DNA from: an uncultured bacterium
Lineage (GTDB): Bacteria > Patescibacteriota > Patescibacteriia > CAIQCM01
NCBI GenBank assembly: GCA_963708045.1
Contig: OY970181.1
Coordinates: forward strand, 451,740 to 515,739
DNA: 64,000 nucleotides
Direction: 5' to 3'
Made by a program: the position numbers and the translations under genes. The notes below the pieces were generated by a model. It was not told the DNA's origin. It was given only the letters and a program-made list of their open reading frames with translations, and searched no databases. This document shows, one piece after another, positions 1 through 64,000 of the stretch. Every line of letters begins with the position of its first letter. Position 1 is the first letter of the stretch.

Positions 1-1471
1 CCTCTCCGGCGGCAAGCGCAAATATGCCCTGCGCGCGCTAAATAAAATTTTTGTCGCTTTTTCGGTGCTGGTTTTGCTTTCAATTTTTTCCATCATTATT
101 TCTGTTGAACCGATCGCGACTCTGACGATTTCCTTGCGGCTTGCCGAAGGGATGGTGTTGTTTTTTATTATTATTACCGCTCCGTCGGAGCGCGAAGCGC
201 GGTTTGCTTTTCTTGCGTCGGCCCTGCTTCAGGCACTTGTCGCGATCAGTCAATTTATTTTTGGCAGTGTTTTTGGTTCAACGCTTTTGGGTGTTTCGCC
301 GCAAGCGGCTTATAACCTCGGCGCGAGCGTTGTTGAAGCTCATGGTATGCGTTTACTGCGCGCCTATGGAACTTTGCCGCACCCGAATATTTTGGGCGGA
401 ATGCTTGTTGCCGCTATTTTGCTCGCGCGTTCGCTTTTTCGTCGCGCGAGCGCTCTTAGTGTGGCCGCGTACGTCCTGCTCACGGTTGGTTTGTTTTTAA
501 GTTTTTCGCGTTTGGCTTGGGCGGCGCTCGCGGTGGGTTTAATTACCCAATGGTTCTTTGCGCGGCGCGATCGCGTGTTTATTAAAAATGCTTTTGTTAT
601 TCTTGCTATTTTTATTTTGCTCGCTGGATTATTTCAGTCGTTTGTTTTTGCCCGTCTTTCGGCGTCTGGCCGGCTTGAAGAAAAATCAATAACAACAAGG
701 ATTGGGTCAATGGAAGATGCGTGGCAACTAATTCGGACGCGTCCCTTCGCTGGCGTTGGCGCTGGTTCATTCTCATCGTATCTTTATAAAAACGTTGATC
801 AAAACAGGGGTGCTTATGGTTATGAACCGGCACACAGTGCATTTGTTTTAGTTTTTGCCGAAATTGGTTTTCTGGGATTAATTATTTTGTTGATTTTATT
901 TCGCGACCTAGCCTTAATGGCGTGGCGAAGTGGTAAGCCCGGGCTTGCTGCCGCGCTTATAATTTTTGCCGCGGGCGACCATTGGCCAGTTACGACCTTT
1001 GCTGGAATCATGATCTTTTTTGCCGCTTGGGGACTATCGCTTCGCGGTTGTAATGACGGAAAAATAACACACAAGGCTGGCGCAATTATTCTTTCAAAAA
1101 ATGATCCGTCAAAAATTCTTCTTCTTTATCGTTTTGGTCCGGCGTATTGCGATTGGACGTTTCCAAAGGGGCATATGGAGCCGGCCGAGTCGTACGAAGA
1201 CACAATGCGCCGCGAGGTTTGGGAAGAGACCGGGCTTGTCGTGGATATTATTAGCCAGCTGCCGAATCGCGAGTATGTGACCGGACACGGCCACGACGCG
1301 CTGGCTCATTTTTTTCTCGTCCGTTCGCTTGATGATTCAAAATTGCGCGTTGAACCAACGTACTCTGAAAACAAATTGGAATGGGTTCACATAAACAAAG
1401 TTGAATCGCGCCTCACGTTTGAAAATCTAAAAGAGTATTTTGAAAAGATAAGGCCGGAAATTCAGCTATGA
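1..1471 (+). CDS. O-antigen ligase (Wzy_C)-like polytopic membrane domain fused to a C-terminal NUDIX hydrolase; 5' end probably outside the window (frame open to nt 2; track start 65 is GTG)
   Basis: Many TM helices; Wzy_C-like stretch RLAWAALAVG...GVGAGSFSSY...AEIGFLGLIILL; C-terminal NUDIX box GHMEPAESYEDTMRREVWEETGL. Confidence 0.6.
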   Translation, partial: LSGGKRKYALRALNKIFVAFSVLVLLSIFSIIISVEPIATLTISLRLAEGMVLFFIIITAPSEREARFAFLASALLQALVAISQFIFGSVFGSTLLGVSPQAAYNLGASVVEAHGMRLLRAYGTLPHPNILGGMLVAAILLARSLFRRASALSVAAYVLLTVGLFLSFSRLAWAALAVGLITQWFFARRDRVFIKNAFVILAIFILLAGLFQSFVFARLSASGRLEEKSITTRIGSMEDAWQLIRTRPFAGVGAGSFSSYLYKNVDQNRGAYGYEPAHSAFVLVFAEIGFLGLIILLILFRDLALMAWRSGKPGLAAALIIFAAGDHWPVTTFAGIMIFFAAWGLSLRGCNDGKITHKAGAIILSKNDPSKILLLYRFGPAYCDWTFPKGHMEPAESYEDTMRREVWEETGLVVDIISQLPNREYVTGHGHDALAHFFLVRSLDDSKLRVEPTYSENKLEWVHINKVESRLTFENLKEYFEKIRPEIQL

Positions 1472-1562
1472 ACCATGAACCACGCACCATGAACCACCCG
1501 TATGGTACATGCGGAAGGCCTTGACGTTTTAAGCGGTTTTAACTAAGCTCTAAGCAACACAA

Positions 1563-1589
1563 TTAGCACTCCAGGAAGGAGTCTGCTAA
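1563..1589 (+). promoter_or_regulatory. CIRCE-like HrcA operator upstream of groES
   Basis: TTAGCACTC-N9-GTCTGCTAA, 2 mismatches from the consensus TTAGCACTC-N9-GAGTGCTAA, 30 nt before the groES start. Confidence 0.6.
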
Positions 1590-1618
1590 TCGCTTTTATT
1601 CGCTAATTTTATTTTAAT

Positions 1619-1906
1619 ATGGCGCTATTGCCTTTAAACGATCATATTGTTATTAAAGCGGTTACCGAAGAAAAAACTGCAAGCGGGATAATCCTTCCAG
1701 ACACGGCGGACAAGGAAAAACCAGAGCGCGGCGAAGTTGTCGCGGTTGGTCCGGGTAAGATGCTGGAAAACGGAACACGTGGCGCGATTTCGGTTAAGGC
1801 CGGCGACATTGTAGTTTTTAAAAAATATAGTCCCGACGAAGTCAAAATCGGCAAAGAAGAATATCTCGTTATAAGCGAAGGCGACATCCTTGCAATCGTG
1901 AAATAG
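1619..1906 (+). CDS. groES: co-chaperonin GroES
   Basis: 95 aa; LPLNDHIVIK...ASGIILPDTA...GEVVAVGPG...GDIVVF is the typical Cpn10 sequence; directly upstream of groEL. Confidence 0.95.
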   Translation: MALLPLNDHIVIKAVTEEKTASGIILPDTADKEKPERGEVVAVGPGKMLENGTRGAISVKAGDIVVFKKYSPDEVKIGKEEYLVISEGDILAIVK

Positions 1907-1936
1907 GAAGAAAGATAACTAAAAGTTAACAGTTAA

Positions 1937-3604
<1,668 letters not shown>

Positions 3605-3647
3605 TTTGCAAATAGCGTTTCGCATATAGCAAATAGAAAATAAACAA

Positions 3648-3680
3648 CAAAAGCCCTCGCTTATTGCGGGGGCTTTTGTT
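3648..3680 (+). terminator. rho-independent terminator after groEL
   Basis: aaaagccctcgcttattgcgggggcttttgtt stem-loop followed by a T-run; the same 26-nt core recurs at 5616-5646. Confidence 0.6.
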
Positions 3681-3763
3681 AAAAATTTGACGGGGGGGGG
3701 CAAAAAACAGATACGATTTATCCTTCGCGCATAACGCGCGAAGAAAACGTATTGGAGGATTGG

Positions 3764-4798
3764 ATGCAACGTACCTGTTCCTTGTCAATTCTATTGCTAG
3801 CGGTCGCGACTCTTGGGGTCGTCTCCTGCTCGCCAGCCCAAAACGATCAAACTGTCGGAGTAGAATCAAGCGCCCACGAACTCGTCGCCGCAAATGGGTT
3901 CACCTACCCACTTTCTTCAATGAGCTCGTGGCCGAACAACAACTACGCCGCCTGTGGTTCGTACTACCTGACTAACAAATGTCACAACGGATCTGATATT
4001 TCTGCCAGCTATGGCACCACAGTGTACGCAATGGCGGCCGGAACAGTTATTGCAAGGAGTGGAACGCAAGACCCAGCAAACAACTGTTCTTCGGGCTGGG
4101 GCTATGATTACAATCAGGGTAATACTTGCAATATGGCGCTTGCGGTTCAGCACTATGATGACGATGGCAATCCGTTTGTAGTTGTTTACGGCCATCTTCG
4201 TTATAATTCCAATTATGGCCCCGGAACAACGTTTACGCCGGGCGCGGCAGTTGGTGTAATTGGTCGCTATTATAATACCAACGGTACTTTAATAGATGGT
4301 GATCATCTGCATTGGGGTGTGCGTCCTGGAACAACAGCGCCGACAAATTGGGGTCGGGTTACTTGCGCTGGAGCTTCGCAGCCAGCAGGACAATCATTCC
4401 CCGTTGGTTGTAGTTCCGACAGTTTCGTTGCACCAGGAACGTATACGAACACTGCTGGGCGTAATTGGGTTGCGCCGCCCGTAGCACCATCGCTTGTGAG
4501 TCCAGCAAACGGCGCGACAGTCATAGGTTCAATCGTGTTGCAATGGTCAAATGGTTCGGGAACATACCGGTCGCACGTAATGATTTGTATGAACGCGGCG
4601 TTAACGACCGGATGTATCAACCCCGATGGTGGAATGGTTGGTGCAGAAACTACTGGGACAGGAGCAAATCGCAGTACCTCATACTCTGCTTCTCTAGGGT
4701 ACACAACTTGGTATTGGGCTGTTCGCGGAATCGCTTACAACGATTACGGCGGTTGGGGAAATTATAGCGCCGTGAGATCGTTCGTCCATTCATACTGA
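3764..4798 (+). CDS. secreted M23 (LytM) family metallopeptidase, probable lipoprotein with a C-terminal beta-rich (FN3-like) domain
   Basis: GGAGGA Shine-Dalgarno 5 nt upstream of ATG 3764 (track start 3752 is TTG); signal/lipobox ...LLAVATLGVVSC; M23 motifs HNGSD (HxxxD) and GDHLHWG (HxH). Confidence 0.75.
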   Translation: MQRTCSLSILLLAVATLGVVSCSPAQNDQTVGVESSAHELVAANGFTYPLSSMSSWPNNNYAACGSYYLTNKCHNGSDISASYGTTVYAMAAGTVIARSGTQDPANNCSSGWGYDYNQGNTCNMALAVQHYDDDGNPFVVVYGHLRYNSNYGPGTTFTPGAAVGVIGRYYNTNGTLIDGDHLHWGVRPGTTAPTNWGRVTCAGASQPAGQSFPVGCSSDSFVAPGTYTNTAGRNWVAPPVAPSLVSPANGATVIGSIVLQWSNGSGTYRSHVMICMNAALTTGCINPDGGMVGAETTGTGANRSTSYSASLGYTTWYWAVRGIAYNDYGGWGNYSAVRSFVHSY

Positions 4799-4906
4799 CA
4801 ACCCAAACTCGTAATCAATCAACTTGTTTGCTCGTGTGAGGCGTCGGATCGCCGATGCCTCACACTCTTCTCTTTAATATCAATTAACGTTTTATTTAAA
4901 ATCCTT

Positions 4907-5596
4907 ATGTCTAAACGTAATAAATATATTATTTTAAGTTTATTTTTACTGGTCGTACTGGTTGTTATTTGTTTTGTTATATTTTTTCCTAAAACAAAAC
5001 AGGTTTCTCAAACTAATCCAATAGGAACACCGATTATTGATAATCCCGACTGGAAAACCATAAACAATGCTGGTTGCGGTCTAAGTTTTAAAATTCCAAA
5101 CGACTGGACGGTTGGGGGTATGCTTGGTATATCAAAAATTTTAAGTCCAGAAGACGTGCGTGTGAATTTAGAATTTGACCAGACACATCAAGAATTAATA
5201 AAAAATTCACAGGGCGATGCGCCGCTTGGACCGGACGCAAGAACCATTTCTGTTATATGTCAGTCTGATCTAAATGATTTCATTGGATCGTTTACTCGAT
5301 CAAAAGATTTTAAAGATTTTTCTGGTTCTAAAACGCTTGCTTCTCTTGTTGCTACTAATGCGTTTAATGACAAAGGTGCAAACCCGGCACTTATCAATAC
5401 GATGTTTATTGATGGTCAAGTGGTTTATGAGATTTCTTCTACCAATACAGTGCCGGGTGTTGGTACGTTTACAATTTATGAAATGGTGTTTGAAAGGAAT
5501 GGAAAAATAGGCGAGATAATGACGGGTCAGGTTACATACGAACAACTTTCTGATACGGCAAAAGATATCATTAAGACAATTAAATTCGCGAAGTAG
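4907..5596 (+). CDS. hypothetical N-terminally membrane-anchored secreted protein
   Basis: 229 aa ORF; N-terminal TM helix LSLFLLVVLVVICFVIFF; no recognisable motif. Confidence 0.55.
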   Translation: MSKRNKYIILSLFLLVVLVVICFVIFFPKTKQVSQTNPIGTPIIDNPDWKTINNAGCGLSFKIPNDWTVGGMLGISKILSPEDVRVNLEFDQTHQELIKNSQGDAPLGPDARTISVICQSDLNDFIGSFTRSKDFKDFSGSKTLASLVATNAFNDKGANPALINTMFIDGQVVYEISSTNTVPGVGTFTIYEMVFERNGKIGEIMTGQVTYEQLSDTAKDIIKTIKFAK

Positions 5597-5614
5597 TAGA
5601 AAATCTTTGCAAGC

Positions 5615-5646
5615 GAAAACCCTCGCTTATTGCGGGGGCTTTTGTA
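5615..5646 (+). terminator. rho-independent terminator, second copy of the groEL terminator core
   Basis: aaaaccctcgcttattgcgggggcttttgt; 26-nt identity with 3651-3677. Confidence 0.55.
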
Positions 5647-5714
5647 TATTTTCAGGGTGAAATTCGCGAAAATTGTCCCTTGGCTCGCGGCCGGATTATG
5701 CTATACTCAAAGCT

Positions 5715-6023
5715 ATGGAAACTATATCAACTAAGCGAAAATTTTTAGCGGCGCTCTCGTATATACCGGTCATTTTTTTAATCCCGCTTTTGGGCTGGGT
5801 AAATGATGACTTTATTCAATTTCACGGCCGGCAAGGGTTGGCGCTTTTTATCGTCTGGTTTGTTTTTTGGGCGATCGGCCTAGTTCCGCTGCTTGGGCTG
5901 ATTGTTCCGTTTGGCTATCTCATTCTTATTGTTGTCGCGATTATCGGGATCGCAACAGTATTTTTTGGCCGTCGTTGGGTTTTGCCGATCATCGGCAAGT
6001 ACGCTGAAAAGTTTCGCCTCTAA
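5715..6023 (+). CDS. small membrane protein, DUF4870-like (F-HGRQG motif)
   Basis: ATG 5715 in the track frame; METISTKRKFLAALSYIPVIFLIPLL...DDFIQFHGRQGLALFIVW; two or three TM helices. Confidence 0.5.
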   Translation: METISTKRKFLAALSYIPVIFLIPLLGWVNDDFIQFHGRQGLALFIVWFVFWAIGLVPLLGLIVPFGYLILIVVAIIGIATVFFGRRWVLPIIGKYAEKFRL

Positions 6024-6140
6024 CTTAGGGTATAGGGTCAAGGGTATAGGGGATAGAGTATAGAAAAAGAACTATACCCTATACCCTAACCCCTAAACCC
6101 TACTCAACTAACCCCTAATCTCTGAACCCTAACCTCTAAA
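6023..6140. repeat. G-rich / C-rich CCCTAA-like inverted-repeat region (potential G-quadruplex and long hairpin) just upstream of prfB
   Basis: GGGtataGGGtcaaGGGtataGGGG at 6028-6052 on the + strand; its complement CCCtataCCCtaaCCCCtaaaCCC at 6077-6100; perfect 14-bp inverted arms TTAGGGTATAGGGT / ACCCTATACCCTAA; followed by degenerate CCCTAA-like tandem units up to 6140. Confidence 0.6.
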
Positions 6141-6143
6141 ACA

Positions 6144-7248
6144 ATGTCCGACCTAACTAAAGACATTCCTCGCCTCCTCATCCGCATTGCGGAAACGAGG
6201 AGGCTGCTTTGACCACGAAGGAAAAAAGGCGGAACTCGTCGCGCTAGACGCGGCGATGGCGGACGCAAGTTTTTGGAAAAACTCAAACGAAGCAACTAGA
6301 CGCTCCAAGCACGCCGGAGCGATTCGTGCTGAATTTTTGGAATGGGATAATTTAGAAAAAGATACAAACGAACTTAACGAGCTTTCCCTAATCGCCGAAA
6401 AAGAAAAAGACGCCGAACTCAGTAAAGAAGCGGAAAAAAATTACCAAGAAATTTTAAAACGTTTTGAAAAGCTGGAATTTTTCGTGTTAATGCGCGGCAG
6501 ATTTGACGAGTCCAACGCTTTGGTCGCCATTCACGCGGGAACCGGCGGCACCGAAGCGCAAGACTGGGCGGAAATGCTTCTTAGAATGATTCTTCGGTAC
6601 GCTGAACGACGCGGATTTTCCGCACGCGTCGTTGACGAGCATAAAGGCAACGAAGCGGGGATAAAATCCGCGACCGTTTCTATAGAAGGTCCTTATGCTT
6701 ACGGGTATCTTCGTTCCGAACATGGCGTGCATCGGTTGGTCAGAATTTCGCCCTTTGACGCGGAAAAAATGCGCCACACTTCTTTTGCGCTCATTGAAGT
6801 TTTGCCGGAAATTCCCGAAGACGAAGAATTAAAAATTGACCCAAAAGACATTCGCATAGATACTTATCTTTCGTCGGGGCACGGCGGACAAAGCGTGCAA
6901 ACGACCTATTCGGCCGTGCGTATCGTTCATCTGGCGACGGGGATTACGGTGACTTGCCAAAACGAACGCAGTCAGTTGCAAAACAAAGAAACGGCGATGA
7001 AAATTTTGCGCGCGCGACTGCTCATTATGCGCGAAAAAGAACGGGCCTCGGAACGCGCCGAACTTAGAGGCGAGTATCACGAAGCCGAGTGGGGCAACCA
7101 GATTCGTTCCTATGTTCTTCAGCCGTACCGAATGGTAAAAGATCACCGCACGGAATATGAAACCAGCGATACGCCCGCGGTCTTAGACGGAAAACTAGAA
7201 CCGTTTGTTGAAGCGTTTTTAAAGTGGTCTCGGGAGAACAAGAAATAA
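6144..7248 (+). CDS. prfB: peptide chain release factor 2 with programmed +1 ribosomal frameshift (6144..6209 in frame 0, then 6211..7248)
   Basis: Frame-0 ORF MSDLTKDIPRLLIRIAETRRLL ends at CTT TGA C preceded by the SD-like GAGGAGG (canonical RF2 autoregulatory frameshift site); downstream frame carries AGTGGTEAQDW, YAYGYLRSEHGVHRLVR, SGHGGQSVQTT. Confidence 0.9.
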
Positions 7249-7328
7249 CTTTTAAGTTTTAACTTTTAACTTTTAGTTTCTAGAAAGACGGCTAAAAGTT
7301 AACAGTTAATAGTTAAAAGTTTTGGACA

Positions 7329-8012
7329 ATGAAAGTAATCCGAATAAAAAAAGAAAACGCTTCGGTGTTAAGACCAGTTGTCGCGGAATTAAAAAAGGGT
7401 GCGATTGTTGTCTATCCAACCGACACGGCCTATGCGATTGGTTGTGATGCGACGAACGCGGCCGCGGTTCGCAAAATTTTTGTAATCAAGGGACGTCCTA
7501 AGACAAAGGCGATGCCGATTATTTGTGCCGATTTAAAAATGGTGGAAAAATATTTTCTAAACACTAAACGCTATTCTCTATACGCTAAAAAATATTGGCC
7601 AGCTCCACTCTCCGTTGTTGTAGAAGCGAAAAAGGGGATCGCGAAAGCGGCGCTCGCGAGTGGCACGGCCGCGGTGCGGGTTCCTGATTCGCTAATCGCG
7701 CAAACGATATCAAAATTTCTCGGCCGTCCACTTGTCGCCACTTCGGCAAATTTTTCTGGCGCGCCAACGTGCTATTCAGCCAAAGCCTTTCTGCGGCAGT
7801 TTGAAAAACAACCCGCTCCTCGCCTACGTGGCGAGCAAGCCGCCCTTTCGGGCACCCTCTCCCGCCCTCGGGCGAGGGAAATAATGAATCTTGTTGTCCT
7901 AGACGCCGGCGCCCTGCGTCATCGCAAACCCTCCACGATAATTAAAATAAATAAAGACGGGTTAATCAACGTAATTCGTAAAGGCTCCATCGGATTAGAC
8001 ATTAGACATTAG
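7329..8012 (+). CDS. tsaC: L-threonylcarbamoyladenylate synthase (TsaC/YrdC/Sua5 family)
   Basis: VVYPTDTAYAIGCDA, KGRPKTKAMP, ...PSTIIKI C-terminal motif; an apparent palindrome-rich insert at about 7806-7880 encoding QPAPRLRGEQAALSGTLSRPRARE. Confidence 0.8.
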   Translation: MKVIRIKKENASVLRPVVAELKKGAIVVYPTDTAYAIGCDATNAAAVRKIFVIKGRPKTKAMPIICADLKMVEKYFLNTKRYSLYAKKYWPAPLSVVVEAKKGIAKAALASGTAAVRVPDSLIAQTISKFLGRPLVATSANFSGAPTCYSAKAFLRQFEKQPAPRLRGEQAALSGTLSRPRAREIMNLVVLDAGALRHRKPSTIIKINKDGLINVIRKGSIGLDIRH

Positions 8013-8028
8013 ACATTATAAATTTTGT

Positions 8029-9183
8029 ATGTCCCTCCGTGAATCATTCCGAAAATTTTTTCCCGACTCACTCGGCAGCCAGATGCGTGAGTTTTATGCA
8101 TCAACGGCGATTTTTGATTTTGGGGTTAGTTTAACAATGATCTTTGAGCCGGTTTATCTTTGGAGCGCTGGTTGGTCAGTAAAAAATATCGTTATTTTAT
8201 TTCTCGCCTCATATATTATTTATTTTTGCGTGGCGCCGCTTGGGGCAAAATTTGCTCGCGCCCACGGGCACGAAAATTCTATCGCGCTCTCTACGCCGTT
8301 TTGTTTGCTTTATTTTGTTGGTCTTTATTTGGCACCGCAGGGCGTATATTTTTCCGCGTTGGCCGCCGTCTCGCTAGCTTTCTTTAGAACTTTTTATTGG
8401 CCGGGCGCGCGATCAATCATTTCAAAATATTCGCCAGAAGGGGGAGGGGGGCGGGTTGTTTCTGGGCTTAATGCAATTTCTTTTTCCGCGGCGCTCGCGG
8501 GGCCGCTCATTGGCGGCGTCGTGCTTGGTCTCTTTGGATTTATGGCGCTCTTTATTGTTTCGGCAATTATTATTTTGCTCTCCAATATTCCAATGCTTAT
8601 TACGCCGGAGGTTTTTGAGCCGCGTCCAGTCGGTTATATAAATTCCTATCGCCGTTTACTGCGTCCGGATTTTCGACGAACAGTTGTCGGTCACTTTGGT
8701 TATGGTGAAGAATTTATTTCGGATTTTATTTGGCCGATCTTTGTCGTTATTGTCATTCCTTCGTATGCGGCAATGGGCGCAGCCTTTGCCATTGCTGGCG
8801 TCTTTACGCTTGTGGCGATAATTTTTATCGGCCGGATTACCGACGAACATCATCGGCATCCTATTTTACGGTCGGGTTCGCTTTTGACGTCGCTCTCTTG
8901 GGTTTTACGTATTTTTGTAGCCAGCCCGCTTTCGGTGCTTTTTACGCAGTCTTTTTATCGCGTCGCGCGTCTCGCGGTAACGACGCCCTTAATGAGTATT
9001 GCTGGGGAAAAGGCGCGCGAACACTCAAACACCAAGAGTTCACTTATCTACGAAATGAGTATCACGGTAGGAAAAATTTTAACCGCTAGCGTTGCTGTGC
9101 TTTTATTAACGCTTTTTCCGGGAAACCTGACGCCAATTTTTATTCTTGCCGCCGGCGTGACATTTTTTTATGCAATTTACTAA
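8029..9183 (+). CDS. MFS-type polytopic membrane transporter (putative)
   Basis: 384 aa; about 12 predicted TM segments; G-rich loops such as SPEGGGGRVVSGLNAISFSAALAGPLIGG. Confidence 0.55.
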   Translation: MSLRESFRKFFPDSLGSQMREFYASTAIFDFGVSLTMIFEPVYLWSAGWSVKNIVILFLASYIIYFCVAPLGAKFARAHGHENSIALSTPFCLLYFVGLYLAPQGVYFSALAAVSLAFFRTFYWPGARSIISKYSPEGGGGRVVSGLNAISFSAALAGPLIGGVVLGLFGFMALFIVSAIIILLSNIPMLITPEVFEPRPVGYINSYRRLLRPDFRRTVVGHFGYGEEFISDFIWPIFVVIVIPSYAAMGAAFAIAGVFTLVAIIFIGRITDEHHRHPILRSGSLLTSLSWVLRIFVASPLSVLFTQSFYRVARLAVTTPLMSIAGEKAREHSNTKSSLIYEMSITVGKILTASVAVLLLTLFPGNLTPIFILAAGVTFFYAIY

Positions 9184-10006
9184 ACTTCGCGGACAGCACA
9201 TTCTCGTGAACAAGGACGTTGCTTTAAAAATTGTTGAAGCCGCCGCCCTTACACCTACGACGACGGTTTTGGAAGTCGGCCCCGGACTGGGCGTTTTAAC
9301 GCACCTAATCTTGCCGAAGGTCGGACAATATTTTGCCGTAGAACTTGACCCGCGTTTCGTTAAAGAATTAAATAAGGATTTTGGCGCTAACCCCAAAGTA
9401 AAAATAACAGAAGGCGACATTTTAAAAATAAATATTAGCGATCTTTTTTCTAACTCAACGCTAGCCCCTAACCCCTATACCCTAATTTCTAATCTCCCTT
9501 ATAACATCACCTCGCCTTTTTTTAAAAAAATTCTTACCGAAAAAAATCCCCCCGAACGGATGGTCATAATGATTCAACACGAGGTCGCCGAGCGCGTCTG
9601 TCTACGAGCCACGAGCCACGAGCCACGTGCCAACTTGTTCGGTTTAATGTGCAACCTTTACGCCGAATGCGAATATCTTCTTCATGTTTCACGCGGTTCA
9701 TTTAATCCGCCGCCCAAGGTGGAGTCCGCAGTCGTGTGTCTAAAACCATATTCTGACAAGGCGTTTTTTGAAAAATGGGGGATAGAACGTTTAGTTGCCG
9801 AAGAGTTTATTGCTTTTACCGCGGTATTCTTCAAAAACCAGCGTAAAATGATGAGTAATGCCTTTGGCAAAAGTCGCGCAGAAGCGATTAGAGCCGCCTT
9901 GGTTGCCATAAACGAACGCCCTGACGCACGTCCGGCTGATCTTTCACTCAAAAAGTGGGTAGCGTTGTGGAAAATCTCAGCCCACTCTTTGCAAAAGAGG
10001 GGGTAG
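9170..10006 (+). CDS. rsmA: 16S rRNA (adenine1518/1519-N6)-dimethyltransferase RsmA/KsgA; last 8 codons and the stop are supplied by a dispersed repeat element
   Basis: GQHILVNKDV...LEVGPGLGVLT...NLPYNITSPF catalytic motif; 3' end ...SAHSLQKRG* is encoded by repeat family A; in-frame (acgagcc)x3 tandem at about 9604-9627. Confidence 0.85.
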   Translation: MQFTKLRGQHILVNKDVALKIVEAAALTPTTTVLEVGPGLGVLTHLILPKVGQYFAVELDPRFVKELNKDFGANPKVKITEGDILKINISDLFSNSTLAPNPYTLISNLPYNITSPFFKKILTEKNPPERMVIMIQHEVAERVCLRATSHEPRANLFGLMCNLYAECEYLLHVSRGSFNPPPKVESAVVCLKPYSDKAFFEKWGIERLVAEEFIAFTAVFFKNQRKMMSNAFGKSRAEAIRAALVAINERPDARPADLSLKKWVALWKISAHSLQKRG

Positions 10007-10090
10007 GGGGAGTTCGTTCGCGAAGTAACAACTTTAACGCAAAAAACAGAACTCTCCCTACCCTCCCTTTTACCAAAGGGAGGACTAGAT
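9976..10090 (+). repeat. MITE/REP-like element family A, copy A (L arm - spacer - R arm)
   Basis: cccactctttgcaaaagagggggtagggggagttcgtt ... aaaacagaactctccctaccctcccttttaccaaagggaggactag; the arms are imperfect inverted repeats; other copies at 35.9, 57.1, 58.2 and 61.5 kb. Confidence 0.8.
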
Positions 10091-10146
10091 TTCTCGCTTA
10101 TTTTTAGCTTCGTTTCAGGCAAAAGGTATTTCGCATCATTGATATT

Positions 10147-10175
10147 AGACATTGATCGTTCGTGTCTGCTATAAT
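10147..10175 (+). promoter_or_regulatory. sigma70-like promoter for the TSP3-repeat / giant-protein operon
   Basis: TAGACA-N17-TATAAT about 12 nt upstream of ATG 10188; the attagaca motif also recurs upstream of 8029. Confidence 0.45.
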
Positions 10176-10187
10176 CCACTAATATAT

Positions 10188-10814
10188 ATGTCCGGAAAAA
10201 CGTCGCAAATTTTTGGCGTAATTCTGTTTGTTGCCGTTGGCGTCTCGGCGATCTTTCTGAGTATTAAACAGTCAACGCAAAAAATAAATAGTCCGTTTGC
10301 GGCAGGTGACCGCACTGCGCTTGAACAATTGAATGAAAATGATTCAACTGTTTTAAAAACCAAAGACACTGACGGTGATGGTCTTTCCGATTATGATGAA
10401 ACAAATGTTTATCGCACCTCTCCTTATCTTAAAGACACCGACTCCGACGGTCTTTCCGATGGCGAAGAGTTAAAAAACAACACCGACCCAAATTGTCCGC
10501 AAGGAAAAACTTGTGCCAACCCGACCCCAGTGAATAATCAAATTCCGTCTGACTCCGAAATAAATTTTAACGGGCTTATGAATGAACAGGCTGGTCTGGA
10601 GGCGCCTGTAAATACTTCAGCCGATGCGTTAAATGTAAACACATCCACCGCGCCAACTGCGGCCGAAGTCAGGGCGATGCTTATCAACGCCGGTTTGGAC
10701 GAACAATCGCTCAAGGGGATAAGCGACGTTGATTTGCTTCAGCTTTACAACGACTCGCTTAAAGAAACGACTACGACAAACGCTAACGTAAACGGAAATA
10801 AAAATACTCCGTAA
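10188..10814 (+). CDS. secreted/anchored protein with thrombospondin type-3-like Ca-binding repeats
   Basis: N-terminal TM/signal MSGKTSQIFGVILFVAVGVSAIFL; DTDGDGLSDYDE and DTDSDGLSDGEE repeats; stop 3 nt before the giant gene. Confidence 0.65.
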   Translation: MSGKTSQIFGVILFVAVGVSAIFLSIKQSTQKINSPFAAGDRTALEQLNENDSTVLKTKDTDGDGLSDYDETNVYRTSPYLKDTDSDGLSDGEELKNNTDPNCPQGKTCANPTPVNNQIPSDSEINFNGLMNEQAGLEAPVNTSADALNVNTSTAPTAAEVRAMLINAGLDEQSLKGISDVDLLQLYNDSLKETTTTNANVNGNKNTP

Positions 10815-10816
10815 AA

Positions 10817-13800
10817 ATGAATTATTTTAAAAACAAAAAAAATTTTCTGGCCTTGGCGGCTATATTGTTAGTTGTTCTAAGTTGTGGTTTTGTTTTTCCA
10901 AAACAAGCGGCTGCGATTCCGGTAGAGGTCACCGTGGACGCGCAGGCAACGCAAGAACAAATAATGAACAAAGCGGTAGACGCGACCATGGACAGTTGGA
11001 AACTCGCAACGACGCAGGCGCTTATAACGGCTTTGGATATGGCCACGCAAACAATGGCAAAAAATTATGCCACCTGGCTTGCGACCGGCGGCGCCTCGCG
11101 TAGTCCGCTCGCCTGGCTCAAGTCGCTTGGCAAAATTGCTGGCGATTCGTATGCTAACGCGGCCTCGGATTTTTTAAATACCTTAGCCGTTAAATACACT
11201 GGCTACGGCCTTTGTCAACCAGTTGACCCGCAGATAACTCTTAATATTAAATTAGGAATTTTCCGCGATCTTCAGCCGTCCAAGCCAAAATGTACATGGA
11301 ATCAGCTTTCAAAAAATTACGATACGATGAAGAACACGCTTCAGACCGGAGCTTTTCTTAAGAATTTCTCCGTGGCTTTTCAGCCGGCGCAAAATGATAT
11401 TGATAACGCGCTAACTTTACACTATGCCGCGCGCAATGAAGCGCAAAAAACCAGCAGTCTTACTATTTTAGACGCGACTAAAGCCGGCGGCTTTTCTGAT
11501 TTGACCAGTCTGATTTCTGGCGATATAAAAACGCCGGCGTCAATGATTCAGGAAAATTTGTCCATCGTTGAAAAATCGGCCGATGACACCAACAAGCATA
11601 AATTTGAAGCAACAATCGGCGCTGTTGACGTGATGAAAAGCGCAGCGTCGGGTATTGCCGCGAACGCCGGAAAAATGTTTTTAAATACTCTATCCACTAA
11701 GTTGGTTGATAAATATACCAAAGGGGGAATGTTTTCGCTTGCCGGCGCGATTTGCGCAACTAGGCTTGCGGGTGAACTTGACGTATGCAAAAAAAACGGC
11801 GACTCCGGCGTTCCGGATACGGTCGCGCTTGGCGCTAACGCCGTTGCTTTGGCCGACGCTTACTACACGTCAATTTTTACCGCAACGCCAAGCACTAATT
11901 CGGACTATAGTTTGTTGGCTGATCTAATTGCTTGTCCTGACGGTGTGGCGCGCAACGTTTATAATTGCGCTATGGATCAGCAATTTGCAAACGCGCTTCA
12001 AAAACAAACCACGGGCGGTTATTTGACCGTTGAACGAGCTCTTCTTCAGGGCATTATTCCCAATAATGCCATTATTGGAAAAGGAAATCCTGACGATGGG
12101 ACGCGTGAGTGTTATACCAAAGGATATTGTTATACCAATTTGCGAAAATTGCGCCGCGCGGACATTGTTCCTGTCGGTTGGGAGTTGGCGGCTGAGGCAA
12201 TCGGCACCAGACAAGGCGTAACGCTGAGAGAGGTAATGTCAAGATTTAATGATTGTAATTCATCGGGCAGCATTGATGGGACACATCCATATTGTCACCT
12301 GATTGATCCAGATTGGGTTTTAAAAATACCGCTTGAACGATGTAATGCGCTTGTGAGTGGTCAGACGCTTGAAGCAACCGGCGCCCCTGATCGCGCCCAA
12401 GTCTGTACCGATGTTAGTACTTGTATTTCTGAAGATACAAACGGCAAGTGCACTGGCGGATATGGATACTGCACGCGGGAAAAGGGTGGTTGGTCAGTTA
12501 ATGCCGATTCGTGTCCGTCGCAATATGGAAGTTGTGAAGCTTACGCTAAAACCAACGTTGCTGATGGTGAAGTTGATCAAAACGGCGCTTGGCTTTCAAA
12601 TACTTTAGACGCCAAAGCGTGCACGGCCACGACCGCTGGTTGTCGCGCCTTTGCTATTAATAAAAGTTTTGGGAAATGGGTTGACAACAAGCGTCTTTAT
12701 ATAACTTCATCGGCGCCAGTTTGCGAAGCTTCGGCCGCTGGTTGCGCAGCCCTCCAAGACGCCGCAACAACTTCAACACGTAATTTAATTTCCAACCCGA
12801 GTTTTGAAAACGCGCGCGCCGACGGACTTGCCGTTAGTTGGCTTGGTTTGGGCGGCGCTTATGTTGCGAGTGACGTTGTTAATGCTTTTGACGGCAAGGC
12901 GTCTTATCATGTTCAAGGCGATGGGCTTAAGCTCGGCGGTTATAATTACGGCCAACCTACCGACGCCGATCATTATGGCGAAGTTGTTGTCCAGCCAAAG
13001 TCGGTTTACACGTTTTCTTTTTACGCCAAAGGCAGTGGTACGGGCACGCTCACAATGAAGGCTTTTGATTCGCCTTTTTACGGAGCTGATCATGCTTGCG
13101 ACAATGGCACAAATACCACCAAACCGTCTTGTCTTCAAAATATGACGGCGGATGTTGGGATTCTTCCAGCTTGTGCAACAACCGGTTCGGGAGCTGTAAG
13201 CTGTACGATTATTGATAATTTTGATTTTGGAACTGCGGTTCCAAAATCCGCTTTTGGTTTTAACTTCCCGCTATCTTCCGGCTATGAGCGTTACACGATG
13301 ACTTTTGCCACCTCAAGTAATACTCACTATCTAGATTTCCTCTTCAATGGCGGTGATTTTTATCTGGACGCCATTCAACTGGAACTTGCGCCGTCGGCAA
13401 CAACTTTTCACGTTGGTGGATCGGATTTAAATGGTACGACGTCTAATATAAAAATTCCGCCGGCCTACTTAAAATGTTCTGGCGATGAAAAAACTGATCC
13501 TGCTGATTGTAAAAAATACGCCGCCGCCTGTCGCGCCACCGAAGCTGGTTGCGATGGTTTTACACCAGTTCTTGGTGGAACCACAATCCCAGGCGTTGTG
13601 AATGCTACCGATATTTGTCCGGCGGTTTGTGTTGGTTACAGTACGTTTAAACAGGAGGCGACGCAGTGGGAAGTGACAGCTACCGATACGGTGCGTTTTC
13701 CAAAATATTTTATTCCGTCAACTGGAAAATCTTGTTCGCTTCCTGACGTTGGTTGCGATGAGTTTACTAATTTAGAAAAAGTCGCCGCGGGTGGCGAATC

Positions 13801-16800
13801 AAAAAATTATTTTACTTTCCTTCGCGCCTGTCGCAAGTCTGATCAGGCGAACGAATCCACCTTCTTTATTTGGGAAGGCTCTGACACCTCTGGTTATCAA
13901 CTTAAGTCGTTTGTTCTGCGTACTGGCCCCGCGACCGACACGCGAATGAGTATTGTAAGCGCGGCGGGAGATACGTCGCCCGCAAACGGACCGACTTATA
14001 TTCGCACGACTGACGCGTCCAAATGTTCGTCGGCGATTGTTAATCTAGCGGCGACTGATCCCAATTACAATCCTGATTGTCGTGAATTTATTAACGCCAA
14101 TGGCGATCGTTATTATCGTCTGCTTTCGCGAACGATTAGCTCCACCGATGAGTGCAATAATTTCCGCAAAACAATTTCTGCTGAGGCTGATTGTGTTGGC
14201 ACGGGCGGTATTTGGGATGCAAACAGTTGTACATACGAAGGTTTGTCAGCGGAAAGCATAACCTGCCAAGCGCAAGTCAACGGTTGTCGTCTTTACACCG
14301 GTAATAACGGCGCCAACACCGAAACGATTTTGTTTGATGATTTTGAAAGCGGTTCAAACGGCTGGGTCGGTGGACAAATTTCTGGCGAAGCAACGGTTGT
14401 TGGCGGGCATTCGCTTGCATCGTCAAACGTACCGCCCAACGGAACCGTTGACGCGATAGCCTATAAACCCCTTGTTGGTGTTGACGGAACAAGTATCCTT
14501 AAAAAGGGGAAATCTTACACGGTGACCGTTTGGGCAAAGGGAAAGGGCAGTTTTGGTGCAGGGATTCTTCCTAATTCTAGGAATTTTGGCGGTGGGAAAA
14601 TTTATATTTTAAATGGTGATTATTCAAATACTTTGGCTTTGACGTCCAATTGGCAAAGATATGTTTTGGGACCGGTCTTTATTGATTCGGATTTGTCTAG
14701 CGAGGCAGTTCTTAATTTTTTCTTTGCTGGGAAAAATATTAACGATATTGATTATCTTGACAATATAGAAATTACGGCAACAAATGGCCAGTTTGCGATT
14801 GTTAAGGATTCGTGGAAAACGCCGGACGTTTGCGATAAGACCGTGGACGGCGCGCCTTTGCCGCAAGCTCAGCTTGGTTGCGCCGCTTACAATAATACCG
14901 CCGGCACGATTACCAATCTTAAATCGTTTACCAGCCTTTGCCGGAACAGTGCCATTGGCTGCAAGGCATTTATTGATCGCGCGGGCACAGTCTCGCCGTT
15001 TACTGGTTCGTATAATGTTCGTTGCGAAACCGCGAGCTCGGCCGATGTTCTTGTTTCCACACCATGCGTGATTGGTACAGAAACGCTTTGCACAATTTCG
15101 GCCAATAGCTCTTTCTGTCGCTTTAACAAAGATGGAATTTTGCCCGCGAGCACGCCGGCCTTTAAGATTGTAAGCAATGTTGGCAACGCCGCCGCTCCTG
15201 ATATTTTTGCTGTCCCCGCCGACACAATACGTTACTTTGTTGCCAAAGAAGAAAATAATTGCGAACGCGCGGCCGTCGGTTGCACTGAGCTTGGCAAAAT
15301 TGAATACGGAAAAACTTCCACCTGTACGCTCGCGGGGGGAGTAGTCTGTAATGTAAAAAGTGGCTGTGCTTGCACCGGTGTTTCTGATAGTATCTTGCAA
15401 ACAAAAACCAATCCGGCAGTCGCCTGTTTTGTGGCTAAAGGTGATACCTCCTGTACTTATTCTGTTGATCCAAACAAGCCTTCATTTCCTGCAAGTTCGG
15501 TTTACCGAATTGTAAAACCCGATAATTTTGCCAAAGGCGATTTGTGTAACGCCGACGCGGTTGGTTGCGATGCATGGACGTCTGGCGCTGGCACGACTCA
15601 ATACTTTAAAAATCCGGGCGATGTTCTTTGTGAATATAAAAGCAACGTCATTGTGGCTGGAACAGAATCAAGCGGTTGGTTTAAGAAAAATTCAAACGAA
15701 CCGTGCGATCCAAAATTTGTCGTTACCGGTTCAACCTTTGGGATTCACAAAAATCTTGATGAGTACTATGCCAATTTTGCTGGCGTTTGTATAACGTCGG
15801 CGGCCGGTTGTACCGAATATCGCGACACCTTTGACCAATCGGTGCTTGGTGGTAAGTCATACTTCTTTATTAAAAACAACAAGATTACCGACGCGTCGGC
15901 AAACTGTGCCAAAGGTGCTTCCAATAAAAAAGGCTGCGTTCTCTTTAATGATCAGTCAAACCCGAGCGCGATTTGGAATGCCGCCGCGACTTATGACGCG
16001 AGCGCCAAAAATAATTTTGATTTTACGCCGCCAGTTTCTACCGCTGGAACAGCGACACCAAATGACGCCAATATTGTGCTTGAAGCCCAACTTGACCGTA
16101 CTTGTTCCGAATGGTTGGAGTGTAACAGTTGGGAAACGGTTAAAAATTCGGCAAACGGGCAAACGGTTTCGCAATGCTTGTCGCTGGGCTCGTGTATAGA
16201 AAAAGACGCGAACGGAAACTGCGCCAAGTGGCAAGACAACGGTGTTGGCACATTGCTGGCCGAAACTTATGCTAGCCGGCCGGTGGTTTTTGGTTCGCCG
16301 GACTTTACAGGTTATTCCGCCCCGGGTCTTGGATCACTCGGTACGGCGCGGCAGATTATTGCGAGTGTTGGCGCGGATTATGCTGGCAACGCGCTTTCGG
16401 TTTCCGGAAAGAATTTTGCCCAATCCTGCAAGTCATATCCCGAAGCCAGTGCGCCGTTTTCCCAAGGCTTGGCGCCAAAAGGCGGAAATGTTTGCGACTT
16501 GCCAAATGGTAATCCGACCGGAAAAACTTGCGACTGTTCGTATCGCAAAGTTTCTTACAGTGGTGGTCTTAATAAATATTTCCCACCTACAGCCGAAACC
16601 AGTGATTATCCAATTAGGGGACAGGTTTTGCTTCAGCCGGCGGAAATTCCTTCGGCGGTTTGTGTTGGTGGTGCTGTGGAAAAAGAGGGTAAAAAGTGTA
16701 ACCCGCTTGCCGCGGATCAAGAAAACGAGTGTCCCGACGGAACTTGCACTAAGATTTCAAAAATTGAGTCGGTGATTGGCGGAAAAGGATATTGCTTGGA

Positions 16801-19393
16801 GTATGACTCGTCTATTGGCAGTGGGACAATGGTGAATGGGGTAGACCCGGGCGCTTGCCTCACTTGGTTCCCAATTGATCAGCCAAACGGCAAGGATATT
16901 CTTAATCAATTTGCTTCAGCCGCTTTTGTCCCAAATCCGGGTCAGGAACGCTATTGCGCCGCCCCGCTTAAAGCCTGTGGTGCCGACCTTTGCGACAATG
17001 GCAGTGAACAATATAACTTCTGCAAAAAAATTAAAAAAACTCAATACAGCGTTCCGCCTCCGATAGGTGGATATAAAGATGGTGGCAGTTGCGCGAACAG
17101 TGTTAATTATCCAAGCGATTGCGGTGCTGAAACACCCTCGCCGTGGTGCGACAATACTGCACGGAAGAACACAAAAATAACTGATGCCGGAAGTAAGAGT
17201 ATGTGCAGTTATATGATTAGCCAGGCTTGTTCCGTGGCTGGCGCTCAAACGGTTTGTCAAAATAATATTAAAAAAGCATATCCAGATCAGTGTGGTACCG
17301 ATGCGAATTTTGATGATGTTTATGGTGGGGATAATTTTCATCAAGACTGTTTTGATATGCGCGAGTCTTGCGTTAATAGTCCGTTTTTAAGATCGACCAA
17401 CTGTCAATCGCTGATTGCCCCTGGTGCTGATTGTGACGATCTTAAACGCAAAGATACGCCAGAACAGGTTATAACCAATGAGCTAATTCAAGCGCGCATT
17501 ATTACCTGCGCCGTGCTGATTGGCGCTAGCGTTTGTTTGCCAGTAACGCCAGCACAATGCGAAAGCTTGGGCAAAATATATTGCACCAATGACAGCGAAT
17601 GCAAGGCCTCGGTGCCAAGCGCCAGCTGTCAGGCGGTTAAGGAAATTGCCGTTAATAATACTGAATATACGGCCAATGAATTTGGCAAAGGAACAGTAAA
17701 TAGTCCCGACCATAATGCTTATGACTATCCGCCAAACGCCCACTCGCTTGGTTGGTCAACAGAAATGAATAGCAACGGAAATAATAAAGCCTACACGGTT
17801 GATGGTGTTTTGCAGTTTGCCGTTAGCACGGCACCCGAAAGTGTTTCCGGTCCGTGGTCAGACTATAAGAGTAATGATGATAGCGGTAGCAAAAGACAGC
17901 CAGTTGATTTTGAAACCGGACATATCATTAGCGGTTATCCGGCCGATTTTACGGGAATGTATTATATAACCGAAAAAGAAATGGGCACGGTTAATTATGA
18001 TTTGGTTTATCCAGCGCTTCTTCTCCAAAGCCAGCTTTCGCACATTACAATTGCTGTTGCCTCTAAGCAGAACGAACTTTCTAATATTTGTTCTTCGGAT
18101 TTTTCTTGGACAAAGTTTGGTTTGGCTGTCGGTGCGGGTAATGGTTTAGGGGTCTTTATTTCGCCGGTTACGATTGTTGTTGGTTTGTTTGCTGGTTGGT
18201 TTTGGGACAGCGAATGTTCACACCTAAACCTTGGCTATACTTTTTATAGCAATAACGATGATGAGAATTTTACCAAAAATTTTGCCGTGCTAAGCACTTC
18301 AAACGGCTGGTCGGCAACGCTCGCTGGTAAAGAAGGTAACGCAACCTTTAAAGCCTTGTTTAGTAATACCACACCGGTTCGTCTTACCGGAATGCGTGTG
18401 GAATTTCTTGATAATGTCACTAAGGGCTACTTTTACATTAACGGCGCTAATTATCACCTAGAAGACCGGCGTGATGGTAAAGACCAAAACAAGGTTGACT
18501 CGCCAGCCTGCGGCCTAGCTGGCTATATTGGTTCTTCAAACCCACAAGCGGAAAAAAATATTCCAACCGCTTTTACCAATCGTCTTAATTCAATTAAAAA
18601 TTACGACGCTTCGGTTACGGCTTTTGCCGACATAAACGATGCTAGTGGCAAGCCGCCAACAATTACTTATAACAACAAAAATTGTCCCTGGGGTGTCTTT
18701 ACCTACCCCGATCCGGCCTCTATTATTTTGGATAGCACGATAAACAGCGGCACGCGCACCCAGTGTCAGTTTGGCAAGGGCGCGATCTTTAGTTCGTGGG
18801 GCGCGCTTAAGCGTTTGTATCAAAATATTTGGGATTGGCGTTTGTTTAACGAAGACCCGGTTGGTTCCGACCCAACTGGCGTTAAGCCCGGCGGCTTTGC
18901 CTTTACTCAGCCTTATAATTCCAACGGTTTGCCGATTGATAATTCTGGCACCTCGCCAGCTGACAGTGGGATTAATGGTTCAATGCCAAGTGTAAGCAAT
19001 ATAAAAATTAACGGCTCGGGTGATCCGGTTAATGCGGTTGCGCCGTTTAAGGCTGACCTAAAGTTTTATGCTGGCGCCGACGCCAACCATATGCCGCTTC
19101 GTTCCATTAGAATTGACTGGAACGACGGGACGGTTTATGATTCCGGCATTTATAATTCGTTTAAAAACCATTTGTCTAATTGCGCTGCAAACGACGCGGC
19201 GGCGTCAAGTTTTGCGCTTGCGCCATCGGCTTGCGACACAACGCCATTTTCCTTTTCACATGTTTACACTTGTGCAAGCGACAGTTGTGTTTTTACCCCA
19301 ATCATTACCGTCGGCGACAATTGGCGCATAGGGAACGCTCTTTACACCGCCGTGGCCATTGCCCCGACGATTACCCTTAAAAAAGCCGAGTAG
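10817..19393 (+). CDS. giant secreted cysteine-rich repeat protein (2858 aa) with an N-terminal signal peptide and a hydrophobic segment near the C-terminus
   Basis: Single uninterrupted ORF; signal MNYFKNKKNFLALAAILLVVLSCGFVFPKQAAA; at least 9 copies of a [AVI]GC-x-[AE]-[FWYL] module (AGCRAF, AGCDGF, VGCDEF, NGCRLY, IGCKAF, VGCTEL, VGCDAW, AGCTEY, AGCAAL); TM-like FGLAVGAGNGLGVFISPVTIVVGLFAGWFW. Confidence 0.85.
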   Translation: MNYFKNKKNFLALAAILLVVLSCGFVFPKQAAAIPVEVTVDAQATQEQIMNKAVDATMDSWKLATTQALITALDMATQTMAKNYATWLATGGASRSPLAWLKSLGKIAGDSYANAASDFLNTLAVKYTGYGLCQPVDPQITLNIKLGIFRDLQPSKPKCTWNQLSKNYDTMKNTLQTGAFLKNFSVAFQPAQNDIDNALTLHYAARNEAQKTSSLTILDATKAGGFSDLTSLISGDIKTPASMIQENLSIVEKSADDTNKHKFEATIGAVDVMKSAASGIAANAGKMFLNTLSTKLVDKYTKGGMFSLAGAICATRLAGELDVCKKNGDSGVPDTVALGANAVALADAYYTSIFTATPSTNSDYSLLADLIACPDGVARNVYNCAMDQQFANALQKQTTGGYLTVERALLQGIIPNNAIIGKGNPDDGTRECYTKGYCYTNLRKLRRADIVPVGWELAAEAIGTRQGVTLREVMSRFNDCNSSGSIDGTHPYCHLIDPDWVLKIPLERCNALVSGQTLEATGAPDRAQVCTDVSTCISEDTNGKCTGGYGYCTREKGGWSVNADSCPSQYGSCEAYAKTNVADGEVDQNGAWLSNTLDAKACTATTAGCRAFAINKSFGKWVDNKRLYITSSAPVCEASAAGCAALQDAATTSTRNLISNPSFENARADGLAVSWLGLGGAYVASDVVNAFDGKASYHVQGDGLKLGGYNYGQPTDADHYGEVVVQPKSVYTFSFYAKGSGTGTLTMKAFDSPFYGADHACDNGTNTTKPSCLQNMTADVGILPACATTGSGAVSCTIIDNFDFGTAVPKSAFGFNFPLSSGYERYTMTFATSSNTHYLDFLFNGGDFYLDAIQLELAPSATTFHVGGSDLNGTTSNIKIPPAYLKCSGDEKTDPADCKKYAAACRATEAGCDGFTPVLGGTTIPGVVNATDICPAVCVGYSTFKQEATQWEVTATDTVRFPKYFIPSTGKSCSLPDVGCDEFTNLEKVAAGGESKNYFTFLRACRKSDQANESTFFIWEGSDTSGYQLKSFVLRTGPATDTRMSIVSAAGDTSPANGPTYIRTTDASKCSSAIVNLAATDPNYNPDCREFINANGDRYYRLLSRTISSTDECNNFRKTISAEADCVGTGGIWDANSCTYEGLSAESITCQAQVNGCRLYTGNNGANTETILFDDFESGSNGWVGGQISGEATVVGGHSLASSNVPPNGTVDAIAYKPLVGVDGTSILKKGKSYTVTVWAKGKGSFGAGILPNSRNFGGGKIYILNGDYSNTLALTSNWQRYVLGPVFIDSDLSSEAVLNFFFAGKNINDIDYLDNIEITATNGQFAIVKDSWKTPDVCDKTVDGAPLPQAQLGCAAYNNTAGTITNLKSFTSLCRNSAIGCKAFIDRAGTVSPFTGSYNVRCETASSADVLVSTPCVIGTETLCTISANSSFCRFNKDGILPASTPAFKIVSNVGNAAAPDIFAVPADTIRYFVAKEENNCERAAVGCTELGKIEYGKTSTCTLAGGVVCNVKSGCACTGVSDSILQTKTNPAVACFVAKGDTSCTYSVDPNKPSFPASSVYRIVKPDNFAKGDLCNADAVGCDAWTSGAGTTQYFKNPGDVLCEYKSNVIVAGTESSGWFKKNSNEPCDPKFVVTGSTFGIHKNLDEYYANFAGVCITSAAGCTEYRDTFDQSVLGGKSYFFIKNNKITDASANCAKGASNKKGCVLFNDQSNPSAIWNAAATYDASAKNNFDFTPPVSTAGTATPNDANIVLEAQLDRTCSEWLECNSWETVKNSANGQTVSQCLSLGSCIEKDANGNCAKWQDNGVGTLLAETYASRPVVFGSPDFTGYSAPGLGSLGTARQIIASVGADYAGNALSVSGKNFAQSCKSYPEASAPFSQGLAPKGGNVCDLPNGNPTGKTCDCSYRKVSYSGGLNKYFPPTAETSDYPIRGQVLLQPAEIPSAVCVGGAVEKEGKKCNPLAADQENECPDGTCTKISKIESVIGGKGYCLEYDSSIGSGTMVNGVDPGACLTWFPIDQPNGKDILNQFASAAFVPNPGQERYCAAPLKACGADLCDNGSEQYNFCKKIKKTQYSVPPPIGGYKDGGSCANSVNYPSDCGAETPSPWCDNTARKNTKITDAGSKSMCSYMISQACSVAGAQTVCQNNIKKAYPDQCGTDANFDDVYGGDNFHQDCFDMRESCVNSPFLRSTNCQSLIAPGADCDDLKRKDTPEQVITNELIQARIITCAVLIGASVCLPVTPAQCESLGKIYCTNDSECKASVPSASCQAVKEIAVNNTEYTANEFGKGTVNSPDHNAYDYPPNAHSLGWSTEMNSNGNNKAYTVDGVLQFAVSTAPESVSGPWSDYKSNDDSGSKRQPVDFETGHIISGYPADFTGMYYITEKEMGTVNYDLVYPALLLQSQLSHITIAVASKQNELSNICSSDFSWTKFGLAVGAGNGLGVFISPVTIVVGLFAGWFWDSECSHLNLGYTFYSNNDDENFTKNFAVLSTSNGWSATLAGKEGNATFKALFSNTTPVRLTGMRVEFLDNVTKGYFYINGANYHLEDRRDGKDQNKVDSPACGLAGYIGSSNPQAEKNIPTAFTNRLNSIKNYDASVTAFADINDASGKPPTITYNNKNCPWGVFTYPDPASIILDSTINSGTRTQCQFGKGAIFSSWGALKRLYQNIWDWRLFNEDPVGSDPTGVKPGGFAFTQPYNSNGLPIDNSGTSPADSGINGSMPSVSNIKINGSGDPVNAVAPFKADLKFYAGADANHMPLRSIRIDWNDGTVYDSGIYNSFKNHLSNCAANDAAASSFALAPSACDTTPFSFSHVYTCASDSCVFTPIITVGDNWRIGNALYTAVAIAPTITLKKAE

Positions 19394-19396
19394 TCT

Positions 19397-19440
19397 GTTA
19401 TTGCGAGGAGTGAGCCGAAGTGAACGACGTGGCAATCTCC
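19397..19440 (+). repeat. REP-like repeat family C, copy 1
   Basis: ttgcgaggagtgagccgaagtgaacgacgtggcaatctcc; near-identical cores at 39153-39196 and 42125-42168. Confidence 0.65.
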
Positions 19441-19621
19441 ACTTTTTTCACACCCTCGCCCGAGTGCGGGAGAGGGTGGCCGAAGGCCGGGTGAGGGTGT
19501 ACGGCAATCTCAATAAATTTAAAAAACCCCCACACAGTGTTTAATGCTCATCGGATGAGCGCACTGTATGAGGGCTTCTTCGTATCGCTTCAATCATCTT
19601 ATTCCCTTCTTGTTGTTCGGT

Positions 19622-20197
19622 TCAGTTAGAACCGCTTCTTGGTGTCATTGTGAAGATGCCAAGGTGTTCGCCTGTCTTGATGTGGTAGAACTTGCCTTTG
19701 ACCACGAGGTTGATACAACCCGTTGTAAAGTTGTACCAACAGGTCTTGGTAAAATCAACCACTTTGCCTTCAAATCGGCCGTTTCCAATGGTAAACGTCC
19801 ACGAACCGTCTTTGGTGATGTTGCCGGCAAAGTTCGCCGGATCTGATGGCCGACCATTAACTATATCAGCCGTGAATGATCCACCTGTCTGGCTGGTTAC
19901 GTTAAATTCGTAACCGTAGAAGTTGTCGCCAACTTCTTTCTCCATGGCAATTTCCCAAGTGTTCATGGTCAGCGTCAGGTAGCCATCGGTTGTGGTGCTG
20001 GTGGCGGTGCTGGTGTCGGTCGTGATACTGGTGTCAGTGTCGGTTGTGGTGACGCAGTTAGGGCTTGCGCCGCCGGTTCCCTCAACGCAGATCGTTGGGG
20101 GATCGGATCCGTCACCGCCGCATCCGAAAAGGGTTGTGCCGCCAAAGAAGGCAGCGATAAGGATTGCGAATACAACAAACAGATTCTTCTTGAACAT
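19622..20197 (-). CDS. hypothetical secreted lipoprotein with a Thr-rich linker
   Basis: Signal + lipobox ...TTLFGCGG; TTTDTDTSITTDTSTATSTTTDG low-complexity linker. Confidence 0.6.
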   Translation of the reverse strand: MFKKNLFVVFAILIAAFFGGTTLFGCGGDGSDPPTICVEGTGGASPNCVTTTDTDTSITTDTSTATSTTTDGYLTLTMNTWEIAMEKEVGDNFYGYEFNVTSQTGGSFTADIVNGRPSDPANFAGNITKDGSWTFTIGNGRFEGKVVDFTKTCWYNFTTGCINLVVKGKFYHIKTGEHLGIFTMTPRSGSN

Positions 20198-20561
20198 GAT
20201 GTACCTCCGTCTTGGGTTGCAAATCTACCGCCGCTTTTTGGAGCGACGAATTGAAACGATGAATTGTAAAGAGCGCTGAAACGTGTAAATGGCCGTATTA
20301 GCCAGAGTACAATTTCCCGCGTTTAGTGTACTTAAACCATACTCCTATTTCCGGTTTTTGTCAAGCCTTTTCCCCTCCTTTTTGGCTATTTCTAGTTATT
20401 TTTTTAACATTTTTTCGTCGCCTTTTAAGTTTTTTAGTTTTGTTAGTTTTAATTTAACAATAGTTATATTGCGGAGTTAATTTATAAATCTTTCTTTGCT
20501 AAAACAGCCTGATGATGATACCTTTTTAAGGTATTTACTTTTGGTTCCGTGATTAATTTAC

Positions 20562-22097
20562 ATGAAATTTATTGGCCATAAAAATAAATTTGCTATTTAT
20601 CATATGAATAGCAATAGCTTCCTAGGTGATTGCACCTCTGTTGTTTATCGTCCTAGTAAAAAAGAGATAACAAATGATCATTTATTGGTGAATCACTTAC
20701 TTGTCATTATCAAAAGTCGTGTAGATTTAAAAAAATTACTTACCATTGAAGATATCAGAAAGGCGAATATTTTTGTAAACGATAAACCTGTTTTATTACG
20801 ATTGTCTTCGGAGTGTCTGTTTAGTTCTTTTGGAGATACGCATTGCGACTGCGAGTCACAACGGATTTGTACGCTTCGAGAAATCCATAAATATGGTGAA
20901 GGGATATTTATTCATATACCCCAGGAAGCGCAGGGTAATGGTTTGTTCTATAAGGCAATGGAATTAGAGCTTCAAGTGAACGGGTTTTTGCCTGATGGAA
21001 AATTCGTTGGTCAGAAAAGCGTCACCGAAGCAGCAAAGCTTATGCTGGGTGATTTGAAAAAATTAGATAAAAGAAAGTATTTATCAATAAAAACAGTCTT
21101 TGAAAGTCTGAACCTTCGTAAATATAAGTTCGCGTTGATGAGTGAAAATCCGAAGAAGAAAAAATTTCTTGAAAAAATTTTGGGAGTTAAGATTAGTTCA
21201 ACATACAAGGTCAAGGGTCATATAACCATTGAAAATATCGGAGAATATTTGTCCAAGCTTTATTCAAAAAGTTTTGTTTTGTCCGACGAAGAGCTAAAGG
21301 ATATATACGGTATCATTAATTCAAGTAAAGAAATTCCAGAGCGAGCCGCCTCTGTATTGCGTTTCATTAGCGAGGATATAAAACTAGGAAAACATTTTAA
21401 TGCTAATGGCGAATTATTGGAACATTTGATCGGGCTACTCAACATTAAGAAAAAACGCGAGTTGATTCAGGGTCTCGATCTTTTTCAAGACTCGGAAGCT
21501 TATGAGGAATACCACACGGAACTACGCATTGATACTGATGGCTTGGAAAAACTGTTCAAGTCTGGGATATTGATAAGTGATGAATTGTTGCGTTATGAAG
21601 AGAACTTTTTTTACGACCTGCCTTACTTCTCATTAATTCCTTGCCGGACTCTTAAAATACGAAAAGCGTTCAAATTGAATGACCTCAAACATCCATTACA
21701 ATGCGAGTTAATCTATAAAATCCCAATCAAAGACAAAAATAATTTGATCAAGTGTATTGGGATTGATAATGAAGATATTATCAATTTAATTGATGTTTCC
21801 CTTAAGGATTATAATGTTCATGCTTTGCCTGTTTTTACGCATAAGGTAGTAAATAAATCTAAAAACATAAAAACTTTGATCAAACGGTATTCACATGACT
21901 TGCGGGTCTTGAGCCTGATGGGAGAAAAGAACGAGGTTGATATTTTAATGAACGAAATTAATAAACTACTAAAGACTTCGGAAATCAACATACTTTCTGA
22001 TCAGAGCCATGCAAATGCTAAGACGCCTACTAACTTCAATTGGAATAAATTAGCGCTTGAGGAAACTAATTTCTATAAAAAATATTTCATTGGTTAA
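20562..22097 (+). CDS. hypothetical protein with a GTP cyclohydrolase II (RibA)-like N-terminal domain; first gene of the AT-rich island
   Basis: GDTHCDCESQRICTLREIHKYGEGIFIHIPQEAQGNGLFYKAMELELQ parallels the RibA zinc/catalytic region (CDCG-Q...EGRG...GL..K..AY.LQ); C-terminal about 350 aa unassigned; AT-rich codon usage. Confidence 0.5.
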   Translation: MKFIGHKNKFAIYHMNSNSFLGDCTSVVYRPSKKEITNDHLLVNHLLVIIKSRVDLKKLLTIEDIRKANIFVNDKPVLLRLSSECLFSSFGDTHCDCESQRICTLREIHKYGEGIFIHIPQEAQGNGLFYKAMELELQVNGFLPDGKFVGQKSVTEAAKLMLGDLKKLDKRKYLSIKTVFESLNLRKYKFALMSENPKKKKFLEKILGVKISSTYKVKGHITIENIGEYLSKLYSKSFVLSDEELKDIYGIINSSKEIPERAASVLRFISEDIKLGKHFNANGELLEHLIGLLNIKKKRELIQGLDLFQDSEAYEEYHTELRIDTDGLEKLFKSGILISDELLRYEENFFYDLPYFSLIPCRTLKIRKAFKLNDLKHPLQCELIYKIPIKDKNNLIKCIGIDNEDIINLIDVSLKDYNVHALPVFTHKVVNKSKNIKTLIKRYSHDLRVLSLMGEKNEVDILMNEINKLLKTSEINILSDQSHANAKTPTNFNWNKLALEETNFYKKYFIG

Positions 22098-22101
22098 AAT
22101 T

Positions 22102-22740
22102 ATGCCTGTTGAAAGAGAAATAAAATACTTTTTTCCGTTATCAAGATTTGGAGAGCTGCGCTCTATTTTAAGCATGTTTGAATATACGGGGACAACTCAT
22201 GAGATGACGTCAATGTTTGATAATCCTAACCCCGACTTAAGCTTTTATCACCCGAAAGTTGATGGTCGGTTAAGATTAAGGGTGGCGAAATGTTTGGATG
22301 GTGATACACAAAACAAAACAACTGGTTTGTTATCTTGGAAACAGCGAATTCCCGAACATGCCCACTCGGCGATTCGTCATGAGCACGAGGTGGAATGTGA
22401 GATTTCTGATAATTCAATTGCAAATATGCAAACTATTCTTCAGGATATTTTAAAATGTCCGCTAATTTCGTCGTATGAACGAGAGCGATCTCATTATTAT
22501 GACGATGGTTTAAAAATAACTCTTGACCGTTTTCCTTATGGGTTAATGTTGGAAATTGAATTTGCTAACGAAACGATTGGTCACAGCGCACTGGAAAAGA
22601 TCTTGGGAAAAATTGGCCTAAAAGAAGATGACGCTTCAAGATTATCCTGTGATGATATGTATAAGCGCCTATGTAAGTTGCAGAATAAACAAATTAAGGA
22701 GCATATCCACTTTGGTGACAAAGATATACCTTTAATATAA
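22102..22740 (+). CDS. CYTH-domain (triphosphate tunnel metalloenzyme) protein
   Basis: N-terminal ExExK (VEREIKYFF), RLRLR, HEHEVECEI (ExExE), ITLDRFPYGLMLEIEF (D..G..LEIE); start at ATG 22102 rather than the overlapping track start. Confidence 0.65.
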   Translation: MPVEREIKYFFPLSRFGELRSILSMFEYTGTTHEMTSMFDNPNPDLSFYHPKVDGRLRLRVAKCLDGDTQNKTTGLLSWKQRIPEHAHSAIRHEHEVECEISDNSIANMQTILQDILKCPLISSYERERSHYYDDGLKITLDRFPYGLMLEIEFANETIGHSALEKILGKIGLKEDDASRLSCDDMYKRLCKLQNKQIKEHIHFGDKDIPLI

Positions 22741-22745
22741 TTTAA

Positions 22746-23397
22746 ATGGCCACTTTTAATAAAAATAAATTGATCGTCTTTGATCTAGACAAAACCATAA
22801 CTGCTGGTTATAGCTGGGCGCGCTTGAATTTTGGCCTAGGTATGACGCGAGACGAAGATATTAGTTTGTCTGAAGAATATTATCAAAAAAACAAATTCAC
22901 AGAATGGACTTCTCGGGTATTAGATATTTATAAAACGCGAAGTATTCCCACTAAGAAAAATGTTCAAAATATATTGAAGGACTTTGAATATACATCTGGC
23001 GCCGAAGAGTGTATAAAAAAATTAAAAAAAATGAATTTTAAAATTGCTATTATTTCTTCTGCGCCAGATGTTTTTGTTAAATTAGTTAGTAATAAACTAA
23101 AAATCAAGAATTTTCGTTTTAATAATACACTAATCTTTGGTGAAAACAATTTTTTAATTAATATTTCAACGGATGGGGAGGATAAGTATACAAAATTTGC
23201 ACATTTGAAAGACCTCTGCCATTTAAGAAAAAGTGGATATGGAAGAAACAGTTATTGTGGGTGACGGGGATAATGATGAATTGTTGTTTAAAGCCTCAAA
23301 ATATTCAATCACCTTCAATGATAGTAAGTTTAAAGATGTGGTTTGGAAGACAATCGACAGCCTTGCCGACCTACCTAAAATTTTGAAGAATAGATAG
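22746..23397 (+). pseudogene. HAD-superfamily phosphatase interrupted by a 1-nt frameshift in an A5 run (about 23222-23230)
   Basis: Motif I FDLDKTIT in frame 0 ends ...LRKSGYGRNSYCG*; the conserved motif IV ...VGDGDNDELLF continues in the +1 frame to a stop at 23397; removing one A from agaaaaagt restores a single ORF. Confidence 0.6.
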
Positions 23398-23527
23398 TTG
23401 TTTCTGATCCTGTAGTAATTTGTTAACGAAATAATTTGGACAAGCAGAGATCTAATCAGCGGCGAGCAACAAAACTCGCCGTCGTTTCTTATAGTTTAAT
23501 AATGAATATGCGCAGTTTTTAATATTA

Positions 23528-23588
23528 GTTTTGCATAATTTTTAGCCCTCCCATCTTTCCACGGTCGTGGAAAGATGGGAGGCGAGGG
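23528..23588 (+). repeat. 62-bp hairpin repeat family B, copy 1 (downstream of the PaaX-like gene)
   Basis: ttgcataatttttagccctcccatctttccacggtcgtggaaagatgggaggcgaggg; 13-bp palindromic stem cccatctttccac / gtggaaagatggg. Confidence 0.75.
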
Positions 23589-23609
23589 AAAAAGTGTTGC
23601 AATTAAAAA

Positions 23610-24179
23610 TTATTCATTTGGATTTAGTCCCAAGCCAAAATTAAATGCTAATTTATCATCGCCGTTGAATCTGTTGCAGACAAAATATATAACGCCGCGT
23701 CTAATATGATAATTTGTTTTAGCAAGTTCAATAATGTCTTCGCATGGGAATGGATATATCCAGACGCTCATTTGCAATTGAACCAATCCTAGGTTTTTAA
23801 AAAACGTTCTTATGTTGTCGCGAGAATATCTTTGTCGTTCAGGAACATCAAATGATATTATTCGCCACTTATTATCCCAACGTTTTTGTTGTTTAATTTT
23901 GATATTTTTCATCTCATATCGTAAAAGTTCTGCCTTACCTTTCGCGGTAAGTGAATAATAGGCGATTCCTTTTGTTCTAATTAATTTTATCCATCCGCGT
24001 TCGCGCAAACGACGTGTTGTATAATTTATCCGCCAGTGTGATTTAAAATCAGTTCGTTTAATTGAACAAGGATCAATAGCCTCGTCAATAAATGTTAAAA
24101 ATTTCTTTAAAGTCACGACTCCGTGATCTCCGATAATTTTTAATGCAGCGAATGTATTTTTTGAATATTTGTTTTGCAT
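23610..24179 (-). CDS. PaaX-like transcriptional regulator (short form: wHTH + PaaX middle-domain motif)
   Basis: WDNKWRIISFDVPERQRYSRDNIRTFFKNLGLVQLQMSVWIYP matches the PaaX signature W.G.W..v.yDiPe..R..Rd.lR..L...GF..Lq.SvW..P; N-terminal RERGWI winged-helix-like; start taken at the second Met. Confidence 0.5.
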   Translation of the reverse strand: MQNKYSKNTFAALKIIGDHGVVTLKKFLTFIDEAIDPCSIKRTDFKSHWRINYTTRRLRERGWIKLIRTKGIAYYSLTAKGKAELLRYEMKNIKIKQQKRWDNKWRIISFDVPERQRYSRDNIRTFFKNLGLVQLQMSVWIYPFPCEDIIELAKTNYHIRRGVIYFVCNRFNGDDKLAFNFGLGLNPNE

Positions 24180-24232
24180 AATTTTTAGCCCTCCCATCTT
24201 TCAACGGTCGTGGAAAGATGGGATGGGGTAGA
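24171..24232 (+). repeat. 62-bp hairpin repeat family B, copy 2 (overlaps the PaaX-like gene start)
   Basis: ttgcataatttttagccctcccatctttcaacggtcgtggaaagatgggatggggtag; direct repeat of copy 1 about 640 bp away with 3 mismatches. Confidence 0.75.
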
Positions 24233-24484
24233 CGAGATAAAAAATAAAGAAAGAAAATGTTAGTAAATTTTTGTTTATAATATTTTTTTAATATATCTGC
24301 TGAATGTAATTTTTGTGTTATTTGAAATTGTTTTTTAATTTTAAAAATACGAAATTTATTTAAGTTATCCCGACGGAGAAACAAGTTTCTCCGTCGGGAT
24401 TTTGCGGTGCGCGGTTGGCGCGGGCGGGCAAACCAAGTCATTTGAAGTAATTGGTCAGATTGTTTTTTGGTTTGCGGTGGCGCG

Positions 24485-25087
24485 TTATATGCCGAGAGCG
24501 GCGACGGCAACGGGGGCGGTGAGGGCGGCAAGAATTGCGGCAACTGACCCTGAAACGCCGGCGGCAATAAGACTGTTCTTGACCGACGTTTTCATCCCAA
24601 TCTTGGGATTGTCAAAGCATCCCTTGAGGCAAAAACCGTAGGCAATGACGCTTTTGTTTATTACCCCGATGCACGGCGTTCGGCTTTTAAACCAACCGGC
24701 AAGATGCAGTTCAACAAGCGTGATTGTTGTGCGTTCGTTCGTTACTTCCAAAACAAGATGCGGCGCCCATTGGTTGATACAGCCGGCCATGTACTCGCTT
24801 GAAACGTAAATCTTGATTTTGAATTTACCAACGGAAACAGTTGGCCCTTCATCCGAAGAAAACGTAAGTTCAAAAGCGTTTTCTTCGGTTATGAGCGGGG
24901 GACTGACTGCAATTAATGCTTCGTATTCGGTAATGTTGGCGGCGGTCGCACCGTTTTCAAAAACAACATTTACGTTGTCTTCATCGCTTCCAACGGACGT
25001 CGCTCGTCCCAGTGTTTCCTTGCTGCAGGCGGTTTGTGAAAAAAGCGCTATGAAAAAAATCGGCAATACCGTTTTTCTTGTCTTCAT
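24485..25087 (-). CDS. hypothetical lipoprotein
   Basis: MKTRKTVLPIFFIALFSQTAC signal/lipobox; C-terminal hydrophobic tail. Confidence 0.55.
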   Translation of the reverse strand: MKTRKTVLPIFFIALFSQTACSKETLGRATSVGSDEDNVNVVFENGATAANITEYEALIAVSPPLITEENAFELTFSSDEGPTVSVGKFKIKIYVSSEYMAGCINQWAPHLVLEVTNERTTITLVELHLAGWFKSRTPCIGVINKSVIAYGFCLKGCFDNPKIGMKTSVKNSLIAAGVSGSVAAILAALTAPVAVAALGI

Positions 25088-25444
25088 CGTGTTGCTCCTT
25101 GTAAATGACCAATGCCAAATGGCATCTTCATCGTACCGAATACGAAAAAAAATTTAACCAAAGTGTTGGCGTGCATCAACAAGTGTCATTTTTAATCGGA
25201 AAAAGCGTTGGCGGTGGATAACAGGTGAATATTTTTTCGTCGTTAAAAAAAGTTGTTCGGTTTTTTAAAAAATATTTTTAAAGTGTCGGGCGGCGCCGAC
25301 ATATTTTTTTGCTGGTTAAACAAAATTTTTTGCGTGTTGTTATGCACAGCCGACACTTTGCTAAAAGGGTTTTTTGCTATTGCGTACACTGGTTGTGGGT
25401 GAAAGCACCTTGAAAAATCAACCAAACAACGAAAGGCACGGAAA

Positions 25445-26932
25445 ATGAAGACGAAGACACTCGCAATCGTAGTTTTGTTTTTGGCATCCTGCGGCGCGGA
25501 AATAAAGGTTAAAAAACCCGCAACAGAAACAACGACTGGTACGCGATCGGGGACAACGGTCACACAAAAGTTTGACGCTGGTGTTTCCACGCCCGCAACA
25601 AAATCAACACCAAACTCGGTCAGCGAATCAACGGGTGCCGTGATCACGGCGGCGCAGGTTTTGCGTCATCTCCCAGGGACGGCGGTCAAACTGGCAGGCG
25701 GGGGAACGGTATACTTGGTCGCGAGCGACGGCACACTGTCTTCGTTTTCCAACACGACTGCGCTGCACACCTCGGGATATTCGGACGCGATGGTCGCGAC
25801 AATTACGGCGGCGGAATTTTCTTGCTATCGCACGGGGAAAACGATTAAAAGCGGTCTGCCGGCGCCTGGCGAAGGACATCTGCGCGACGGGACGCTTGTT
25901 AAAGAGAATAACAAATCCACGGTTTATATTGTTTCCGATGGTATTGCTTGGTCAATTGTCAGTATGGATGTTTTTACGGCCGCCGGTTATAAAACAGAAT
26001 CAGTTGAAATCGTAAACGCCGGAACAATAAGAAATCTTGTTGATGAAGTTGGAAGTTGCGCCGACGGATTGGCTTGTTTGGATGCTGAATATTTAAGTTC
26101 GTGCGCTAAAGAAGAAATCGGCGACATTTCGCTTCCGCCGATTACGGTGGAAGACACGGGCGTCAAAACTTCGGCCACGACTTCGGTGGGAACGTCGGTC
26201 GCGACGCAAACCCGTACGACAATTGCGACTTCGGTGCAAACAGCAACAACCATGGCGACCGCGGCTCCAACTTCGGTCGCGACCTCGGTTGCGACAACAA
26301 TGCCGACTTCGGTTGCAACTTCAATTGCGACTTCGGTGCCTATACAAACACAAACCGTCGTAATGGTGCAAACAGCGACGCAAAATACAGTTCAAGTGAC
26401 GAGCGCCGCGACGGCGCTTGCGACAAGTACGCAAACGGCAAGTGTGGTTTCGGTTACTTCGGTCGCAACCTCAGCGCAAACGCAAACAACGACGCAGACA
26501 ACTACCATAACCGCTGTTGCAACAGGTACGCCAGCAACCTGGGTTTGGATGGGGGATGGGACGAAACTTTGTTTGAATGCGGTTTACTTTATGCCGCGTT
26601 CGGCAACACGGGCGGTGCTAAGAACGTGGACAGGACCGTATGTAACTGGCACAAATGCCGGACCGGTTACGGGCAAGGACGCACAAAATCGTTTTTGCTG
26701 GGACTTTGTCGGAATGCCAGCGGGAATTTACCGTCTTTGGGCCGATGTGCCGGCAACGACTTGCGCCAATACTGATTTTTGCGGCGATGATGGAATGGGT
26801 GGGGACGGCGCACAATATGGCACAGCGCCGAACGCTACGGCGACCGAACGTAAATGGCTCTACTGCCTAGACACAGGTTGCGATGGTTACGCTGTTTTTA
26901 ACGGAACAGCCTGGATTCCGGCCAATTCTTAA
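25445..26932 (+). CDS. hypothetical cell-surface lipoprotein with a Thr/Ser/Val/Ala tandem-repeat region
   Basis: MKTKTLAIVVLFLASCG lipobox; nucleotide tandem repeats acttcggt(c/t)gcgac encode TSVATSVATTMPTSVATSIATSVP... Confidence 0.6.
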   Translation: MKTKTLAIVVLFLASCGAEIKVKKPATETTTGTRSGTTVTQKFDAGVSTPATKSTPNSVSESTGAVITAAQVLRHLPGTAVKLAGGGTVYLVASDGTLSSFSNTTALHTSGYSDAMVATITAAEFSCYRTGKTIKSGLPAPGEGHLRDGTLVKENNKSTVYIVSDGIAWSIVSMDVFTAAGYKTESVEIVNAGTIRNLVDEVGSCADGLACLDAEYLSSCAKEEIGDISLPPITVEDTGVKTSATTSVGTSVATQTRTTIATSVQTATTMATAAPTSVATSVATTMPTSVATSIATSVPIQTQTVVMVQTATQNTVQVTSAATALATSTQTASVVSVTSVATSAQTQTTTQTTTITAVATGTPATWVWMGDGTKLCLNAVYFMPRSATRAVLRTWTGPYVTGTNAGPVTGKDAQNRFCWDFVGMPAGIYRLWADVPATTCANTDFCGDDGMGGDGAQYGTAPNATATERKWLYCLDTGCDGYAVFNGTAWIPANS

Positions 26933-27063
26933 CAATTTCGCAAACTTCCTTTTCAGCCGCTCCAATGCTATCGGGGCGGCTGATTTTCTTATATTTTTGC
27001 GGATAAATTTGGCCTATGAGCAAAATATTCTTTCTGCTATACTATATTAAATTACTGCGCACA

Positions 27064-29610
27064 ATGAAAAAGTTTTTAAACAATATAAAATTTTGGCTGG
27101 TCAGCCTTGGGGCGGTGACTCTGTCTTTTGCTTTTGCGACCGCGGCTAAGGCTGCAGGAGAAACCGTTACCTCTCAGGTTATTTCCGAAGGTATTGGTTG
27201 GGCGCTAAATAAATTAGTTATTTCTCCGCTCGTTGGCGTGCTTGGTAATGTCGCGCTAATTTTAATAGATTTTTTGGTTAAAGTCGTAAGTTATACCGGC
27301 TATATGACGTCGCCAGCGGTGGTGAACGGTTGGATTGTTGTGCGCGACGTTGCCAATATGTTCTTTGTGGCAATGTTTCTCGTCATCGCCATTGGTACTA
27401 TTGTTAACCCGGGAAAATTTCAGGGAATGCGCGCCATTGTCCGCCTGCTTCTTTATGCCATCTTTGTAAACTTTAGCAAAACCATCGCTGGACTTTGTAT
27501 TGACGCTTCCAACATTGTAATGCTCACTTTTGTTAATGGTTTTAAAGCCGCGGCTGGTGGTAATTTTGTGGACGCCCTTGGAATGCGCAGTTTGGTGACA
27601 ATAAACCCGAACGAAGCCGCTCCTTTAACCGGCCTTATTGGCGCGCAACTAGTTGGTTTAATAATGATGGTCATCATCGTTGTTTTGATCGGCATAATTT
27701 TGATCGCAATGGTAATGCGTATGATAACGCTGTGGTTTTTAATTGTCGTCTCACCGCTCGCTTTTGCAATGGGCGGAACAGAAATGACCAAGCCGCGTTA
27801 TGCCGAATGGTGGAAGCGTTTTTCCGCCCAGCTCACAACTGGTCCGCTGGTTGCCTTTTTCTTGTGGCTAACTTTGGCAACGGTTCAGCAACAGCCGGTC
27901 GGTGCCGATCTTGCTGGTACTGGCCCGGGCAGTATTTCGGGCGCGCAAACTGCTGGTGCTAAAGAAATCACTTCTTGCACCAGCGAATTTTGCAAACAGT
28001 CACAAATAATGCGTTTCGTGATCGCTGCGCTAATGCTCTTGGGCGGTCTTATGTTTGCCAAAGAATTTGAAGGTGTGGGTGGCGAGCTCGCTGGCGCGGC
28101 GTTAAACAAAGGAAAAGGCGCGATGAACTATGTTGGTAAGCGCGCACTCAAACTTGGCGCAATCGGCGTCGGCGTGGCGGCGGCGCCGGTTTTGGGCGGA
28201 GCTATTGCTGGTGGTTATTTGATGTCAAGAACCGAAACCGGAAAAGGTATTTTGGGTCGGGCGGGAACTGGCATAGGACGCGGAATATCGGCGGCGCAAA
28301 ATAAAAATATCGCCGCTCGGTGGGCAATGCGACTTACGGGAATTGGTGCGGCTGGCCGTTTAGCAACTTCGCTTGGCAATAAACAATTAGCCGCCGCCGA
28401 TAAAACGGCGCGTGACAGGATGCAGTATTACAGTCAAGATCAGGTTGAAGAAGTTGCTTCCAGTAGCCTTTCTAGTTACCCAGAAAAACGTGCCGCCGCG
28501 TTGCGTATTGCGAAGGATAAAGATTATCGCAATGCCAATATTAATGATGCTGATCCCGAAAAACGCGCCAAGGCCGAACGTCGGCTTAAAATATTGCAAC
28601 AGTCAATTAAAACGCTTTCCGAAATTAACGGCGACAAAGATGCGGATGATGCGATTAAGGAAGTTAAGGAAGTTCGTCCCGAAGCCTTGGCAATGGGGCC
28701 GAAACCGGTTAATTTTGCCGACTTTGGTCACGGGTTTAATATTCGCGAAGGCGCGTCAAAACTTCGCCTTGACCTAATGTCGGAAGCGAATAGAAATGAA
28801 TTTTTGCACAACCTTCGTCCTGACGATCTTAAAGAATTGTATAAGCGCACCAGCGCCGACGGCAAACGGGCGATTGATGCGTATAGAATGGGCTCGCTTC
28901 CAACAAGGCCGGAATTGGATACGGCAGTTAAGAGTGGTCAACTCACCGCAGATGATATAGCTGATCTACCCGCAGAACGTTATGTTCCAGGGAGGACGGA
29001 TGGCTCTACCGAAACCAATATTGATTTAGCAAGAAGTGTTTTGGAAAACGGCAAACCCGGGCAGATACGCGCATTTTTGTCGCGCGAGGATGCTCATCTT
29101 TTTGGCGAGGCTATGCGCGATGCTTTGCGGGGGAATTTAAATTTTTCAACTGGTGCTGGTTTTGATGGTCATACTGGAACAATGACCGACGACAATATGC
29201 GTTTGGCCGAGGGTGCGATTATCGCCAATATAGGAGCTAACGCACAAAGCCGGGAAAAGCTTTTGAAAGACACATACCGCGTTAAAGATGATGGAACTTT
29301 TGTTGATCCGAGAATGGAGTCGTCTTTTGTCGCGGCGTTAAGCTCGCCGCGAAAAGTTGACATGCTTATGAGTTTGCCGGAAAGTGCTTATAATGACGAA
29401 ACAAAAAAAATTACTCAGCACATAATAAGCAGTTTACAAGATCAAGATCTTGTTGATTTTGCTAGTCGTGCCACGACCGCCGAAGACGATCGCAGATTAA
29501 ATTGGTTGTTAAAGACGGTAGCTGCCGCTGGTAATGCTGGTAATGCAAGAGCGGCCTCTCTTGCACAAAATGCAAGCATACATCCCGACCTTGGGCATCA
29601 TATGTCGTAA
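27064..29610 (+). CDS. TrbL/VirB6-like type IV secretion inner-membrane protein with a long hydrophilic C-terminal extension
   Basis: Signal MKKFLNNIKFWLVSLGAVTLSFAFATAAKAAG, then 5-6 TM helices in the first about 290 aa; head of a cluster with a PrgI/VirB3-like protein and VirB4; track start 27016 is probably too early. Confidence 0.55.
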   Translation: MKKFLNNIKFWLVSLGAVTLSFAFATAAKAAGETVTSQVISEGIGWALNKLVISPLVGVLGNVALILIDFLVKVVSYTGYMTSPAVVNGWIVVRDVANMFFVAMFLVIAIGTIVNPGKFQGMRAIVRLLLYAIFVNFSKTIAGLCIDASNIVMLTFVNGFKAAAGGNFVDALGMRSLVTINPNEAAPLTGLIGAQLVGLIMMVIIVVLIGIILIAMVMRMITLWFLIVVSPLAFAMGGTEMTKPRYAEWWKRFSAQLTTGPLVAFFLWLTLATVQQQPVGADLAGTGPGSISGAQTAGAKEITSCTSEFCKQSQIMRFVIAALMLLGGLMFAKEFEGVGGELAGAALNKGKGAMNYVGKRALKLGAIGVGVAAAPVLGGAIAGGYLMSRTETGKGILGRAGTGIGRGISAAQNKNIAARWAMRLTGIGAAGRLATSLGNKQLAAADKTARDRMQYYSQDQVEEVASSSLSSYPEKRAAALRIAKDKDYRNANINDADPEKRAKAERRLKILQQSIKTLSEINGDKDADDAIKEVKEVRPEALAMGPKPVNFADFGHGFNIREGASKLRLDLMSEANRNEFLHNLRPDDLKELYKRTSADGKRAIDAYRMGSLPTRPELDTAVKSGQLTADDIADLPAERYVPGRTDGSTETNIDLARSVLENGKPGQIRAFLSREDAHLFGEAMRDALRGNLNFSTGAGFDGHTGTMTDDNMRLAEGAIIANIGANAQSREKLLKDTYRVKDDGTFVDPRMESSFVAALSSPRKVDMLMSLPESAYNDETKKITQHIISSLQDQDLVDFASRATTAEDDRRLNWLLKTVAAAGNAGNARAASLAQNASIHPDLGHHMS

Positions 29611-29617
29611 ATAATCC

Positions 29618-31426
29618 ATGCCAATACCTGACCAGATAAAAAGTTTTATCGTCGCACCTGACAATATAAAAAAGCGTATAGATTTAATGCGCCGTTATTC
29701 GGTATCGTTAGAGGCCAGTATTAAATTTACGAAAACCATCAATCGTCTTTATGAAAAAGAAATCGGATTAAATGATTTAATCCCTGAACTTACTAAAACG
29801 ACAGGACTACCCGAAGACACAGTTAAAAAAATAATTTTGGAATTTGCCGGCCATGAGTTTTTGCCGGCCTCGTCATATTTGGGAAATGTTAGCGAATACA
29901 TAAAAAGTATGGGTGGTGATCCCGCGAGTTATCCCGCGACGAGAATCACGATTCGTTCGCTTACGCCCGAAGAGGTTGTGTCTGAAGTTTTACATGAAAA
30001 TACCTTGCCGCTTGCGGCGCACCTAGAAGGGCGGTTACGCGAAATTTTGGAATCATTTGTGCGTGGCGTACGCAGTAAAGACGAAACAATCCATCGCTTG
30101 ACGCGCGCGGAAAAAATCGGCGGCGTGGCTTTTCTTGACGCCGATGCCGAGAAAATCGTAAATATTTTGGCCGAAAAAACCGCCAGCGTTAAAATTGATT
30201 TTTCCGCGCCGGTTGCGGCCGAGGCGAAACCTCGACCAGAAGAGGTTCCGACGCCGGTTTTGGCCGAGGTTTCGCCTCGGCCGTCCGATCAAGCTGCCGT
30301 GCCGCAAATGTTGCCGGCGGTGTCGGTATTGTCAACGATGACCGTTAGACCGCCAGAAGTAAAACGCGAAATAAGTATTTCCCAAGCTAATATTGATTTT
30401 GAACGCCGTCTTTTTGGAACGGCTGTACGCATCGCAGGCGGCGTTGGCGTCCCTGTGCCAAAAGAACTTAGCGATCGGTTGATGGCAATTATCGTCGCGT
30501 TTCTAAAAGAAGCACGCAAGTCGGGCGACACCTTAGCAACCTTAAAAAAGACCACCACCTCGGGGGGAATGGGTTTTGACGATGTCATCGCGCAAAAAAC
30601 GATTGGTCTTTTAAATGACGAACTCAAAAAGATTCAGTTGGAAAACGCCATGGTGATGAAAAAAGAAAAAGAAGATTTTTCTAAAAAACAAAACGCCGAG
30701 ATGCTGGAAAGAGAAAACGCCCGTCAAAATGCGGAGATTGCCGAGCGTGATAAATTATACTCAAAACTTTCTGGTAAAAATCCATTTGCTTTCAAAATTG
30801 CGCCGAAAACTGAAAACGCCGCGCGTTCAATAACGCTGGCGAAAATTGTGCCGCCGCCGGTTCCCCCGGTTGCTCCTTCTGCTCCCGAGGCGAAACCTCG
30901 GCAGGAAGAGGTTTTGACCGAACAAGTAGCGCCTCAAGTTGTGCCAGAAGTAGTTTTGGCTCGCCCGGTTGCGCCATTGGCTCGGGTTGTGCCGCCGCCG
31001 GTTTCGCCCGTACCAAGTCCTTCGTTGCCGCCGCCGGTTTTTGTCCCGCCACCCGTTGCGCCACTTCCAAAAATGCAGGATATTCGCAAAACCGCTTTGC
31101 ATCTTACGGGTCCGGCTGAAGAACTCCGCAATATGAATTTGCAAGATTTTCGTCGGCTTTCTTCTAATTCAGAAGAAGCTTGCCGAAAATTAAATGACAA
31201 AGTGCTTCTTTTGGACGAACAATCTTATGCCGATCGCGCCGAAGGCGTAAAAGCTTGGCAAGAATCGCCGCTTTACAAGCTTTATCTTTCAATTTTGAAT
31301 GAATCGTTTGGTGGCGGCGGGGGAGTGTCGGCAGTGATTCGTGCGCGTGAAACAAGTAACAAGGAATCGCTCACCGAAGCCGAAGTTCGTGCTATAATGG
31401 TATTGAATCGCAAACTAAAGAGTTAA
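29618..31426 (+). CDS. hypothetical protein with Pro-rich repeats (possible T4SS structural component)
   Basis: 602 aa; repeated EAKPRPEEV and PPPV stretches, also visible as nucleotide repeats at about 30225 and 30886; lies between the VirB6-like and VirB3-like genes. Confidence 0.5.
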   Translation: MPIPDQIKSFIVAPDNIKKRIDLMRRYSVSLEASIKFTKTINRLYEKEIGLNDLIPELTKTTGLPEDTVKKIILEFAGHEFLPASSYLGNVSEYIKSMGGDPASYPATRITIRSLTPEEVVSEVLHENTLPLAAHLEGRLREILESFVRGVRSKDETIHRLTRAEKIGGVAFLDADAEKIVNILAEKTASVKIDFSAPVAAEAKPRPEEVPTPVLAEVSPRPSDQAAVPQMLPAVSVLSTMTVRPPEVKREISISQANIDFERRLFGTAVRIAGGVGVPVPKELSDRLMAIIVAFLKEARKSGDTLATLKKTTTSGGMGFDDVIAQKTIGLLNDELKKIQLENAMVMKKEKEDFSKKQNAEMLERENARQNAEIAERDKLYSKLSGKNPFAFKIAPKTENAARSITLAKIVPPPVPPVAPSAPEAKPRQEEVLTEQVAPQVVPEVVLARPVAPLARVVPPPVSPVPSPSLPPPVFVPPPVAPLPKMQDIRKTALHLTGPAEELRNMNLQDFRRLSSNSEEACRKLNDKVLLLDEQSYADRAEGVKAWQESPLYKLYLSILNESFGGGGGVSAVIRARETSNKESLTEAEVRAIMVLNRKLKS

Positions 31427-31493
31427 ATGAAATAATTAAGAAGTTTGCTATTAATCTTCTAACGTCTAATCTCTAACGTCTAATCTCTAAAAA

Positions 31494-31931
31494 ATGCCCC
31501 AACAGTTCGTTGTCCCGCAATTTATTGATGTTGAAGATAAAATCATCGGGCCGATTACCACCCGTCAGTTTTTAATTTTGCTCGCAACCTCGCTTATCTT
31601 ATTTATAATGTACGCGATTTTGGCGATGGCTTATTTTATCGGTTTTGGTTTGCCAATTTTGGTCGTCGGAATTGTGTTTTCTTTTGCAAAAATTAACGGC
31701 CAGCCTTTTCATTATTTTTTTCTTAACGTAATTCAAACTAGCCGCAAACCAAAATTACGCGTTTGGTATAAAGAAGAAACCAATGTTGAGCTAATGGCGC
31801 GCATTTCCGCGCCGCCCGCGCCACCCTCTGTTCCGACATTAACCAAAGAAAGAGCAACCAGTTCGCGTTTACAAGAATTAACGCTTATCGCCAATACCGG
31901 CGGCGTTTATCGCCCCGAGGATTGGGTGTGA
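31494..31931 (+). CDS. VirB3/PrgI/TcpE-like small T4SS membrane protein
   Basis: FIDVEDKIIGPITTRQFLILLATSLILFIMYAI fits the PrgI/TcpE pattern E.KI.Gl..RQf plus two TM helices; immediately upstream of VirB4. Confidence 0.5.
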   Translation: MPQQFVVPQFIDVEDKIIGPITTRQFLILLATSLILFIMYAILAMAYFIGFGLPILVVGIVFSFAKINGQPFHYFFLNVIQTSRKPKLRVWYKEETNVELMARISAPPAPPSVPTLTKERATSSRLQELTLIANTGGVYRPEDWV

Positions 31932-31996
31932 ACAATATGAATCATGTTCCACGCACCATATACCACCAATGATGAGCGGTTAATGGTTCATGATTC

Positions 31997-32701
31997 ATGT
32001 TTCATGAAAATATGCCCGAAATGCAATCGGCAAAACTTTCAAGAGCCAAACCCGGACCGTCCACTGTCCGCTTTCTTGATATTTCCGAAATTCGTGACGA
32101 CGTCGTTGTGCTAAAAGACGGCACAGTGCGCGCTGTGCTCGCTGTTTCTTCAATCAACTTCGCGCTTAAGGCGGAAAACGAGCAAGAGGCGATTATTTCT
32201 GCCTATGTCGGTTTTCTAAATTTAATTGACCACCCGGTTCAGGTAATGATTCAGTCGCGCAAGTTTAATATTGAGCCGTACTTAAACGAACTTAACGCTC
32301 GCGAAAAAATAATTAGCAACGAGCTACTCCGTGCCCAGCTTCGCGATTATCGCGCTTTCGTTGAACAACTTGTTAAAAGCGGCGAGGCGATGAGTAAAAA
32401 ATTCTTCGTGATCGTGCCGTATGACCCAATTACTGAAAAGAAAAAGAATTTTTGGACGCGAATGGGCGAAGTTCTTTCCCCGGCCGCGGCGATTAAATTA
32501 AAAGAAAAGCAGTTTCAAGAAAGAAAAGAAGGGTTGATTCAACGGGTCACAAACGTGATCGGCGCGCTTTCGGCGATGAGTCTTACAGTAACGATGCTAG
32601 ACACACAGACGCTGATTGAATTGTATTACAGTTTTTATAATCCGGTCGCGTCCGAAACGCAAAAACTTCCTGACGCTAACGAAGTCCGCATAGAAAACTA
32701 A
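31997..32701 (+). CDS. VirB4/TrbE N-terminal domain encoded as a separate ORF
   Basis: 234 aa; a TAA stop lies 1 nt before the start of the VirB4 ATPase ORF, which is in a different frame; the combined 857 aa equals a full-length Gram-positive-type VirB4. Confidence 0.5.
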   Translation: MFHENMPEMQSAKLSRAKPGPSTVRFLDISEIRDDVVVLKDGTVRAVLAVSSINFALKAENEQEAIISAYVGFLNLIDHPVQVMIQSRKFNIEPYLNELNAREKIISNELLRAQLRDYRAFVEQLVKSGEAMSKKFFVIVPYDPITEKKKNFWTRMGEVLSPAAAIKLKEKQFQERKEGLIQRVTNVIGALSAMSLTVTMLDTQTLIELYYSFYNPVASETQKLPDANEVRIEN

Positions 32702-32702
32702 T

Positions 32703-34574
32703 ATGGCCTTGTTTGGAAAAAAGAAAACCACACCAAAAAAGCAAACCCCCGACGAACTCGCGATCGTGGCGGCGGAAAAAGTTACCCTGGAAGAAGAGCG
32801 CGTTTATCGCCGCGGCGCTGTTTCTATCCGCGACCTGATCGCGCCGGCATCGTTTGAAGTTAACCCGTCGTTTGTTCGTTTGGGCGATCTTTATGCGGCG
32901 ACGGTTTTCGTCGTTACTTATCCGCGTTACGTTTCGGTCGGCTGGTCATATCCGATTATCAGTATGAATCGGTCGCTGGATGTTTCAATGTTTTTTTATC
33001 CTGTTAAAGCCGAAGTTATTTTGAAACAATTAAAAAATAAGGTCGGCGCGCTTGAAGCCCAGATTATTATGGACGCGGAAAAAGGCGCGGCGCGCGACCC
33101 GCTTCGCGAAACGGCATTGCGCGACATTGAAAAATTGCGCGACGACCTCACCCAGGGAGTAGAGCATTTTTTCCAATACGCCTTCTACGTCACCGCTTAC
33201 GCGCGCACGACCGACGACCTAGACAAAATTGTCCAAGAAATTGATTCGGTTTTTGGTGCTAAACTAATTTTTTCAAAACGCGTTTTTTATCAATCGGAAC
33301 AGGGCTTTAATTCCTGCCTGCCGCTTGGAAACGACGAGCTTCAGATTACCTTTAACATGAATAGCTCGCCCATTGCCTCGTCCTTTCCGTTTATTTGCGC
33401 CGATCTGACCTCAAACTCCGGCGTGCTTTACGGCCTTAACAAACACAACAGCTCGCTCGTCGTCTTTGACCGGTTCTCAATGCAAAACCCCAATATGGTC
33501 GTCTTTGCCACGTCCGGCGCGGGAAAATCATTTGCTGTCAAACTGGAAATTTTACGGTCACTCATGCTTGGCACGGACGTTATCGTGATTGACCCAGAAA
33601 TGGAATACAAACATTTGTCCGACGCTGTCGGCGGCACCTACATTAGTATTTCGCTTTCGTCCGACTCCAAGATCAATCCTTTTGACCTGCCGCGGCCAAT
33701 GGATCAAACGCAAACGGCCGAAGATATTATTAGGAGCGCGGTCATTACCGTCAAAGGTTTGCTCCGTATTATGCTTGGTGCGATCACAACGGCCGAAGAT
33801 TCAATTTTGGACCGGGCACTACTTGAAGCATATGCCAAGAAAGACATTGTCCCGGGCATTAATCCGCTTGAGCTCGGACAATACGAACCGCCGATTCTTC
33901 AAGATCTTGAAGAAGTGCTTTCGGGAATGGTTGGCACGACCGATCTTGTTGAACGGTTAAAGAAATATACCGACGGAACTTTTGCTGGGCTTTTAAATTC
34001 GCCGACAACGGTTGATATGAAAAACCAGTTCGTGATTTTTTCCGTGCGCGATCTTGAAGACGAACTTCGTCCGATGGCGATTTACACGATTGTTAGCTAT
34101 ATTTGGAACGTCGTTCGCTCGGTCAGCAAAAAGCGCATTCTCGTGATTGACGAAGCGTGGTGGCTAATGCAACACGAGGATTCGGCCAAATTTATTTTCG
34201 CGCTCGTTAAGCGCTGTCGCAAATATTACCTTGGCGTTACGACGATTACGCAGGACGTTAATGACTTTTTAACTTCTACCTACGGGCAGGCGATTATCAA
34301 CAACTCGGCTATTCAGCTTCTGCTAAAGCAGTCGCCAGCGGCAATTGACCTTATTCAAAAGACGTTTATGCTCACCGACACGGAAAAATATTTGCTTTTA
34401 GAGTCCGATGTCGGTAATGGAATTTTCTTTGCCGGTTCGTCGCACGTTGGAATTCAAGTTATTTCTTCGTACACCGAAGAACAGCTTATTACGACCGACC
34501 CGCGCCAACTGCTTGAAATTGAAGAGGAGAAAAAACGTTTTGCCGAAGAAAATGCGCCCCCCGCGCAACAATAA
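32703..34574 (+). CDS. virB4: VirB4-family type IV secretion ATPase (C-terminal ATPase part)
   Basis: Walker A VVFATSGAGKSF; Walker B/DEAW box RILVIDEAWWLM; typical VirB4 length and organisation. Confidence 0.8.
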   Translation: MALFGKKKTTPKKQTPDELAIVAAEKVTLEEERVYRRGAVSIRDLIAPASFEVNPSFVRLGDLYAATVFVVTYPRYVSVGWSYPIISMNRSLDVSMFFYPVKAEVILKQLKNKVGALEAQIIMDAEKGAARDPLRETALRDIEKLRDDLTQGVEHFFQYAFYVTAYARTTDDLDKIVQEIDSVFGAKLIFSKRVFYQSEQGFNSCLPLGNDELQITFNMNSSPIASSFPFICADLTSNSGVLYGLNKHNSSLVVFDRFSMQNPNMVVFATSGAGKSFAVKLEILRSLMLGTDVIVIDPEMEYKHLSDAVGGTYISISLSSDSKINPFDLPRPMDQTQTAEDIIRSAVITVKGLLRIMLGAITTAEDSILDRALLEAYAKKDIVPGINPLELGQYEPPILQDLEEVLSGMVGTTDLVERLKKYTDGTFAGLLNSPTTVDMKNQFVIFSVRDLEDELRPMAIYTIVSYIWNVVRSVSKKRILVIDEAWWLMQHEDSAKFIFALVKRCRKYYLGVTTITQDVNDFLTSTYGQAIINNSAIQLLLKQSPAAIDLIQKTFMLTDTEKYLLLESDVGNGIFFAGSSHVGIQVISSYTEEQLITTDPRQLLEIEEEKKRFAEENAPPAQQ

Positions 34575-34578
34575 TAAT

Positions 34579-35154
34579 ATGGATAGACGCACTAAATTTG
34601 TTTTTCTTTTTGGAGCCGGCGCGATCGCGATCGCAGCGATTCTAGTTTTTATTTTTTGGCCGAGTAGTACCCCCACCCCTGCGCCGGGTGCGAATACAAA
34701 CGCGGGCACAGGATCACTTTCGCCAAGTACGACGACAAACGTAAACGCACCCTCCGCCCCGCGCCCGATGACTGATATTGAAAAAGCCGCGACCCAGCCC
34801 AAAACCATCGCCATTACTTTTGCCGAACGTTTTGATAGTTATTCCAGTCAAAGCAATTTGAAAAATTTGGACGATCTCGCGCCGCTTGTTACCGCCGAGG
34901 CGTATAAATTTATTGATACCGATTATCGCGCCAAGCTTTTAAAAACGTTTCCCCCAAAAAATGCCTATTTGGGCGTCTCCGCCAAAGTAATCAGCGTTCG
35001 TCAACTTTCTTTTGACGGAACGACCGCTGATTTTGAATTAAGTATGCAAGAAGTTTGGTCAGGAACGGTGAGCGAAACAAAATATACGACGCTTGAAATT
35101 AAATTAATAAAAGACGAGGCAAGTTGGTTGGTAAATTTCTTCAAATGGAAATAA
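34579..35154 (+). CDS. hypothetical membrane-anchored protein
   Basis: ATG 34579, 4 nt after the VirB4 stop; TM helix FVFLFGAGAIAIAAILVFIFW; Pro/Thr-rich linker. Confidence 0.5.
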   Translation: MDRRTKFVFLFGAGAIAIAAILVFIFWPSSTPTPAPGANTNAGTGSLSPSTTTNVNAPSAPRPMTDIEKAATQPKTIAITFAERFDSYSSQSNLKNLDDLAPLVTAEAYKFIDTDYRAKLLKTFPPKNAYLGVSAKVISVRQLSFDGTTADFELSMQEVWSGTVSETKYTTLEIKLIKDEASWLVNFFKWK

Positions 35155-35861
35155 ACACCTTCTCAAGCCGAAGAGGAGCAACACAAATTCTCCGCGCCGC
35201 GCTTGATGCTGTTCTTCCGGTCTATTGCGTTGGTTGTAAAGAGGAAGGGAAGATTTTATGTGCAAATTGTCGGAGCGCGATTACTCGCGCTCCGCTTTTT
35301 ATTTGTAGCGCCTGCGGGCTTTTTTCGCCGGCTGGAACAACACATCCCGATTGCCAAACAAAAACGCCGCTCTCGTCGCTGATCGCGCCTTACCCGTATG
35401 CCAATCCGCTTGTCCGTAATCTGATAAAAAATTTTAAATACCGCGGCGCGGGGGAGAGTAAAAAAATTATTGCAGATCTTTCCGCCGCGTCGGCAAACGC
35501 CCTGCGCTTGTTATTTTCAGAAAACGCGATTGTCGTCGCGATGCCGCTTCATATTCGTCGTGAGCGCGAGCGCGGTTTTAATCAGTCGGAGGTTATTGGC
35601 CGAGCGGTTGCTACCGCGCTTGGGTTTAAATTTGACAGTGAAATTATTTGTCGGACGCGGCGGACTGACGAGCAGGCGCGCTTGCCGTTTCACGAGCGCG
35701 CGGAAAATTGTGAAAATGCTTTTCGTGCTAAGCCGACAAGCGGAACAATTATTTTGGTTGACGACGTCGTCACAACCGGCGCGACAATGAAAGCCGCCGC
35801 CCTTGCTTTAAAATCCGCCGGCGCCGAGCGCGTTGTTGGTTTCGCCCTCACGCACGGATGA
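35145..35861 (+). CDS. comFC: ComF family protein (competence, phosphoribosyltransferase domain)
   Basis: N-terminal Cys4 zinc ribbon YCVGCKEEGKILCANC...CSACG; C-terminal PRTase motif ILVDDVVTTGATM. Confidence 0.75.
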   Translation: MEINTFSSRRGATQILRAALDAVLPVYCVGCKEEGKILCANCRSAITRAPLFICSACGLFSPAGTTHPDCQTKTPLSSLIAPYPYANPLVRNLIKNFKYRGAGESKKIIADLSAASANALRLLFSENAIVVAMPLHIRRERERGFNQSEVIGRAVATALGFKFDSEIICRTRRTDEQARLPFHERAENCENAFRAKPTSGTIILVDDVVTTGATMKAAALALKSAGAERVVGFALTHG

Positions 35862-35883
35862 GGGATATAAAAAACATATTTTT

Positions 35884-36034
35884 AAAACAGAACTCTCCCT
35901 ACCCTCCCTTTTACCAAAGGGAGGGCTAAAGATTTTTTGTTTCGCATTAGATCCTCTTTGCATAATGGTAGCCTTGTGAGATACAACCAGTCTTAGCCCA
36001 CTCTTTGCAAAAGAGGGGGTAGGGGGAGTTCGTT
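35884..36034 (+). repeat. repeat family A, copy B (arms in R...L order with a 65-bp spacer)
   Basis: aaaacagaactctccctaccctcccttttaccaaagggagggctaa ... cttagcccactctttgcaaaagagggggtagggggagttcgtt. Confidence 0.75.
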
Positions 36035-36050
36035 CATCCTATCTTAAAAT

Positions 36051-37094
36051 CTACTTCCACTGATAATGCGTCCATGCCCATTTGGCGAGGGCGTCGGCGT
36101 CGCTCATGCTTGTGGCGAGTTTGGGTTCGCCAAAAATTACCAAAATCAGTTCGCGTGGCGCGCCTTTGGCGCTCTTTAGTCCGACGGCGAGGTTCCAGCC
36201 GACCTCGGCGCCAAGATAGCCGGTTTTGCTCGCAGTAACGAGGATGTCATCATATTCGGGCAAGGTAAGAAGCGCGTCGCTGTTTTTAACAACTAATTTT
36301 TTTCGGCTCGGAAGTTTATATAAAGTGCGTTTCGCGGTTGTGGTAAAACGGCGAATCGCGTCTTTTCCAAAGATGGACTGGGCGAGCGCGGCAAATTCCC
36401 GCGGCGTGGAAATATTATTTTCATTAAGGCCAGTGGGGTCGGCAAAAATGGTGCGGTTTAGCCCAAGCACTTGAGCCGCCGCGTTCATCGCGGTAACAAA
36501 TTTTTCACGCGAAAGTCCGGTTGCATCGGCAAGGGCGTTTGCCGCGTCGTTAGCCGAAGGAAGCAGGGCTGCGTAAAAAAGATCGTTCACGCTAAATTTG
36601 GTTCCGGCGGGCACACCAAGCCGCGAGCCGCCGACTTGATCGTCCGCGGTAATTGTTTGGATTTTTGTAAGCGGCACCTTGCGTGAAAGAACAATGTTGG
36701 CCGTCATCAATTTGGTTAGCGAGGCAATAGCGCGGGGCGCATTGGCGTTTTTTTCGGACAAAATTAACCCAGTCGCTTTATCAATAATGATATAGCTAGC
36801 TGCGGAAACGTCGGGTGCTGGGGTTGTGTTAATAGGTGTTGGAATTTTTCCGGTCGGTTTGTAGAAAAGCAATTTTTTGTCTTCACGCCAGCCATATTGT
36901 TTTGCCCAATCCTCCAAACCAAGCGCCGAAGTATTTGCTTCGGGTTTTGTTAAATATGTTTTTTCGTCAAAAAGCGTTTGTAGGTCGGCGCGCTCGGCGT
37001 AAAGTGATTTAAGATACGGCCCAACTGCCGCCTTGGTGGTAAAGGGGATAATCGCCGCAAAAAATATTAATATAGCGAAGATCGTTTGGCGCAT
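36051..37094 (-). CDS. dacA: D-alanyl-D-alanine carboxypeptidase (S11 / PBP5-like)
   Basis: Signal MRQTIFAILIFFAAIIPFTT; SxxK active-site motif ASLTK; start taken at an internal Met of the track ORF. Confidence 0.7.
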   Translation of the reverse strand: MRQTIFAILIFFAAIIPFTTKAAVGPYLKSLYAERADLQTLFDEKTYLTKPEANTSALGLEDWAKQYGWREDKKLLFYKPTGKIPTPINTTPAPDVSAASYIIIDKATGLILSEKNANAPRAIASLTKLMTANIVLSRKVPLTKIQTITADDQVGGSRLGVPAGTKFSVNDLFYAALLPSANDAANALADATGLSREKFVTAMNAAAQVLGLNRTIFADPTGLNENNISTPREFAALAQSIFGKDAIRRFTTTAKRTLYKLPSRKKLVVKNSDALLTLPEYDDILVTASKTGYLGAEVGWNLAVGLKSAKGAPRELILVIFGEPKLATSMSDADALAKWAWTHYQWK

Positions 37095-37199
37095 AGAATA
37101 AAAGTATACTACAAAAATCTTGTTTGCGCGCTCAAATAAAATTAACAAACAAAAAATCAGCCGCTGGCTGATTTTTTTGGATTAATAAATATTATAGGG

Positions 37200-37769
37200 C
37201 TAGTCAATAATATTGATGATGTGTTCCAAAACTGCGCTGTAGGCATTCATATCAAAATTAGCCGGATATTTTTTGGTGAAAGTAAATAAGTTATTTTTTG
37301 CGACTTGTTTTCCTGCGCTATCTTCGTAGTAGCTATGAAAAACAAAATAATCAGTTCGTTCGCTGGGGCCAGCGTTAAGGGCGGTTGTTGTTTGGCAGGC
37401 GGTTTCAAAACTAAATCCGGTCGTTCGTTTATATACCGTATTTTCCGTAACGTAACAATCTCCTTTAAGGTGCGGATCGTCGTTTGCAAGGAGAGTGTAT
37501 GTCCAAGTTGGCGCGTAGGAACCCTTGATTGGCGCACGAAGGGTAACGCCGGTTTTGGTCGTCGTTGTTTTCCAAGCGCTGTCGTCAATCGGCGTCGCGC
37601 TCGGCGTGATTGCGGGAAGTTCGTTCATATCACTAACGGCGGGAATATTTTCCGCCGGTTTTTGATTATTTTCGTTTTTCGCGTTTGGTGACTCGTTTGG
37701 TTTGGCGCACCCGGCGCCGAGCAAGGCCATAACGGCGATTGTTCCGATAATTAAGGTGGTTTTCTTCAT
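37200..37769 (-). CDS. hypothetical lipoprotein
   Basis: MKKTTLIIGTIAVMALLGAGC signal/lipobox. Confidence 0.55.
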   Translation of the reverse strand: MKKTTLIIGTIAVMALLGAGCAKPNESPNAKNENNQKPAENIPAVSDMNELPAITPSATPIDDSAWKTTTTKTGVTLRAPIKGSYAPTWTYTLLANDDPHLKGDCYVTENTVYKRTTGFSFETACQTTTALNAGPSERTDYFVFHSYYEDSAGKQVAKNNLFTFTKKYPANFDMNAYSAVLEHIINIID

Positions 37770-37934
37770 AAAGCATTAGATTAATTCTAGTCGGTTATCT
37801 TACCACGATCCCAAGGCGCTGCAACCGCAAAGAGTGACATTGATTATTTTGTTCTAATTTGTTAAAAGAAGGGGGGTGTGGTCTTTCATATTTAGAACGT
37901 TTCAAAACCCCTAACGATAGAGGAGGATGAATAA

Positions 37935-38942
37935 ATGGCAAACGATACAGACCTTAGGACAAGTCTTGTGAAAATTCTTGACACGAACATTAGGAGAGGA
38001 AAGCTGGCTGCGTCGCTTGGTGGGCTCTTGGCTCTTTCTGACGAGCAGATGGAAGTTATAATGGATCCGATTTTTGCCTTGACGGAATTCGTTGGGGGAC
38101 GAAAGTTGAATGAAGGTACAGAAGAGCATCTTCGGCATGTAATGAGTCTTCTTACGAGTATGACCAATATGGTCAAGGGCGGTGTTCTAAGCTCGCGAAC
38201 GCTTGAGGTCTTTATTAACTTGCAGCGCGATCAACAACGGGCCGTGAATTATTTGCCAGAGCCGTTCCGTGGACCGCAACAAGTGGGAGCGATCATCTTG
38301 ATGGCAAAAGTCAGATGTGCGCGTCTTGAAATTGATTTGCCAGAAATCGCCATCGGGTGGGGAGAAAAATTGGGCAAGCCTGTTGCGCTTGATGGTGAAT
38401 TTCCAGGGAAACATCCGTGTATGATGCCGGTGACATTTGCCGCTGACAATGGGATGAATCGGATCATTGAGAATCCTCAAGAGTATTTCGGCATTCATCC
38501 GGCACTGCGTTCTGGGTGTTCAACAGCTCCACTCGTCGCTTCTTGTGAAAGGTGGCCGATGGAAAATAGTTTTGCTTTTTCGCCCTTGCCTACTTGGGCC
38601 GCCGATGATAGCGGAAAAAAGTTTTGGTTGGAAAATCATACTTGGCCAGAACAGCAAGACGAGCTCCGTAGACTGCAACGACAGTATCCTAATTTTACAG
38701 TGCGTTTTGCGCGCCTGCACGAGTTAGTGTTCATTGATTTGTGCTGGCGTCTGGCGACACTGTGCTCGCCTATGCACATTTTTAGTTTCCGCTGTGAGAA
38801 TCCGGCCGATGGGAAAAATTGTTTGACCTACGGCGGCGTTGATCAGTATGGAGGCGAGATTGAAACGGAAAGAGATTCGGCCAGACTTGAGCATGGCGTT
38901 CTGCCGTTGTTCTTTGTCAAAGGCGAGAAGAAAAAGAAGTAG
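37935..38942 (+). CDS. hypothetical protein
   Basis: 335 aa ORF; no recognisable motif. Confidence 0.45.
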   Translation: MANDTDLRTSLVKILDTNIRRGKLAASLGGLLALSDEQMEVIMDPIFALTEFVGGRKLNEGTEEHLRHVMSLLTSMTNMVKGGVLSSRTLEVFINLQRDQQRAVNYLPEPFRGPQQVGAIILMAKVRCARLEIDLPEIAIGWGEKLGKPVALDGEFPGKHPCMMPVTFAADNGMNRIIENPQEYFGIHPALRSGCSTAPLVASCERWPMENSFAFSPLPTWAADDSGKKFWLENHTWPEQQDELRRLQRQYPNFTVRFARLHELVFIDLCWRLATLCSPMHIFSFRCENPADGKNCLTYGGVDQYGGEIETERDSARLEHGVLPLFFVKGEKKKK

Positions 38943-39039
38943 CAGGGTTAGTTTTTTTCTCGCAGACAATTTATCGTCAACATAACGGCGCGTCCCAACC
39001 AGGACGCGCCGTAAATATTAGATGGCGTCATCCCGAGTG

Positions 39040-39200
39040 ATAACGAGGGAACTCAAAGTCTCTAGCAAGCTCCGTGTTTCCTCGCCGAGCTGAGCTCGGC
39101 TGAGCCTTGGACAAAACGACCTTACAGGCTCGGAATGACGGCGGGGGTGGCGTCATTTGCGAGAAGTGAGATGGAGCGAACGATGCGGCAATCTCCTTGG
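39040..39200 (+). repeat. structured intergenic region containing REP-like family C copy 2 (39153-39196) plus two further palindromes
   Basis: cgtcatcccgag ... ctcggaatgacg inverted repeat; perfect palindrome gccgagctgagctcggc; core gtcatttgcgagaagtgagatggagcgaacgatgcggcaatctcc. Confidence 0.6.
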
Positions 39201-39207
39201 AGTATCA

Positions 39208-41019
39208 CTATATAAACAACCGCGCTAACCGTAACTCTTCAAAAGAATAATCTTCGCCTAGTATTTCGCGAACCATTGTTAGTGTCGTATTGTTTGGGTT
39301 TTTAAAAGCGTCAGCGATTTTATTAAGACGCTCGGTGGATGGTTTAAGATAATCAATATTTATGGATGGGTCGTCAAGAAAGAGTTTCTCAATATGGCCG
39401 ACAATGGTTCCGGGCGAGAGACCGCGTTTTAAACTAATCTCGTTCACTGACATTTTTTGCAACAAATATTTTTTTGTTTCATCATACGTTGAACCAGCAC
39501 ACATAAAGACGTTTGGTTTTTGTCCGTCGCGCGCGGCGGCGTAGCGCCGGATGGTCGTCATAAATAACTCGCCGTATTGGGAAAGCTTTTGTTCGCCGAC
39601 GCCGCTAATGTCCAAAAAGGCGTCATTAGTTTGTGGCAAAGAAGCGGCGATTGCTTTAAGTGTTCTGTCGCCAAAAATAATGTATGGCGGAACGCCCAAA
39701 CGGCGCGCCTCTTGCATACGGATACTGCGCAATTCTTCAAAAAGCGCCGGATCGTAATCGCTTACGATCGCCGTCGTCCGCGTTTTTCTTGACCGATCGT
39801 CGTCATAAATTTTCTCCGACATCACAAGCGGCGCAAATTTTATACAGCCGTCACAATTTCCGCAATTATCAAGCAGATATTTTTCGTGAAAATACTCAAG
39901 CAAATACCGGCGGCGACAGCTTTTTAAATATCCGTAATCAATAACCTGTGCCAATTTTAGCTGCGCCTGACGGCGTTCGGCGTCGTCGGTAATACTGTTG
40001 ATGAAATATTCCTGCTTAAATTTGTCGGCAAAAGAAAATAACAGAACGCAGCGCGCGGGCAAACCGTCGCGCCCAGCGCGGCCGGTTTCTTGATAATAAC
40101 CTTCAATGGATTTTGGTAGGCCGTGATGGATAACCAAACGCACATCGGGTTTGTCTATACCCATACCAAAAGCAATCGTCGCGACCATAATATTTATTTC
40201 GTCTTTAATAAATCGCTCCTGATTTTCTTTGCGCGTTTCCGGAGCCAGCCCGGCATGATACGCCGCCGCCTTAAACCCGTGTCGTTCCAAATTTTCAACT
40301 AACTTTTCCGTATCGTTTCTGGAAAAACAATAAATGATCGCGCTTTTGTCGTGGTAATCGCGCAAAAGCGCCAAGACCAAGGCAAGCGAATCTTTCTTTG
40401 GCAAAACTTCGTAACTTAAGTTGGGGCGATTAAAACTTGAAATAAAAATCTGCGGATCTTTAAGTCCAAGTTGTTTAATTATATCTTCCCGTACTTTGGG
40501 AGTGGCGGTGGCGGTTAGCGCGATAATTGGAACTTTTGGAAACAACAAACGCAAGGAACGCAAATTTCTATAATCCGGGCGGAAATCATGTCCCCACTCG
40601 GAGATGCAGTGCGCTTCGTCAATGGCAAACAAACTAATCTTTAATGCGCGGAGAAAATCTTCAAATCCGGTCGCCGGAAATCTTTCCGGCGCTACATATA
40701 AGATTTTCAACCCGCCGTTTAAGGCGCGTCCCATCACTTCCCGAATATCTTCGGGTGACAGCGTGCTGTTGATGAGCGCCGCGGGAACGCCGTTTGCCGA
40801 GAGCGCATCAACCTGATCTTTCATTAAGGAAATGAGCGGCGAAACAACTACGGTCAGACCTTCTTGTATTATGGCTGGCAGCTGAAAACAAAGCGACTTG
40901 CCCCCGCCCGTTGGCATAAGGACGACGTTATCCCGCCCAGCCAGGACATTGTTGATTATGTCTTGTTGGAGCGGGCGGAACTCATCGTACCCAAAATATT
41001 TTTTAAGTGTTTTAAACAT
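39208..41019 (-). CDS. recQ: ATP-dependent DNA helicase RecQ
   Basis: FGYDEFRPLQQDIIN, PTGGGKSLCFQLPA, DEAHCISEWGHDFRPDY, zinc-binding Cys cluster and a C-terminal HRDC-like region. Confidence 0.9.
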   Translation of the reverse strand: MFKTLKKYFGYDEFRPLQQDIINNVLAGRDNVVLMPTGGGKSLCFQLPAIIQEGLTVVVSPLISLMKDQVDALSANGVPAALINSTLSPEDIREVMGRALNGGLKILYVAPERFPATGFEDFLRALKISLFAIDEAHCISEWGHDFRPDYRNLRSLRLLFPKVPIIALTATATPKVREDIIKQLGLKDPQIFISSFNRPNLSYEVLPKKDSLALVLALLRDYHDKSAIIYCFSRNDTEKLVENLERHGFKAAAYHAGLAPETRKENQERFIKDEINIMVATIAFGMGIDKPDVRLVIHHGLPKSIEGYYQETGRAGRDGLPARCVLLFSFADKFKQEYFINSITDDAERRQAQLKLAQVIDYGYLKSCRRRYLLEYFHEKYLLDNCGNCDGCIKFAPLVMSEKIYDDDRSRKTRTTAIVSDYDPALFEELRSIRMQEARRLGVPPYIIFGDRTLKAIAASLPQTNDAFLDISGVGEQKLSQYGELFMTTIRRYAAARDGQKPNVFMCAGSTYDETKKYLLQKMSVNEISLKRGLSPGTIVGHIEKLFLDDPSINIDYLKPSTERLNKIADAFKNPNNTTLTMVREILGEDYSFEELRLARLFI

Positions 41020-41313
41020 ACGGCGATTATATCATTATATTTAAGACTGCACCGCGTGAGAGGCGACCACTAATCCATAATAGGGGAACGAAGCGTTTTT
41101 GTGACAAAAATGTTATACACAACTAACACACTCTTTCAGTCACGTTGATTTTTGTTGATTCTATTAAGTTTTTAATGAACGCGGGCTGTTAGCAAATGCT
41201 AACAAATAAACCCGACTTCATTTTCTATATTGTATTAACCAAGGGGCTTGAAATATTTATTAAAAATTGCTAAGGTCTGGCCAAGCAAATGAACCCTAAC
41301 AACTTGCTGGGAG

Positions 41314-42060
41314 ATGCCGATGGATATCACCGCTCTGTTCGCAAAATTGCATGAATCGCCTATTTACCACAGCGAGATCATCACCAAAGCTCTCGCGCTC
41401 AAAGGTATTCCGGCGGATAGCGCTTTGCTAGACTACCCACTTCTCCGAGAGTACCACTTGGATTCCGAACATTTACGCGTTCTTGCTCGCCACAACATTC
41501 GCGCGAGCGAGACTCGCGATCAGCTGATACTAACCGACGATGATGTTAAAGAGCCTGAAATAAACGGCGAGCCGTTCCTGAATGCTTGGGTTTTCAAGAG
41601 ACACTCCGATCCCAAAGACGACGATTTCCGGATCACCTTATATCTCAAGCTCTACATTGACTCAATGGATGAGAAAGGTGTCACAATCGTACCGATCTCC
41701 TGCGGACAAGAAGAACAAGGGATTTGTCAGGCCTCCAACAGAAAGATGTTTGATATTCTCGTTGGCAACGATCCTAATCCGCCGGCATACGCCGTCCAAT
41801 TCACCGGTCTCACGCGCGCGTCGCACCTAAGTTGGCAAAACCTTGGCCACGAGAATCTTAAGAGCGTCTTTACGCTCTTCCGTATAGTAACCAAAGGCAA
41901 TCAATTTCTTGCGGAGTTGGCAACCAAGGGTGTCTTAAGCCCAACATCAGAAAAGAACGATGGCCGCGGCTTGCCCTATCACGGGAATGATACTCAAACT
42001 ATGCTCATAGCGCATTGGCGCGAGCAGCTTGAAGTTTACAAGTCCAAGCTCGTCATCTAG
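41314..42060 (+). CDS. hypothetical protein
   Basis: 248 aa ORF; no recognisable motif. Confidence 0.45.
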   Translation: MPMDITALFAKLHESPIYHSEIITKALALKGIPADSALLDYPLLREYHLDSEHLRVLARHNIRASETRDQLILTDDDVKEPEINGEPFLNAWVFKRHSDPKDDDFRITLYLKLYIDSMDEKGVTIVPISCGQEEQGICQASNRKMFDILVGNDPNPPAYAVQFTGLTRASHLSWQNLGHENLKSVFTLFRIVTKGNQFLAELATKGVLSPTSEKNDGRGLPYHGNDTQTMLIAHWREQLEVYKSKLVI

Positions 42061-42124
42061 TCCGATGAAATTCCTAAAACGCGAACCACTTCCCTAAGTG
42101 GTTCGCGTCTTTCTTTTTTTCTTT

Positions 42125-42168
42125 GTCATTGCGAGGAGTGAGCCAAAGCGAACGACGCGGCAATCTCC
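42125..42168 (+). repeat. REP-like repeat family C, copy 3
   Basis: gtcattgcgaggagtgagccaaagcgaacgacgcggcaatctcc. Confidence 0.65.
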
Positions 42169-42264
42169 TCGGAAGGGGACATGACACTTCACCGTTCTTA
42201 ATGAATGAAGGGTTTTGAGGTGTGAAAGTCGGAAGTGAATTTAAATTGGACTTGACCCCATTTC

Positions 42265-42597
42265 TTATTTCTTTACAGAAGACAGCTCTTTGTCTGTGAT
42301 CATTATTAGGTCGCGCAACTTTTTTCCGTCATCCGTATCCTCAATCAAGAAATGCAGCTTTGCTCCGGGGTATGGCGATTGTTCGTCAACCGTGCCGAGA
42401 AAATCCTTTCCCATTCGCGTCGGCCTGATATAAAGCTGGTTGTCACAGATAAGCGCAACAACTTTCTTGTTGCGATAGATCGCACAACCCCCGAACATGT
42501 ATTTGTGCGAAATATTCCCGACACTATGGATCTGATCAATGACGAATTCCACGAACGACTTGTCCAACGTTTTCTTTTTGGGAGATATGTCTTTCAT
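42265..42597 (-). CDS. TfoX/Sxy N-terminal-domain protein (competence-regulator family)
   Basis: KYMFGGCAIYRNKKVVALICDNQLYIRP matches TfoX_N (MFGG.g.Y.dg..Falv.dd.LYlK). Confidence 0.55.
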   Translation of the reverse strand: MKDISPKKKTLDKSFVEFVIDQIHSVGNISHKYMFGGCAIYRNKKVVALICDNQLYIRPTRMGKDFLGTVDEQSPYPGAKLHFLIEDTDDGKKLRDLIMITDKELSSVKK

Positions 42598-42705
42598 AAT
42601 GATTCTCGGTGATGCGGACGCGGTGTTAACAAAGATATTATAGTACAAAACCAACATTGGCTGATAGTCATTTTTGAGGTGTATGAGTCGGAGCTAAAAA
42701 TATTG

Positions 42706-43071
42706 TTATGGGCACCCTTTTCGGTAACTGGTATCTACAAATTTAACGTTAAAAAAAGTATATAGCTCAACCTTAATATACCCGCATAGCTCGTCAGTAT
42801 CGCTGTCGGTAATTAGTATGCGTCTAGTAAGTATGTCTTGACCCAGACGGCCGATACCGTTATTAGAATGGAAAAGAAAGCCCACCGTGCTGAGATCGTT
42901 TTTCGTGATGTTTACGTTTGTTGTTTTGTCAACAAAAATTGGACCGGCTAACCCCCCAAACGCACCGACCTTTTCACCGTTTGGCGATGTCCAAAATGCT
43001 AAAACTAATAACAAGGCGAAGACCGCCAGACCTATAAATATTTTTGCCTCCAGAGATATTTTGCTTTTCAT
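42706..43071 (-). CDS. hypothetical membrane-anchored protein
   Basis: TM helix IFIGLAVFALLLVLAFW; bracketed by family D repeats. Confidence 0.45.
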   Translation of the reverse strand: MKSKISLEAKIFIGLAVFALLLVLAFWTSPNGEKVGAFGGLAGPIFVDKTTNVNITKNDLSTVGFLFHSNNGIGRLGQDILTRRILITDSDTDELCGYIKVELYTFFNVKFVDTSYRKGCP

Positions 43072-43311
43072 ATTTGATGCGTGTAAATAAATGTAAATGG
43101 CTAAATGGGGTCAAGTCCCATTATATTAAAGATGTTTAAAAATTGGACTTGACCCCATTTCGTATGGTTTGATATTACCCCTAGAAATTAAAAAAGACCA
43201 ACATTGCTGCTGATCTTCTTAAACGGTGAGTGTAGGATTTGAATAAACCGAAACAGGGCATGTCCCCATTTATATACTCGATTATCCAAGGTGCCTGACC
43301 CCATAAAAATT

Positions 43312-44976
43312 TTACTCAACAAAATAAGTTACCACTTTCCCATCCTTACGAATTGAATTTTGGGCCAGCCCTAATTTGATCTGAACTCCCTTTCCCTTGA
43401 AGGCTTCAGCCATTTTTATAACGGAAAGAATATCCGGCGCGACCGGAATTTTATCTTCAGGCATCTCAACGGCATCAGTATGAGAGAAGCCAATCGTGAG
43501 AATATATTTAGTTTTCCCATCCCTCTCATCTTTTCTTACCTCGTGAATGTTAACGGCATGTATCAGCGAAGGATAATCCAGGCTGAATTGCGCTCGAACT
43601 TTCTTGTGCTTACTTTTTAGCAGTTCTGGATCTTCAATCATCAATTCCCCACCATCCTCACTTGAGGATATTTTACCCCCATGATTTTTTAGCCATTCGA
43701 TAATGACATCCATCAGCTGATCTTTGTCTTCAGCAATAATGTTAAAAACGGTATTGTCCTCAATGGGTATATAATGCTCATTTACTTGCTGCATGGTGCG
43801 ATAGCTCTTAAGCCTCCATTGTCCTAAATCGTATTTTTTGATAGCAGTTTCGGCATCAGCAATTGATTCTGCCAATGTTTGCGATCGGTTAATTTTTAAC
43901 TCACGGACAAAATCTTCTTCCGATAATATTCCGGAAGCCAACGCTTCTTTTAATCGTGTGGCCTGAATAAATTGATTTTCTCTCGGATCACTTAGATATG
44001 GTAAACCAGTTTCTACCGGGAACGACTCAACTCTCTCAACCAAATCCTCTAATTTCTTTTTCTCTAAGCGCTCCACTGGAAAGATATTTTCCAATGGATT
44101 ATACAGACATTTTCCTTGTTCATTATAAACTGGAATCTGCTCGTTTTTTGGCAATAGTTTATTCTGGACATTAATAATGTGTTCTAGTGCCGCTTCTTTT
44201 GTTGGTGGGGCATCTCCACGCCTATTTTCCCTCATGTCGTCCGGTATAACAATCGCGTTAATCGTTTTACAGCTTAAAAGTTGACGATAGGCGCGTTTAT
44301 CTTTTTCCTTGTCATCCGGCAAAAATTCACCAGCCTCATATGTTTTTTTACCATCTTTGCCCACATAACTTTTTTCTCCTTTGAATTCGGGGATTAAAAG
44401 TTGTTCTGGTTCCGGGAAGTTTTCTAATTTGCCCCAATCCGCATGGTCAATGCCGTAAAATTCTATTCTACCTAGGTCCTCATGTAAGTCACCATCGCCG
44501 TGTCTAACTAATATTTCACCACCAACACCATTAGTAACCCGGCCGCTAGTAAGATTAACCACGCCATTTATTAAATTCGGCCACAATTTTTTAAAAATAT
44601 CTGTAACAAAAATAATTTGGCCACCAAATATTACTCTATCTTGGCCAAACCCAATTTTAGTGTTATGACCAGAGTTATCAACCGCTGGAACACCAATAAG
44701 ATTAAAATCTACATTATATTTTTCTATCCCATCTGGTAGACGATACCACCCCAATCCTTTAGTAAGAATGCCTTCGAGATTACTTAAATCACTACCGTGT
44801 ACAGCTAACCCATCCTCATTAATATTGAAGGACTCTATTGCTTCTGGCGAGCGCAATTTTAATCTCTCAAGCAAAAGATAACCCTCTTGTTCCTTGCTTA
44901 CTTCTGTGGGTTCCTGGTTTTTTTGATTCGACTCCCGCTCCGAATCCTGTGAGAATGATTCTATCTCTCTTGGCAT
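43312..44976 (-). CDS. hypothetical protein (554 aa)
   Basis: Long ORF with no recognisable motif; flanked by direct family D repeats at 43256-43279 and 45002-45029. Confidence 0.5.
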   Translation of the reverse strand: MPREIESFSQDSERESNQKNQEPTEVSKEQEGYLLLERLKLRSPEAIESFNINEDGLAVHGSDLSNLEGILTKGLGWYRLPDGIEKYNVDFNLIGVPAVDNSGHNTKIGFGQDRVIFGGQIIFVTDIFKKLWPNLINGVVNLTSGRVTNGVGGEILVRHGDGDLHEDLGRIEFYGIDHADWGKLENFPEPEQLLIPEFKGEKSYVGKDGKKTYEAGEFLPDDKEKDKRAYRQLLSCKTINAIVIPDDMRENRRGDAPPTKEAALEHIINVQNKLLPKNEQIPVYNEQGKCLYNPLENIFPVERLEKKKLEDLVERVESFPVETGLPYLSDPRENQFIQATRLKEALASGILSEEDFVRELKINRSQTLAESIADAETAIKKYDLGQWRLKSYRTMQQVNEHYIPIEDNTVFNIIAEDKDQLMDVIIEWLKNHGGKISSSEDGGELMIEDPELLKSKHKKVRAQFSLDYPSLIHAVNIHEVRKDERDGKTKYILTIGFSHTDAVEMPEDKIPVAPDILSVIKMAEAFKGKGVQIKLGLAQNSIRKDGKVVTYFVE

Positions 44977-45096
44977 ACTATTTTATTTAAAAATTATAAT
45001 CAGGGACATGACCCCTTATTTATACTCTATACAAAAACTCCGCGCCAGAGCGTGGAGTTTTTGAACGGTGTGTACCGGTCTGGTACCAACCTGCTG

Positions 45097-45128
45097 GCTT
45101 GCCATAAACCCCATGCGGTTTGTGGCGG
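45097..45128 (+). repeat. att-like direct repeat (distal end of the tRNA-Ser-associated island)
   Basis: gcttgccataaaccccatgcggtttgtggcgg; 29/32 identical to 50731-50762, which overlaps the 3' end of tRNA-Ser(GCU). Confidence 0.6.
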
Positions 45129-45314
45129 TATTATAAGGTGTTTTGAAGGCTTTGGCCAATGGCGATTTTGAGGTGTGTAGGTCGGCGGTCGGATTTCAAA
45201 ATGAGACAAATGAGACACTTTAATCGAGTTTTTTGGAGTGTCTCACTTTGGGCTTTTAAGCCATTTCTTTTTAGCTTAAAAGGAGTATCCTTTATTAGGA
45301 AAGATTGGATTTTT

Positions 45315-45494
45315 ATGAAAAAAATAACGGATAAAATCGAATACCTCCTCCGCCAAAAGAGGCGTTCTAGGCGTAGTGAAAAAGCGCGATTACGGCACAG
45401 AAAAAAACAGAAGCGAGTAAGGCGGCTTCTTTATAAAAGAAGCTGGGATAATCGTAAAAAATTTTTAAAGGAATTTTCGAGCATTTGGAGATAA
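45315..45494 (+). CDS. small highly basic protein (59 aa; doubtful)
   Basis: MKKITDKIEYLLRQKRRSRRSEKARLRHRKKQKRVRRLLYKRSWDNRKKFLKEFSSIWR; Arg/Lys-rich; could be a spurious ORF. Confidence 0.3.
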   Translation: MKKITDKIEYLLRQKRRSRRSEKARLRHRKKQKRVRRLLYKRSWDNRKKFLKEFSSIWR

Positions 45495-45528
45495 CCGCGT
45501 TCGTGCACCGAAAATTTTTTCTTTATTA

Positions 45529-46410
45529 TTGAATACTGAGGAAACCGTTCGTTTCCTGCAACGAATTAATGCGTTATGGCAAAAGAGGGAGTGCGTTTTT
45601 GTCGCGTTAAAAGATGTAGAGATCATTGACCATAGCGCTACGACGGTGCTCCTTTCTTTAATACACCGTTTTCGCGTCGCCAATATTAAATTCAATGGCG
45701 ATTTTCCTGCAAACCAAACCGCGAATACGATTATTCAGGAGTCTCAATTTTTTGAAAGATTGAACATGGTTCGCCCGAGTAGCAAGGATTACACCATTAA
45801 ACGAAACAACCAAATTATTGGAGAGGCTGGTACGCAGACGATAGACCCGAATACCTCTTTGGCGATATGCGATGACGTATCGCAAACTATTACAGGGTCG
45901 TCAAAATACGTGTTCCCAACACTGCACCCGATGTTTATGGAATTGATGCAAAATACGTATGAGCACGCGGGAGAACACAAAGGAACCGTCCATTGGTGGT
46001 TATCAACAAATCATGATAAAGATAATAAAACCGTGTCTTTCCACTATATAGATTACGGTTGCGGCATAATCGACAGCGTCCTAAATAAGGAGAACAATCG
46101 TATTGCAAAAAAGTTCAAGAGATTGGCTTTTTCATTATTCCAAAAAGATCAATTTTCTAATATTATTTTGCGCTTGCTGAACAATGAACACCGTGAATCG
46201 CAAACCGAATACTACAGGGGGAAAGGAATTCCGAGCTTAAAAAAATCCCTTGATAATAAACGCTTAAAATGCTTAAATGTTGTTACTAACAGAGCGGTAG
46301 TCGATGCTGGCAACGGCGTAGCCAGAGATCTCAGCGAGGATTTTACTGGCACATATATTAGCTGGATGCTTGATAAAGATTGTGAGAAAAAAATATGGGC
46401 GAAACAATAA
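45529..46410 (+). CDS. GHKL/histidine-kinase-like ATPase-domain protein (RsbW-like kinase fold) with an about 120-aa N-terminal extension
   Basis: N-box ELMQNTYEHAG, G1 box IDYGCGIID, G2-like YRGKGIPSLKK; TTG start on the track. Confidence 0.5.
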   Translation: MNTEETVRFLQRINALWQKRECVFVALKDVEIIDHSATTVLLSLIHRFRVANIKFNGDFPANQTANTIIQESQFFERLNMVRPSSKDYTIKRNNQIIGEAGTQTIDPNTSLAICDDVSQTITGSSKYVFPTLHPMFMELMQNTYEHAGEHKGTVHWWLSTNHDKDNKTVSFHYIDYGCGIIDSVLNKENNRIAKKFKRLAFSLFQKDQFSNIILRLLNNEHRESQTEYYRGKGIPSLKKSLDNKRLKCLNVVTNRAVVDAGNGVARDLSEDFTGTYISWMLDKDCEKKIWAKQ

Positions 46411-46730
46411 AAACTTCCGTTAAAGATTTCTCATACACCCCCGGACCACGAAACAAAAGGGAGGGTGATTTTTCGGCCGAGCTTTTTTTGGAAACGATTC
46501 TGGAACCAATATTCAAACGAATGGATGCGGACAAAGATTTAAAATTGGAGATTAATCTCAATGGTACCTTAGGCTACGGAACAAGTTTTCTTGAAGAAAT
46601 TTTTGGCGGAACCGCGCGCAATAGAGGCGTTGATTTTGTGAGAAACCGAATAGAGATAACATCAAATGAAGAGCCGTGGCTGAAAGATGAAATAAAAGGT
46701 TATGTTGATGATGTTGAAAAGCATACTTAA
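46395..46730 (+). CDS. DUF4325 / STAS-like domain protein (partner of the GHKL ATPase)
   Basis: LKLEINLNGTLGYGTSFLEEIFGG matches the DUF4325 core I.LDF.GV....SSFL.E.FG; 16-nt overlap with the upstream ATPase gene. Confidence 0.5.
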   Translation: MGETIKTSVKDFSYTPGPRNKREGDFSAELFLETILEPIFKRMDADKDLKLEINLNGTLGYGTSFLEEIFGGTARNRGVDFVRNRIEITSNEEPWLKDEIKGYVDDVEKHT

Positions 46731-47328
46731 GTGGTTAATCAGCCCGATATTATTTTTGCTCTTGGGAATCTGCATTGGCTCTCCTGTTTGGTTGCGCCAT
46801 GCTGAATGGCTGAAATGGAGCGAGCTGGATCTGTCAAACACCCTATCGATATTAGGACTTGTCATAAATACGATTCTCGCGGTCGTCATCGTGCTTGTAT
46901 TGCAAAGATTGCAAGATATCCAACGCGTAGAGAAAAACATACTCATAAGCCGGCTCGAGGAAGAACTTAAGTGCATTAAGGATTTTGTCGATGGTTGTTG
47001 CGTGAGCGGCAATCCAGTGGATTTTTCTTCCGTCACTAGTTTTTTTAAAACGATAAATATTCGAATTAGCAAAATCACCGATACTCACAGTAATTGCAAA
47101 AAAGAAACTGATGATTTGTTTGAGGAGACCTTGGCTTTAAATTCTTTATTGACAGACCCTAAAGGAACAGACGATTTGAAAATTGACAATAATAAAATAT
47201 CAATAACGCCCAAAAGGATACAGGAGATAAAAATACAGATTGCCGAAGTTCAAAACCGAACTCTGGAACTTATCATTTGTATTAATAGACAGGCCACCAA
47301 AAGAGGCCGAACCAAAGAAAAGAAATAA
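46702..47328 (+). CDS. membrane-anchored coiled-coil protein
   Basis: Two N-terminal TM helices (ISPILFLLLGICIG and LSILGLVINTILAVVIVLVL), then a charged helical region. Confidence 0.45.
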   Translation: MLMMLKSILKWLISPILFLLLGICIGSPVWLRHAEWLKWSELDLSNTLSILGLVINTILAVVIVLVLQRLQDIQRVEKNILISRLEEELKCIKDFVDGCCVSGNPVDFSSVTSFFKTINIRISKITDTHSNCKKETDDLFEETLALNSLLTDPKGTDDLKIDNNKISITPKRIQEIKIQIAEVQNRTLELIICINRQATKRGRTKEKK

Positions 47329-47369
47329 CGGTAAACTTGCGAGGTTCTTTATTTAAAAGCTTTCCATTT

Positions 47370-48011
47370 TTAATGGAAAGCTTTTAAATATGGCCAGATT
47401 AAATATTTGCTGAGAATTTCTTTAGGATTATAAACTTCATACCATGGCTTCATTGCTATGGTATTTGGGCTTTCATTAAGAGGGACGGAGACGTATTTCA
47501 ATAATTTTTTAGGAGGTAGGATCCCCGCGTTGTCTTTTATCGTTAGTATCATGAAGCCGTTTTTAGAAACGGTTCTGGCTTTTAAAACGCCGTCGCGCAC
47601 GAGCTTTTTAACGGTCGGAGCTTTCAATTTCAAATATATATCGAGATCGCTTGAAGAGTACCAGCTTTCGTTGTTGCGGCAGGCACTGCCGGGGAGCTCT
47701 TTTTTGTTGACGGCATGTTGGCAAGCTAGGCATTTTTTACCCCACTTATCGTACCAAAGTTCCTCATTCTTTATTTGGGCCGAACAAATGGCGCAGCTAT
47801 ATGTCCCTCCGTTCATGATATGAAAACCATTGGGAGAAGTTTTTAATTTTTCTTTAAGCTGTCGTTCTCGTAAAGAACAATCGAATAGCACCTTGAAAAG
47901 ACCTATCAACCTATTTGCGGATTCGGTTGCTTCCTGACGGCTTATTTCCGTGCCGTACGTCTTTTTGTAAATTTCTTGGAATTCGTCAATTGCTTTTTCA
48001 GGTAGCAGCAT
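47370..48011 (-). CDS. zinc-ribbon-containing hypothetical protein
   Basis: CAIC...CLAC Cys4 pairs; 4 nt downstream of the HEPN-like gene on the same strand. Confidence 0.45.
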   Translation of the reverse strand: MLLPEKAIDEFQEIYKKTYGTEISRQEATESANRLIGLFKVLFDCSLRERQLKEKLKTSPNGFHIMNGGTYSCAICSAQIKNEELWYDKWGKKCLACQHAVNKKELPGSACRNNESWYSSSDLDIYLKLKAPTVKKLVRDGVLKARTVSKNGFMILTIKDNAGILPPKKLLKYVSVPLNESPNTIAMKPWYEVYNPKEILSKYLIWPYLKAFH

Positions 48012-48015
48012 AAAA

Positions 48016-49032
48016 CTATTGTTTTGGTTTTATAACGACCCTACCCAGTAGAACAAGGTAAAGATATAAAACCAACGTGGTATTTTCAAAATTACATTCC
48101 ATTGGTTCGATTTCACCGTGCGCAATTTTGTGCCTAATTCTATATCCCATTTGTTCAAATAGAACGAATTTTATTTGCCTGCAGAAGTCTTCGCTCCACG
48201 CCTTCTTAAATTCCTCTGAATCCAAATCCATTTCCGATAAGACTTTTGTTCTCGTTGCAATTCCTTGTTTTTGGTCTAATGCCACGATGTTAATACCTAG
48301 TCTCTCAGAGATTTTTAAGAAAACGTTTTCAAATTGCGGTACAAGAATATGTAACGCAGAGACATAATCGCGATCGAAATATTTCTGAAGGCCAACCAAG
48401 ATTATTTTAAGATTTTTATCCTCAAAAATTCTAGCCTCAGAAAAATATTCAGATAACTCCTTCATGTTTAAATTTATGCCGTGAGGTTTGTTTTCCATAA
48501 GTTCATAAATGACTCTGCCTAGATAAAATCGCATCACTAACTGTTGATGAAGATTATACATATCGATAAACCAAGAATACCTCCCGTCAGAACCCCCGCG
48601 CAAAATATGCCCATTATTGGAAATGGTTGACATGCTCGTAATCTGGCGAAAGATAGACATTTCCCCACTGGCCTGTTGTTGCATAATTGCTAATTTCGGA
48701 AAGAATAACGGACTTCTTCCTATCGCTCGTAAGATGGTTTTTAAGTCGCCCTGGTTTAAAAATTTCGTTATAAATTCCTCGCGCAATTTTATCTTATCTT
48801 CGGAAAGTGTTTGTGTAACAGAAAGTTCTTTGAAATCTTTGCCGGATGCCATCGATTTTTTGTTCATTTCGACAATTTTGTTTTTGCACAATGTTATGGC
48901 ATTGGATTTGCCCCGCTGTCCTATCGCAATCTTCAGCGCGTCTTTATAGAAAAAAGCAGCGCGAAAAAAGTCTTTCTGTTTTTCTGCTTCTTGGGCTTGA
49001 GAAAGCTTATTCTGCAATTCAATGTTATCCAT
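48016..49032 (-). CDS. HEPN-motif (Abi-like) protein, putative abortive-infection/RNase-type defence protein
   Basis: C-terminal Rx4HG motif GYRIRHKIAHGEIEP typical of HEPN (Abi_C/AbiD-like RN.IAHG); 338 aa. Confidence 0.4.
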   Translation of the reverse strand: MDNIELQNKLSQAQEAEKQKDFFRAAFFYKDALKIAIGQRGKSNAITLCKNKIVEMNKKSMASGKDFKELSVTQTLSEDKIKLREEFITKFLNQGDLKTILRAIGRSPLFFPKLAIMQQQASGEMSIFRQITSMSTISNNGHILRGGSDGRYSWFIDMYNLHQQLVMRFYLGRVIYELMENKPHGINLNMKELSEYFSEARIFEDKNLKIILVGLQKYFDRDYVSALHILVPQFENVFLKISERLGINIVALDQKQGIATRTKVLSEMDLDSEEFKKAWSEDFCRQIKFVLFEQMGYRIRHKIAHGEIEPMECNFENTTLVLYLYLVLLGRVVIKPKQ

Positions 49033-49404
49033 ATATGGGCTACATCATACACCCATAAAACCCACTTATCCACACGGTGTGCAAAAAGGCTTTTTTGAAG
49101 GTTTTTAGAATTCGTGAAAAACCATACTTCGAAAATCCAGATTTTAAGAGAAAAAATTAAAATTGATTTTGTAAGTCTTTACACTATTGACAATTTACCC
49201 AAATTAATCAAAATAGAGCCAAATATTGACTGTTTTTGGCACCGGACTTCATGAAGCGAAGGTGATATGACCATTCGCTGAAACAAAAAACTAAAAAAAG
49301 AAATAAATGGTCCCGTCCTATTCGTTAACTACTAATTAACATTATCCATTCTTTTAAATGACCAAAATAAATTGATTGTAAAATCAGAAAATAAGCGCGA
49401 CATG

Positions 49405-49746
49405 TTAATTGTTATTTTTAATTAAAAAATTCAAACCATTTATTTCGCCATCATGAGTATTCGTATAAATGTCGTAATGGGTGTCCTGATCGAAAATATT
49501 TTCTCCAAATTTTGACCACTTTTCTACGACTAAGGAAAACCAATTATCAATATTATCGTTTGATAATTCCCCGTTATACGGGATTTTGTAAAGGTCATTT
49601 AAATACTCCAACGATGAGCAAACAAATATTTTTGTATGTTTTTTCTCATCATCAGAGAGAATAATAATTCTAGCCCAATATAAGTCCCTACTAAAATCCC
49701 TTTTTAAAGTCCCTTTCTCTGCCTTCATATTAAAAACCTGCAACAA
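49405..49746 (-). CDS. hypothetical protein
   Basis: 113 aa ORF in the AT-rich island. Confidence 0.35.
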   Translation of the reverse strand: MLQVFNMKAEKGTLKRDFSRDLYWARIIILSDDEKKHTKIFVCSSLEYLNDLYKIPYNGELSNDNIDNWFSLVVEKWSKFGENIFDQDTHYDIYTNTHDGEINGLNFLIKNNN

Positions 49747-49767
49747 TAATTTTAAGCAAAAAATTAC

Positions 49768-50223
49768 CTATCTACGATTGCCATGTATTATATACAATAC
49801 GATGCGTTCAATACCTTGTATTAAAAACATGGTTAAAAAGCCCCAAAAAATTCCATTTATTATCGAATAACCATATACATCAATTGAATCACTAAAACGC
49901 CAATTGACTTCACCTTTTTCAATTAAATAACCAAATATTAATGAGACGAAAGAGACAAACCAACCTAAAACATTTAGCAATCTCTCCCACCAACTATCTT
50001 GAGTTAAAAAAGTAAAAAAAGAAATTTTAAATTGCTTCTTTTTGACATTCAAAAAAATAAAGGACGTAACAGAAATTATTAGGACAGTGAATCCACCAAA
50101 ACCTAAAAAATCCTCAATAAAACTATGTGAATAATTTTTTGAAAAAATGAACAAAAAAGATGCTATTAATATACAATATGACGCAAACACCAATGCGTTT
50201 TTATTTATGAATTTTATGAGCAT
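49768..50223 (-). CDS. hypothetical membrane protein (4 TM)
   Basis: 151 aa; hydrophobic helices throughout. Confidence 0.4.
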   Translation of the reverse strand: MLIKFINKNALVFASYCILIASFLFIFSKNYSHSFIEDFLGFGGFTVLIISVTSFIFLNVKKKQFKISFFTFLTQDSWWERLLNVLGWFVSFVSLIFGYLIEKGEVNWRFSDSIDVYGYSIINGIFWGFLTMFLIQGIERIVLYIIHGNRR

Positions 50224-50316
50224 ATCTTTTTGATTGTAATTCGTCTGGACAATACCACGTCGTTCGCCTCATACTCATAAGAGTTAAGGTCGCTCGATAC
50301 GAAATTGTCTTAGCTT

Positions 50317-50604
50317 TTATTCTACAACTGATTCCATAATAGTGCCATCGTTTACCAATAACGAATCTCTTAACATCATGCGCAGTGTTGATTTTCCCTT
50401 GGTTGTTTTTAAATAAATTTCTCGCCTCGTTGCATCGGATGTCGTGAGATACGCCTCATAATGGATTATTTTTAATGGGCGGTAAGCTTTTGTTGATTGT
50501 GTTTCGCCTCGTTCGTGTTGCTGGAAACGGCGTTTTAGATCTTTGGTGCTGCCAACATATATCCAGTTTCTATTTTGACTTTTTAAAACATATACATAGT
50601 GCAT
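50317..50604 (-). CDS. GIY-YIG nuclease-superfamily protein, YhbQ/UPF0213-like
   Basis: MHYVYVLKSQNRNWIYVGSTKDLKRRFQQHERGE matches the GIY-YIG core (YVYiL...YVG.T.dL.rR..qH..G); start taken at an internal Met of the longer track ORF. Confidence 0.7.
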   Translation of the reverse strand: MHYVYVLKSQNRNWIYVGSTKDLKRRFQQHERGETQSTKAYRPLKIIHYEAYLTTSDATRREIYLKTTKGKSTLRMMLRDSLLVNDGTIMESVVE

Positions 50605-50730
50605 ATAACATATTATAAACCCGGAAAGCGCCGCGCACCATGTGAGGTGCACGGCTGCCATAAACCACGTTTGCTTTGAGTATTCATCTATCAAAAAACA
50701 CGTAGAGCATGACAAACCATATATAGAATG

Positions 50731-50762
50731 GCTTGCCATAAACCCCACGTGGTTTATGGCGG
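50731..50762 (+). repeat. att-like direct repeat, proximal copy overlapping the tRNA-Ser 3' end
   Basis: gcttgccataaaccccacgtggtttatggcgg; partner at 45097-45128; a degenerate third copy ggctgccataaaccacgtttg at about 50654-50674. Confidence 0.6.
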
Positions 50763-50846
50763 AGAGTATAGGATTTGAACCTATGAGCCCCCTTACGGGA
50801 GCGCAGTTTAGCAAACTGCTGCCTTGGACCACTCGGCCAACTCTCC
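50757..50846 (-). tRNA. tRNA-Ser (anticodon GCU), class II with long variable arm, CCA encoded
   Basis: Reverse complement reads GGAGAGT-TG-GCC...anticodon loop tt-GCT-aa...variable arm gctcccgtaagggggc...T-arm ATAGG-TTCAAAT-CCTAT...ACTCTCC-G-CCA. Confidence 0.8.
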
Positions 50847-51095
50847 ATATTATTTTAATTGTTCGTTGGCCTCGTGGTAGAACCACTCCCAGCCAAAGGC
50901 TGGTGCGCCTCGGGCGCAGGCCAACTCTCCATATCTCGTTGATTGTGAGTAAAATATATTAAAAAAACGGCTAAATGTCAATTTTCTTTGTTTTTTTAGC
51001 TGAACAGAGCTTATCAAAAGCAACCCAAAGTAAATTGTATCAATGGGTAAAAGGAGTAGAATTGTTATTAGATTAACTGATTAACAAATTTTTTT

Positions 51096-51380
51096 ATGTG
51101 GGCAATTATTGGGTTTATTGTCGGTATCTGCGCGCCGCGGCTTGTATCAATATATCTTTACTTTTTTACTAGCTGGTTTGCGGGCGTATTTCATACCAAG
51201 GGCTGGCCGATTTTGGGTTTTATTTTTATGCCGCGGACAATGCTTTGGTATAGCGTTGTTGCTAATTGGTCTAACGGTCACTGGGGTTTTTGGCAGTATG
51301 CCATTTTGGTCATTGCAATAATTGGCGACCTTGGCGGCGGCAAATCAACTTACCACCGTAAGCCGTACGGATGCTTTTAG
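51096..51380 (+). CDS. small hypothetical membrane protein
   Basis: 94 aa, 3 TM helices. Confidence 0.4.
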   Translation: MWAIIGFIVGICAPRLVSIYLYFFTSWFAGVFHTKGWPILGFIFMPRTMLWYSVVANWSNGHWGFWQYAILVIAIIGDLGGGKSTYHRKPYGCF

Positions 51381-51416
51381 TGTTCGCTATCGGAAAACGA
51401 TCTCGTCCCGTATTTA

Positions 51417-51848
51417 ATGGGCGACATATATAATTATATAAAAAATAAAATAATCATCACCATTGCTTTCTTCCTAGCTATTATTGCGGTTGTTTTTTTA
51501 TTTTATTTTTACAAACCCCAACAAAACTTGCCGACTGGTGTTATTTCAAACGCGCCCAATGTTTCCAAAACCTGCGTTGATTGCGGAAAAGGGGGTTGGG
51601 AGAAAATGGACGAGCTTTGCGGAAAACAAATCATTTCTAAAAATGATTTTAAGGAGTGCCTGAAAAATTTTAGTTGGTCATCGGTTGGCAAAGACACGGA
51701 CGCTGGTGAAATACAGGAAGGATATATTGAAATCGGCAGTTTAGAAGTTTTGAAAAATTCTACTGTCGGATCAATTGGTGTTTTTATCTACCACCAGTGG
51801 GCGGTTGATAAAGATGGAAATTTATATTTATTAGGGCAACTAGGTTAA
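51417..51848 (+). CDS. hypothetical membrane-anchored protein
   Basis: N-terminal TM helix IIITIAFFLAIIAVVFLFYF. Confidence 0.45.
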   Translation: MGDIYNYIKNKIIITIAFFLAIIAVVFLFYFYKPQQNLPTGVISNAPNVSKTCVDCGKGGWEKMDELCGKQIISKNDFKECLKNFSWSSVGKDTDAGEIQEGYIEIGSLEVLKNSTVGSIGVFIYHQWAVDKDGNLYLLGQLG

Positions 51849-51920
51849 CGGATAGTATAACTGAATAAAATTCCTTATAATACTCTTTAGATTATTAGTA
51901 CCAAGTAACGCACAATAAAT

Positions 51921-52370
51921 ATGGTAATTACTATTTGCTCAAGCGTTGATTTTACGCCAAAAATAAAAGAAATCAGGGAGATTTTAGAAAATAAGGGCTG
52001 GAAAGTTAATATTCCTTATGTTTCCCAGAAGATTATTGACGGGCTTCTGTCTTATGAAGATTTTTTGAAAACAAAAGAAAGCAGTGGTGATATATCTATT
52101 AGAAAAGACCAAAACGTTGACCTAATAAAACGATATTGGGATTTTATTAAAAATTCTGATGCTATCCTGGTGCTTAATCTTGATAAAAAGGGGATTGCTG
52201 GTTATGTCGGCGGCAGTACTTTAATGGAGATGGGGTTTGCTTATGGGCACGGTAAAAAAATTTATCTCTTTAATAATATTCCGGCGCGAAGCGAAAGAAT
52301 TCATTACGTTGATGAGATAATGGATATGAAACCAATTGTTATAAACAGCGATCTAGATAAAATAATTTAA
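51921..52370 (+). CDS. nucleoside 2-deoxyribosyltransferase-like protein (putative)
   Basis: SDAILVLNLDKKGIAGYVGGSTLMEMGFAYGHGKKIYLF resembles the NDT/PF05014 core (D.G...E.GyA...gK.v). Confidence 0.4.
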   Translation: MVITICSSVDFTPKIKEIREILENKGWKVNIPYVSQKIIDGLLSYEDFLKTKESSGDISIRKDQNVDLIKRYWDFIKNSDAILVLNLDKKGIAGYVGGSTLMEMGFAYGHGKKIYLFNNIPARSERIHYVDEIMDMKPIVINSDLDKII

Positions 52371-52400
52371 CCTTTTTAATTTCATAAAAATAAATAGAAA

Positions 52401-52437
52401 AGCCGTTCGTCCCTGTGGGAACGAACGGCTTTTGGCG
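52401..52437. terminator. bidirectional stem-loop terminator between convergent genes
   Basis: aagccgttcgtccctgtgggaacgaacggctttt; 13-bp stem. Confidence 0.65.
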
Positions 52438-52457
52438 AGGGGTTGTCTAGGGTGAGT

Positions 52458-53162
52458 CTACCGTTGGCAGACTGTCTCGTCTTTGGCGCAAGCGGCTAGG
52501 CGCAGACCGTAGAGTTGTGTCACTATACCGCCGACATTGTCGCCAGCACGGAAAGCTACATCAACTGCTTTGACGGCGTCGGTTACGGCATCGTGCCACA
52601 TCGCAGTCTTGCCGTTGACGCAATCCTGTAGACGCTGAACCATGTGCTCGGCAAATCCAATACGCGCCTTACGGGCGAGATCCTTAAGCTCGGATTCTAG
52701 TTTCTTGTCGATCTCAAACATCGTCGCCAGGCTTACTGCCTGCGTTGCCTCGGCCACCGCGTTTTCGGCAGTGCCGATGACTTCGCCTGGTTTTTCATCA
52801 AAAGCGCGAAGAACAACGAACGACCTGTTAATGACGTGATGCCTGCGTGTAGCCGTGGCTAGCTTGCGCCACTGATTGCGAAGAGAGGTGTTGGTCGCAT
52901 CCAAATTATTGAGAGCCACATTGGCCTTCTCTATCACATTCTCCATTACCGAGATGTTTGAGAGAAACTGGTCATCAACGAACATTTGAAGCGCGAACAT
53001 AGCTTCGTAGGCGCGTAGCTTGACGAGGGGACTATCCGTTGGTTTGGACTTCTCGCCGATGCTCGTTGCGGCGGGTGTCGCCTTGGATACGCTGGACTTG
53101 TGAGCGCAGGACGCAAAGGCGAGGGCGAAAACAACAGAACCGAACATTGCGATCTTTTTCAT
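52458..53162 (-). CDS. hypothetical lipoprotein
   Basis: MKKIAMFGSVVFALAFASC lipobox. Confidence 0.55.
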   Translation of the reverse strand: MKKIAMFGSVVFALAFASCAHKSSVSKATPAATSIGEKSKPTDSPLVKLRAYEAMFALQMFVDDQFLSNISVMENVIEKANVALNNLDATNTSLRNQWRKLATATRRHHVINRSFVVLRAFDEKPGEVIGTAENAVAEATQAVSLATMFEIDKKLESELKDLARKARIGFAEHMVQRLQDCVNGKTAMWHDAVTDAVKAVDVAFRAGDNVGGIVTQLYGLRLAACAKDETVCQR

Positions 53163-53555
53163 TGAGTGTCTCCTTCTCCTGATTTCTGATTAAACAGTTA
53201 CTTCCGGCCACTCTGTTTACATATATGGTAATGTAAACAGAGTGGCCAAAAGCAACTGATTTTAAAGAGCTTATTAACGTAAGATAATACCAGATTTTGC
53301 TATTTTGTCAATAGAACACACGTGGCTTTTTAACAATTTTTGGCCTATTTTAAACAAAATGAATATAAAGTAGCTGGGCAGTATAAATTATCAAAAATCA
53401 ACTAGCTCCGTAGACAATACCCACAAAAACCCCTATAATCTCGGAAGGTGTTTGAAAAGACAAAAAAGCATTCTTCCGAGTTTGTCCGATCGGAAAAATC
53501 GGAAGAATATTTTTCTATAAAAAGAAAATTAGAATCATAAATTTATTGTCCGTGC

Positions 53556-53643
53556 GGAGAGGTGCCAGAGTGGACGATTGGGACAGTCTTGAAAACTGTT
53601 GAACCTTAATAGGGTTCCGTGAGTTTGAATCTCACCCTCTCCG
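53556..53643 (+). tRNA. tRNA-Ser (anticodon UGA), class II, no encoded CCA
   Basis: GGAGAGG-TG-CCA...anticodon stem ACAGT loop ct-TGA-aa ACTGT; variable arm tgaaccttaatagggttcc; T-arm GTGAG-TTTGAAT-CTCAC; acceptor CCTCTCC-G. Confidence 0.8.
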
Positions 53644-53681
53644 CTCGGATAGTAAGTTTTATCATTGTCGTCAAAATTTTT

Positions 53682-54041
53682 ATGAATAAACAATTAATTA
53701 AAGACGCGTTGGGGTGGGGGACTGTGCTTTGGCTGGTTGGATATATTTTGGGCTTTGTTTTTTTCTTTATTTTTCCTCCGGCGCTTATCGGTTGGTTTAT
53801 AATGCCGATCGCAACGCTCTTTACGCTTTGGGTATTGTTTAAAAAAGTTAAGGGCAACTCGTTTAAATATTATCTTATCGTCGCGGTTGTTTGGGCGATC
53901 ATCGCCGTTGCGATGGATTATCTTTTTATTGTAAAAATGTTAAAGCCCGCGGATGGTTATTATAAGGTGGATGTATATTTGTATTACATTTTGACACTCG
54001 TCCTACCGCTTGTTGTCGGCTTGAAACGAAAGGGGATATAA
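53682..54041 (+). CDS. small hypothetical membrane protein
   Basis: Start at an internal ATG because the track ORF overlaps the tRNA; 3-4 TM helices. Confidence 0.45.
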   Translation: MNKQLIKDALGWGTVLWLVGYILGFVFFFIFPPALIGWFIMPIATLFTLWVLFKKVKGNSFKYYLIVAVVWAIIAVAMDYLFIVKMLKPADGYYKVDVYLYYILTLVLPLVVGLKRKGI

Positions 54042-54044
54042 AAT

Positions 54045-54836
54045 ATGAATTTATTTAAAGTGATTCCGATTCACTCGCGCTGGAAATTAGCACTCAAAAC
54101 TTTGCCTTTTGTTATCGCGATCGTTATGGTTAAATTTATTGCCCACTATCTTGGTTACGAGTTTTTAACTTTAAATTCTCTTTTTACCGCGATAATCTCT
54201 GCTAACATATTTTTAATCGGTTTTCTTATTTCTGGTGTTTTGGTTGATTATAAGGAAAGCGAAAAAATACCAGGTGACCTTGCTTCAAGTATAGAAACAA
54301 TGGCCGATGAAGGGATGATTATTTTTAAAAATAAAAAATGCCAAGAAGCAAAAAACTTTTTGGTTAAGTTGTCGCAATTTAATGCGGAACTGTTGAATTG
54401 GTTTTATGGAAAAGAACGGACAGGTGGCATAATGAAAAAATTGTTTTCTTTTAATGATGATTTTTTGTCATTTGAAAGCCAAACGCAGGCAAATTTTATT
54501 GTTCGCCTTAAGCAAGAACAAAATTTTATCAGGAAAATGATTAACCGCGTTCATACGATTCGCGAAACATCATTTTTGGGAACGGGTTACGCCATTGCTG
54601 AGATCATTACTTTTGTCCTGACGGTTGGTTTGGTCTTTATTAAAATGGATCCGTTCTACGAAAGCGTTTTCTTTGTTTCTTTTGTTAGTTTTATTTTAAT
54701 TTATATGATTTATTTTATTAAAGATTTGGATAATCCATTTGGATACAATGATAATAGCAGCTTGGTTGAAGATGTATCCTTAAAACCGATTAAAGATAGT
54801 CAAAAAAGGTTGGACTCCTATCTTCAAGAAATTTAA
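54045..54836 (+). CDS. hypothetical membrane protein (possibly bestrophin/UPF0187-like)
   Basis: 263 aa with 4 TM helices in N- and C-terminal pairs; family assignment uncertain. Confidence 0.4.
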   Translation: MNLFKVIPIHSRWKLALKTLPFVIAIVMVKFIAHYLGYEFLTLNSLFTAIISANIFLIGFLISGVLVDYKESEKIPGDLASSIETMADEGMIIFKNKKCQEAKNFLVKLSQFNAELLNWFYGKERTGGIMKKLFSFNDDFLSFESQTQANFIVRLKQEQNFIRKMINRVHTIRETSFLGTGYAIAEIITFVLTVGLVFIKMDPFYESVFFVSFVSFILIYMIYFIKDLDNPFGYNDNSSLVEDVSLKPIKDSQKRLDSYLQEI

Positions 54837-54850
54837 GTTTAAAAATATAA

Positions 54851-55501
54851 ATGGAAATTATTTTAGGCGTCATAAATTTTATTCTTCATTTTGACGTTCA
54901 CTTGGGCGAAATTATCGCTCACTACGGGATTTTGGCATACGCGTTTTTGTTTGCAATAATATTTATTGAAACAGGTTTGGTGTTAATGCCATTTTTGCCC
55001 GGCGATTCGCTCTTGTTCGCGGCCGGCGCGTTTGCAGCCATCGGCCCGTTTAACATTGTTGTTTTGCTTATCTTGCTCTGGATCGCGGCTTTTTTGGGTG
55101 ATACGGTTAATTTTTTAATCGGACGTTACCTTGGACAAAAGTTAATTGCTAATTCAAAAATTCCTATCAACCAAAATCACATAGATAGAACGCATAAATT
55201 TTTTGACAAATACGGCGGCAAAGCGATTTTTTTGGCGCGCTTTGTGCCGATTGTCCGTACTTTTGCGCCGTTTGTCGCCGGAATCGGAAAAATGGATTAC
55301 AAAAAATTTGTCTATTACAACGTGATTGGCGGGTTGGTTTGGGTTTTTGGTTTTACTCTGCTTGGATATTTTTTCGGCAATATGCCGACGGTCAAGAAAA
55401 ATTTTTCCATTGTCATTTTGGCGATAATAATATTATCGGTTGCCCCGATTGCTATTGAATTTATAAAAGCAAAAATGCACCAAGCCAAGAATACTAAATA
55501 A
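54851..55501 (+). CDS. DedA/SNARE-associated (TVP38) family membrane protein
   Basis: FIETGLVLMPFLPGDSLLFAAGAFAA and FLARFVPIVRTFAPFVAGIGKM are the DedA signature regions. Confidence 0.75.
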   Translation: MEIILGVINFILHFDVHLGEIIAHYGILAYAFLFAIIFIETGLVLMPFLPGDSLLFAAGAFAAIGPFNIVVLLILLWIAAFLGDTVNFLIGRYLGQKLIANSKIPINQNHIDRTHKFFDKYGGKAIFLARFVPIVRTFAPFVAGIGKMDYKKFVYYNVIGGLVWVFGFTLLGYFFGNMPTVKKNFSIVILAIIILSVAPIAIEFIKAKMHQAKNTK

Positions 55502-55504
55502 CGC

Positions 55505-56551
55505 TTGATTGATATGGTTAATAAGGTAAAAATTTATACCAAAGAATTTGCTAGAAATTACTCGTTGTTTCAGATTGTTGCTAATAATGAATTTAACAAA
55601 CGATCAACGTCGGAATTTAGTGCCGTTCCCGATATAGGCCAGGCGCTTTATCTTCATACCGGCGGTTCGCTAGTAGATATTTATTATCTTCCTGGGGAGG
55701 TAAAAAGGATTTTTAACGAATTTGGAAGATTAGCCTCTAACGTCAGTTATTTTTACGGAGTTATTGCAAAATTTTTTGATGTTACAGAAGAAATAATGCC
55801 GTATTTTGAAAAGAAAAAATCAGTTAAAAATATTGATGAGTTAAAAGGCATTTATGAATTGTATAAGGATTATTGCTACGGCGAGTCCGCAGCTTGGGTT
55901 GCACCCTTGGTTGAAAGTTTATCAAAAGAGATAAGGGATAGAGCTTTGTCCGCCAGAGAAAAAACGCAACATTTGACCTCAATGCGTGATCAAATGTTTG
56001 ATTATAATCTGGTTACATTATTTCCAAAGCTTGGTGCGTTAACGCATTTTGTAACGCCGGAAAGCGTTTTCTCAGGAAAGCCATTGGAAGAGCTTTTTAA
56101 GGAGGCCAACGCAAACAAAAATGGTTTCATATATTTTGACGGCATTGTTTATGCGGGGGAACAAGATAAAATATTAAAAAAATTAAATATAGAACTGGAC
56201 GACAATACTCCAGCAAAAGGCACAAAATTTATTAAAGGCCAGTCGGCTTCGGTTGGAAAAGTAAGGGGACGAGTAAAAATTATTTTAACCGGCAAAGAAA
56301 TAGACAAAATTTCTTTGGGTGATATTTTGGTAAGCCCAATGACAAGGCCGGATTTTATTCCGGCGATGATTAAAGCGGCAGCCTTTGTTACCGATGAAGG
56401 CGGGGTGACCTGCCACGCTGCGATTGTTGCGCGTGAAATGAAAAAGCCTTGCGTTATTGGAACAAGAATCGCCACGCGAATTCTTAAGGATGGCGACCTT
56501 GTTGAAGTTGACGCTAATACGGGAGTGGTTGAAATTCTTGATGAAAAATAA
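55505..56551 (+). CDS. PEP-utilizing-enzyme mobile (His-swivel) domain protein, paralog 1
   Basis: C-terminal [11 protein letters not shown]...[45 protein letters not shown] (PEP-utilizers phospho-His region). Confidence 0.7.
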
Positions 56552-57077
56552 TTTTATGCAAAAAGATTTTGAAAAGACTAAATTCACGCTTGGCGCGTTT
56601 GGGGTGATTTTTGATGATGAAGGTCGGGTATTGCTTTGTCACCGAACTGACCACGACTTATGGAATTTGCCGGGCGGTACGGTTGAGCCGGGTGAAACAC
56701 CGGCGGATACCGTGATTAGAGAAGTTAAAGAAGAAACGGGATTTGAGGTGGAGATAGTTAAGTTAATTGGCGTTTACAGCAAAGAAAAGAAAAACGATTT
56801 GGTTTTTTCTTTTGCCTGCAAAATTATTTCTGGTGAACGGACATTAAATTTTGAAGCTGATAAAATTGAATATTTCGCCGTTAGTGATTTGCCAGTTAAT
56901 CTGCCGCCGAATCATTTAGACCGAATCAATGACGCACGTTTAGGTTTGAGTGAAACTATTTTTAAAATTCAAAAAGGCAAATCAAGTCTGGAGTTGCTTA
57001 AGGAATTAAAATTAAACGGCAATATTTCAGCCCCCCCGATGGCCATCGGGGGGAAGGGGGGGTTCGTTCCGTCCTAA
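56541..57077 (+). CDS. NUDIX hydrolase
   Basis: NUDIX box [26 protein letters not shown]; start ambiguous (56541 or 56556); the C-terminus overlaps a degenerate family A repeat arm that contains the palindrome cccccgatggccatcggggg. Confidence 0.75.
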
Positions 57078-57130
57078 CGTAATAAAACAGAACTCTCCCT
57101 ACCCTCCCTTTTACCAAAGGGAGGACTAAG
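57050..57130 (+). repeat. repeat family A, copy C (degenerate L arm, intact R arm)
   Basis: ggggggaagggggggttcgttccgtcctaacgtaataaaacagaactctccctaccctcccttttaccaaagggaggactaag. Confidence 0.65.
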
Positions 57131-57235
57131 ATTTTTCGTTCCATCTCATCCTCGTCTTTGCAAAAAAGATTGTATTGGATTTAAAAAAATTCTAATAAGC
57201 GGTATTATGGAATAATAATCATTAATTATAATGAT

Positions 57236-57676
57236 ATGTTAAAAATTGGAATTCAAGCGCCTGATTTTTCGGCGCCAGACCAAGCGGGGAAAATGCAACA
57301 TCTCTCCGACTACGTCGGAAAATGGGTGCTTCTTTATTTTTATCCAAAGGATTTTACTTCCGGTTGCACGACCGAAGCGTGTTCAATTCGCGATAACTAT
57401 GAAGGTTTTAAAAAAATAGACGCCGTTGTTTTGGGGGTCAGTACCGACTCGGTGGAAAGCCACACGGATTTTTCCGACGAATACTCACTGCCTTTTACGA
57501 TTATTTCCGATCCGGAAAAGAAAATCGTTGACGCGTACGGAGCAAATGGAATAATGACGCGCCGTGTTTCGTATTTAATTGATCCCGAAGGAAAAATTGC
57601 CAAGGCATACGATAAAGTTAAGCCCGAAGCGCATAGCGCCGAAGTGTTAAAGGATTTGGCAGAATTAAAAAAATAA
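57236..57676 (+). CDS. bcp: thiol peroxidase Bcp / peroxiredoxin Q
   Basis: APDFSAPDQAGK...VLLYFYPKDFTSGCTTEAC peroxidatic Cys motif. Confidence 0.85.
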   Translation: MLKIGIQAPDFSAPDQAGKMQHLSDYVGKWVLLYFYPKDFTSGCTTEACSIRDNYEGFKKIDAVVLGVSTDSVESHTDFSDEYSLPFTIISDPEKKIVDAYGANGIMTRRVSYLIDPEGKIAKAYDKVKPEAHSAEVLKDLAELKK

Positions 57677-58186
57677 ATGTCACCGATACAAATAATTGTT
57701 TTTCTCGTTTTGCTTGTTTTTCTCGTAAGCGCGGTTGCTGCGAGCGCGGCGCCTTGGTTGCCGACAAAACAAGGGGACGTTGAACGGATTCTAAAATTAG
57801 CCGAGATTAAAACGGGCGAAGTTTTTTACGACCTTGGTTGCGGCGACGGTCGGTTGGTCGGCGTGGCGTCGCGTGCCGGGGCAAAGGCTAGTGGTTTTGA
57901 TATTTCGCTTTTGCCGTACCTTTTGGCGCGCCTGCGTTTGGCGCGAGAAAAAGGCAACCCCAAAATAATCTTTAAGAATTTTTTTAAACAAGACTTATCT
58001 AAAGCGGATATTGTTTATTTATTTTTAACGCCGCCTGTGATGACAAAGGTTAAAGACAAGCTTGTCGCTGGTCTTAAAAAGGGGACGCGGGTAATTTCGT
58101 ATGCCTTCGCCATTCCTGGTTTGGAATTGGTCGTAAAAGACACCGCCCCCGGCCGGCCAAATATTTATTTATACCGAATATTTTAG
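57677..58186 (+). CDS. small class I SAM-dependent methyltransferase with an N-terminal hydrophobic segment
   Basis: Motif I VFYDLGCGDGRLV; the stop codon TAG is embedded in repeat family A copy D. Confidence 0.6.
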   Translation: MSPIQIIVFLVLLVFLVSAVAASAAPWLPTKQGDVERILKLAEIKTGEVFYDLGCGDGRLVGVASRAGAKASGFDISLLPYLLARLRLAREKGNPKIIFKNFFKQDLSKADIVYLFLTPPVMTKVKDKLVAGLKKGTRVISYAFAIPGLELVVKDTAPGRPNIYLYRIF

Positions 58187-58303
58187 CCCACTCTTTGCAA
58201 AAGAGGGGGTAGGGGGAGTTCGTTCCGTCATAAATAACCTTGACGTAATAAAACAGAACTCTCCCGGCCTTCGGCCACCCTCCCTTTTACCAAAGGGAGG
58301 GGC
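58183..58303 (+). repeat. repeat family A, copy D
   Basis: ttagcccactctttgcaaaagagggggtagggggagttcgtt...acgtaataaaacagaactctcccGGCCTTCGGCCaccctcccttttaccaaagggagggg, with a small ggccttcggcc hairpin inserted. Confidence 0.75.
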
Positions 58304-58340
58304 TATATGCCAAGACTTTTTTGCGCTATAATATATAACT

Positions 58341-58826
58341 ATGGAAAATCAATCGCCGCACGGACAAATTCTTCTTTCTTGGCCAACCTACGCCCATGAC
58401 CACTATATTCGCGGAACGGTCTGGTACGCGATTTTTGTTACACTCTGGACAGCGTCCGTCGTTTATTCGGTTTGGTCATATAATTTTACATTAGCCGCGA
58501 TTTTGGTGATGTTTGCGGCCGTTGTTGCGATTCAAGCCACGCGTCCGCCTCATAAGTACGAAGCCGTGCTTACCGATCGGGGAATATTAATCGGCGAAAG
58601 ATTTGTTTCCTACCGCGAGCTGGTTGATTTTTGGATTATCTACGATCCGCCGATTTGCTCGCTTTACTTGGATTTAAAAAGTGCTTTGGTTACCAGATTG
58701 CATGTTGGCTTGGAAAACATTGATCCCAATAAAGTGCGTGAAATTTTGCTTAAAAACGTAAAAGAAGATTTGACGCACGATAGCGAACCCGCGATTGATT
58801 CACTCTCAAGAATCCTGAAGATTTGA
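58341..58826 (+). CDS. hypothetical membrane protein
   Basis: 161 aa; two TM helices near the N-terminus. Confidence 0.45.
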   Translation: MENQSPHGQILLSWPTYAHDHYIRGTVWYAIFVTLWTASVVYSVWSYNFTLAAILVMFAAVVAIQATRPPHKYEAVLTDRGILIGERFVSYRELVDFWIIYDPPICSLYLDLKSALVTRLHVGLENIDPNKVREILLKNVKEDLTHDSEPAIDSLSRILKI

Positions 58827-58951
58827 CGAAAAACCACTTTTCGGGTAATCTTTTTTTGTTTCCGACGATATTATTTGCACGCGTATCTGCGCTTCGGTAA
58901 AGCAGGTGGCCTACGCTTGATACCCGTGGTCGTTCGGAGAAAATGCGTAAA

Positions 58952-59072
58952 GAACATCGGTTAAAAGCGCACAGCGCTTTTCTCGCAACATTGTATGTAA
59001 GGTTTTAAACAAACTCAAAACCTTACATACAATGTTGCGAGAAATCACCTCGGTGATTTTTAACCGATGTTA
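58952..59072 (+). ncRNA. highly structured about 120-nt element (three hairpins closed by an outer stem) upstream of tRNA-Arg; candidate structured RNA or regulatory element of unknown class
   Basis: Perfect 26-bp stem tctcgcaacattgtatgtaaggtttt / aaaaccttacatacaatgttgcgaga; flanking hairpins aaaagcgc-aca-gcgctttt and aaatcacc-tc-ggtgattt; outer stem gaacatcggttaaaa / tttttaaccgatgtt. Confidence 0.35.
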
Positions 59073-59096
59073 GGACGCACTTTCAATCCTCATCTC

Positions 59097-59174
59097 GCAC
59101 GCGTAGCTCAGCCCGGATAGAGCATCAGCTTGCGGAGCTGGTGGCCACAGGTTCAAATCCTGTCGCGTGCACCA
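59097..59174 (+). tRNA. tRNA-Arg (anticodon GCG), CCA encoded, followed by a terminator hairpin
   Basis: GCACGCG-TA-GCTC-AGCCCGGATA-GAGC...anticodon loop tt-GCG-ga...T-arm ACAGG-TTCAAAT-CCTGT-CGCGTGC-A-CCA; terminator atccaccaacgtggattttttt at 59180-59205. Confidence 0.8.
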
Positions 59175-59289
59175 AAAAAATCCACCAACGTGGATTTTTT
59201 TGTTTGGCAAACAAACTGCTTTGTTTGGCGCCTGGCCTCAATAACCCAAAAATCAAAAAATGTGGTAAATTGATACCGCCGTTATATAT

Positions 59290-60732
59290 ATGAAATATAT
59301 GCCAGATATCATCTACGAAAATATAAAATTTAACGTCACTTTTAAAGAGTTTTTCCCACCTCTTCAGCTTTCCTTTTGGTCAAGTGATGATTTTCTTAAA
59401 ACCTACGAACGGATTACTGGAACGGACGCTGGTTTTATTTATGAGGTAAAAAATTCAGACCTGACTGGGTATATGGAAAGCGCCGCGCCGGAACGCGTTT
59501 TAAAGTCTGTTCAGGATAAGATTTCTGTTGCCTGGATAGATGAACAGTTGAAAAATTTTGACGCGCATCTAGAAAATCTAAAAAAGATTGTGGAAGCGGC
59601 CAGAGATGCGGAATATAACAAAGCTGATCTAATTAAACTTTTTGAAACACTGCGACAAGAAACTGGCAATATTTATCCTTACAGCAACGCTTTTTATTTA
59701 TTAAGTGCCGAGGTTGAGAAAAATATTCTTAATACGCTCAAACGTGATCGTTCGGAAGCGGAAGCAAACCAACTCCTCGCAAAATTAAGCCGGCCGATTA
59801 AAGAAACGTTTTTGGATAAATATACAACCGCGACCGAGGCATTAGCTAAGGAGTTATTAGAAAAGACGGGTACTGTTCAAATCAACAAGGTTGGCGATCT
59901 TTATCGCAACGATCCGATCTTTAAGAAAAAAATTGACGAATTGCGTGATGAGTATTTTTGTTTAACTTCATTAAATGGGGGAGAGCGAACGGTTGAGTCG
60001 TTGTTTCCTGATATTGCGCGAAAAATAAAATTATCGGCGTCGCAAGAAGAAATTTTTGTTCCCGAAACAATAAAAAAAGATTTGTATCTTCTTAGGGCGG
60101 CATTATACTTTAAAGATGAACCGTCAACTTTTGCTGTTCCTTTTGTTCGTTACGGCTTAGCTAAACATTGGGCCGCTGCTGCAGCGTTTCTAAATATAAA
60201 CATCGTCGATCTTGATCAGTTGCTTATTGACGAAGTCATCGCCTGTCTTAAAGAAACAAAAGATGTAAGGGATCTGGTTGAAGAAAGAAAAAAGGCAACG
60301 TTTTTCTTTCATAAGCCATTCCATAGCACGACGATTATTCAGGGTGCAAGAGCCGAAAAAGAAATGAGCCCTCTTTTAAACCAAAATTCCTTGGCCGATT
60401 ATGGATCGCTTTCTGAAATTTCAGGCAAAGTTGGCTCTAGCGGCAAAGCCACCGGACCGGTAAAAAAGATTCTTCACTCGTCGGAAATATCCGATTTTAA
60501 AGAAGGCCAAGTGCTTGTCGCTGTCTATACCGCGCCGGAGTTTGTCCCGGCTATGAAAAAAGCGGTTGCTATTGTAACTGACACAGGTGGCATAACTTGC
60601 CACGCCGCTATTGTTTCGCGCGAGTTAAAAATTCCTTGCGTTATTGGAACCAAGATCGCCACTCAGGTCTTAAAAGACGGGGATATTGTTGAAGTGGATG
60701 CGGAAAAGGGTTTGATTAGGATTATTAAATAA
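59290..60732 (+). CDS. PEP-utilizing-enzyme mobile (His-swivel) domain protein, paralog 2
   Basis: C-terminal GKATGPVKKIL...VAVYTAPEFVPAMKKAVAIVTDTGGITCHAAIVSRELKIPCVIGT, about 60% identical to the C-terminus of the 55505 gene. Confidence 0.7.
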   Translation: MKYMPDIIYENIKFNVTFKEFFPPLQLSFWSSDDFLKTYERITGTDAGFIYEVKNSDLTGYMESAAPERVLKSVQDKISVAWIDEQLKNFDAHLENLKKIVEAARDAEYNKADLIKLFETLRQETGNIYPYSNAFYLLSAEVEKNILNTLKRDRSEAEANQLLAKLSRPIKETFLDKYTTATEALAKELLEKTGTVQINKVGDLYRNDPIFKKKIDELRDEYFCLTSLNGGERTVESLFPDIARKIKLSASQEEIFVPETIKKDLYLLRAALYFKDEPSTFAVPFVRYGLAKHWAAAAAFLNINIVDLDQLLIDEVIACLKETKDVRDLVEERKKATFFFHKPFHSTTIIQGARAEKEMSPLLNQNSLADYGSLSEISGKVGSSGKATGPVKKILHSSEISDFKEGQVLVAVYTAPEFVPAMKKAVAIVTDTGGITCHAAIVSRELKIPCVIGTKIATQVLKDGDIVEVDAEKGLIRIIK

Positions 60733-60801
60733 TAAAGCCACATTTTAGCATTGACTTGTTCGCCATAAAGTTATAAGGTTTGTTGTTCAGAAAGGAAGTG
60801 A

Positions 60802-61335
60802 ATGATGAAGCGAATAAGTCTCGTTCTTTTGGTAATTAGTTTTCTTGGTTGTGCAACAAAGTCAAATGGAAAAGTGACGACCGTTTTGTCTTCTCCAGAT
60901 GATCCCGTGCGGCCAAAAGTTTTGCCGCCGATACCTAGCGCCGAAGAAACGGCCGTGTTTGTTCGCACCTCGCCAACGCTTGAGTGCTTAGTAACGCGAA
61001 CGCATGTTTCGTTAAAGCTTAAGGGGCGGCTTGGTTTGTTCAAGTATGGCCAAAGCGGGCTAGAAAAAGGCTTTAACGTTTGCCTGATCGGCGAAATCAA
61101 CGAGTGGCGGCCGACGTCAGAATATTGTCGGTCATACGTTCCTGATCCGAACCACGAATATCTTCTGGGTCCATTTTTACTGCCAAAGAAAGACCGCGAT
61201 CGTTTTACTTTCGCAAACGTGGTTCAGAACCTTGAATATCGTTGGGGCGGGATTAAGTTCATTACCGTTTCCGGCGCTTGCCGCTTAGAGCCCGACGACG
61301 GCGGCGACCGCTTTGTTTTCACAAAGCACAAATGA
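60802..61335 (+). CDS. hypothetical lipoprotein
   Basis: MMKRISLVLLVISFLGCATK lipobox. Confidence 0.55.
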   Translation: MMKRISLVLLVISFLGCATKSNGKVTTVLSSPDDPVRPKVLPPIPSAEETAVFVRTSPTLECLVTRTHVSLKLKGRLGLFKYGQSGLEKGFNVCLIGEINEWRPTSEYCRSYVPDPNHEYLLGPFLLPKKDRDRFTFANVVQNLEYRWGGIKFITVSGACRLEPDDGGDRFVFTKHK

Positions 61336-61402
61336 CCGCGCGAAGAGCGACTATGGCCGATAACCTTCTTGGTTGTCGGCCATTAATTTTTTCATGTTTT
61401 TT

Positions 61403-61450
61403 AAAACCTCCCATCTTGGCGCGGCCGCGTCAAGATGGGAGGCGGGGGAG
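61403..61450 (+). repeat. hairpin repeat family B, variant copy 3
   Basis: aaaacctcccatcttggcgcggccgcgtcaagatgggaggcgggggagg; same cctcccatctt / aagatgggagg stem base as the 23.5 and 24.2 kb copies, with a different loop. Confidence 0.6.
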
Positions 61451-61479
61451 GTTATAAACTAGATTGTGTTTGGTAATAT

Positions 61480-61594
61480 CTTAGCCCACTCTTTGCAAAA
61501 GAGGGGGTAGGGGGAGTTCGTTTCGCCGTAAATAATTTTAACGTAATAAAACAGAACTCTCCCTACCCTCCCTTTTACCAAAGGGAGGGCTAAG
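61480..61594 (+). repeat. repeat family A, copy E (complete, with terminal inverted repeat cttagccc...gggctaag)
   Basis: cttagcccactctttgcaaaagagggggtagggggagttcgtttcgccgtaaataattttaacgtaataaaacagaactctccctaccctcccttttaccaaagggagggctaag. Confidence 0.8.
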
Positions 61595-61700
61595 ATTGGT
61601 AATCCAATCTCAACTTTCCACTTGCAAAGAGGTGGCCAAGACATTAGATATTTATTGGTAGTATTGTTGAAAAGTGTGTTTTGGAATACGCTTTTTGTGT

Positions 61701-63701
61701 ATGACGGAAACAACGCCAATTTCTGACCTTGGTCAATACGGAAAAGCGATTGCGGGAAGACTTAAAAAGATCGGAATAAAAACGGTTGGGGATTTGCTTA
61801 CCCATCCGCCGTTTCGTTACGAAGATTGGTCTAAAGTAAAAACAATCGCCAATCTTATTCCCGGGGAAACGGTTACGGTAAACGCGACCGTTGAAATTAT
61901 TGCTAATCGTCGTTCGCCAATAAAGCGCACGGTGCTCACTGAGGCGGTCTTAACCGACGAAACCGGAAAGATCGCCGCGGTTTGGTTTGGTCAACCATAT
62001 ATTACAAACACGCTCAAGCCAGGGACAAAAGCGTCGTTTGCCGGAAAAATTTCCGACGAGTATGGACGAAAACATTTAGTCAGTCCGGTTTATGAAACTG
62101 GCGCGCGCTCGGTGCATACCGGACGAATTGTGCCGGTATATCCTGCGACGGCGAATCTTACGCAAAAGCATCTTCGCGCACTTGTTGACATTGCTGCGCC
62201 GGCGCTCACGTCGTTTCGCGAGCCGCTTCCTGAAAAAATTTTAAACGAGCACCATTTTTTACCTTATGCGGCGGCGCTAAAGGAGATTCATTACCCGAGC
62301 TCAAACGCAACCCTGCTTGCTGCCCGGCGGCGTTTGCAATTTGACGAACTACTTTTGCATCAGCTGATTGCCATGCGAAGAAAACGCGAGGTCGCGGCCA
62401 ACGAATCGGTGCCCGTGTTGTTTAACGAAAAAGTGGTGCGCAAGTTTGTTGCCGGGTTGCCTTTTAAGTTAACCGACGATCAGCGCAAAGCGATTTGGCA
62501 GATTTTTAAAGATATGGAAAAAAATGAACCAATGCATCGTTTGTTAAATGGCGATGTTGGTTCGGGAAAAACGATTGTCGCCGCAGTTGCCGCGGTAAAC
62601 GTTGCAGCAATAGGTGGTGTAACCGCGCTCATGGCGCCAACCGAAGTTCTGGCTAAACAGCATTATGAAACGCTTTGCCGCGCGATGAATGGTCTTTCTA
62701 TTGCCTTGCGCACAAAGAGTTACCACGAAGGAAAAGACGACGCCGCGCTTCTTGTTGGCACGCACGCGCTTTTGGAAGATAAAATCAGCCTTCCCAATTT
62801 AACGCTTGCTGTTATTGACGAACAGCATCGTTTTGGCGTGGAACAGCGCAAAGAACTTATGGAAAAACGTTGTGACGAAAAAATGCCGCACCTACTTTCT
62901 ATGACCGCAACGCCGATTCCGCGCACCCTCCACCTCGCGCTCTACGGCGACCTGGATGTTTCTTTGCTTAAAGAAAAACCGGCCAATCGTTTGCCGATCA
63001 TAACCAAAGCAGTCAAACCGGAGCGTTACAACGAAGCCTATGCCGCCGTCGCCGCCGAAGTTGCGGCTGGTCGCCAAGCATTTTTCGTCGCGCCGATTAT
63101 TGATCCGTCGGACAAATACGGCGCCAAATCGGCCACCGAACTTTATGATGAGTTAAAGAAAAAAGTTTTTAAAACCTTTTCGGTCGGTTTGCTTCATGGC
63201 CGGATGAAATCCGACGAGAAAGAAAGCGTGATGAAAGATTTTGTTAGCGGGAAAATAAATATCCTTGTGGCCACGTCGGTTATTGAAGTCGGAATTGATG
63301 TGCCGAACGCGAGCGTGATGTGCGTTACCGGTGCTGAGCGTTTTGGTTTAGCTCAGCTTCATCAATTTCGCGGTCGCGTCGGGCGGGGGACAAACCAATC
63401 ATATTGCTTTGCTTTTGCACCTGCGGGCGCGATAACGAGCCGTCTAAAAGCTTTTGTTAATTCTAACGACGGCTTTGAACTCGCGGAAAAAGATTTGGAA
63501 TTGCGCGGTCCGGGCGAGGTTTTTGGCACGCGACAGTCGGGCATTGAAGAAATGAAATTTGCCACTTTTGACGATCTTCATTTGGTGGAAGAAGCCCACG
63601 AAGCGGCCGAGAAAATAATCGCTACCGATCCGGAGTTAAATGATTGTCCGGTTTTGCGCGAGAAAATAATTCGCCACGAAGAAGCAGTGCATTTGGAATA
63701 A
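61701..63701 (+). CDS. recG: ATP-dependent DNA helicase RecG
   Basis: N-terminal wedge/OB region, helicase motif I LNGDVGSGKT, motif II VIDEQHRFGV, motif VI QLHQFRGRVGRG. Confidence 0.9.
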   Translation: MTETTPISDLGQYGKAIAGRLKKIGIKTVGDLLTHPPFRYEDWSKVKTIANLIPGETVTVNATVEIIANRRSPIKRTVLTEAVLTDETGKIAAVWFGQPYITNTLKPGTKASFAGKISDEYGRKHLVSPVYETGARSVHTGRIVPVYPATANLTQKHLRALVDIAAPALTSFREPLPEKILNEHHFLPYAAALKEIHYPSSNATLLAARRRLQFDELLLHQLIAMRRKREVAANESVPVLFNEKVVRKFVAGLPFKLTDDQRKAIWQIFKDMEKNEPMHRLLNGDVGSGKTIVAAVAAVNVAAIGGVTALMAPTEVLAKQHYETLCRAMNGLSIALRTKSYHEGKDDAALLVGTHALLEDKISLPNLTLAVIDEQHRFGVEQRKELMEKRCDEKMPHLLSMTATPIPRTLHLALYGDLDVSLLKEKPANRLPIITKAVKPERYNEAYAAVAAEVAAGRQAFFVAPIIDPSDKYGAKSATELYDELKKKVFKTFSVGLLHGRMKSDEKESVMKDFVSGKINILVATSVIEVGIDVPNASVMCVTGAERFGLAQLHQFRGRVGRGTNQSYCFAFAPAGAITSRLKAFVNSNDGFELAEKDLELRGPGEVFGTRQSGIEEMKFATFDDLHLVEEAHEAAEKIIATDPELNDCPVLREKIIRHEEAVHLE

Positions 63702-63803
63702 AGTGATTCTTGCACAATCTGGGTAATTATGTTATAAAAAAATTGGAGAAGGGATTCCGCATCGCGCGGATTTTTGTTTTCTCCCAAAACCCAGGAGTCA
63801 GTT

Positions 63804-64000
63804 ATGGCAGTAGAAACCGGTCTGTGTGTTGGCTGCAAATGCGCCGTTTGCAGAACACAACCAGGTGTTCTTTCAAACGGCGAACAGTTTGGGCATATTG
63901 CCTGCGTGAGGGGTAAATATTATCCTGAGGGAGATGTTTCGTCCGAACTTCGTACCACGGTCGCCATACTCTTCGCCAAAACCAGAGAACCGACCAAACA
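63804..64000 (+). CDS. 3'-truncated ORF encoding a Cys-rich (CxxC...CxxC) small protein; runs off the window end
   Basis: AGGAG 6 nt upstream of ATG 63804; MAVETGLCVGCKCAVCRTQPG...; no stop before nt 64000, so it is absent from the ORF track. Confidence 0.4.
   Translation, partial: MAVETGLCVGCKCAVCRTQPGVLSNGEQFGHIACVRGKYYPEGDVSSELRTTVAILFAKTREPTK

What the first reader, a model, noticed from the sequence alone, without database searches (positions are those of the whole stretch)
45097..50846. 5.7 kb island next to tRNA-Ser(GCU), bounded by 32-bp imperfect direct repeats, carrying GHKL-ATPase/DUF4325, HEPN-like/Zn-finger and GIY-YIG genes
The sequence gcttgccataaaccccacgtggtttatggcgg at 50731-50762, which overlaps the last 6 nt of the tRNA, is repeated with 3 mismatches at 45097-45128; a degenerate third copy lies near 50654. 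This is the signature of site-specific integration at a tRNA. No integrase is visible, so the element may be a decayed or trans-mobilised island. The AT-rich cargo is defence-flavoured. It includes a GHKL-type ATPase (N, G1 and G2 boxes) translationally coupled to a DUF4325/STAS-like protein, which resembles a partner-switch pair. A 338-aa protein carries a C-terminal HEPN Rx4HG motif and sits next to a Cys4 zinc-ribbon protein. A stand-alone YhbQ-like GIY-YIG protein lies next to the tRNA, and a partial duplication of the tRNA 5' segment (ggccaactctccatat at both 50835-50850 and 50922-50937) sits just outside the island. This may be an uncharacterised phage-defence or toxin module.
Basis: partly seen in the sequence, partly recalled or inferred. 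Interest (0 to 1): 0.7.

Follow-up and report, generated by a model that had tools for sequence, protein, structure and literature searches.

The report
Defence island beside tRNA-Ser, kinase–STAS–membrane module
A 5.6-kb low-GC stretch downstream of a serine tRNA gene is an integrase-less accessory island; its most interesting cargo is a three-gene operon (STAS-GHKL kinase, small STAS protein, small membrane protein) that looks like an undescribed variant of the recently published VapKSC/CapKS anti-phage kinase switch, although the kinase gene is frameshifted in this genome.

Summary
The repeat is real (34 nt, 31/34 identical).

Three corrections:
1. The "GHKL" gene is the 3' part of a roughly 364-aa gene split by one extra T. 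The intact protein has basic helices, a STAS domain and an RsbW/SpoIIAB-like kinase domain.
2. It forms a conserved three-gene operon with the DUF4325 protein and a two-TM protein. The same trio lies next to restriction-modification (R-M) systems, on a phage, on a plasmid and on serine-recombinase islands at tRNA genes. It resembles VapKSC/CapKS (EMBO J 2026), but a membrane protein replaces the PIN toxin.
3. The repeat is not a simple att duplication. It is the tRNA 3' end (CCGCCA) plus a trailer hairpin. In relatives this motif follows several tRNAs and forms the host side of insertion sites for large-serine-recombinase (LSR) islands.

Two related contigs carry different, much shorter content at this locus, and GC is 37% against 42–45% in the flanks. 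The region is therefore a variable, composite, integrase-less island. No exact empty site was found.

The HEPN assignment (DUF4209, invariant Rx4H, PADLOC PDC-S39) holds. The zinc-finger neighbour is not a conserved partner.

Novelty: a new variant of a known kind. All functions are inferred.

The parts
45003..45074 (-). Conserved terminator unit 'T': hairpin AAAAACTCCRCGC-N4-GCGYGGAGTTTTT followed by GAGTATAAATAAGGGGTCATGTCCC. It lies immediately upstream of the 554-aa gene (43312-44976, minus strand). In relatives L089 and L105 the same unit directly follows tRNA-Ser(GCU).
   Evidence: searches (I3) show a single copy in the window. Searches show 89% identity to L089 6411-6482 and L105 6583-6654. 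The terminator scan is.
45095..45128 (.). Distal copy of the 34-nt repeat: CCGCCA plus the palindromic hairpin GCCACAAACC-N6-GGTTTATGGC, read on the minus strand.
   Evidence: The copy is present in L089 but absent from L105, as a 28-nt indel bounded by GCCA.
45129..45192 (-). Conserved non-coding segment with a promoter-like site (TTGGCC-18-TATAAT, 45159->45130) pointing through the hairpin towards terminator T. Together with 45033-45128 it may encode a small RNA of about 90 nt.
   Evidence: Searches show 92% and 80% identity to L089 and L105. One search gives the promoter-like site. One search gives the fold, z -4.15.
45315..46410 (+). Gene A (K-like). It encodes basic N-terminal helices, a STAS domain and an RsbW/SpoIIAB-like GHKL kinase domain. 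One extra T in the T4 run at 45474-45477 splits it into a 59-aa ORF (45315-45494) and a 293-aa ORF (45529-46410).
46395..46730 (+). Gene B (S-like). It encodes a 111-aa DUF4325 STAS-like protein with the invariant GYG-T63-S64-FLEE motif and a short acidic C-terminal helix. It overlaps gene A by 16 nt.
46711..47328 (+). Gene C. It encodes a protein of about 205 aa with two N-terminal transmembrane helices and a conserved Cys-containing helical domain. It overlaps gene B. This is the putative effector.
   Evidence: No Pfam, PADLOC, PHROG or PDB match was found.
47350..47390 (.). Perfect 19-nt inverted repeat between the convergent genes C and ZnF. It is probably a bidirectional terminator.
   Evidence: I2.
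47370..48011 (-). 213-aa protein with a CxxC...CxxC zinc ribbon and a weak excisionase-type HTH_17 match.
   Evidence: One search gives E 0.062. Searches find no phage homologue. L105 keeps only a remnant of about 15 codons after its DUF4209 gene.
48016..49032 (-). 338-aa DUF4209-family HEPN protein with the RHKIAHG motif.
   Evidence: PMC3710099.
49405..49746 (-). 113-aa protein of unknown function in the 30% GC block.
49768..50223 (-). 151-aa protein with four predicted transmembrane helices in the 30% GC block.
50317..50604 (-). 95-aa stand-alone GIY-YIG protein, co-directional with tRNA-Ser and downstream of it.
   Evidence: One search gives E 2e-16. A 50%-identical homologue sits between two tRNA-Met genes in L103/L104.
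50627..50762 (-). Conserved tRNA-trailer element of about 135 nt. It includes the proximal 34-nt repeat copy (50729-50762) and the half copy (50656-50678). The motif AAACCACGT occurs three times.
   Evidence: Searches show 82-86% identity to L090, L093, L098 and L102, next to tRNA-Asp or its displaced end.
50757..50846 (-). tRNA-Ser(GCU) with an encoded CCA.
50850..50937 (-). tRNA-like four-way-junction leader that repeats the first 16 nt of the tRNA. It is preceded by a promoter-like site at 50981->50953.
   Evidence: (D7).

Best explanation
Window 45.1-50.8 kb is a composite accessory island with no integrase. It occupies a variable locus immediately 3' of tRNA-Ser(GCU) in a small-genome, Patescibacteria-like bacterium.

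The two 34-nt repeats are copies of 'tRNA 3' end (CCGCCA) plus trailer hairpin'. In relatives this motif follows several tRNA genes. It forms the host half of the sites into which large-serine-recombinase (LSR) islands insert. The repeats therefore mark an integration hot spot and old junctions. They are not the product of one clean insertion.

The cargo consists of independent conflict modules.

1. A three-gene operon, A-B-C.
- A is a kinase with a basic N-terminal helical arm, a STAS domain and an RsbW/SpoIIAB-type GHKL domain.
- B is a small DUF4325 STAS protein with an invariant Thr-Ser at the position of the phospho-serine.
- C is a two-TM protein.
- By analogy with VapKSC, B most likely holds C inactive. 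A is switched on by an infection or damage signal, probably nucleic acid such as ssDNA made by restriction or repair, and phosphorylates B. B then lets go of C, and C damages the membrane or arrests growth, giving abortive infection or a toxin-antitoxin effect.
- In this genome A carries a +1 frameshift, so this copy is probably inactive unless the extra T is an assembly error.

2. A stand-alone DUF4209 HEPN protein, a predicted RNase and PADLOC candidate PDC-S39, with a lineage-specific zinc-ribbon/HTH neighbour.

3. A 30% GC block with two small proteins, one of them with four TM helices.

4. A small GIY-YIG gene co-transcribed with the tRNA.

Shown here: the sequence features, the domain architecture, the conservation of the trio, its neighbourhoods and the variability of the locus. 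Inferred: every biochemical step.
For: Island:
- GC is 36.8% against 45.3% and 42.1% in the flanks.
- Related contig L089 has tRNA-Ser 98% identical and the distal unit 92% identical. It carries 1.07 kb with two unrelated small genes between them.
- L105 has the tRNA 99% identical and only about 210 nt between tRNA and distal unit. Its DUF4209 gene lies beyond the unit.
- The same cargo types ride LSR islands whose recombinase gene overlaps a tRNA 3' end: L108 has R-M plus A-B-C plus a 528-aa LSR at tRNA-Glu; L104 has a 516-aa LSR plus BglII R-M plus DUF4209 at tRNA-Asp; L093 has a 576-aa LSR plus type III R-M at tRNA-Asp.
- L102 is the empty version of the L093 site: tRNA-Asp, then CCCGCCA, then the hairpin.
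- In L106 the A-B-C trio alone sits 460 nt after tRNA-Ser(GCU), flanked by 84- and 87-nt direct repeats of 98% identity.

Trio:
- The A family has 2272 clusters at E<=1e-3, typically 350-370 aa, with invariant N, G1, G2 and G3 residues.
- Pfam STAS and HATPase_c match family members.
- hhalign gives 94% probability to CapK and 93% to VapK.
- B and VapS are both Pfam DUF4325.
- The order A-B-C with overlapping genes recurs in seven independent contexts. It lies directly after type III, type II (MvaI/BcnI) and methylase+GmrSD/HNH systems, near a type I system, beside the Cro/CI region of Marinobacter phage AS1, and beside an MNT/HepT pair on a Leptospira plasmid.
- A matches phrog_3364 at 1.3e-30.
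- Published mechanism of the relatives: PMC13373217.
Against: - No close genome with a truly empty tRNA-Ser site was found. The best RecQ match in 185,579 species genomes is only 64% identical.
- Gene order around the tRNA differs between the window, L089 and L105, so rearrangement rather than insertion could explain part of the variability.
- Next to the tRNA the window has what looks like an unoccupied site (tRNA, hairpin, 135-nt trailer). It does not have element DNA plus a recombinase there. This does not fit the LSR model.
- The supposed decayed tRNA fragments at the distal end are not better than shuffled sequence.
- A is only a remote relative of VapK and CapK. Plain HMM search does not find VapK (E 3.6e6 and 2e2).
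- C has no detectable homology to any toxin, nor to the third genes of the phage and plasmid operons. Its effector role rests on position and topology alone.
- PADLOC has no model for A, B or C.
- A is frameshifted here.
Confidence: 0.6

Rival explanations
1. The 5.6 kb is one element that integrated once by site-specific recombination into the tRNA-Ser 3' end. The two 34-nt repeats are its attL and attR, and the integrase was lost later.
For: - The repeats are direct, bracket the low-GC DNA exactly, and include the last 6 nt of the tRNA.
- Integrase-less mini-islands flanked by tRNA-end repeats exist, for example L106.
Against: - The hairpin occurs independently after other tRNAs with no island, namely L088, L097, L099, L094 and L102.
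- In the occupied/empty pair L093/L102 only CCCGCCA is duplicated, and the hairpin is host DNA.
- The distal copy plus both its flanks is conserved in L089, whose cargo is different.
- L105 has the distal unit without the hairpin.
- The cargo is mosaic. The DUF4209 gene lies outside the unit in L105, and one block is 30% GC.
Confidence: 0.15
2. The region is ordinary chromosome. The repeats are merely two members of a REP-like or tRNA-trailer hairpin family, and the genes are resident, vertically inherited accessory genes.
For: - The hairpin family is dispersed: 16 metagenome contigs, some with tandem hairpins, one upstream of a 16S gene.
- There is no integrase.
- No exact empty site was found.
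Against: - GC drops by 5-8 points.
- The content differs completely in L089 and L105 although the boundaries are 88-99% identical.
- Every cargo module is found elsewhere on recombinase-bearing islands, a phage or a plasmid.
Confidence: 0.15
3. A-B-C is a housekeeping partner-switching signalling module, not a defence or toxin system. C would be a membrane sensor or anchor, and the A-B pair would relay envelope stress to some target elsewhere.
For: - The closest solved folds are the stress and sporulation regulators SpoIIAB/RsbW and RsbV/RsbS.
- C has no recognisable toxin domain.
Against: - There is no sigma factor, PP2C phosphatase or DNA-binding output in or near any of the operons.
- B has no wHTH domain.
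- The trio travels with R-M systems, TA pairs, a phage immunity region, a plasmid and serine-recombinase islands.
- The experimentally characterised relatives with a DUF4325 partner form a toxin-antitoxin defence system (PMC13373217).
Confidence: 0.15

Closest known systems
VapKSC (VapK kinase, VapS STAS antitoxin, VapC PIN toxin); Chambers et al., EMBO J 2026, PMC13373217
   Same: - It is a three-gene operon in the order kinase, small STAS protein, third protein.
- The kinase has STAS plus an anti-sigma-type GHKL domain.
- The small protein is Pfam DUF4325 with a short C-terminal helix and a conserved Ser/Thr at the start of helix 2. VapS scores 2.7e-17 and B scores 1.1e-8.
- It is found near other defence genes.
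   Different: - The third protein is a two-TM protein of about 200 aa, not a PIN nuclease.
- A has an extra basic N-terminal arm of about 60 aa that VapK lacks.
- A is only remotely related to VapK. hhalign gives 93% over the GHKL domain only, and HMM search does not find VapK.
- The residue aligned by eye with VapK F54 is Ile, not an aromatic residue.
CapK/CapS regulators of immune operons (same paper)
   Same: - Kinase length and layout match: an N-terminal extra domain, then STAS, then GHKL. hhalign gives 94%, E 1e-7.
- It frequently lies immediately downstream of an R-M operon. This holds for 88/443 capKS loci and for 3 of 5 metagenomic contexts of the trio.
   Different: - B has no winged-helix DNA-binding domain and is DUF4325, whereas CapS is not.
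- The N-terminal arm of A gives no HTH match.
- A small membrane protein follows instead of an immune operon such as CBASS or Bub.
SpoIIAB-SpoIIAA and RsbW-RsbV partner-switching modules
   Same: - The Ser/Thr of B aligns with SpoIIAA Ser58. That alignment uses a SpoIIAA sequence recalled from memory.
   Different: - There is no sigma factor and no PP2C phosphatase.
- The kinase carries its own fused STAS domain.
- The genes are mobile and sit in conflict-gene neighbourhoods.
DUF4209 / C6orf70 family of HEPN proteins (Anantharaman et al. 2013, PMC3710099); PADLOC candidate PDC-S39
   Same: - The Rx4H motif is invariant.
- Homologues carry PF13910.
- The family occurs beside R-M systems, as described in the paper and as seen in L103 next to BglII R-M.
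   Different: - The protein covers only the C-terminal half of the PDC-S39 models, which are about 600 aa.
- It has Ser at a position that is Pro in 115 of 116 homologues.
- No function has been tested for this family.
Large-serine-recombinase genomic islands at tRNA 3' ends
   Same: - The position is the same, immediately after the CCA end.
- The cargo types are the same (R-M, A-B-C, DUF4209).
- The hairpin lies at the distal junction, as in L093.
   Different: - There is no recombinase or remnant of one.
- The hairpin is present at both ends.
- The side next to the tRNA looks unoccupied.

Membership tests
VapKSC | Kinase with a STAS domain fused to an anti-sigma-type GHKL domain, with a conserved catalytic Asn | tested here: met
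   [not shown]
VapKSC | Kinase is a sequence homologue of VapK | tested here: inconclusive
   hhalign gives probability 93%, E 3.5e-7, over the GHKL domain only. hmmsearch with the family profiles does not detect VapK.
VapKSC | [quoted passage not shown] | tested here: met
   Pfam DUF4325 scores 1.1e-8 for B and 2.7e-17 for VapS. GYG[TS]SFLEE is invariant in 5 close homologues and present in the phage and plasmid homologues. Direct hhalign of B against VapS was uninformative because both profiles are shallow.
VapKSC | Third gene encodes a VapC-like PIN nuclease toxin | tested here: not met
   C has no PIN or other Pfam domain, and it has two predicted TM helices.
VapKSC | ssDNA-activated phosphorylation of S releases the toxin, and the system protects against phage | not testable with these tools
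   This needs biochemistry and plaque assays.
CapK/CapS | CapS has a STAS domain plus a winged-helix DNA-binding domain | tested here: not met
   B is 111 aa and matches DUF4325 only. CapS shows HTH_24 and related hits and no DUF4325 hit.
CapK/CapS | CapK has an HTH-STAS-GHKL layout | tested here: inconclusive
   The length is the same and hhalign gives 94%. The N-terminal 57 residues of A are modelled as two long basic helices with no HTH family hit.
CapK/CapS | Sits upstream of an immune operon, often directly after an R-M system | tested here: inconclusive
   Relatives lie directly after R-M systems in L001, L108 and L110. Only gene C follows, and in the window itself there is no R-M system.
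SpoIIAB/RsbW partner switch | A cognate sigma factor and PP2C phosphatase are encoded in the neighbourhood | tested here: not met
   Neither is present in the window island or in any of the seven contexts.
HEPN superfamily, DUF4209 family | Rx4H catalytic motif in a C-terminal helical domain | tested here: met
   R295, H296, K297, A299, H300 and G301 are invariant in 116 homologues.
HEPN superfamily, DUF4209 family | Match to Pfam PF13910 | tested here: met
   The window protein scores 21.2 bits against a 22.3 cut-off. Most of its 120 listed homologues carry PF13910 in precomputed annotation.
PADLOC PDC-S39 | Full-length match to the candidate-system model | tested here: inconclusive
   E is 2.7e-15, but only model positions 273-584 of 615 are matched.
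tRNA-integrated genomic island | Lies adjacent to the 3' end of a tRNA gene and is flanked by a direct repeat that includes the tRNA end | tested here: met
tRNA-integrated genomic island | An integrase or recombinase gene, or a remnant of one | tested here: not met
tRNA-integrated genomic island | An empty site in a related genome | tested here: inconclusive
   L105 is nearly empty (about 210 nt). L089 has 1.07 kb of different cargo. Both come from rearranged, moderately divergent relatives, and no close genome is available.
tRNA-integrated genomic island | Composition that deviates from the flanks | tested here: met
   36.8% GC against 45.3% and 42.1%.
GIY-YIG nucleases | GIY-YIG catalytic domain | tested here: met
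   Pfam PF01541, E 2e-16, covering residues 1-71.

The most novel reading that the evidence does not exclude
A-B-C may define a widespread, undescribed abortive-infection or toxin-antitoxin family of the 'kinase, STAS, membrane effector' type. The kinase family has more than 2000 clusters at 50% identity, and members occur in candidate-phyla bacteria, spirochaete plasmids and temperate phages. In this reading, phosphorylation of a DUF4325 STAS protein gates a small membrane protein instead of a nuclease. The system is typically wired directly behind restriction-modification operons, so that damage made by restriction triggers membrane killing.

A second, independent possibility is that the CCA-plus-hairpin trailer is a portable attB module. 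It would spread among tRNA genes and make them targets for one family of serine-recombinase islands.
Probability: 0.35. Interest if true: 0.65.

Novelty: new variant of a known kind. Interest (0 to 1): 0.5.

Why it matters
A third output class would show that the switch is a general, modular sensor. Here that output is a small membrane protein, in a kinase family that is large, is present on phages and plasmids, and has no model in the PADLOC release (v2.0.0, 2023) searched here. It would also give an easily testable three-gene system. The intact operons from Parcubacteria OLB19, Marinobacter phage AS1 and Leptospira plasmid p4 are suitable candidates.

The frequent position directly behind R-M operons supports the published idea that such kinases couple first-line restriction to second-line killing.

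Separately, the occupied/empty pair and the recurring CCA-hairpin trailer give a concrete handle on how small defence islands move between tRNA genes in reduced-genome bacteria that are otherwise hard to study.

Tried and rejected
1. Exact-sequence look-ups of window proteins, meant to find the source genome and near-identical relatives, returned nothing.
2. A RecQ-based scan of species genomes for a syntenic relative found nothing closer than 64% identity, so a true empty-site test was impossible.
3. I first read the distal junction as two decayed tRNA-Ser 3' fragments. Local alignment against shuffled controls does not support this (932/2000 and 54/2000 shuffles score as well), so I dropped it.
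4. I considered a GIY-YIG-linked mobile element that would explain the 135-nt trailer. The four other contigs with that trailer have no GIY-YIG gene nearby.
5. I asked whether terminator T is a genome-wide REP element. It has only one copy in 64 kb.
6. Sequence searches of the PDB with the A, B and C profiles found nothing useful. Foldseek on the first, poor model (pLDDT 68) was weak. The deeper alignment fixed this.
7. Homology between C and the third genes of the phage and plasmid operons was not detectable.
8. Rfam finds nothing at either junction or in the tRNA leader apart from the tRNA itself.
9. The hairpin pattern has no match in viral contigs.
10. The zinc-finger protein has no phage homologue.

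Full report
**1. What is in the sequence**

The repeat exists. Positions 45095-45128 and 50729-50762 share 31 of 34 nt. A 27-nt degenerate pattern built from it matches only these two sites in the 64-kb window, with none expected by chance. Each copy is itself a palindrome, GCCATAAACC-N6-GGTTTRTGGC. A half copy lies at 50656-50678.

ARAGORN and Rfam place tRNA-Ser(GCU) at 50757-50846 on the minus strand. The proximal repeat starts with the last six bases of the tRNA (CCGCCA, including an encoded CCA) and continues into the trailer. The stem of the hairpin contains the terminal GCCA of the tRNA.

The interior is 36.8% GC, against 45.3% to the left and 42.1% to the right. A block at 49033-50316 is 30.1% GC.

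No recombinase domain is present in the island ORFs or in ten large ORFs checked elsewhere in the window. tblastn with two serine recombinases from related islands finds no remnant.

**2. The genes**

*(a) Gene A.* The ORF at 45529-46410 (293 aa) is only part of a gene.
- Its homologues are 362-366 aa. Their first 70 residues correspond to the 59-aa basic ORF at 45315-45494, which is in another frame.
- Removing one T from the T4 run at 45474-45477 joins the two pieces into a protein collinear with the homologues.
- A profile of the family finds 2272 clusters (E<=1e-3) among 1.84 billion representatives, almost all 350-370 aa.
- In 110 diverse members the only invariant residues are N213, D246, G248, G250, G302, G304, N325 and G345. 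All but N325 correspond to the N, G1, G2 and G3 boxes of the Bergerat fold. E209 is nearly invariant.
- Pfam detects STAS in 15 members and HATPase_c in 12.
- Residues 1-57 form two long, very basic helices.

*(b) Gene B.* The ORF at 46395-46730 encodes a 111-aa DUF4325 protein (Pfam 1.1e-8). It overlaps gene A by 16 nt. The motif GYG-T63-S64-FLEE is invariant in close homologues. It recurs as GYGSSF and GYPSSF in distant ones.

*(c) Gene C.* The ORF at about 46711-47328 overlaps gene B. It encodes a protein of about 205 aa with two strong hydrophobic helices (residues 8-26 and 48-66 of the 208-aa ORF starting at 46702) and a conserved helical domain containing cysteines. It has no match in Pfam, NCBIfam, PADLOC, PHROGs or the PDB.

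*(d) HEPN protein.* The ORF at 48016-49032 belongs to the DUF4209 family.
- The window protein scores just below the Pfam cut-off, but most of its homologues carry PF13910.
- R295-x4-H300 is invariant in 116 homologues.
- Anantharaman et al. classified DUF4209 as a catalytically active HEPN family that occurs in R-M-related operons (PMC3710099).
- PADLOC's candidate PDC-S39 matches at 2.7e-15, over the C-terminal half of the model.

*(e) Zinc-finger protein.* The ORF at 47370-48011 has a zinc ribbon and a weak excisionase-type HTH match. It is not next to the DUF4209 gene in L103/L104. In L105 only about 15 codons of it remain.

*(f) GIY-YIG protein.* The ORF at 50317-50604 is a 95-aa GIY-YIG protein (2e-16). 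A 50%-identical homologue sits between two tRNA-Met genes in L103/L104. This small gene therefore seems to live inside tRNA transcription units and is probably not island cargo.

**3. The trio is a conserved mobile system**

The order A (about 364 aa), B (about 115 aa), C (about 196-206 aa), with overlapping genes, recurs in these contexts:
- after HTH + Mod + Res (type III R-M), downstream of tRNA-Glu (L001-L006);
- after HTH + methylase + MvaI/BcnI, and before ParDE and a zeta-like toxin, in Parcubacteria OLB19 (L110);
- after HTH + EcoRI-type methylase + GmrSD/HNH, and before a 528-aa large serine recombinase whose end overlaps tRNA-Glu (L108);
- between conjugation-type genes and RadC plus a type I R-M system;
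- 460 nt after tRNA-Ser(GCU), flanked by 84- and 87-nt direct repeats of 98% identity (L106).

Beyond these bacteria:
- Marinobacter phage AS1 carries a homologous operon next to its Cro/CI region. Gene 41 gives hhalign probability 98.8% against the A profile, gene 40 is DUF4325, and gene 39 has one N-terminal TM helix.
- Leptospira interrogans plasmid p4 carries one next to an MNT/HepT pair, annotated ATP-binding protein, STAS-like protein and a 166-aa protein with one TM helix.
- A similar trio is listed, unremarked, in Francisella prophage KIRK (PMC7924643).
- PHROGs holds the kinase as phrog_3364, of unknown function.

The third proteins share topology but no detectable sequence similarity.

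**4. Relation to what is known**

Chambers et al. (EMBO J 2026, PMC13373217) described two systems.

CapK/CapS is an HTH-STAS-GHKL kinase paired with a STAS-wHTH repressor. The kinase is activated by ssDNA. The pair controls adjacent immune operons, and 88 of 443 loci lie directly after an R-M system.

VapKSC consists of a STAS-GHKL kinase, a 116-aa STAS antitoxin with phosphosite S48, and a PIN toxin. It protects E. coli against phage Bas42.

I took the VapK, VapS, CapK and CapS sequences from the paper's supplementary files. The comparisons gave these results:
- VapS is Pfam DUF4325 (2.7e-17) and CapS is not. This agrees with an older note that one PIN clade is coupled to DUF4325 genes (PMC5499597).
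- The A profile aligns to CapK (94%, E 1e-7) and to VapK (93%, E 3.5e-7) in profile-profile comparison.
- A plain HMM search does not find VapK. The 2272-cluster family is therefore a separate branch.
- T63 of B lines up by eye with VapS S48, and in a MAFFT alignment with SpoIIAA S58. The SpoIIAA sequence was recalled from memory.

The window's trio therefore has the K and S parts of VapKSC but a membrane protein in place of the nuclease. The paper does not mention such a variant, and PADLOC has no model for it.

**5. How it most likely works (inferred)**

B binds the cytosolic domain of C and keeps it inactive. A senses a nucleic-acid signal; its basic arm and its usual position behind R-M operons point to DNA damage or ssDNA. 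A then phosphorylates B on T63/S64. B dissociates, and C perturbs the membrane, which stops growth before the phage completes its cycle.

The alternative, a housekeeping partner switch, lacks any sigma factor, phosphatase or DNA-binding output in all seven neighbourhoods.

**6. What the repeats are**

A scan of metagenome contigs with the hairpin pattern gave 16 loci. They fall into these groups:
- In five the hairpin directly follows an intact tRNA: tRNA-Arg(TCG) inside a tRNA operon in L088, L097 and L099, and tRNA-Asp in L094 and L102. In each case the terminal GCCA is part of the stem.
- Four loci (L090, L093, L098, L102) also share, at 82-86% identity, the 135 nt that follow the hairpin in the window (50627-50762).
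- L102 and L093 form an empty/occupied pair. In L102 tRNA-Asp is followed by CCCGCCA, the hairpin and the 135-nt trailer. In L093 the tRNA is followed by a 576-aa large serine recombinase (Resolvase + Recombinase + Zn_ribbon_recom) whose 3' end overlaps the tRNA. Then come a type III R-M system and other genes. About 10.7 kb further on comes ...CCCCGCCA, the hairpin and the trailer.

In that system, therefore, only about 7 nt are duplicated, and the hairpin belongs to the host side.

Two contigs are relatives of the window.
- L089 has the tRNA 98% identical and the distal unit at 45029-45185 92% identical. A neighbouring protein gene is only 78% identical.
- L105 has the tRNA 99% identical, the distal unit 80-88% identical and the DUF4209 gene 80% identical.

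In both, tRNA-Ser lacks an encoded CCA and is followed directly by terminator T, which in the window lies at 45003-45074. Between the tRNA and the distal unit, L089 has 1.07 kb with two unrelated small genes, and L105 has about 210 nt. In L105 the distal unit lacks the hairpin (a 28-nt indel bounded by GCCA), and the DUF4209 gene lies beyond it.

From this I conclude three things:
- The locus 3' of tRNA-Ser(GCU) is variable and mosaic.
- Its cargo modules are the kind carried by serine-recombinase islands at tRNAs.
- The 34-nt repeat marks such junctions but is not proof of one 5.6-kb insertion.

It remains unexplained why the tRNA-proximal side in the window looks like an unoccupied site. My early idea that the distal junction contains decayed tRNA fragments failed a shuffle test.

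**7. Verdict**

The island is an ordinary kind of object: an integrase-less defence island at a tRNA hot spot. The A-B-C operon is a new variant of a very recently described kind of system. It has a large uncharacterised family behind it, and the copy in this genome is probably dead.

Interest is moderate at 0.5. A defence-systems specialist would see it as a natural and testable extension of VapKSC/CapKS rather than a surprise.

Noticed in passing
window 50850-50937 (minus strand): An 88-nt tRNA-like four-way junction: an acceptor-like stem GUUGGCC/GGCCAAC plus three hairpins with 3-nt loops. Free energy is -38.3 kcal/mol, z -4.97. It begins with the same 16 nt as tRNA-Ser. It lies between a strong promoter-like site (TTGACA-17-TATATT, 50981->50953) and the tRNA. 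It has no Rfam match and is absent upstream of tRNA-Ser in relatives L089 and L105.
   Followed up: partly
window 45003-45192 (minus strand): A non-coding unit that is better conserved between relatives (92% to L089, 80-88% to L105) than a nearby protein gene (78%). It contains a promoter-like TTGGCC-18-TATAAT, two hairpins and an intrinsic terminator, so it may encode a small RNA of about 90 nt. In L105 it sits upstream of the DUF4209 gene rather than the 554-aa gene.
   Followed up: partly
window 50627-50762; L090, L093, L098, L102: A tRNA-trailer element of about 135 nt, conserved at 82-86% between the window's tRNA-Ser and tRNA-Asp loci of other organisms. The 9-mer AAACCACGT occurs twice in direct and once in inverted orientation, which resembles protein-binding sites.
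   Followed up: partly
L093 3664-14516 compared with L102 463-700: A clean occupied/empty pair. A 10.7-kb large-serine-recombinase island with a type III R-M system is inserted exactly between the CCA end of tRNA-Asp and the trailer hairpin. The duplicated core is CCCGCCA.
   Followed up: yes
L106 7356-10212: The A-B-C trio alone forms a 2.5-kb integrase-less cassette after tRNA-Ser(GCU). It is flanked by 84- and 87-nt direct repeats (98% identity) plus a 20-nt copy of the tRNA 3' end. A 37-nt copy of the tRNA 5' end lies 94 nt upstream of the tRNA, mirroring the 5' duplication in the window.
   Followed up: partly
window 50317-50604; L103/L104 3501-3773: Small (90-95 aa) GIY-YIG genes lie inside tRNA transcription units in both genomes. 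In L103 the gene sits between two tRNA-Met genes with 0-51 nt spacers. This suggests a functional or selfish link between this nuclease family and tRNA genes.
   Followed up: no
window 48016-49032 (residue S121 of P0161): The window's DUF4209/HEPN protein has Ser at a position where 115 of 116 homologues have Pro. The catalytic Rx4H motif is intact.
   Followed up: no
PHROGs phrog_5816 against window 46395-46730: The DUF4325 protein matches only positions 343-438 of a 441-residue phage family profile. Some phages may therefore encode the kinase and STAS parts as a single fused protein.
   Followed up: no
L093 2990-3688: A LAGLIDADG homing-endonuclease-like ORF ends inside the 5' end of tRNA-Asp (3664-3742), directly upstream of the island insertion site.
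   Followed up: no
window 10817-19393: A 2858-aa ORF whose only Pfam hit is a single carbohydrate-binding CBM_4_9 domain. It is probably a giant surface protein, as is typical of reduced-genome candidate-phyla bacteria.
   Followed up: no
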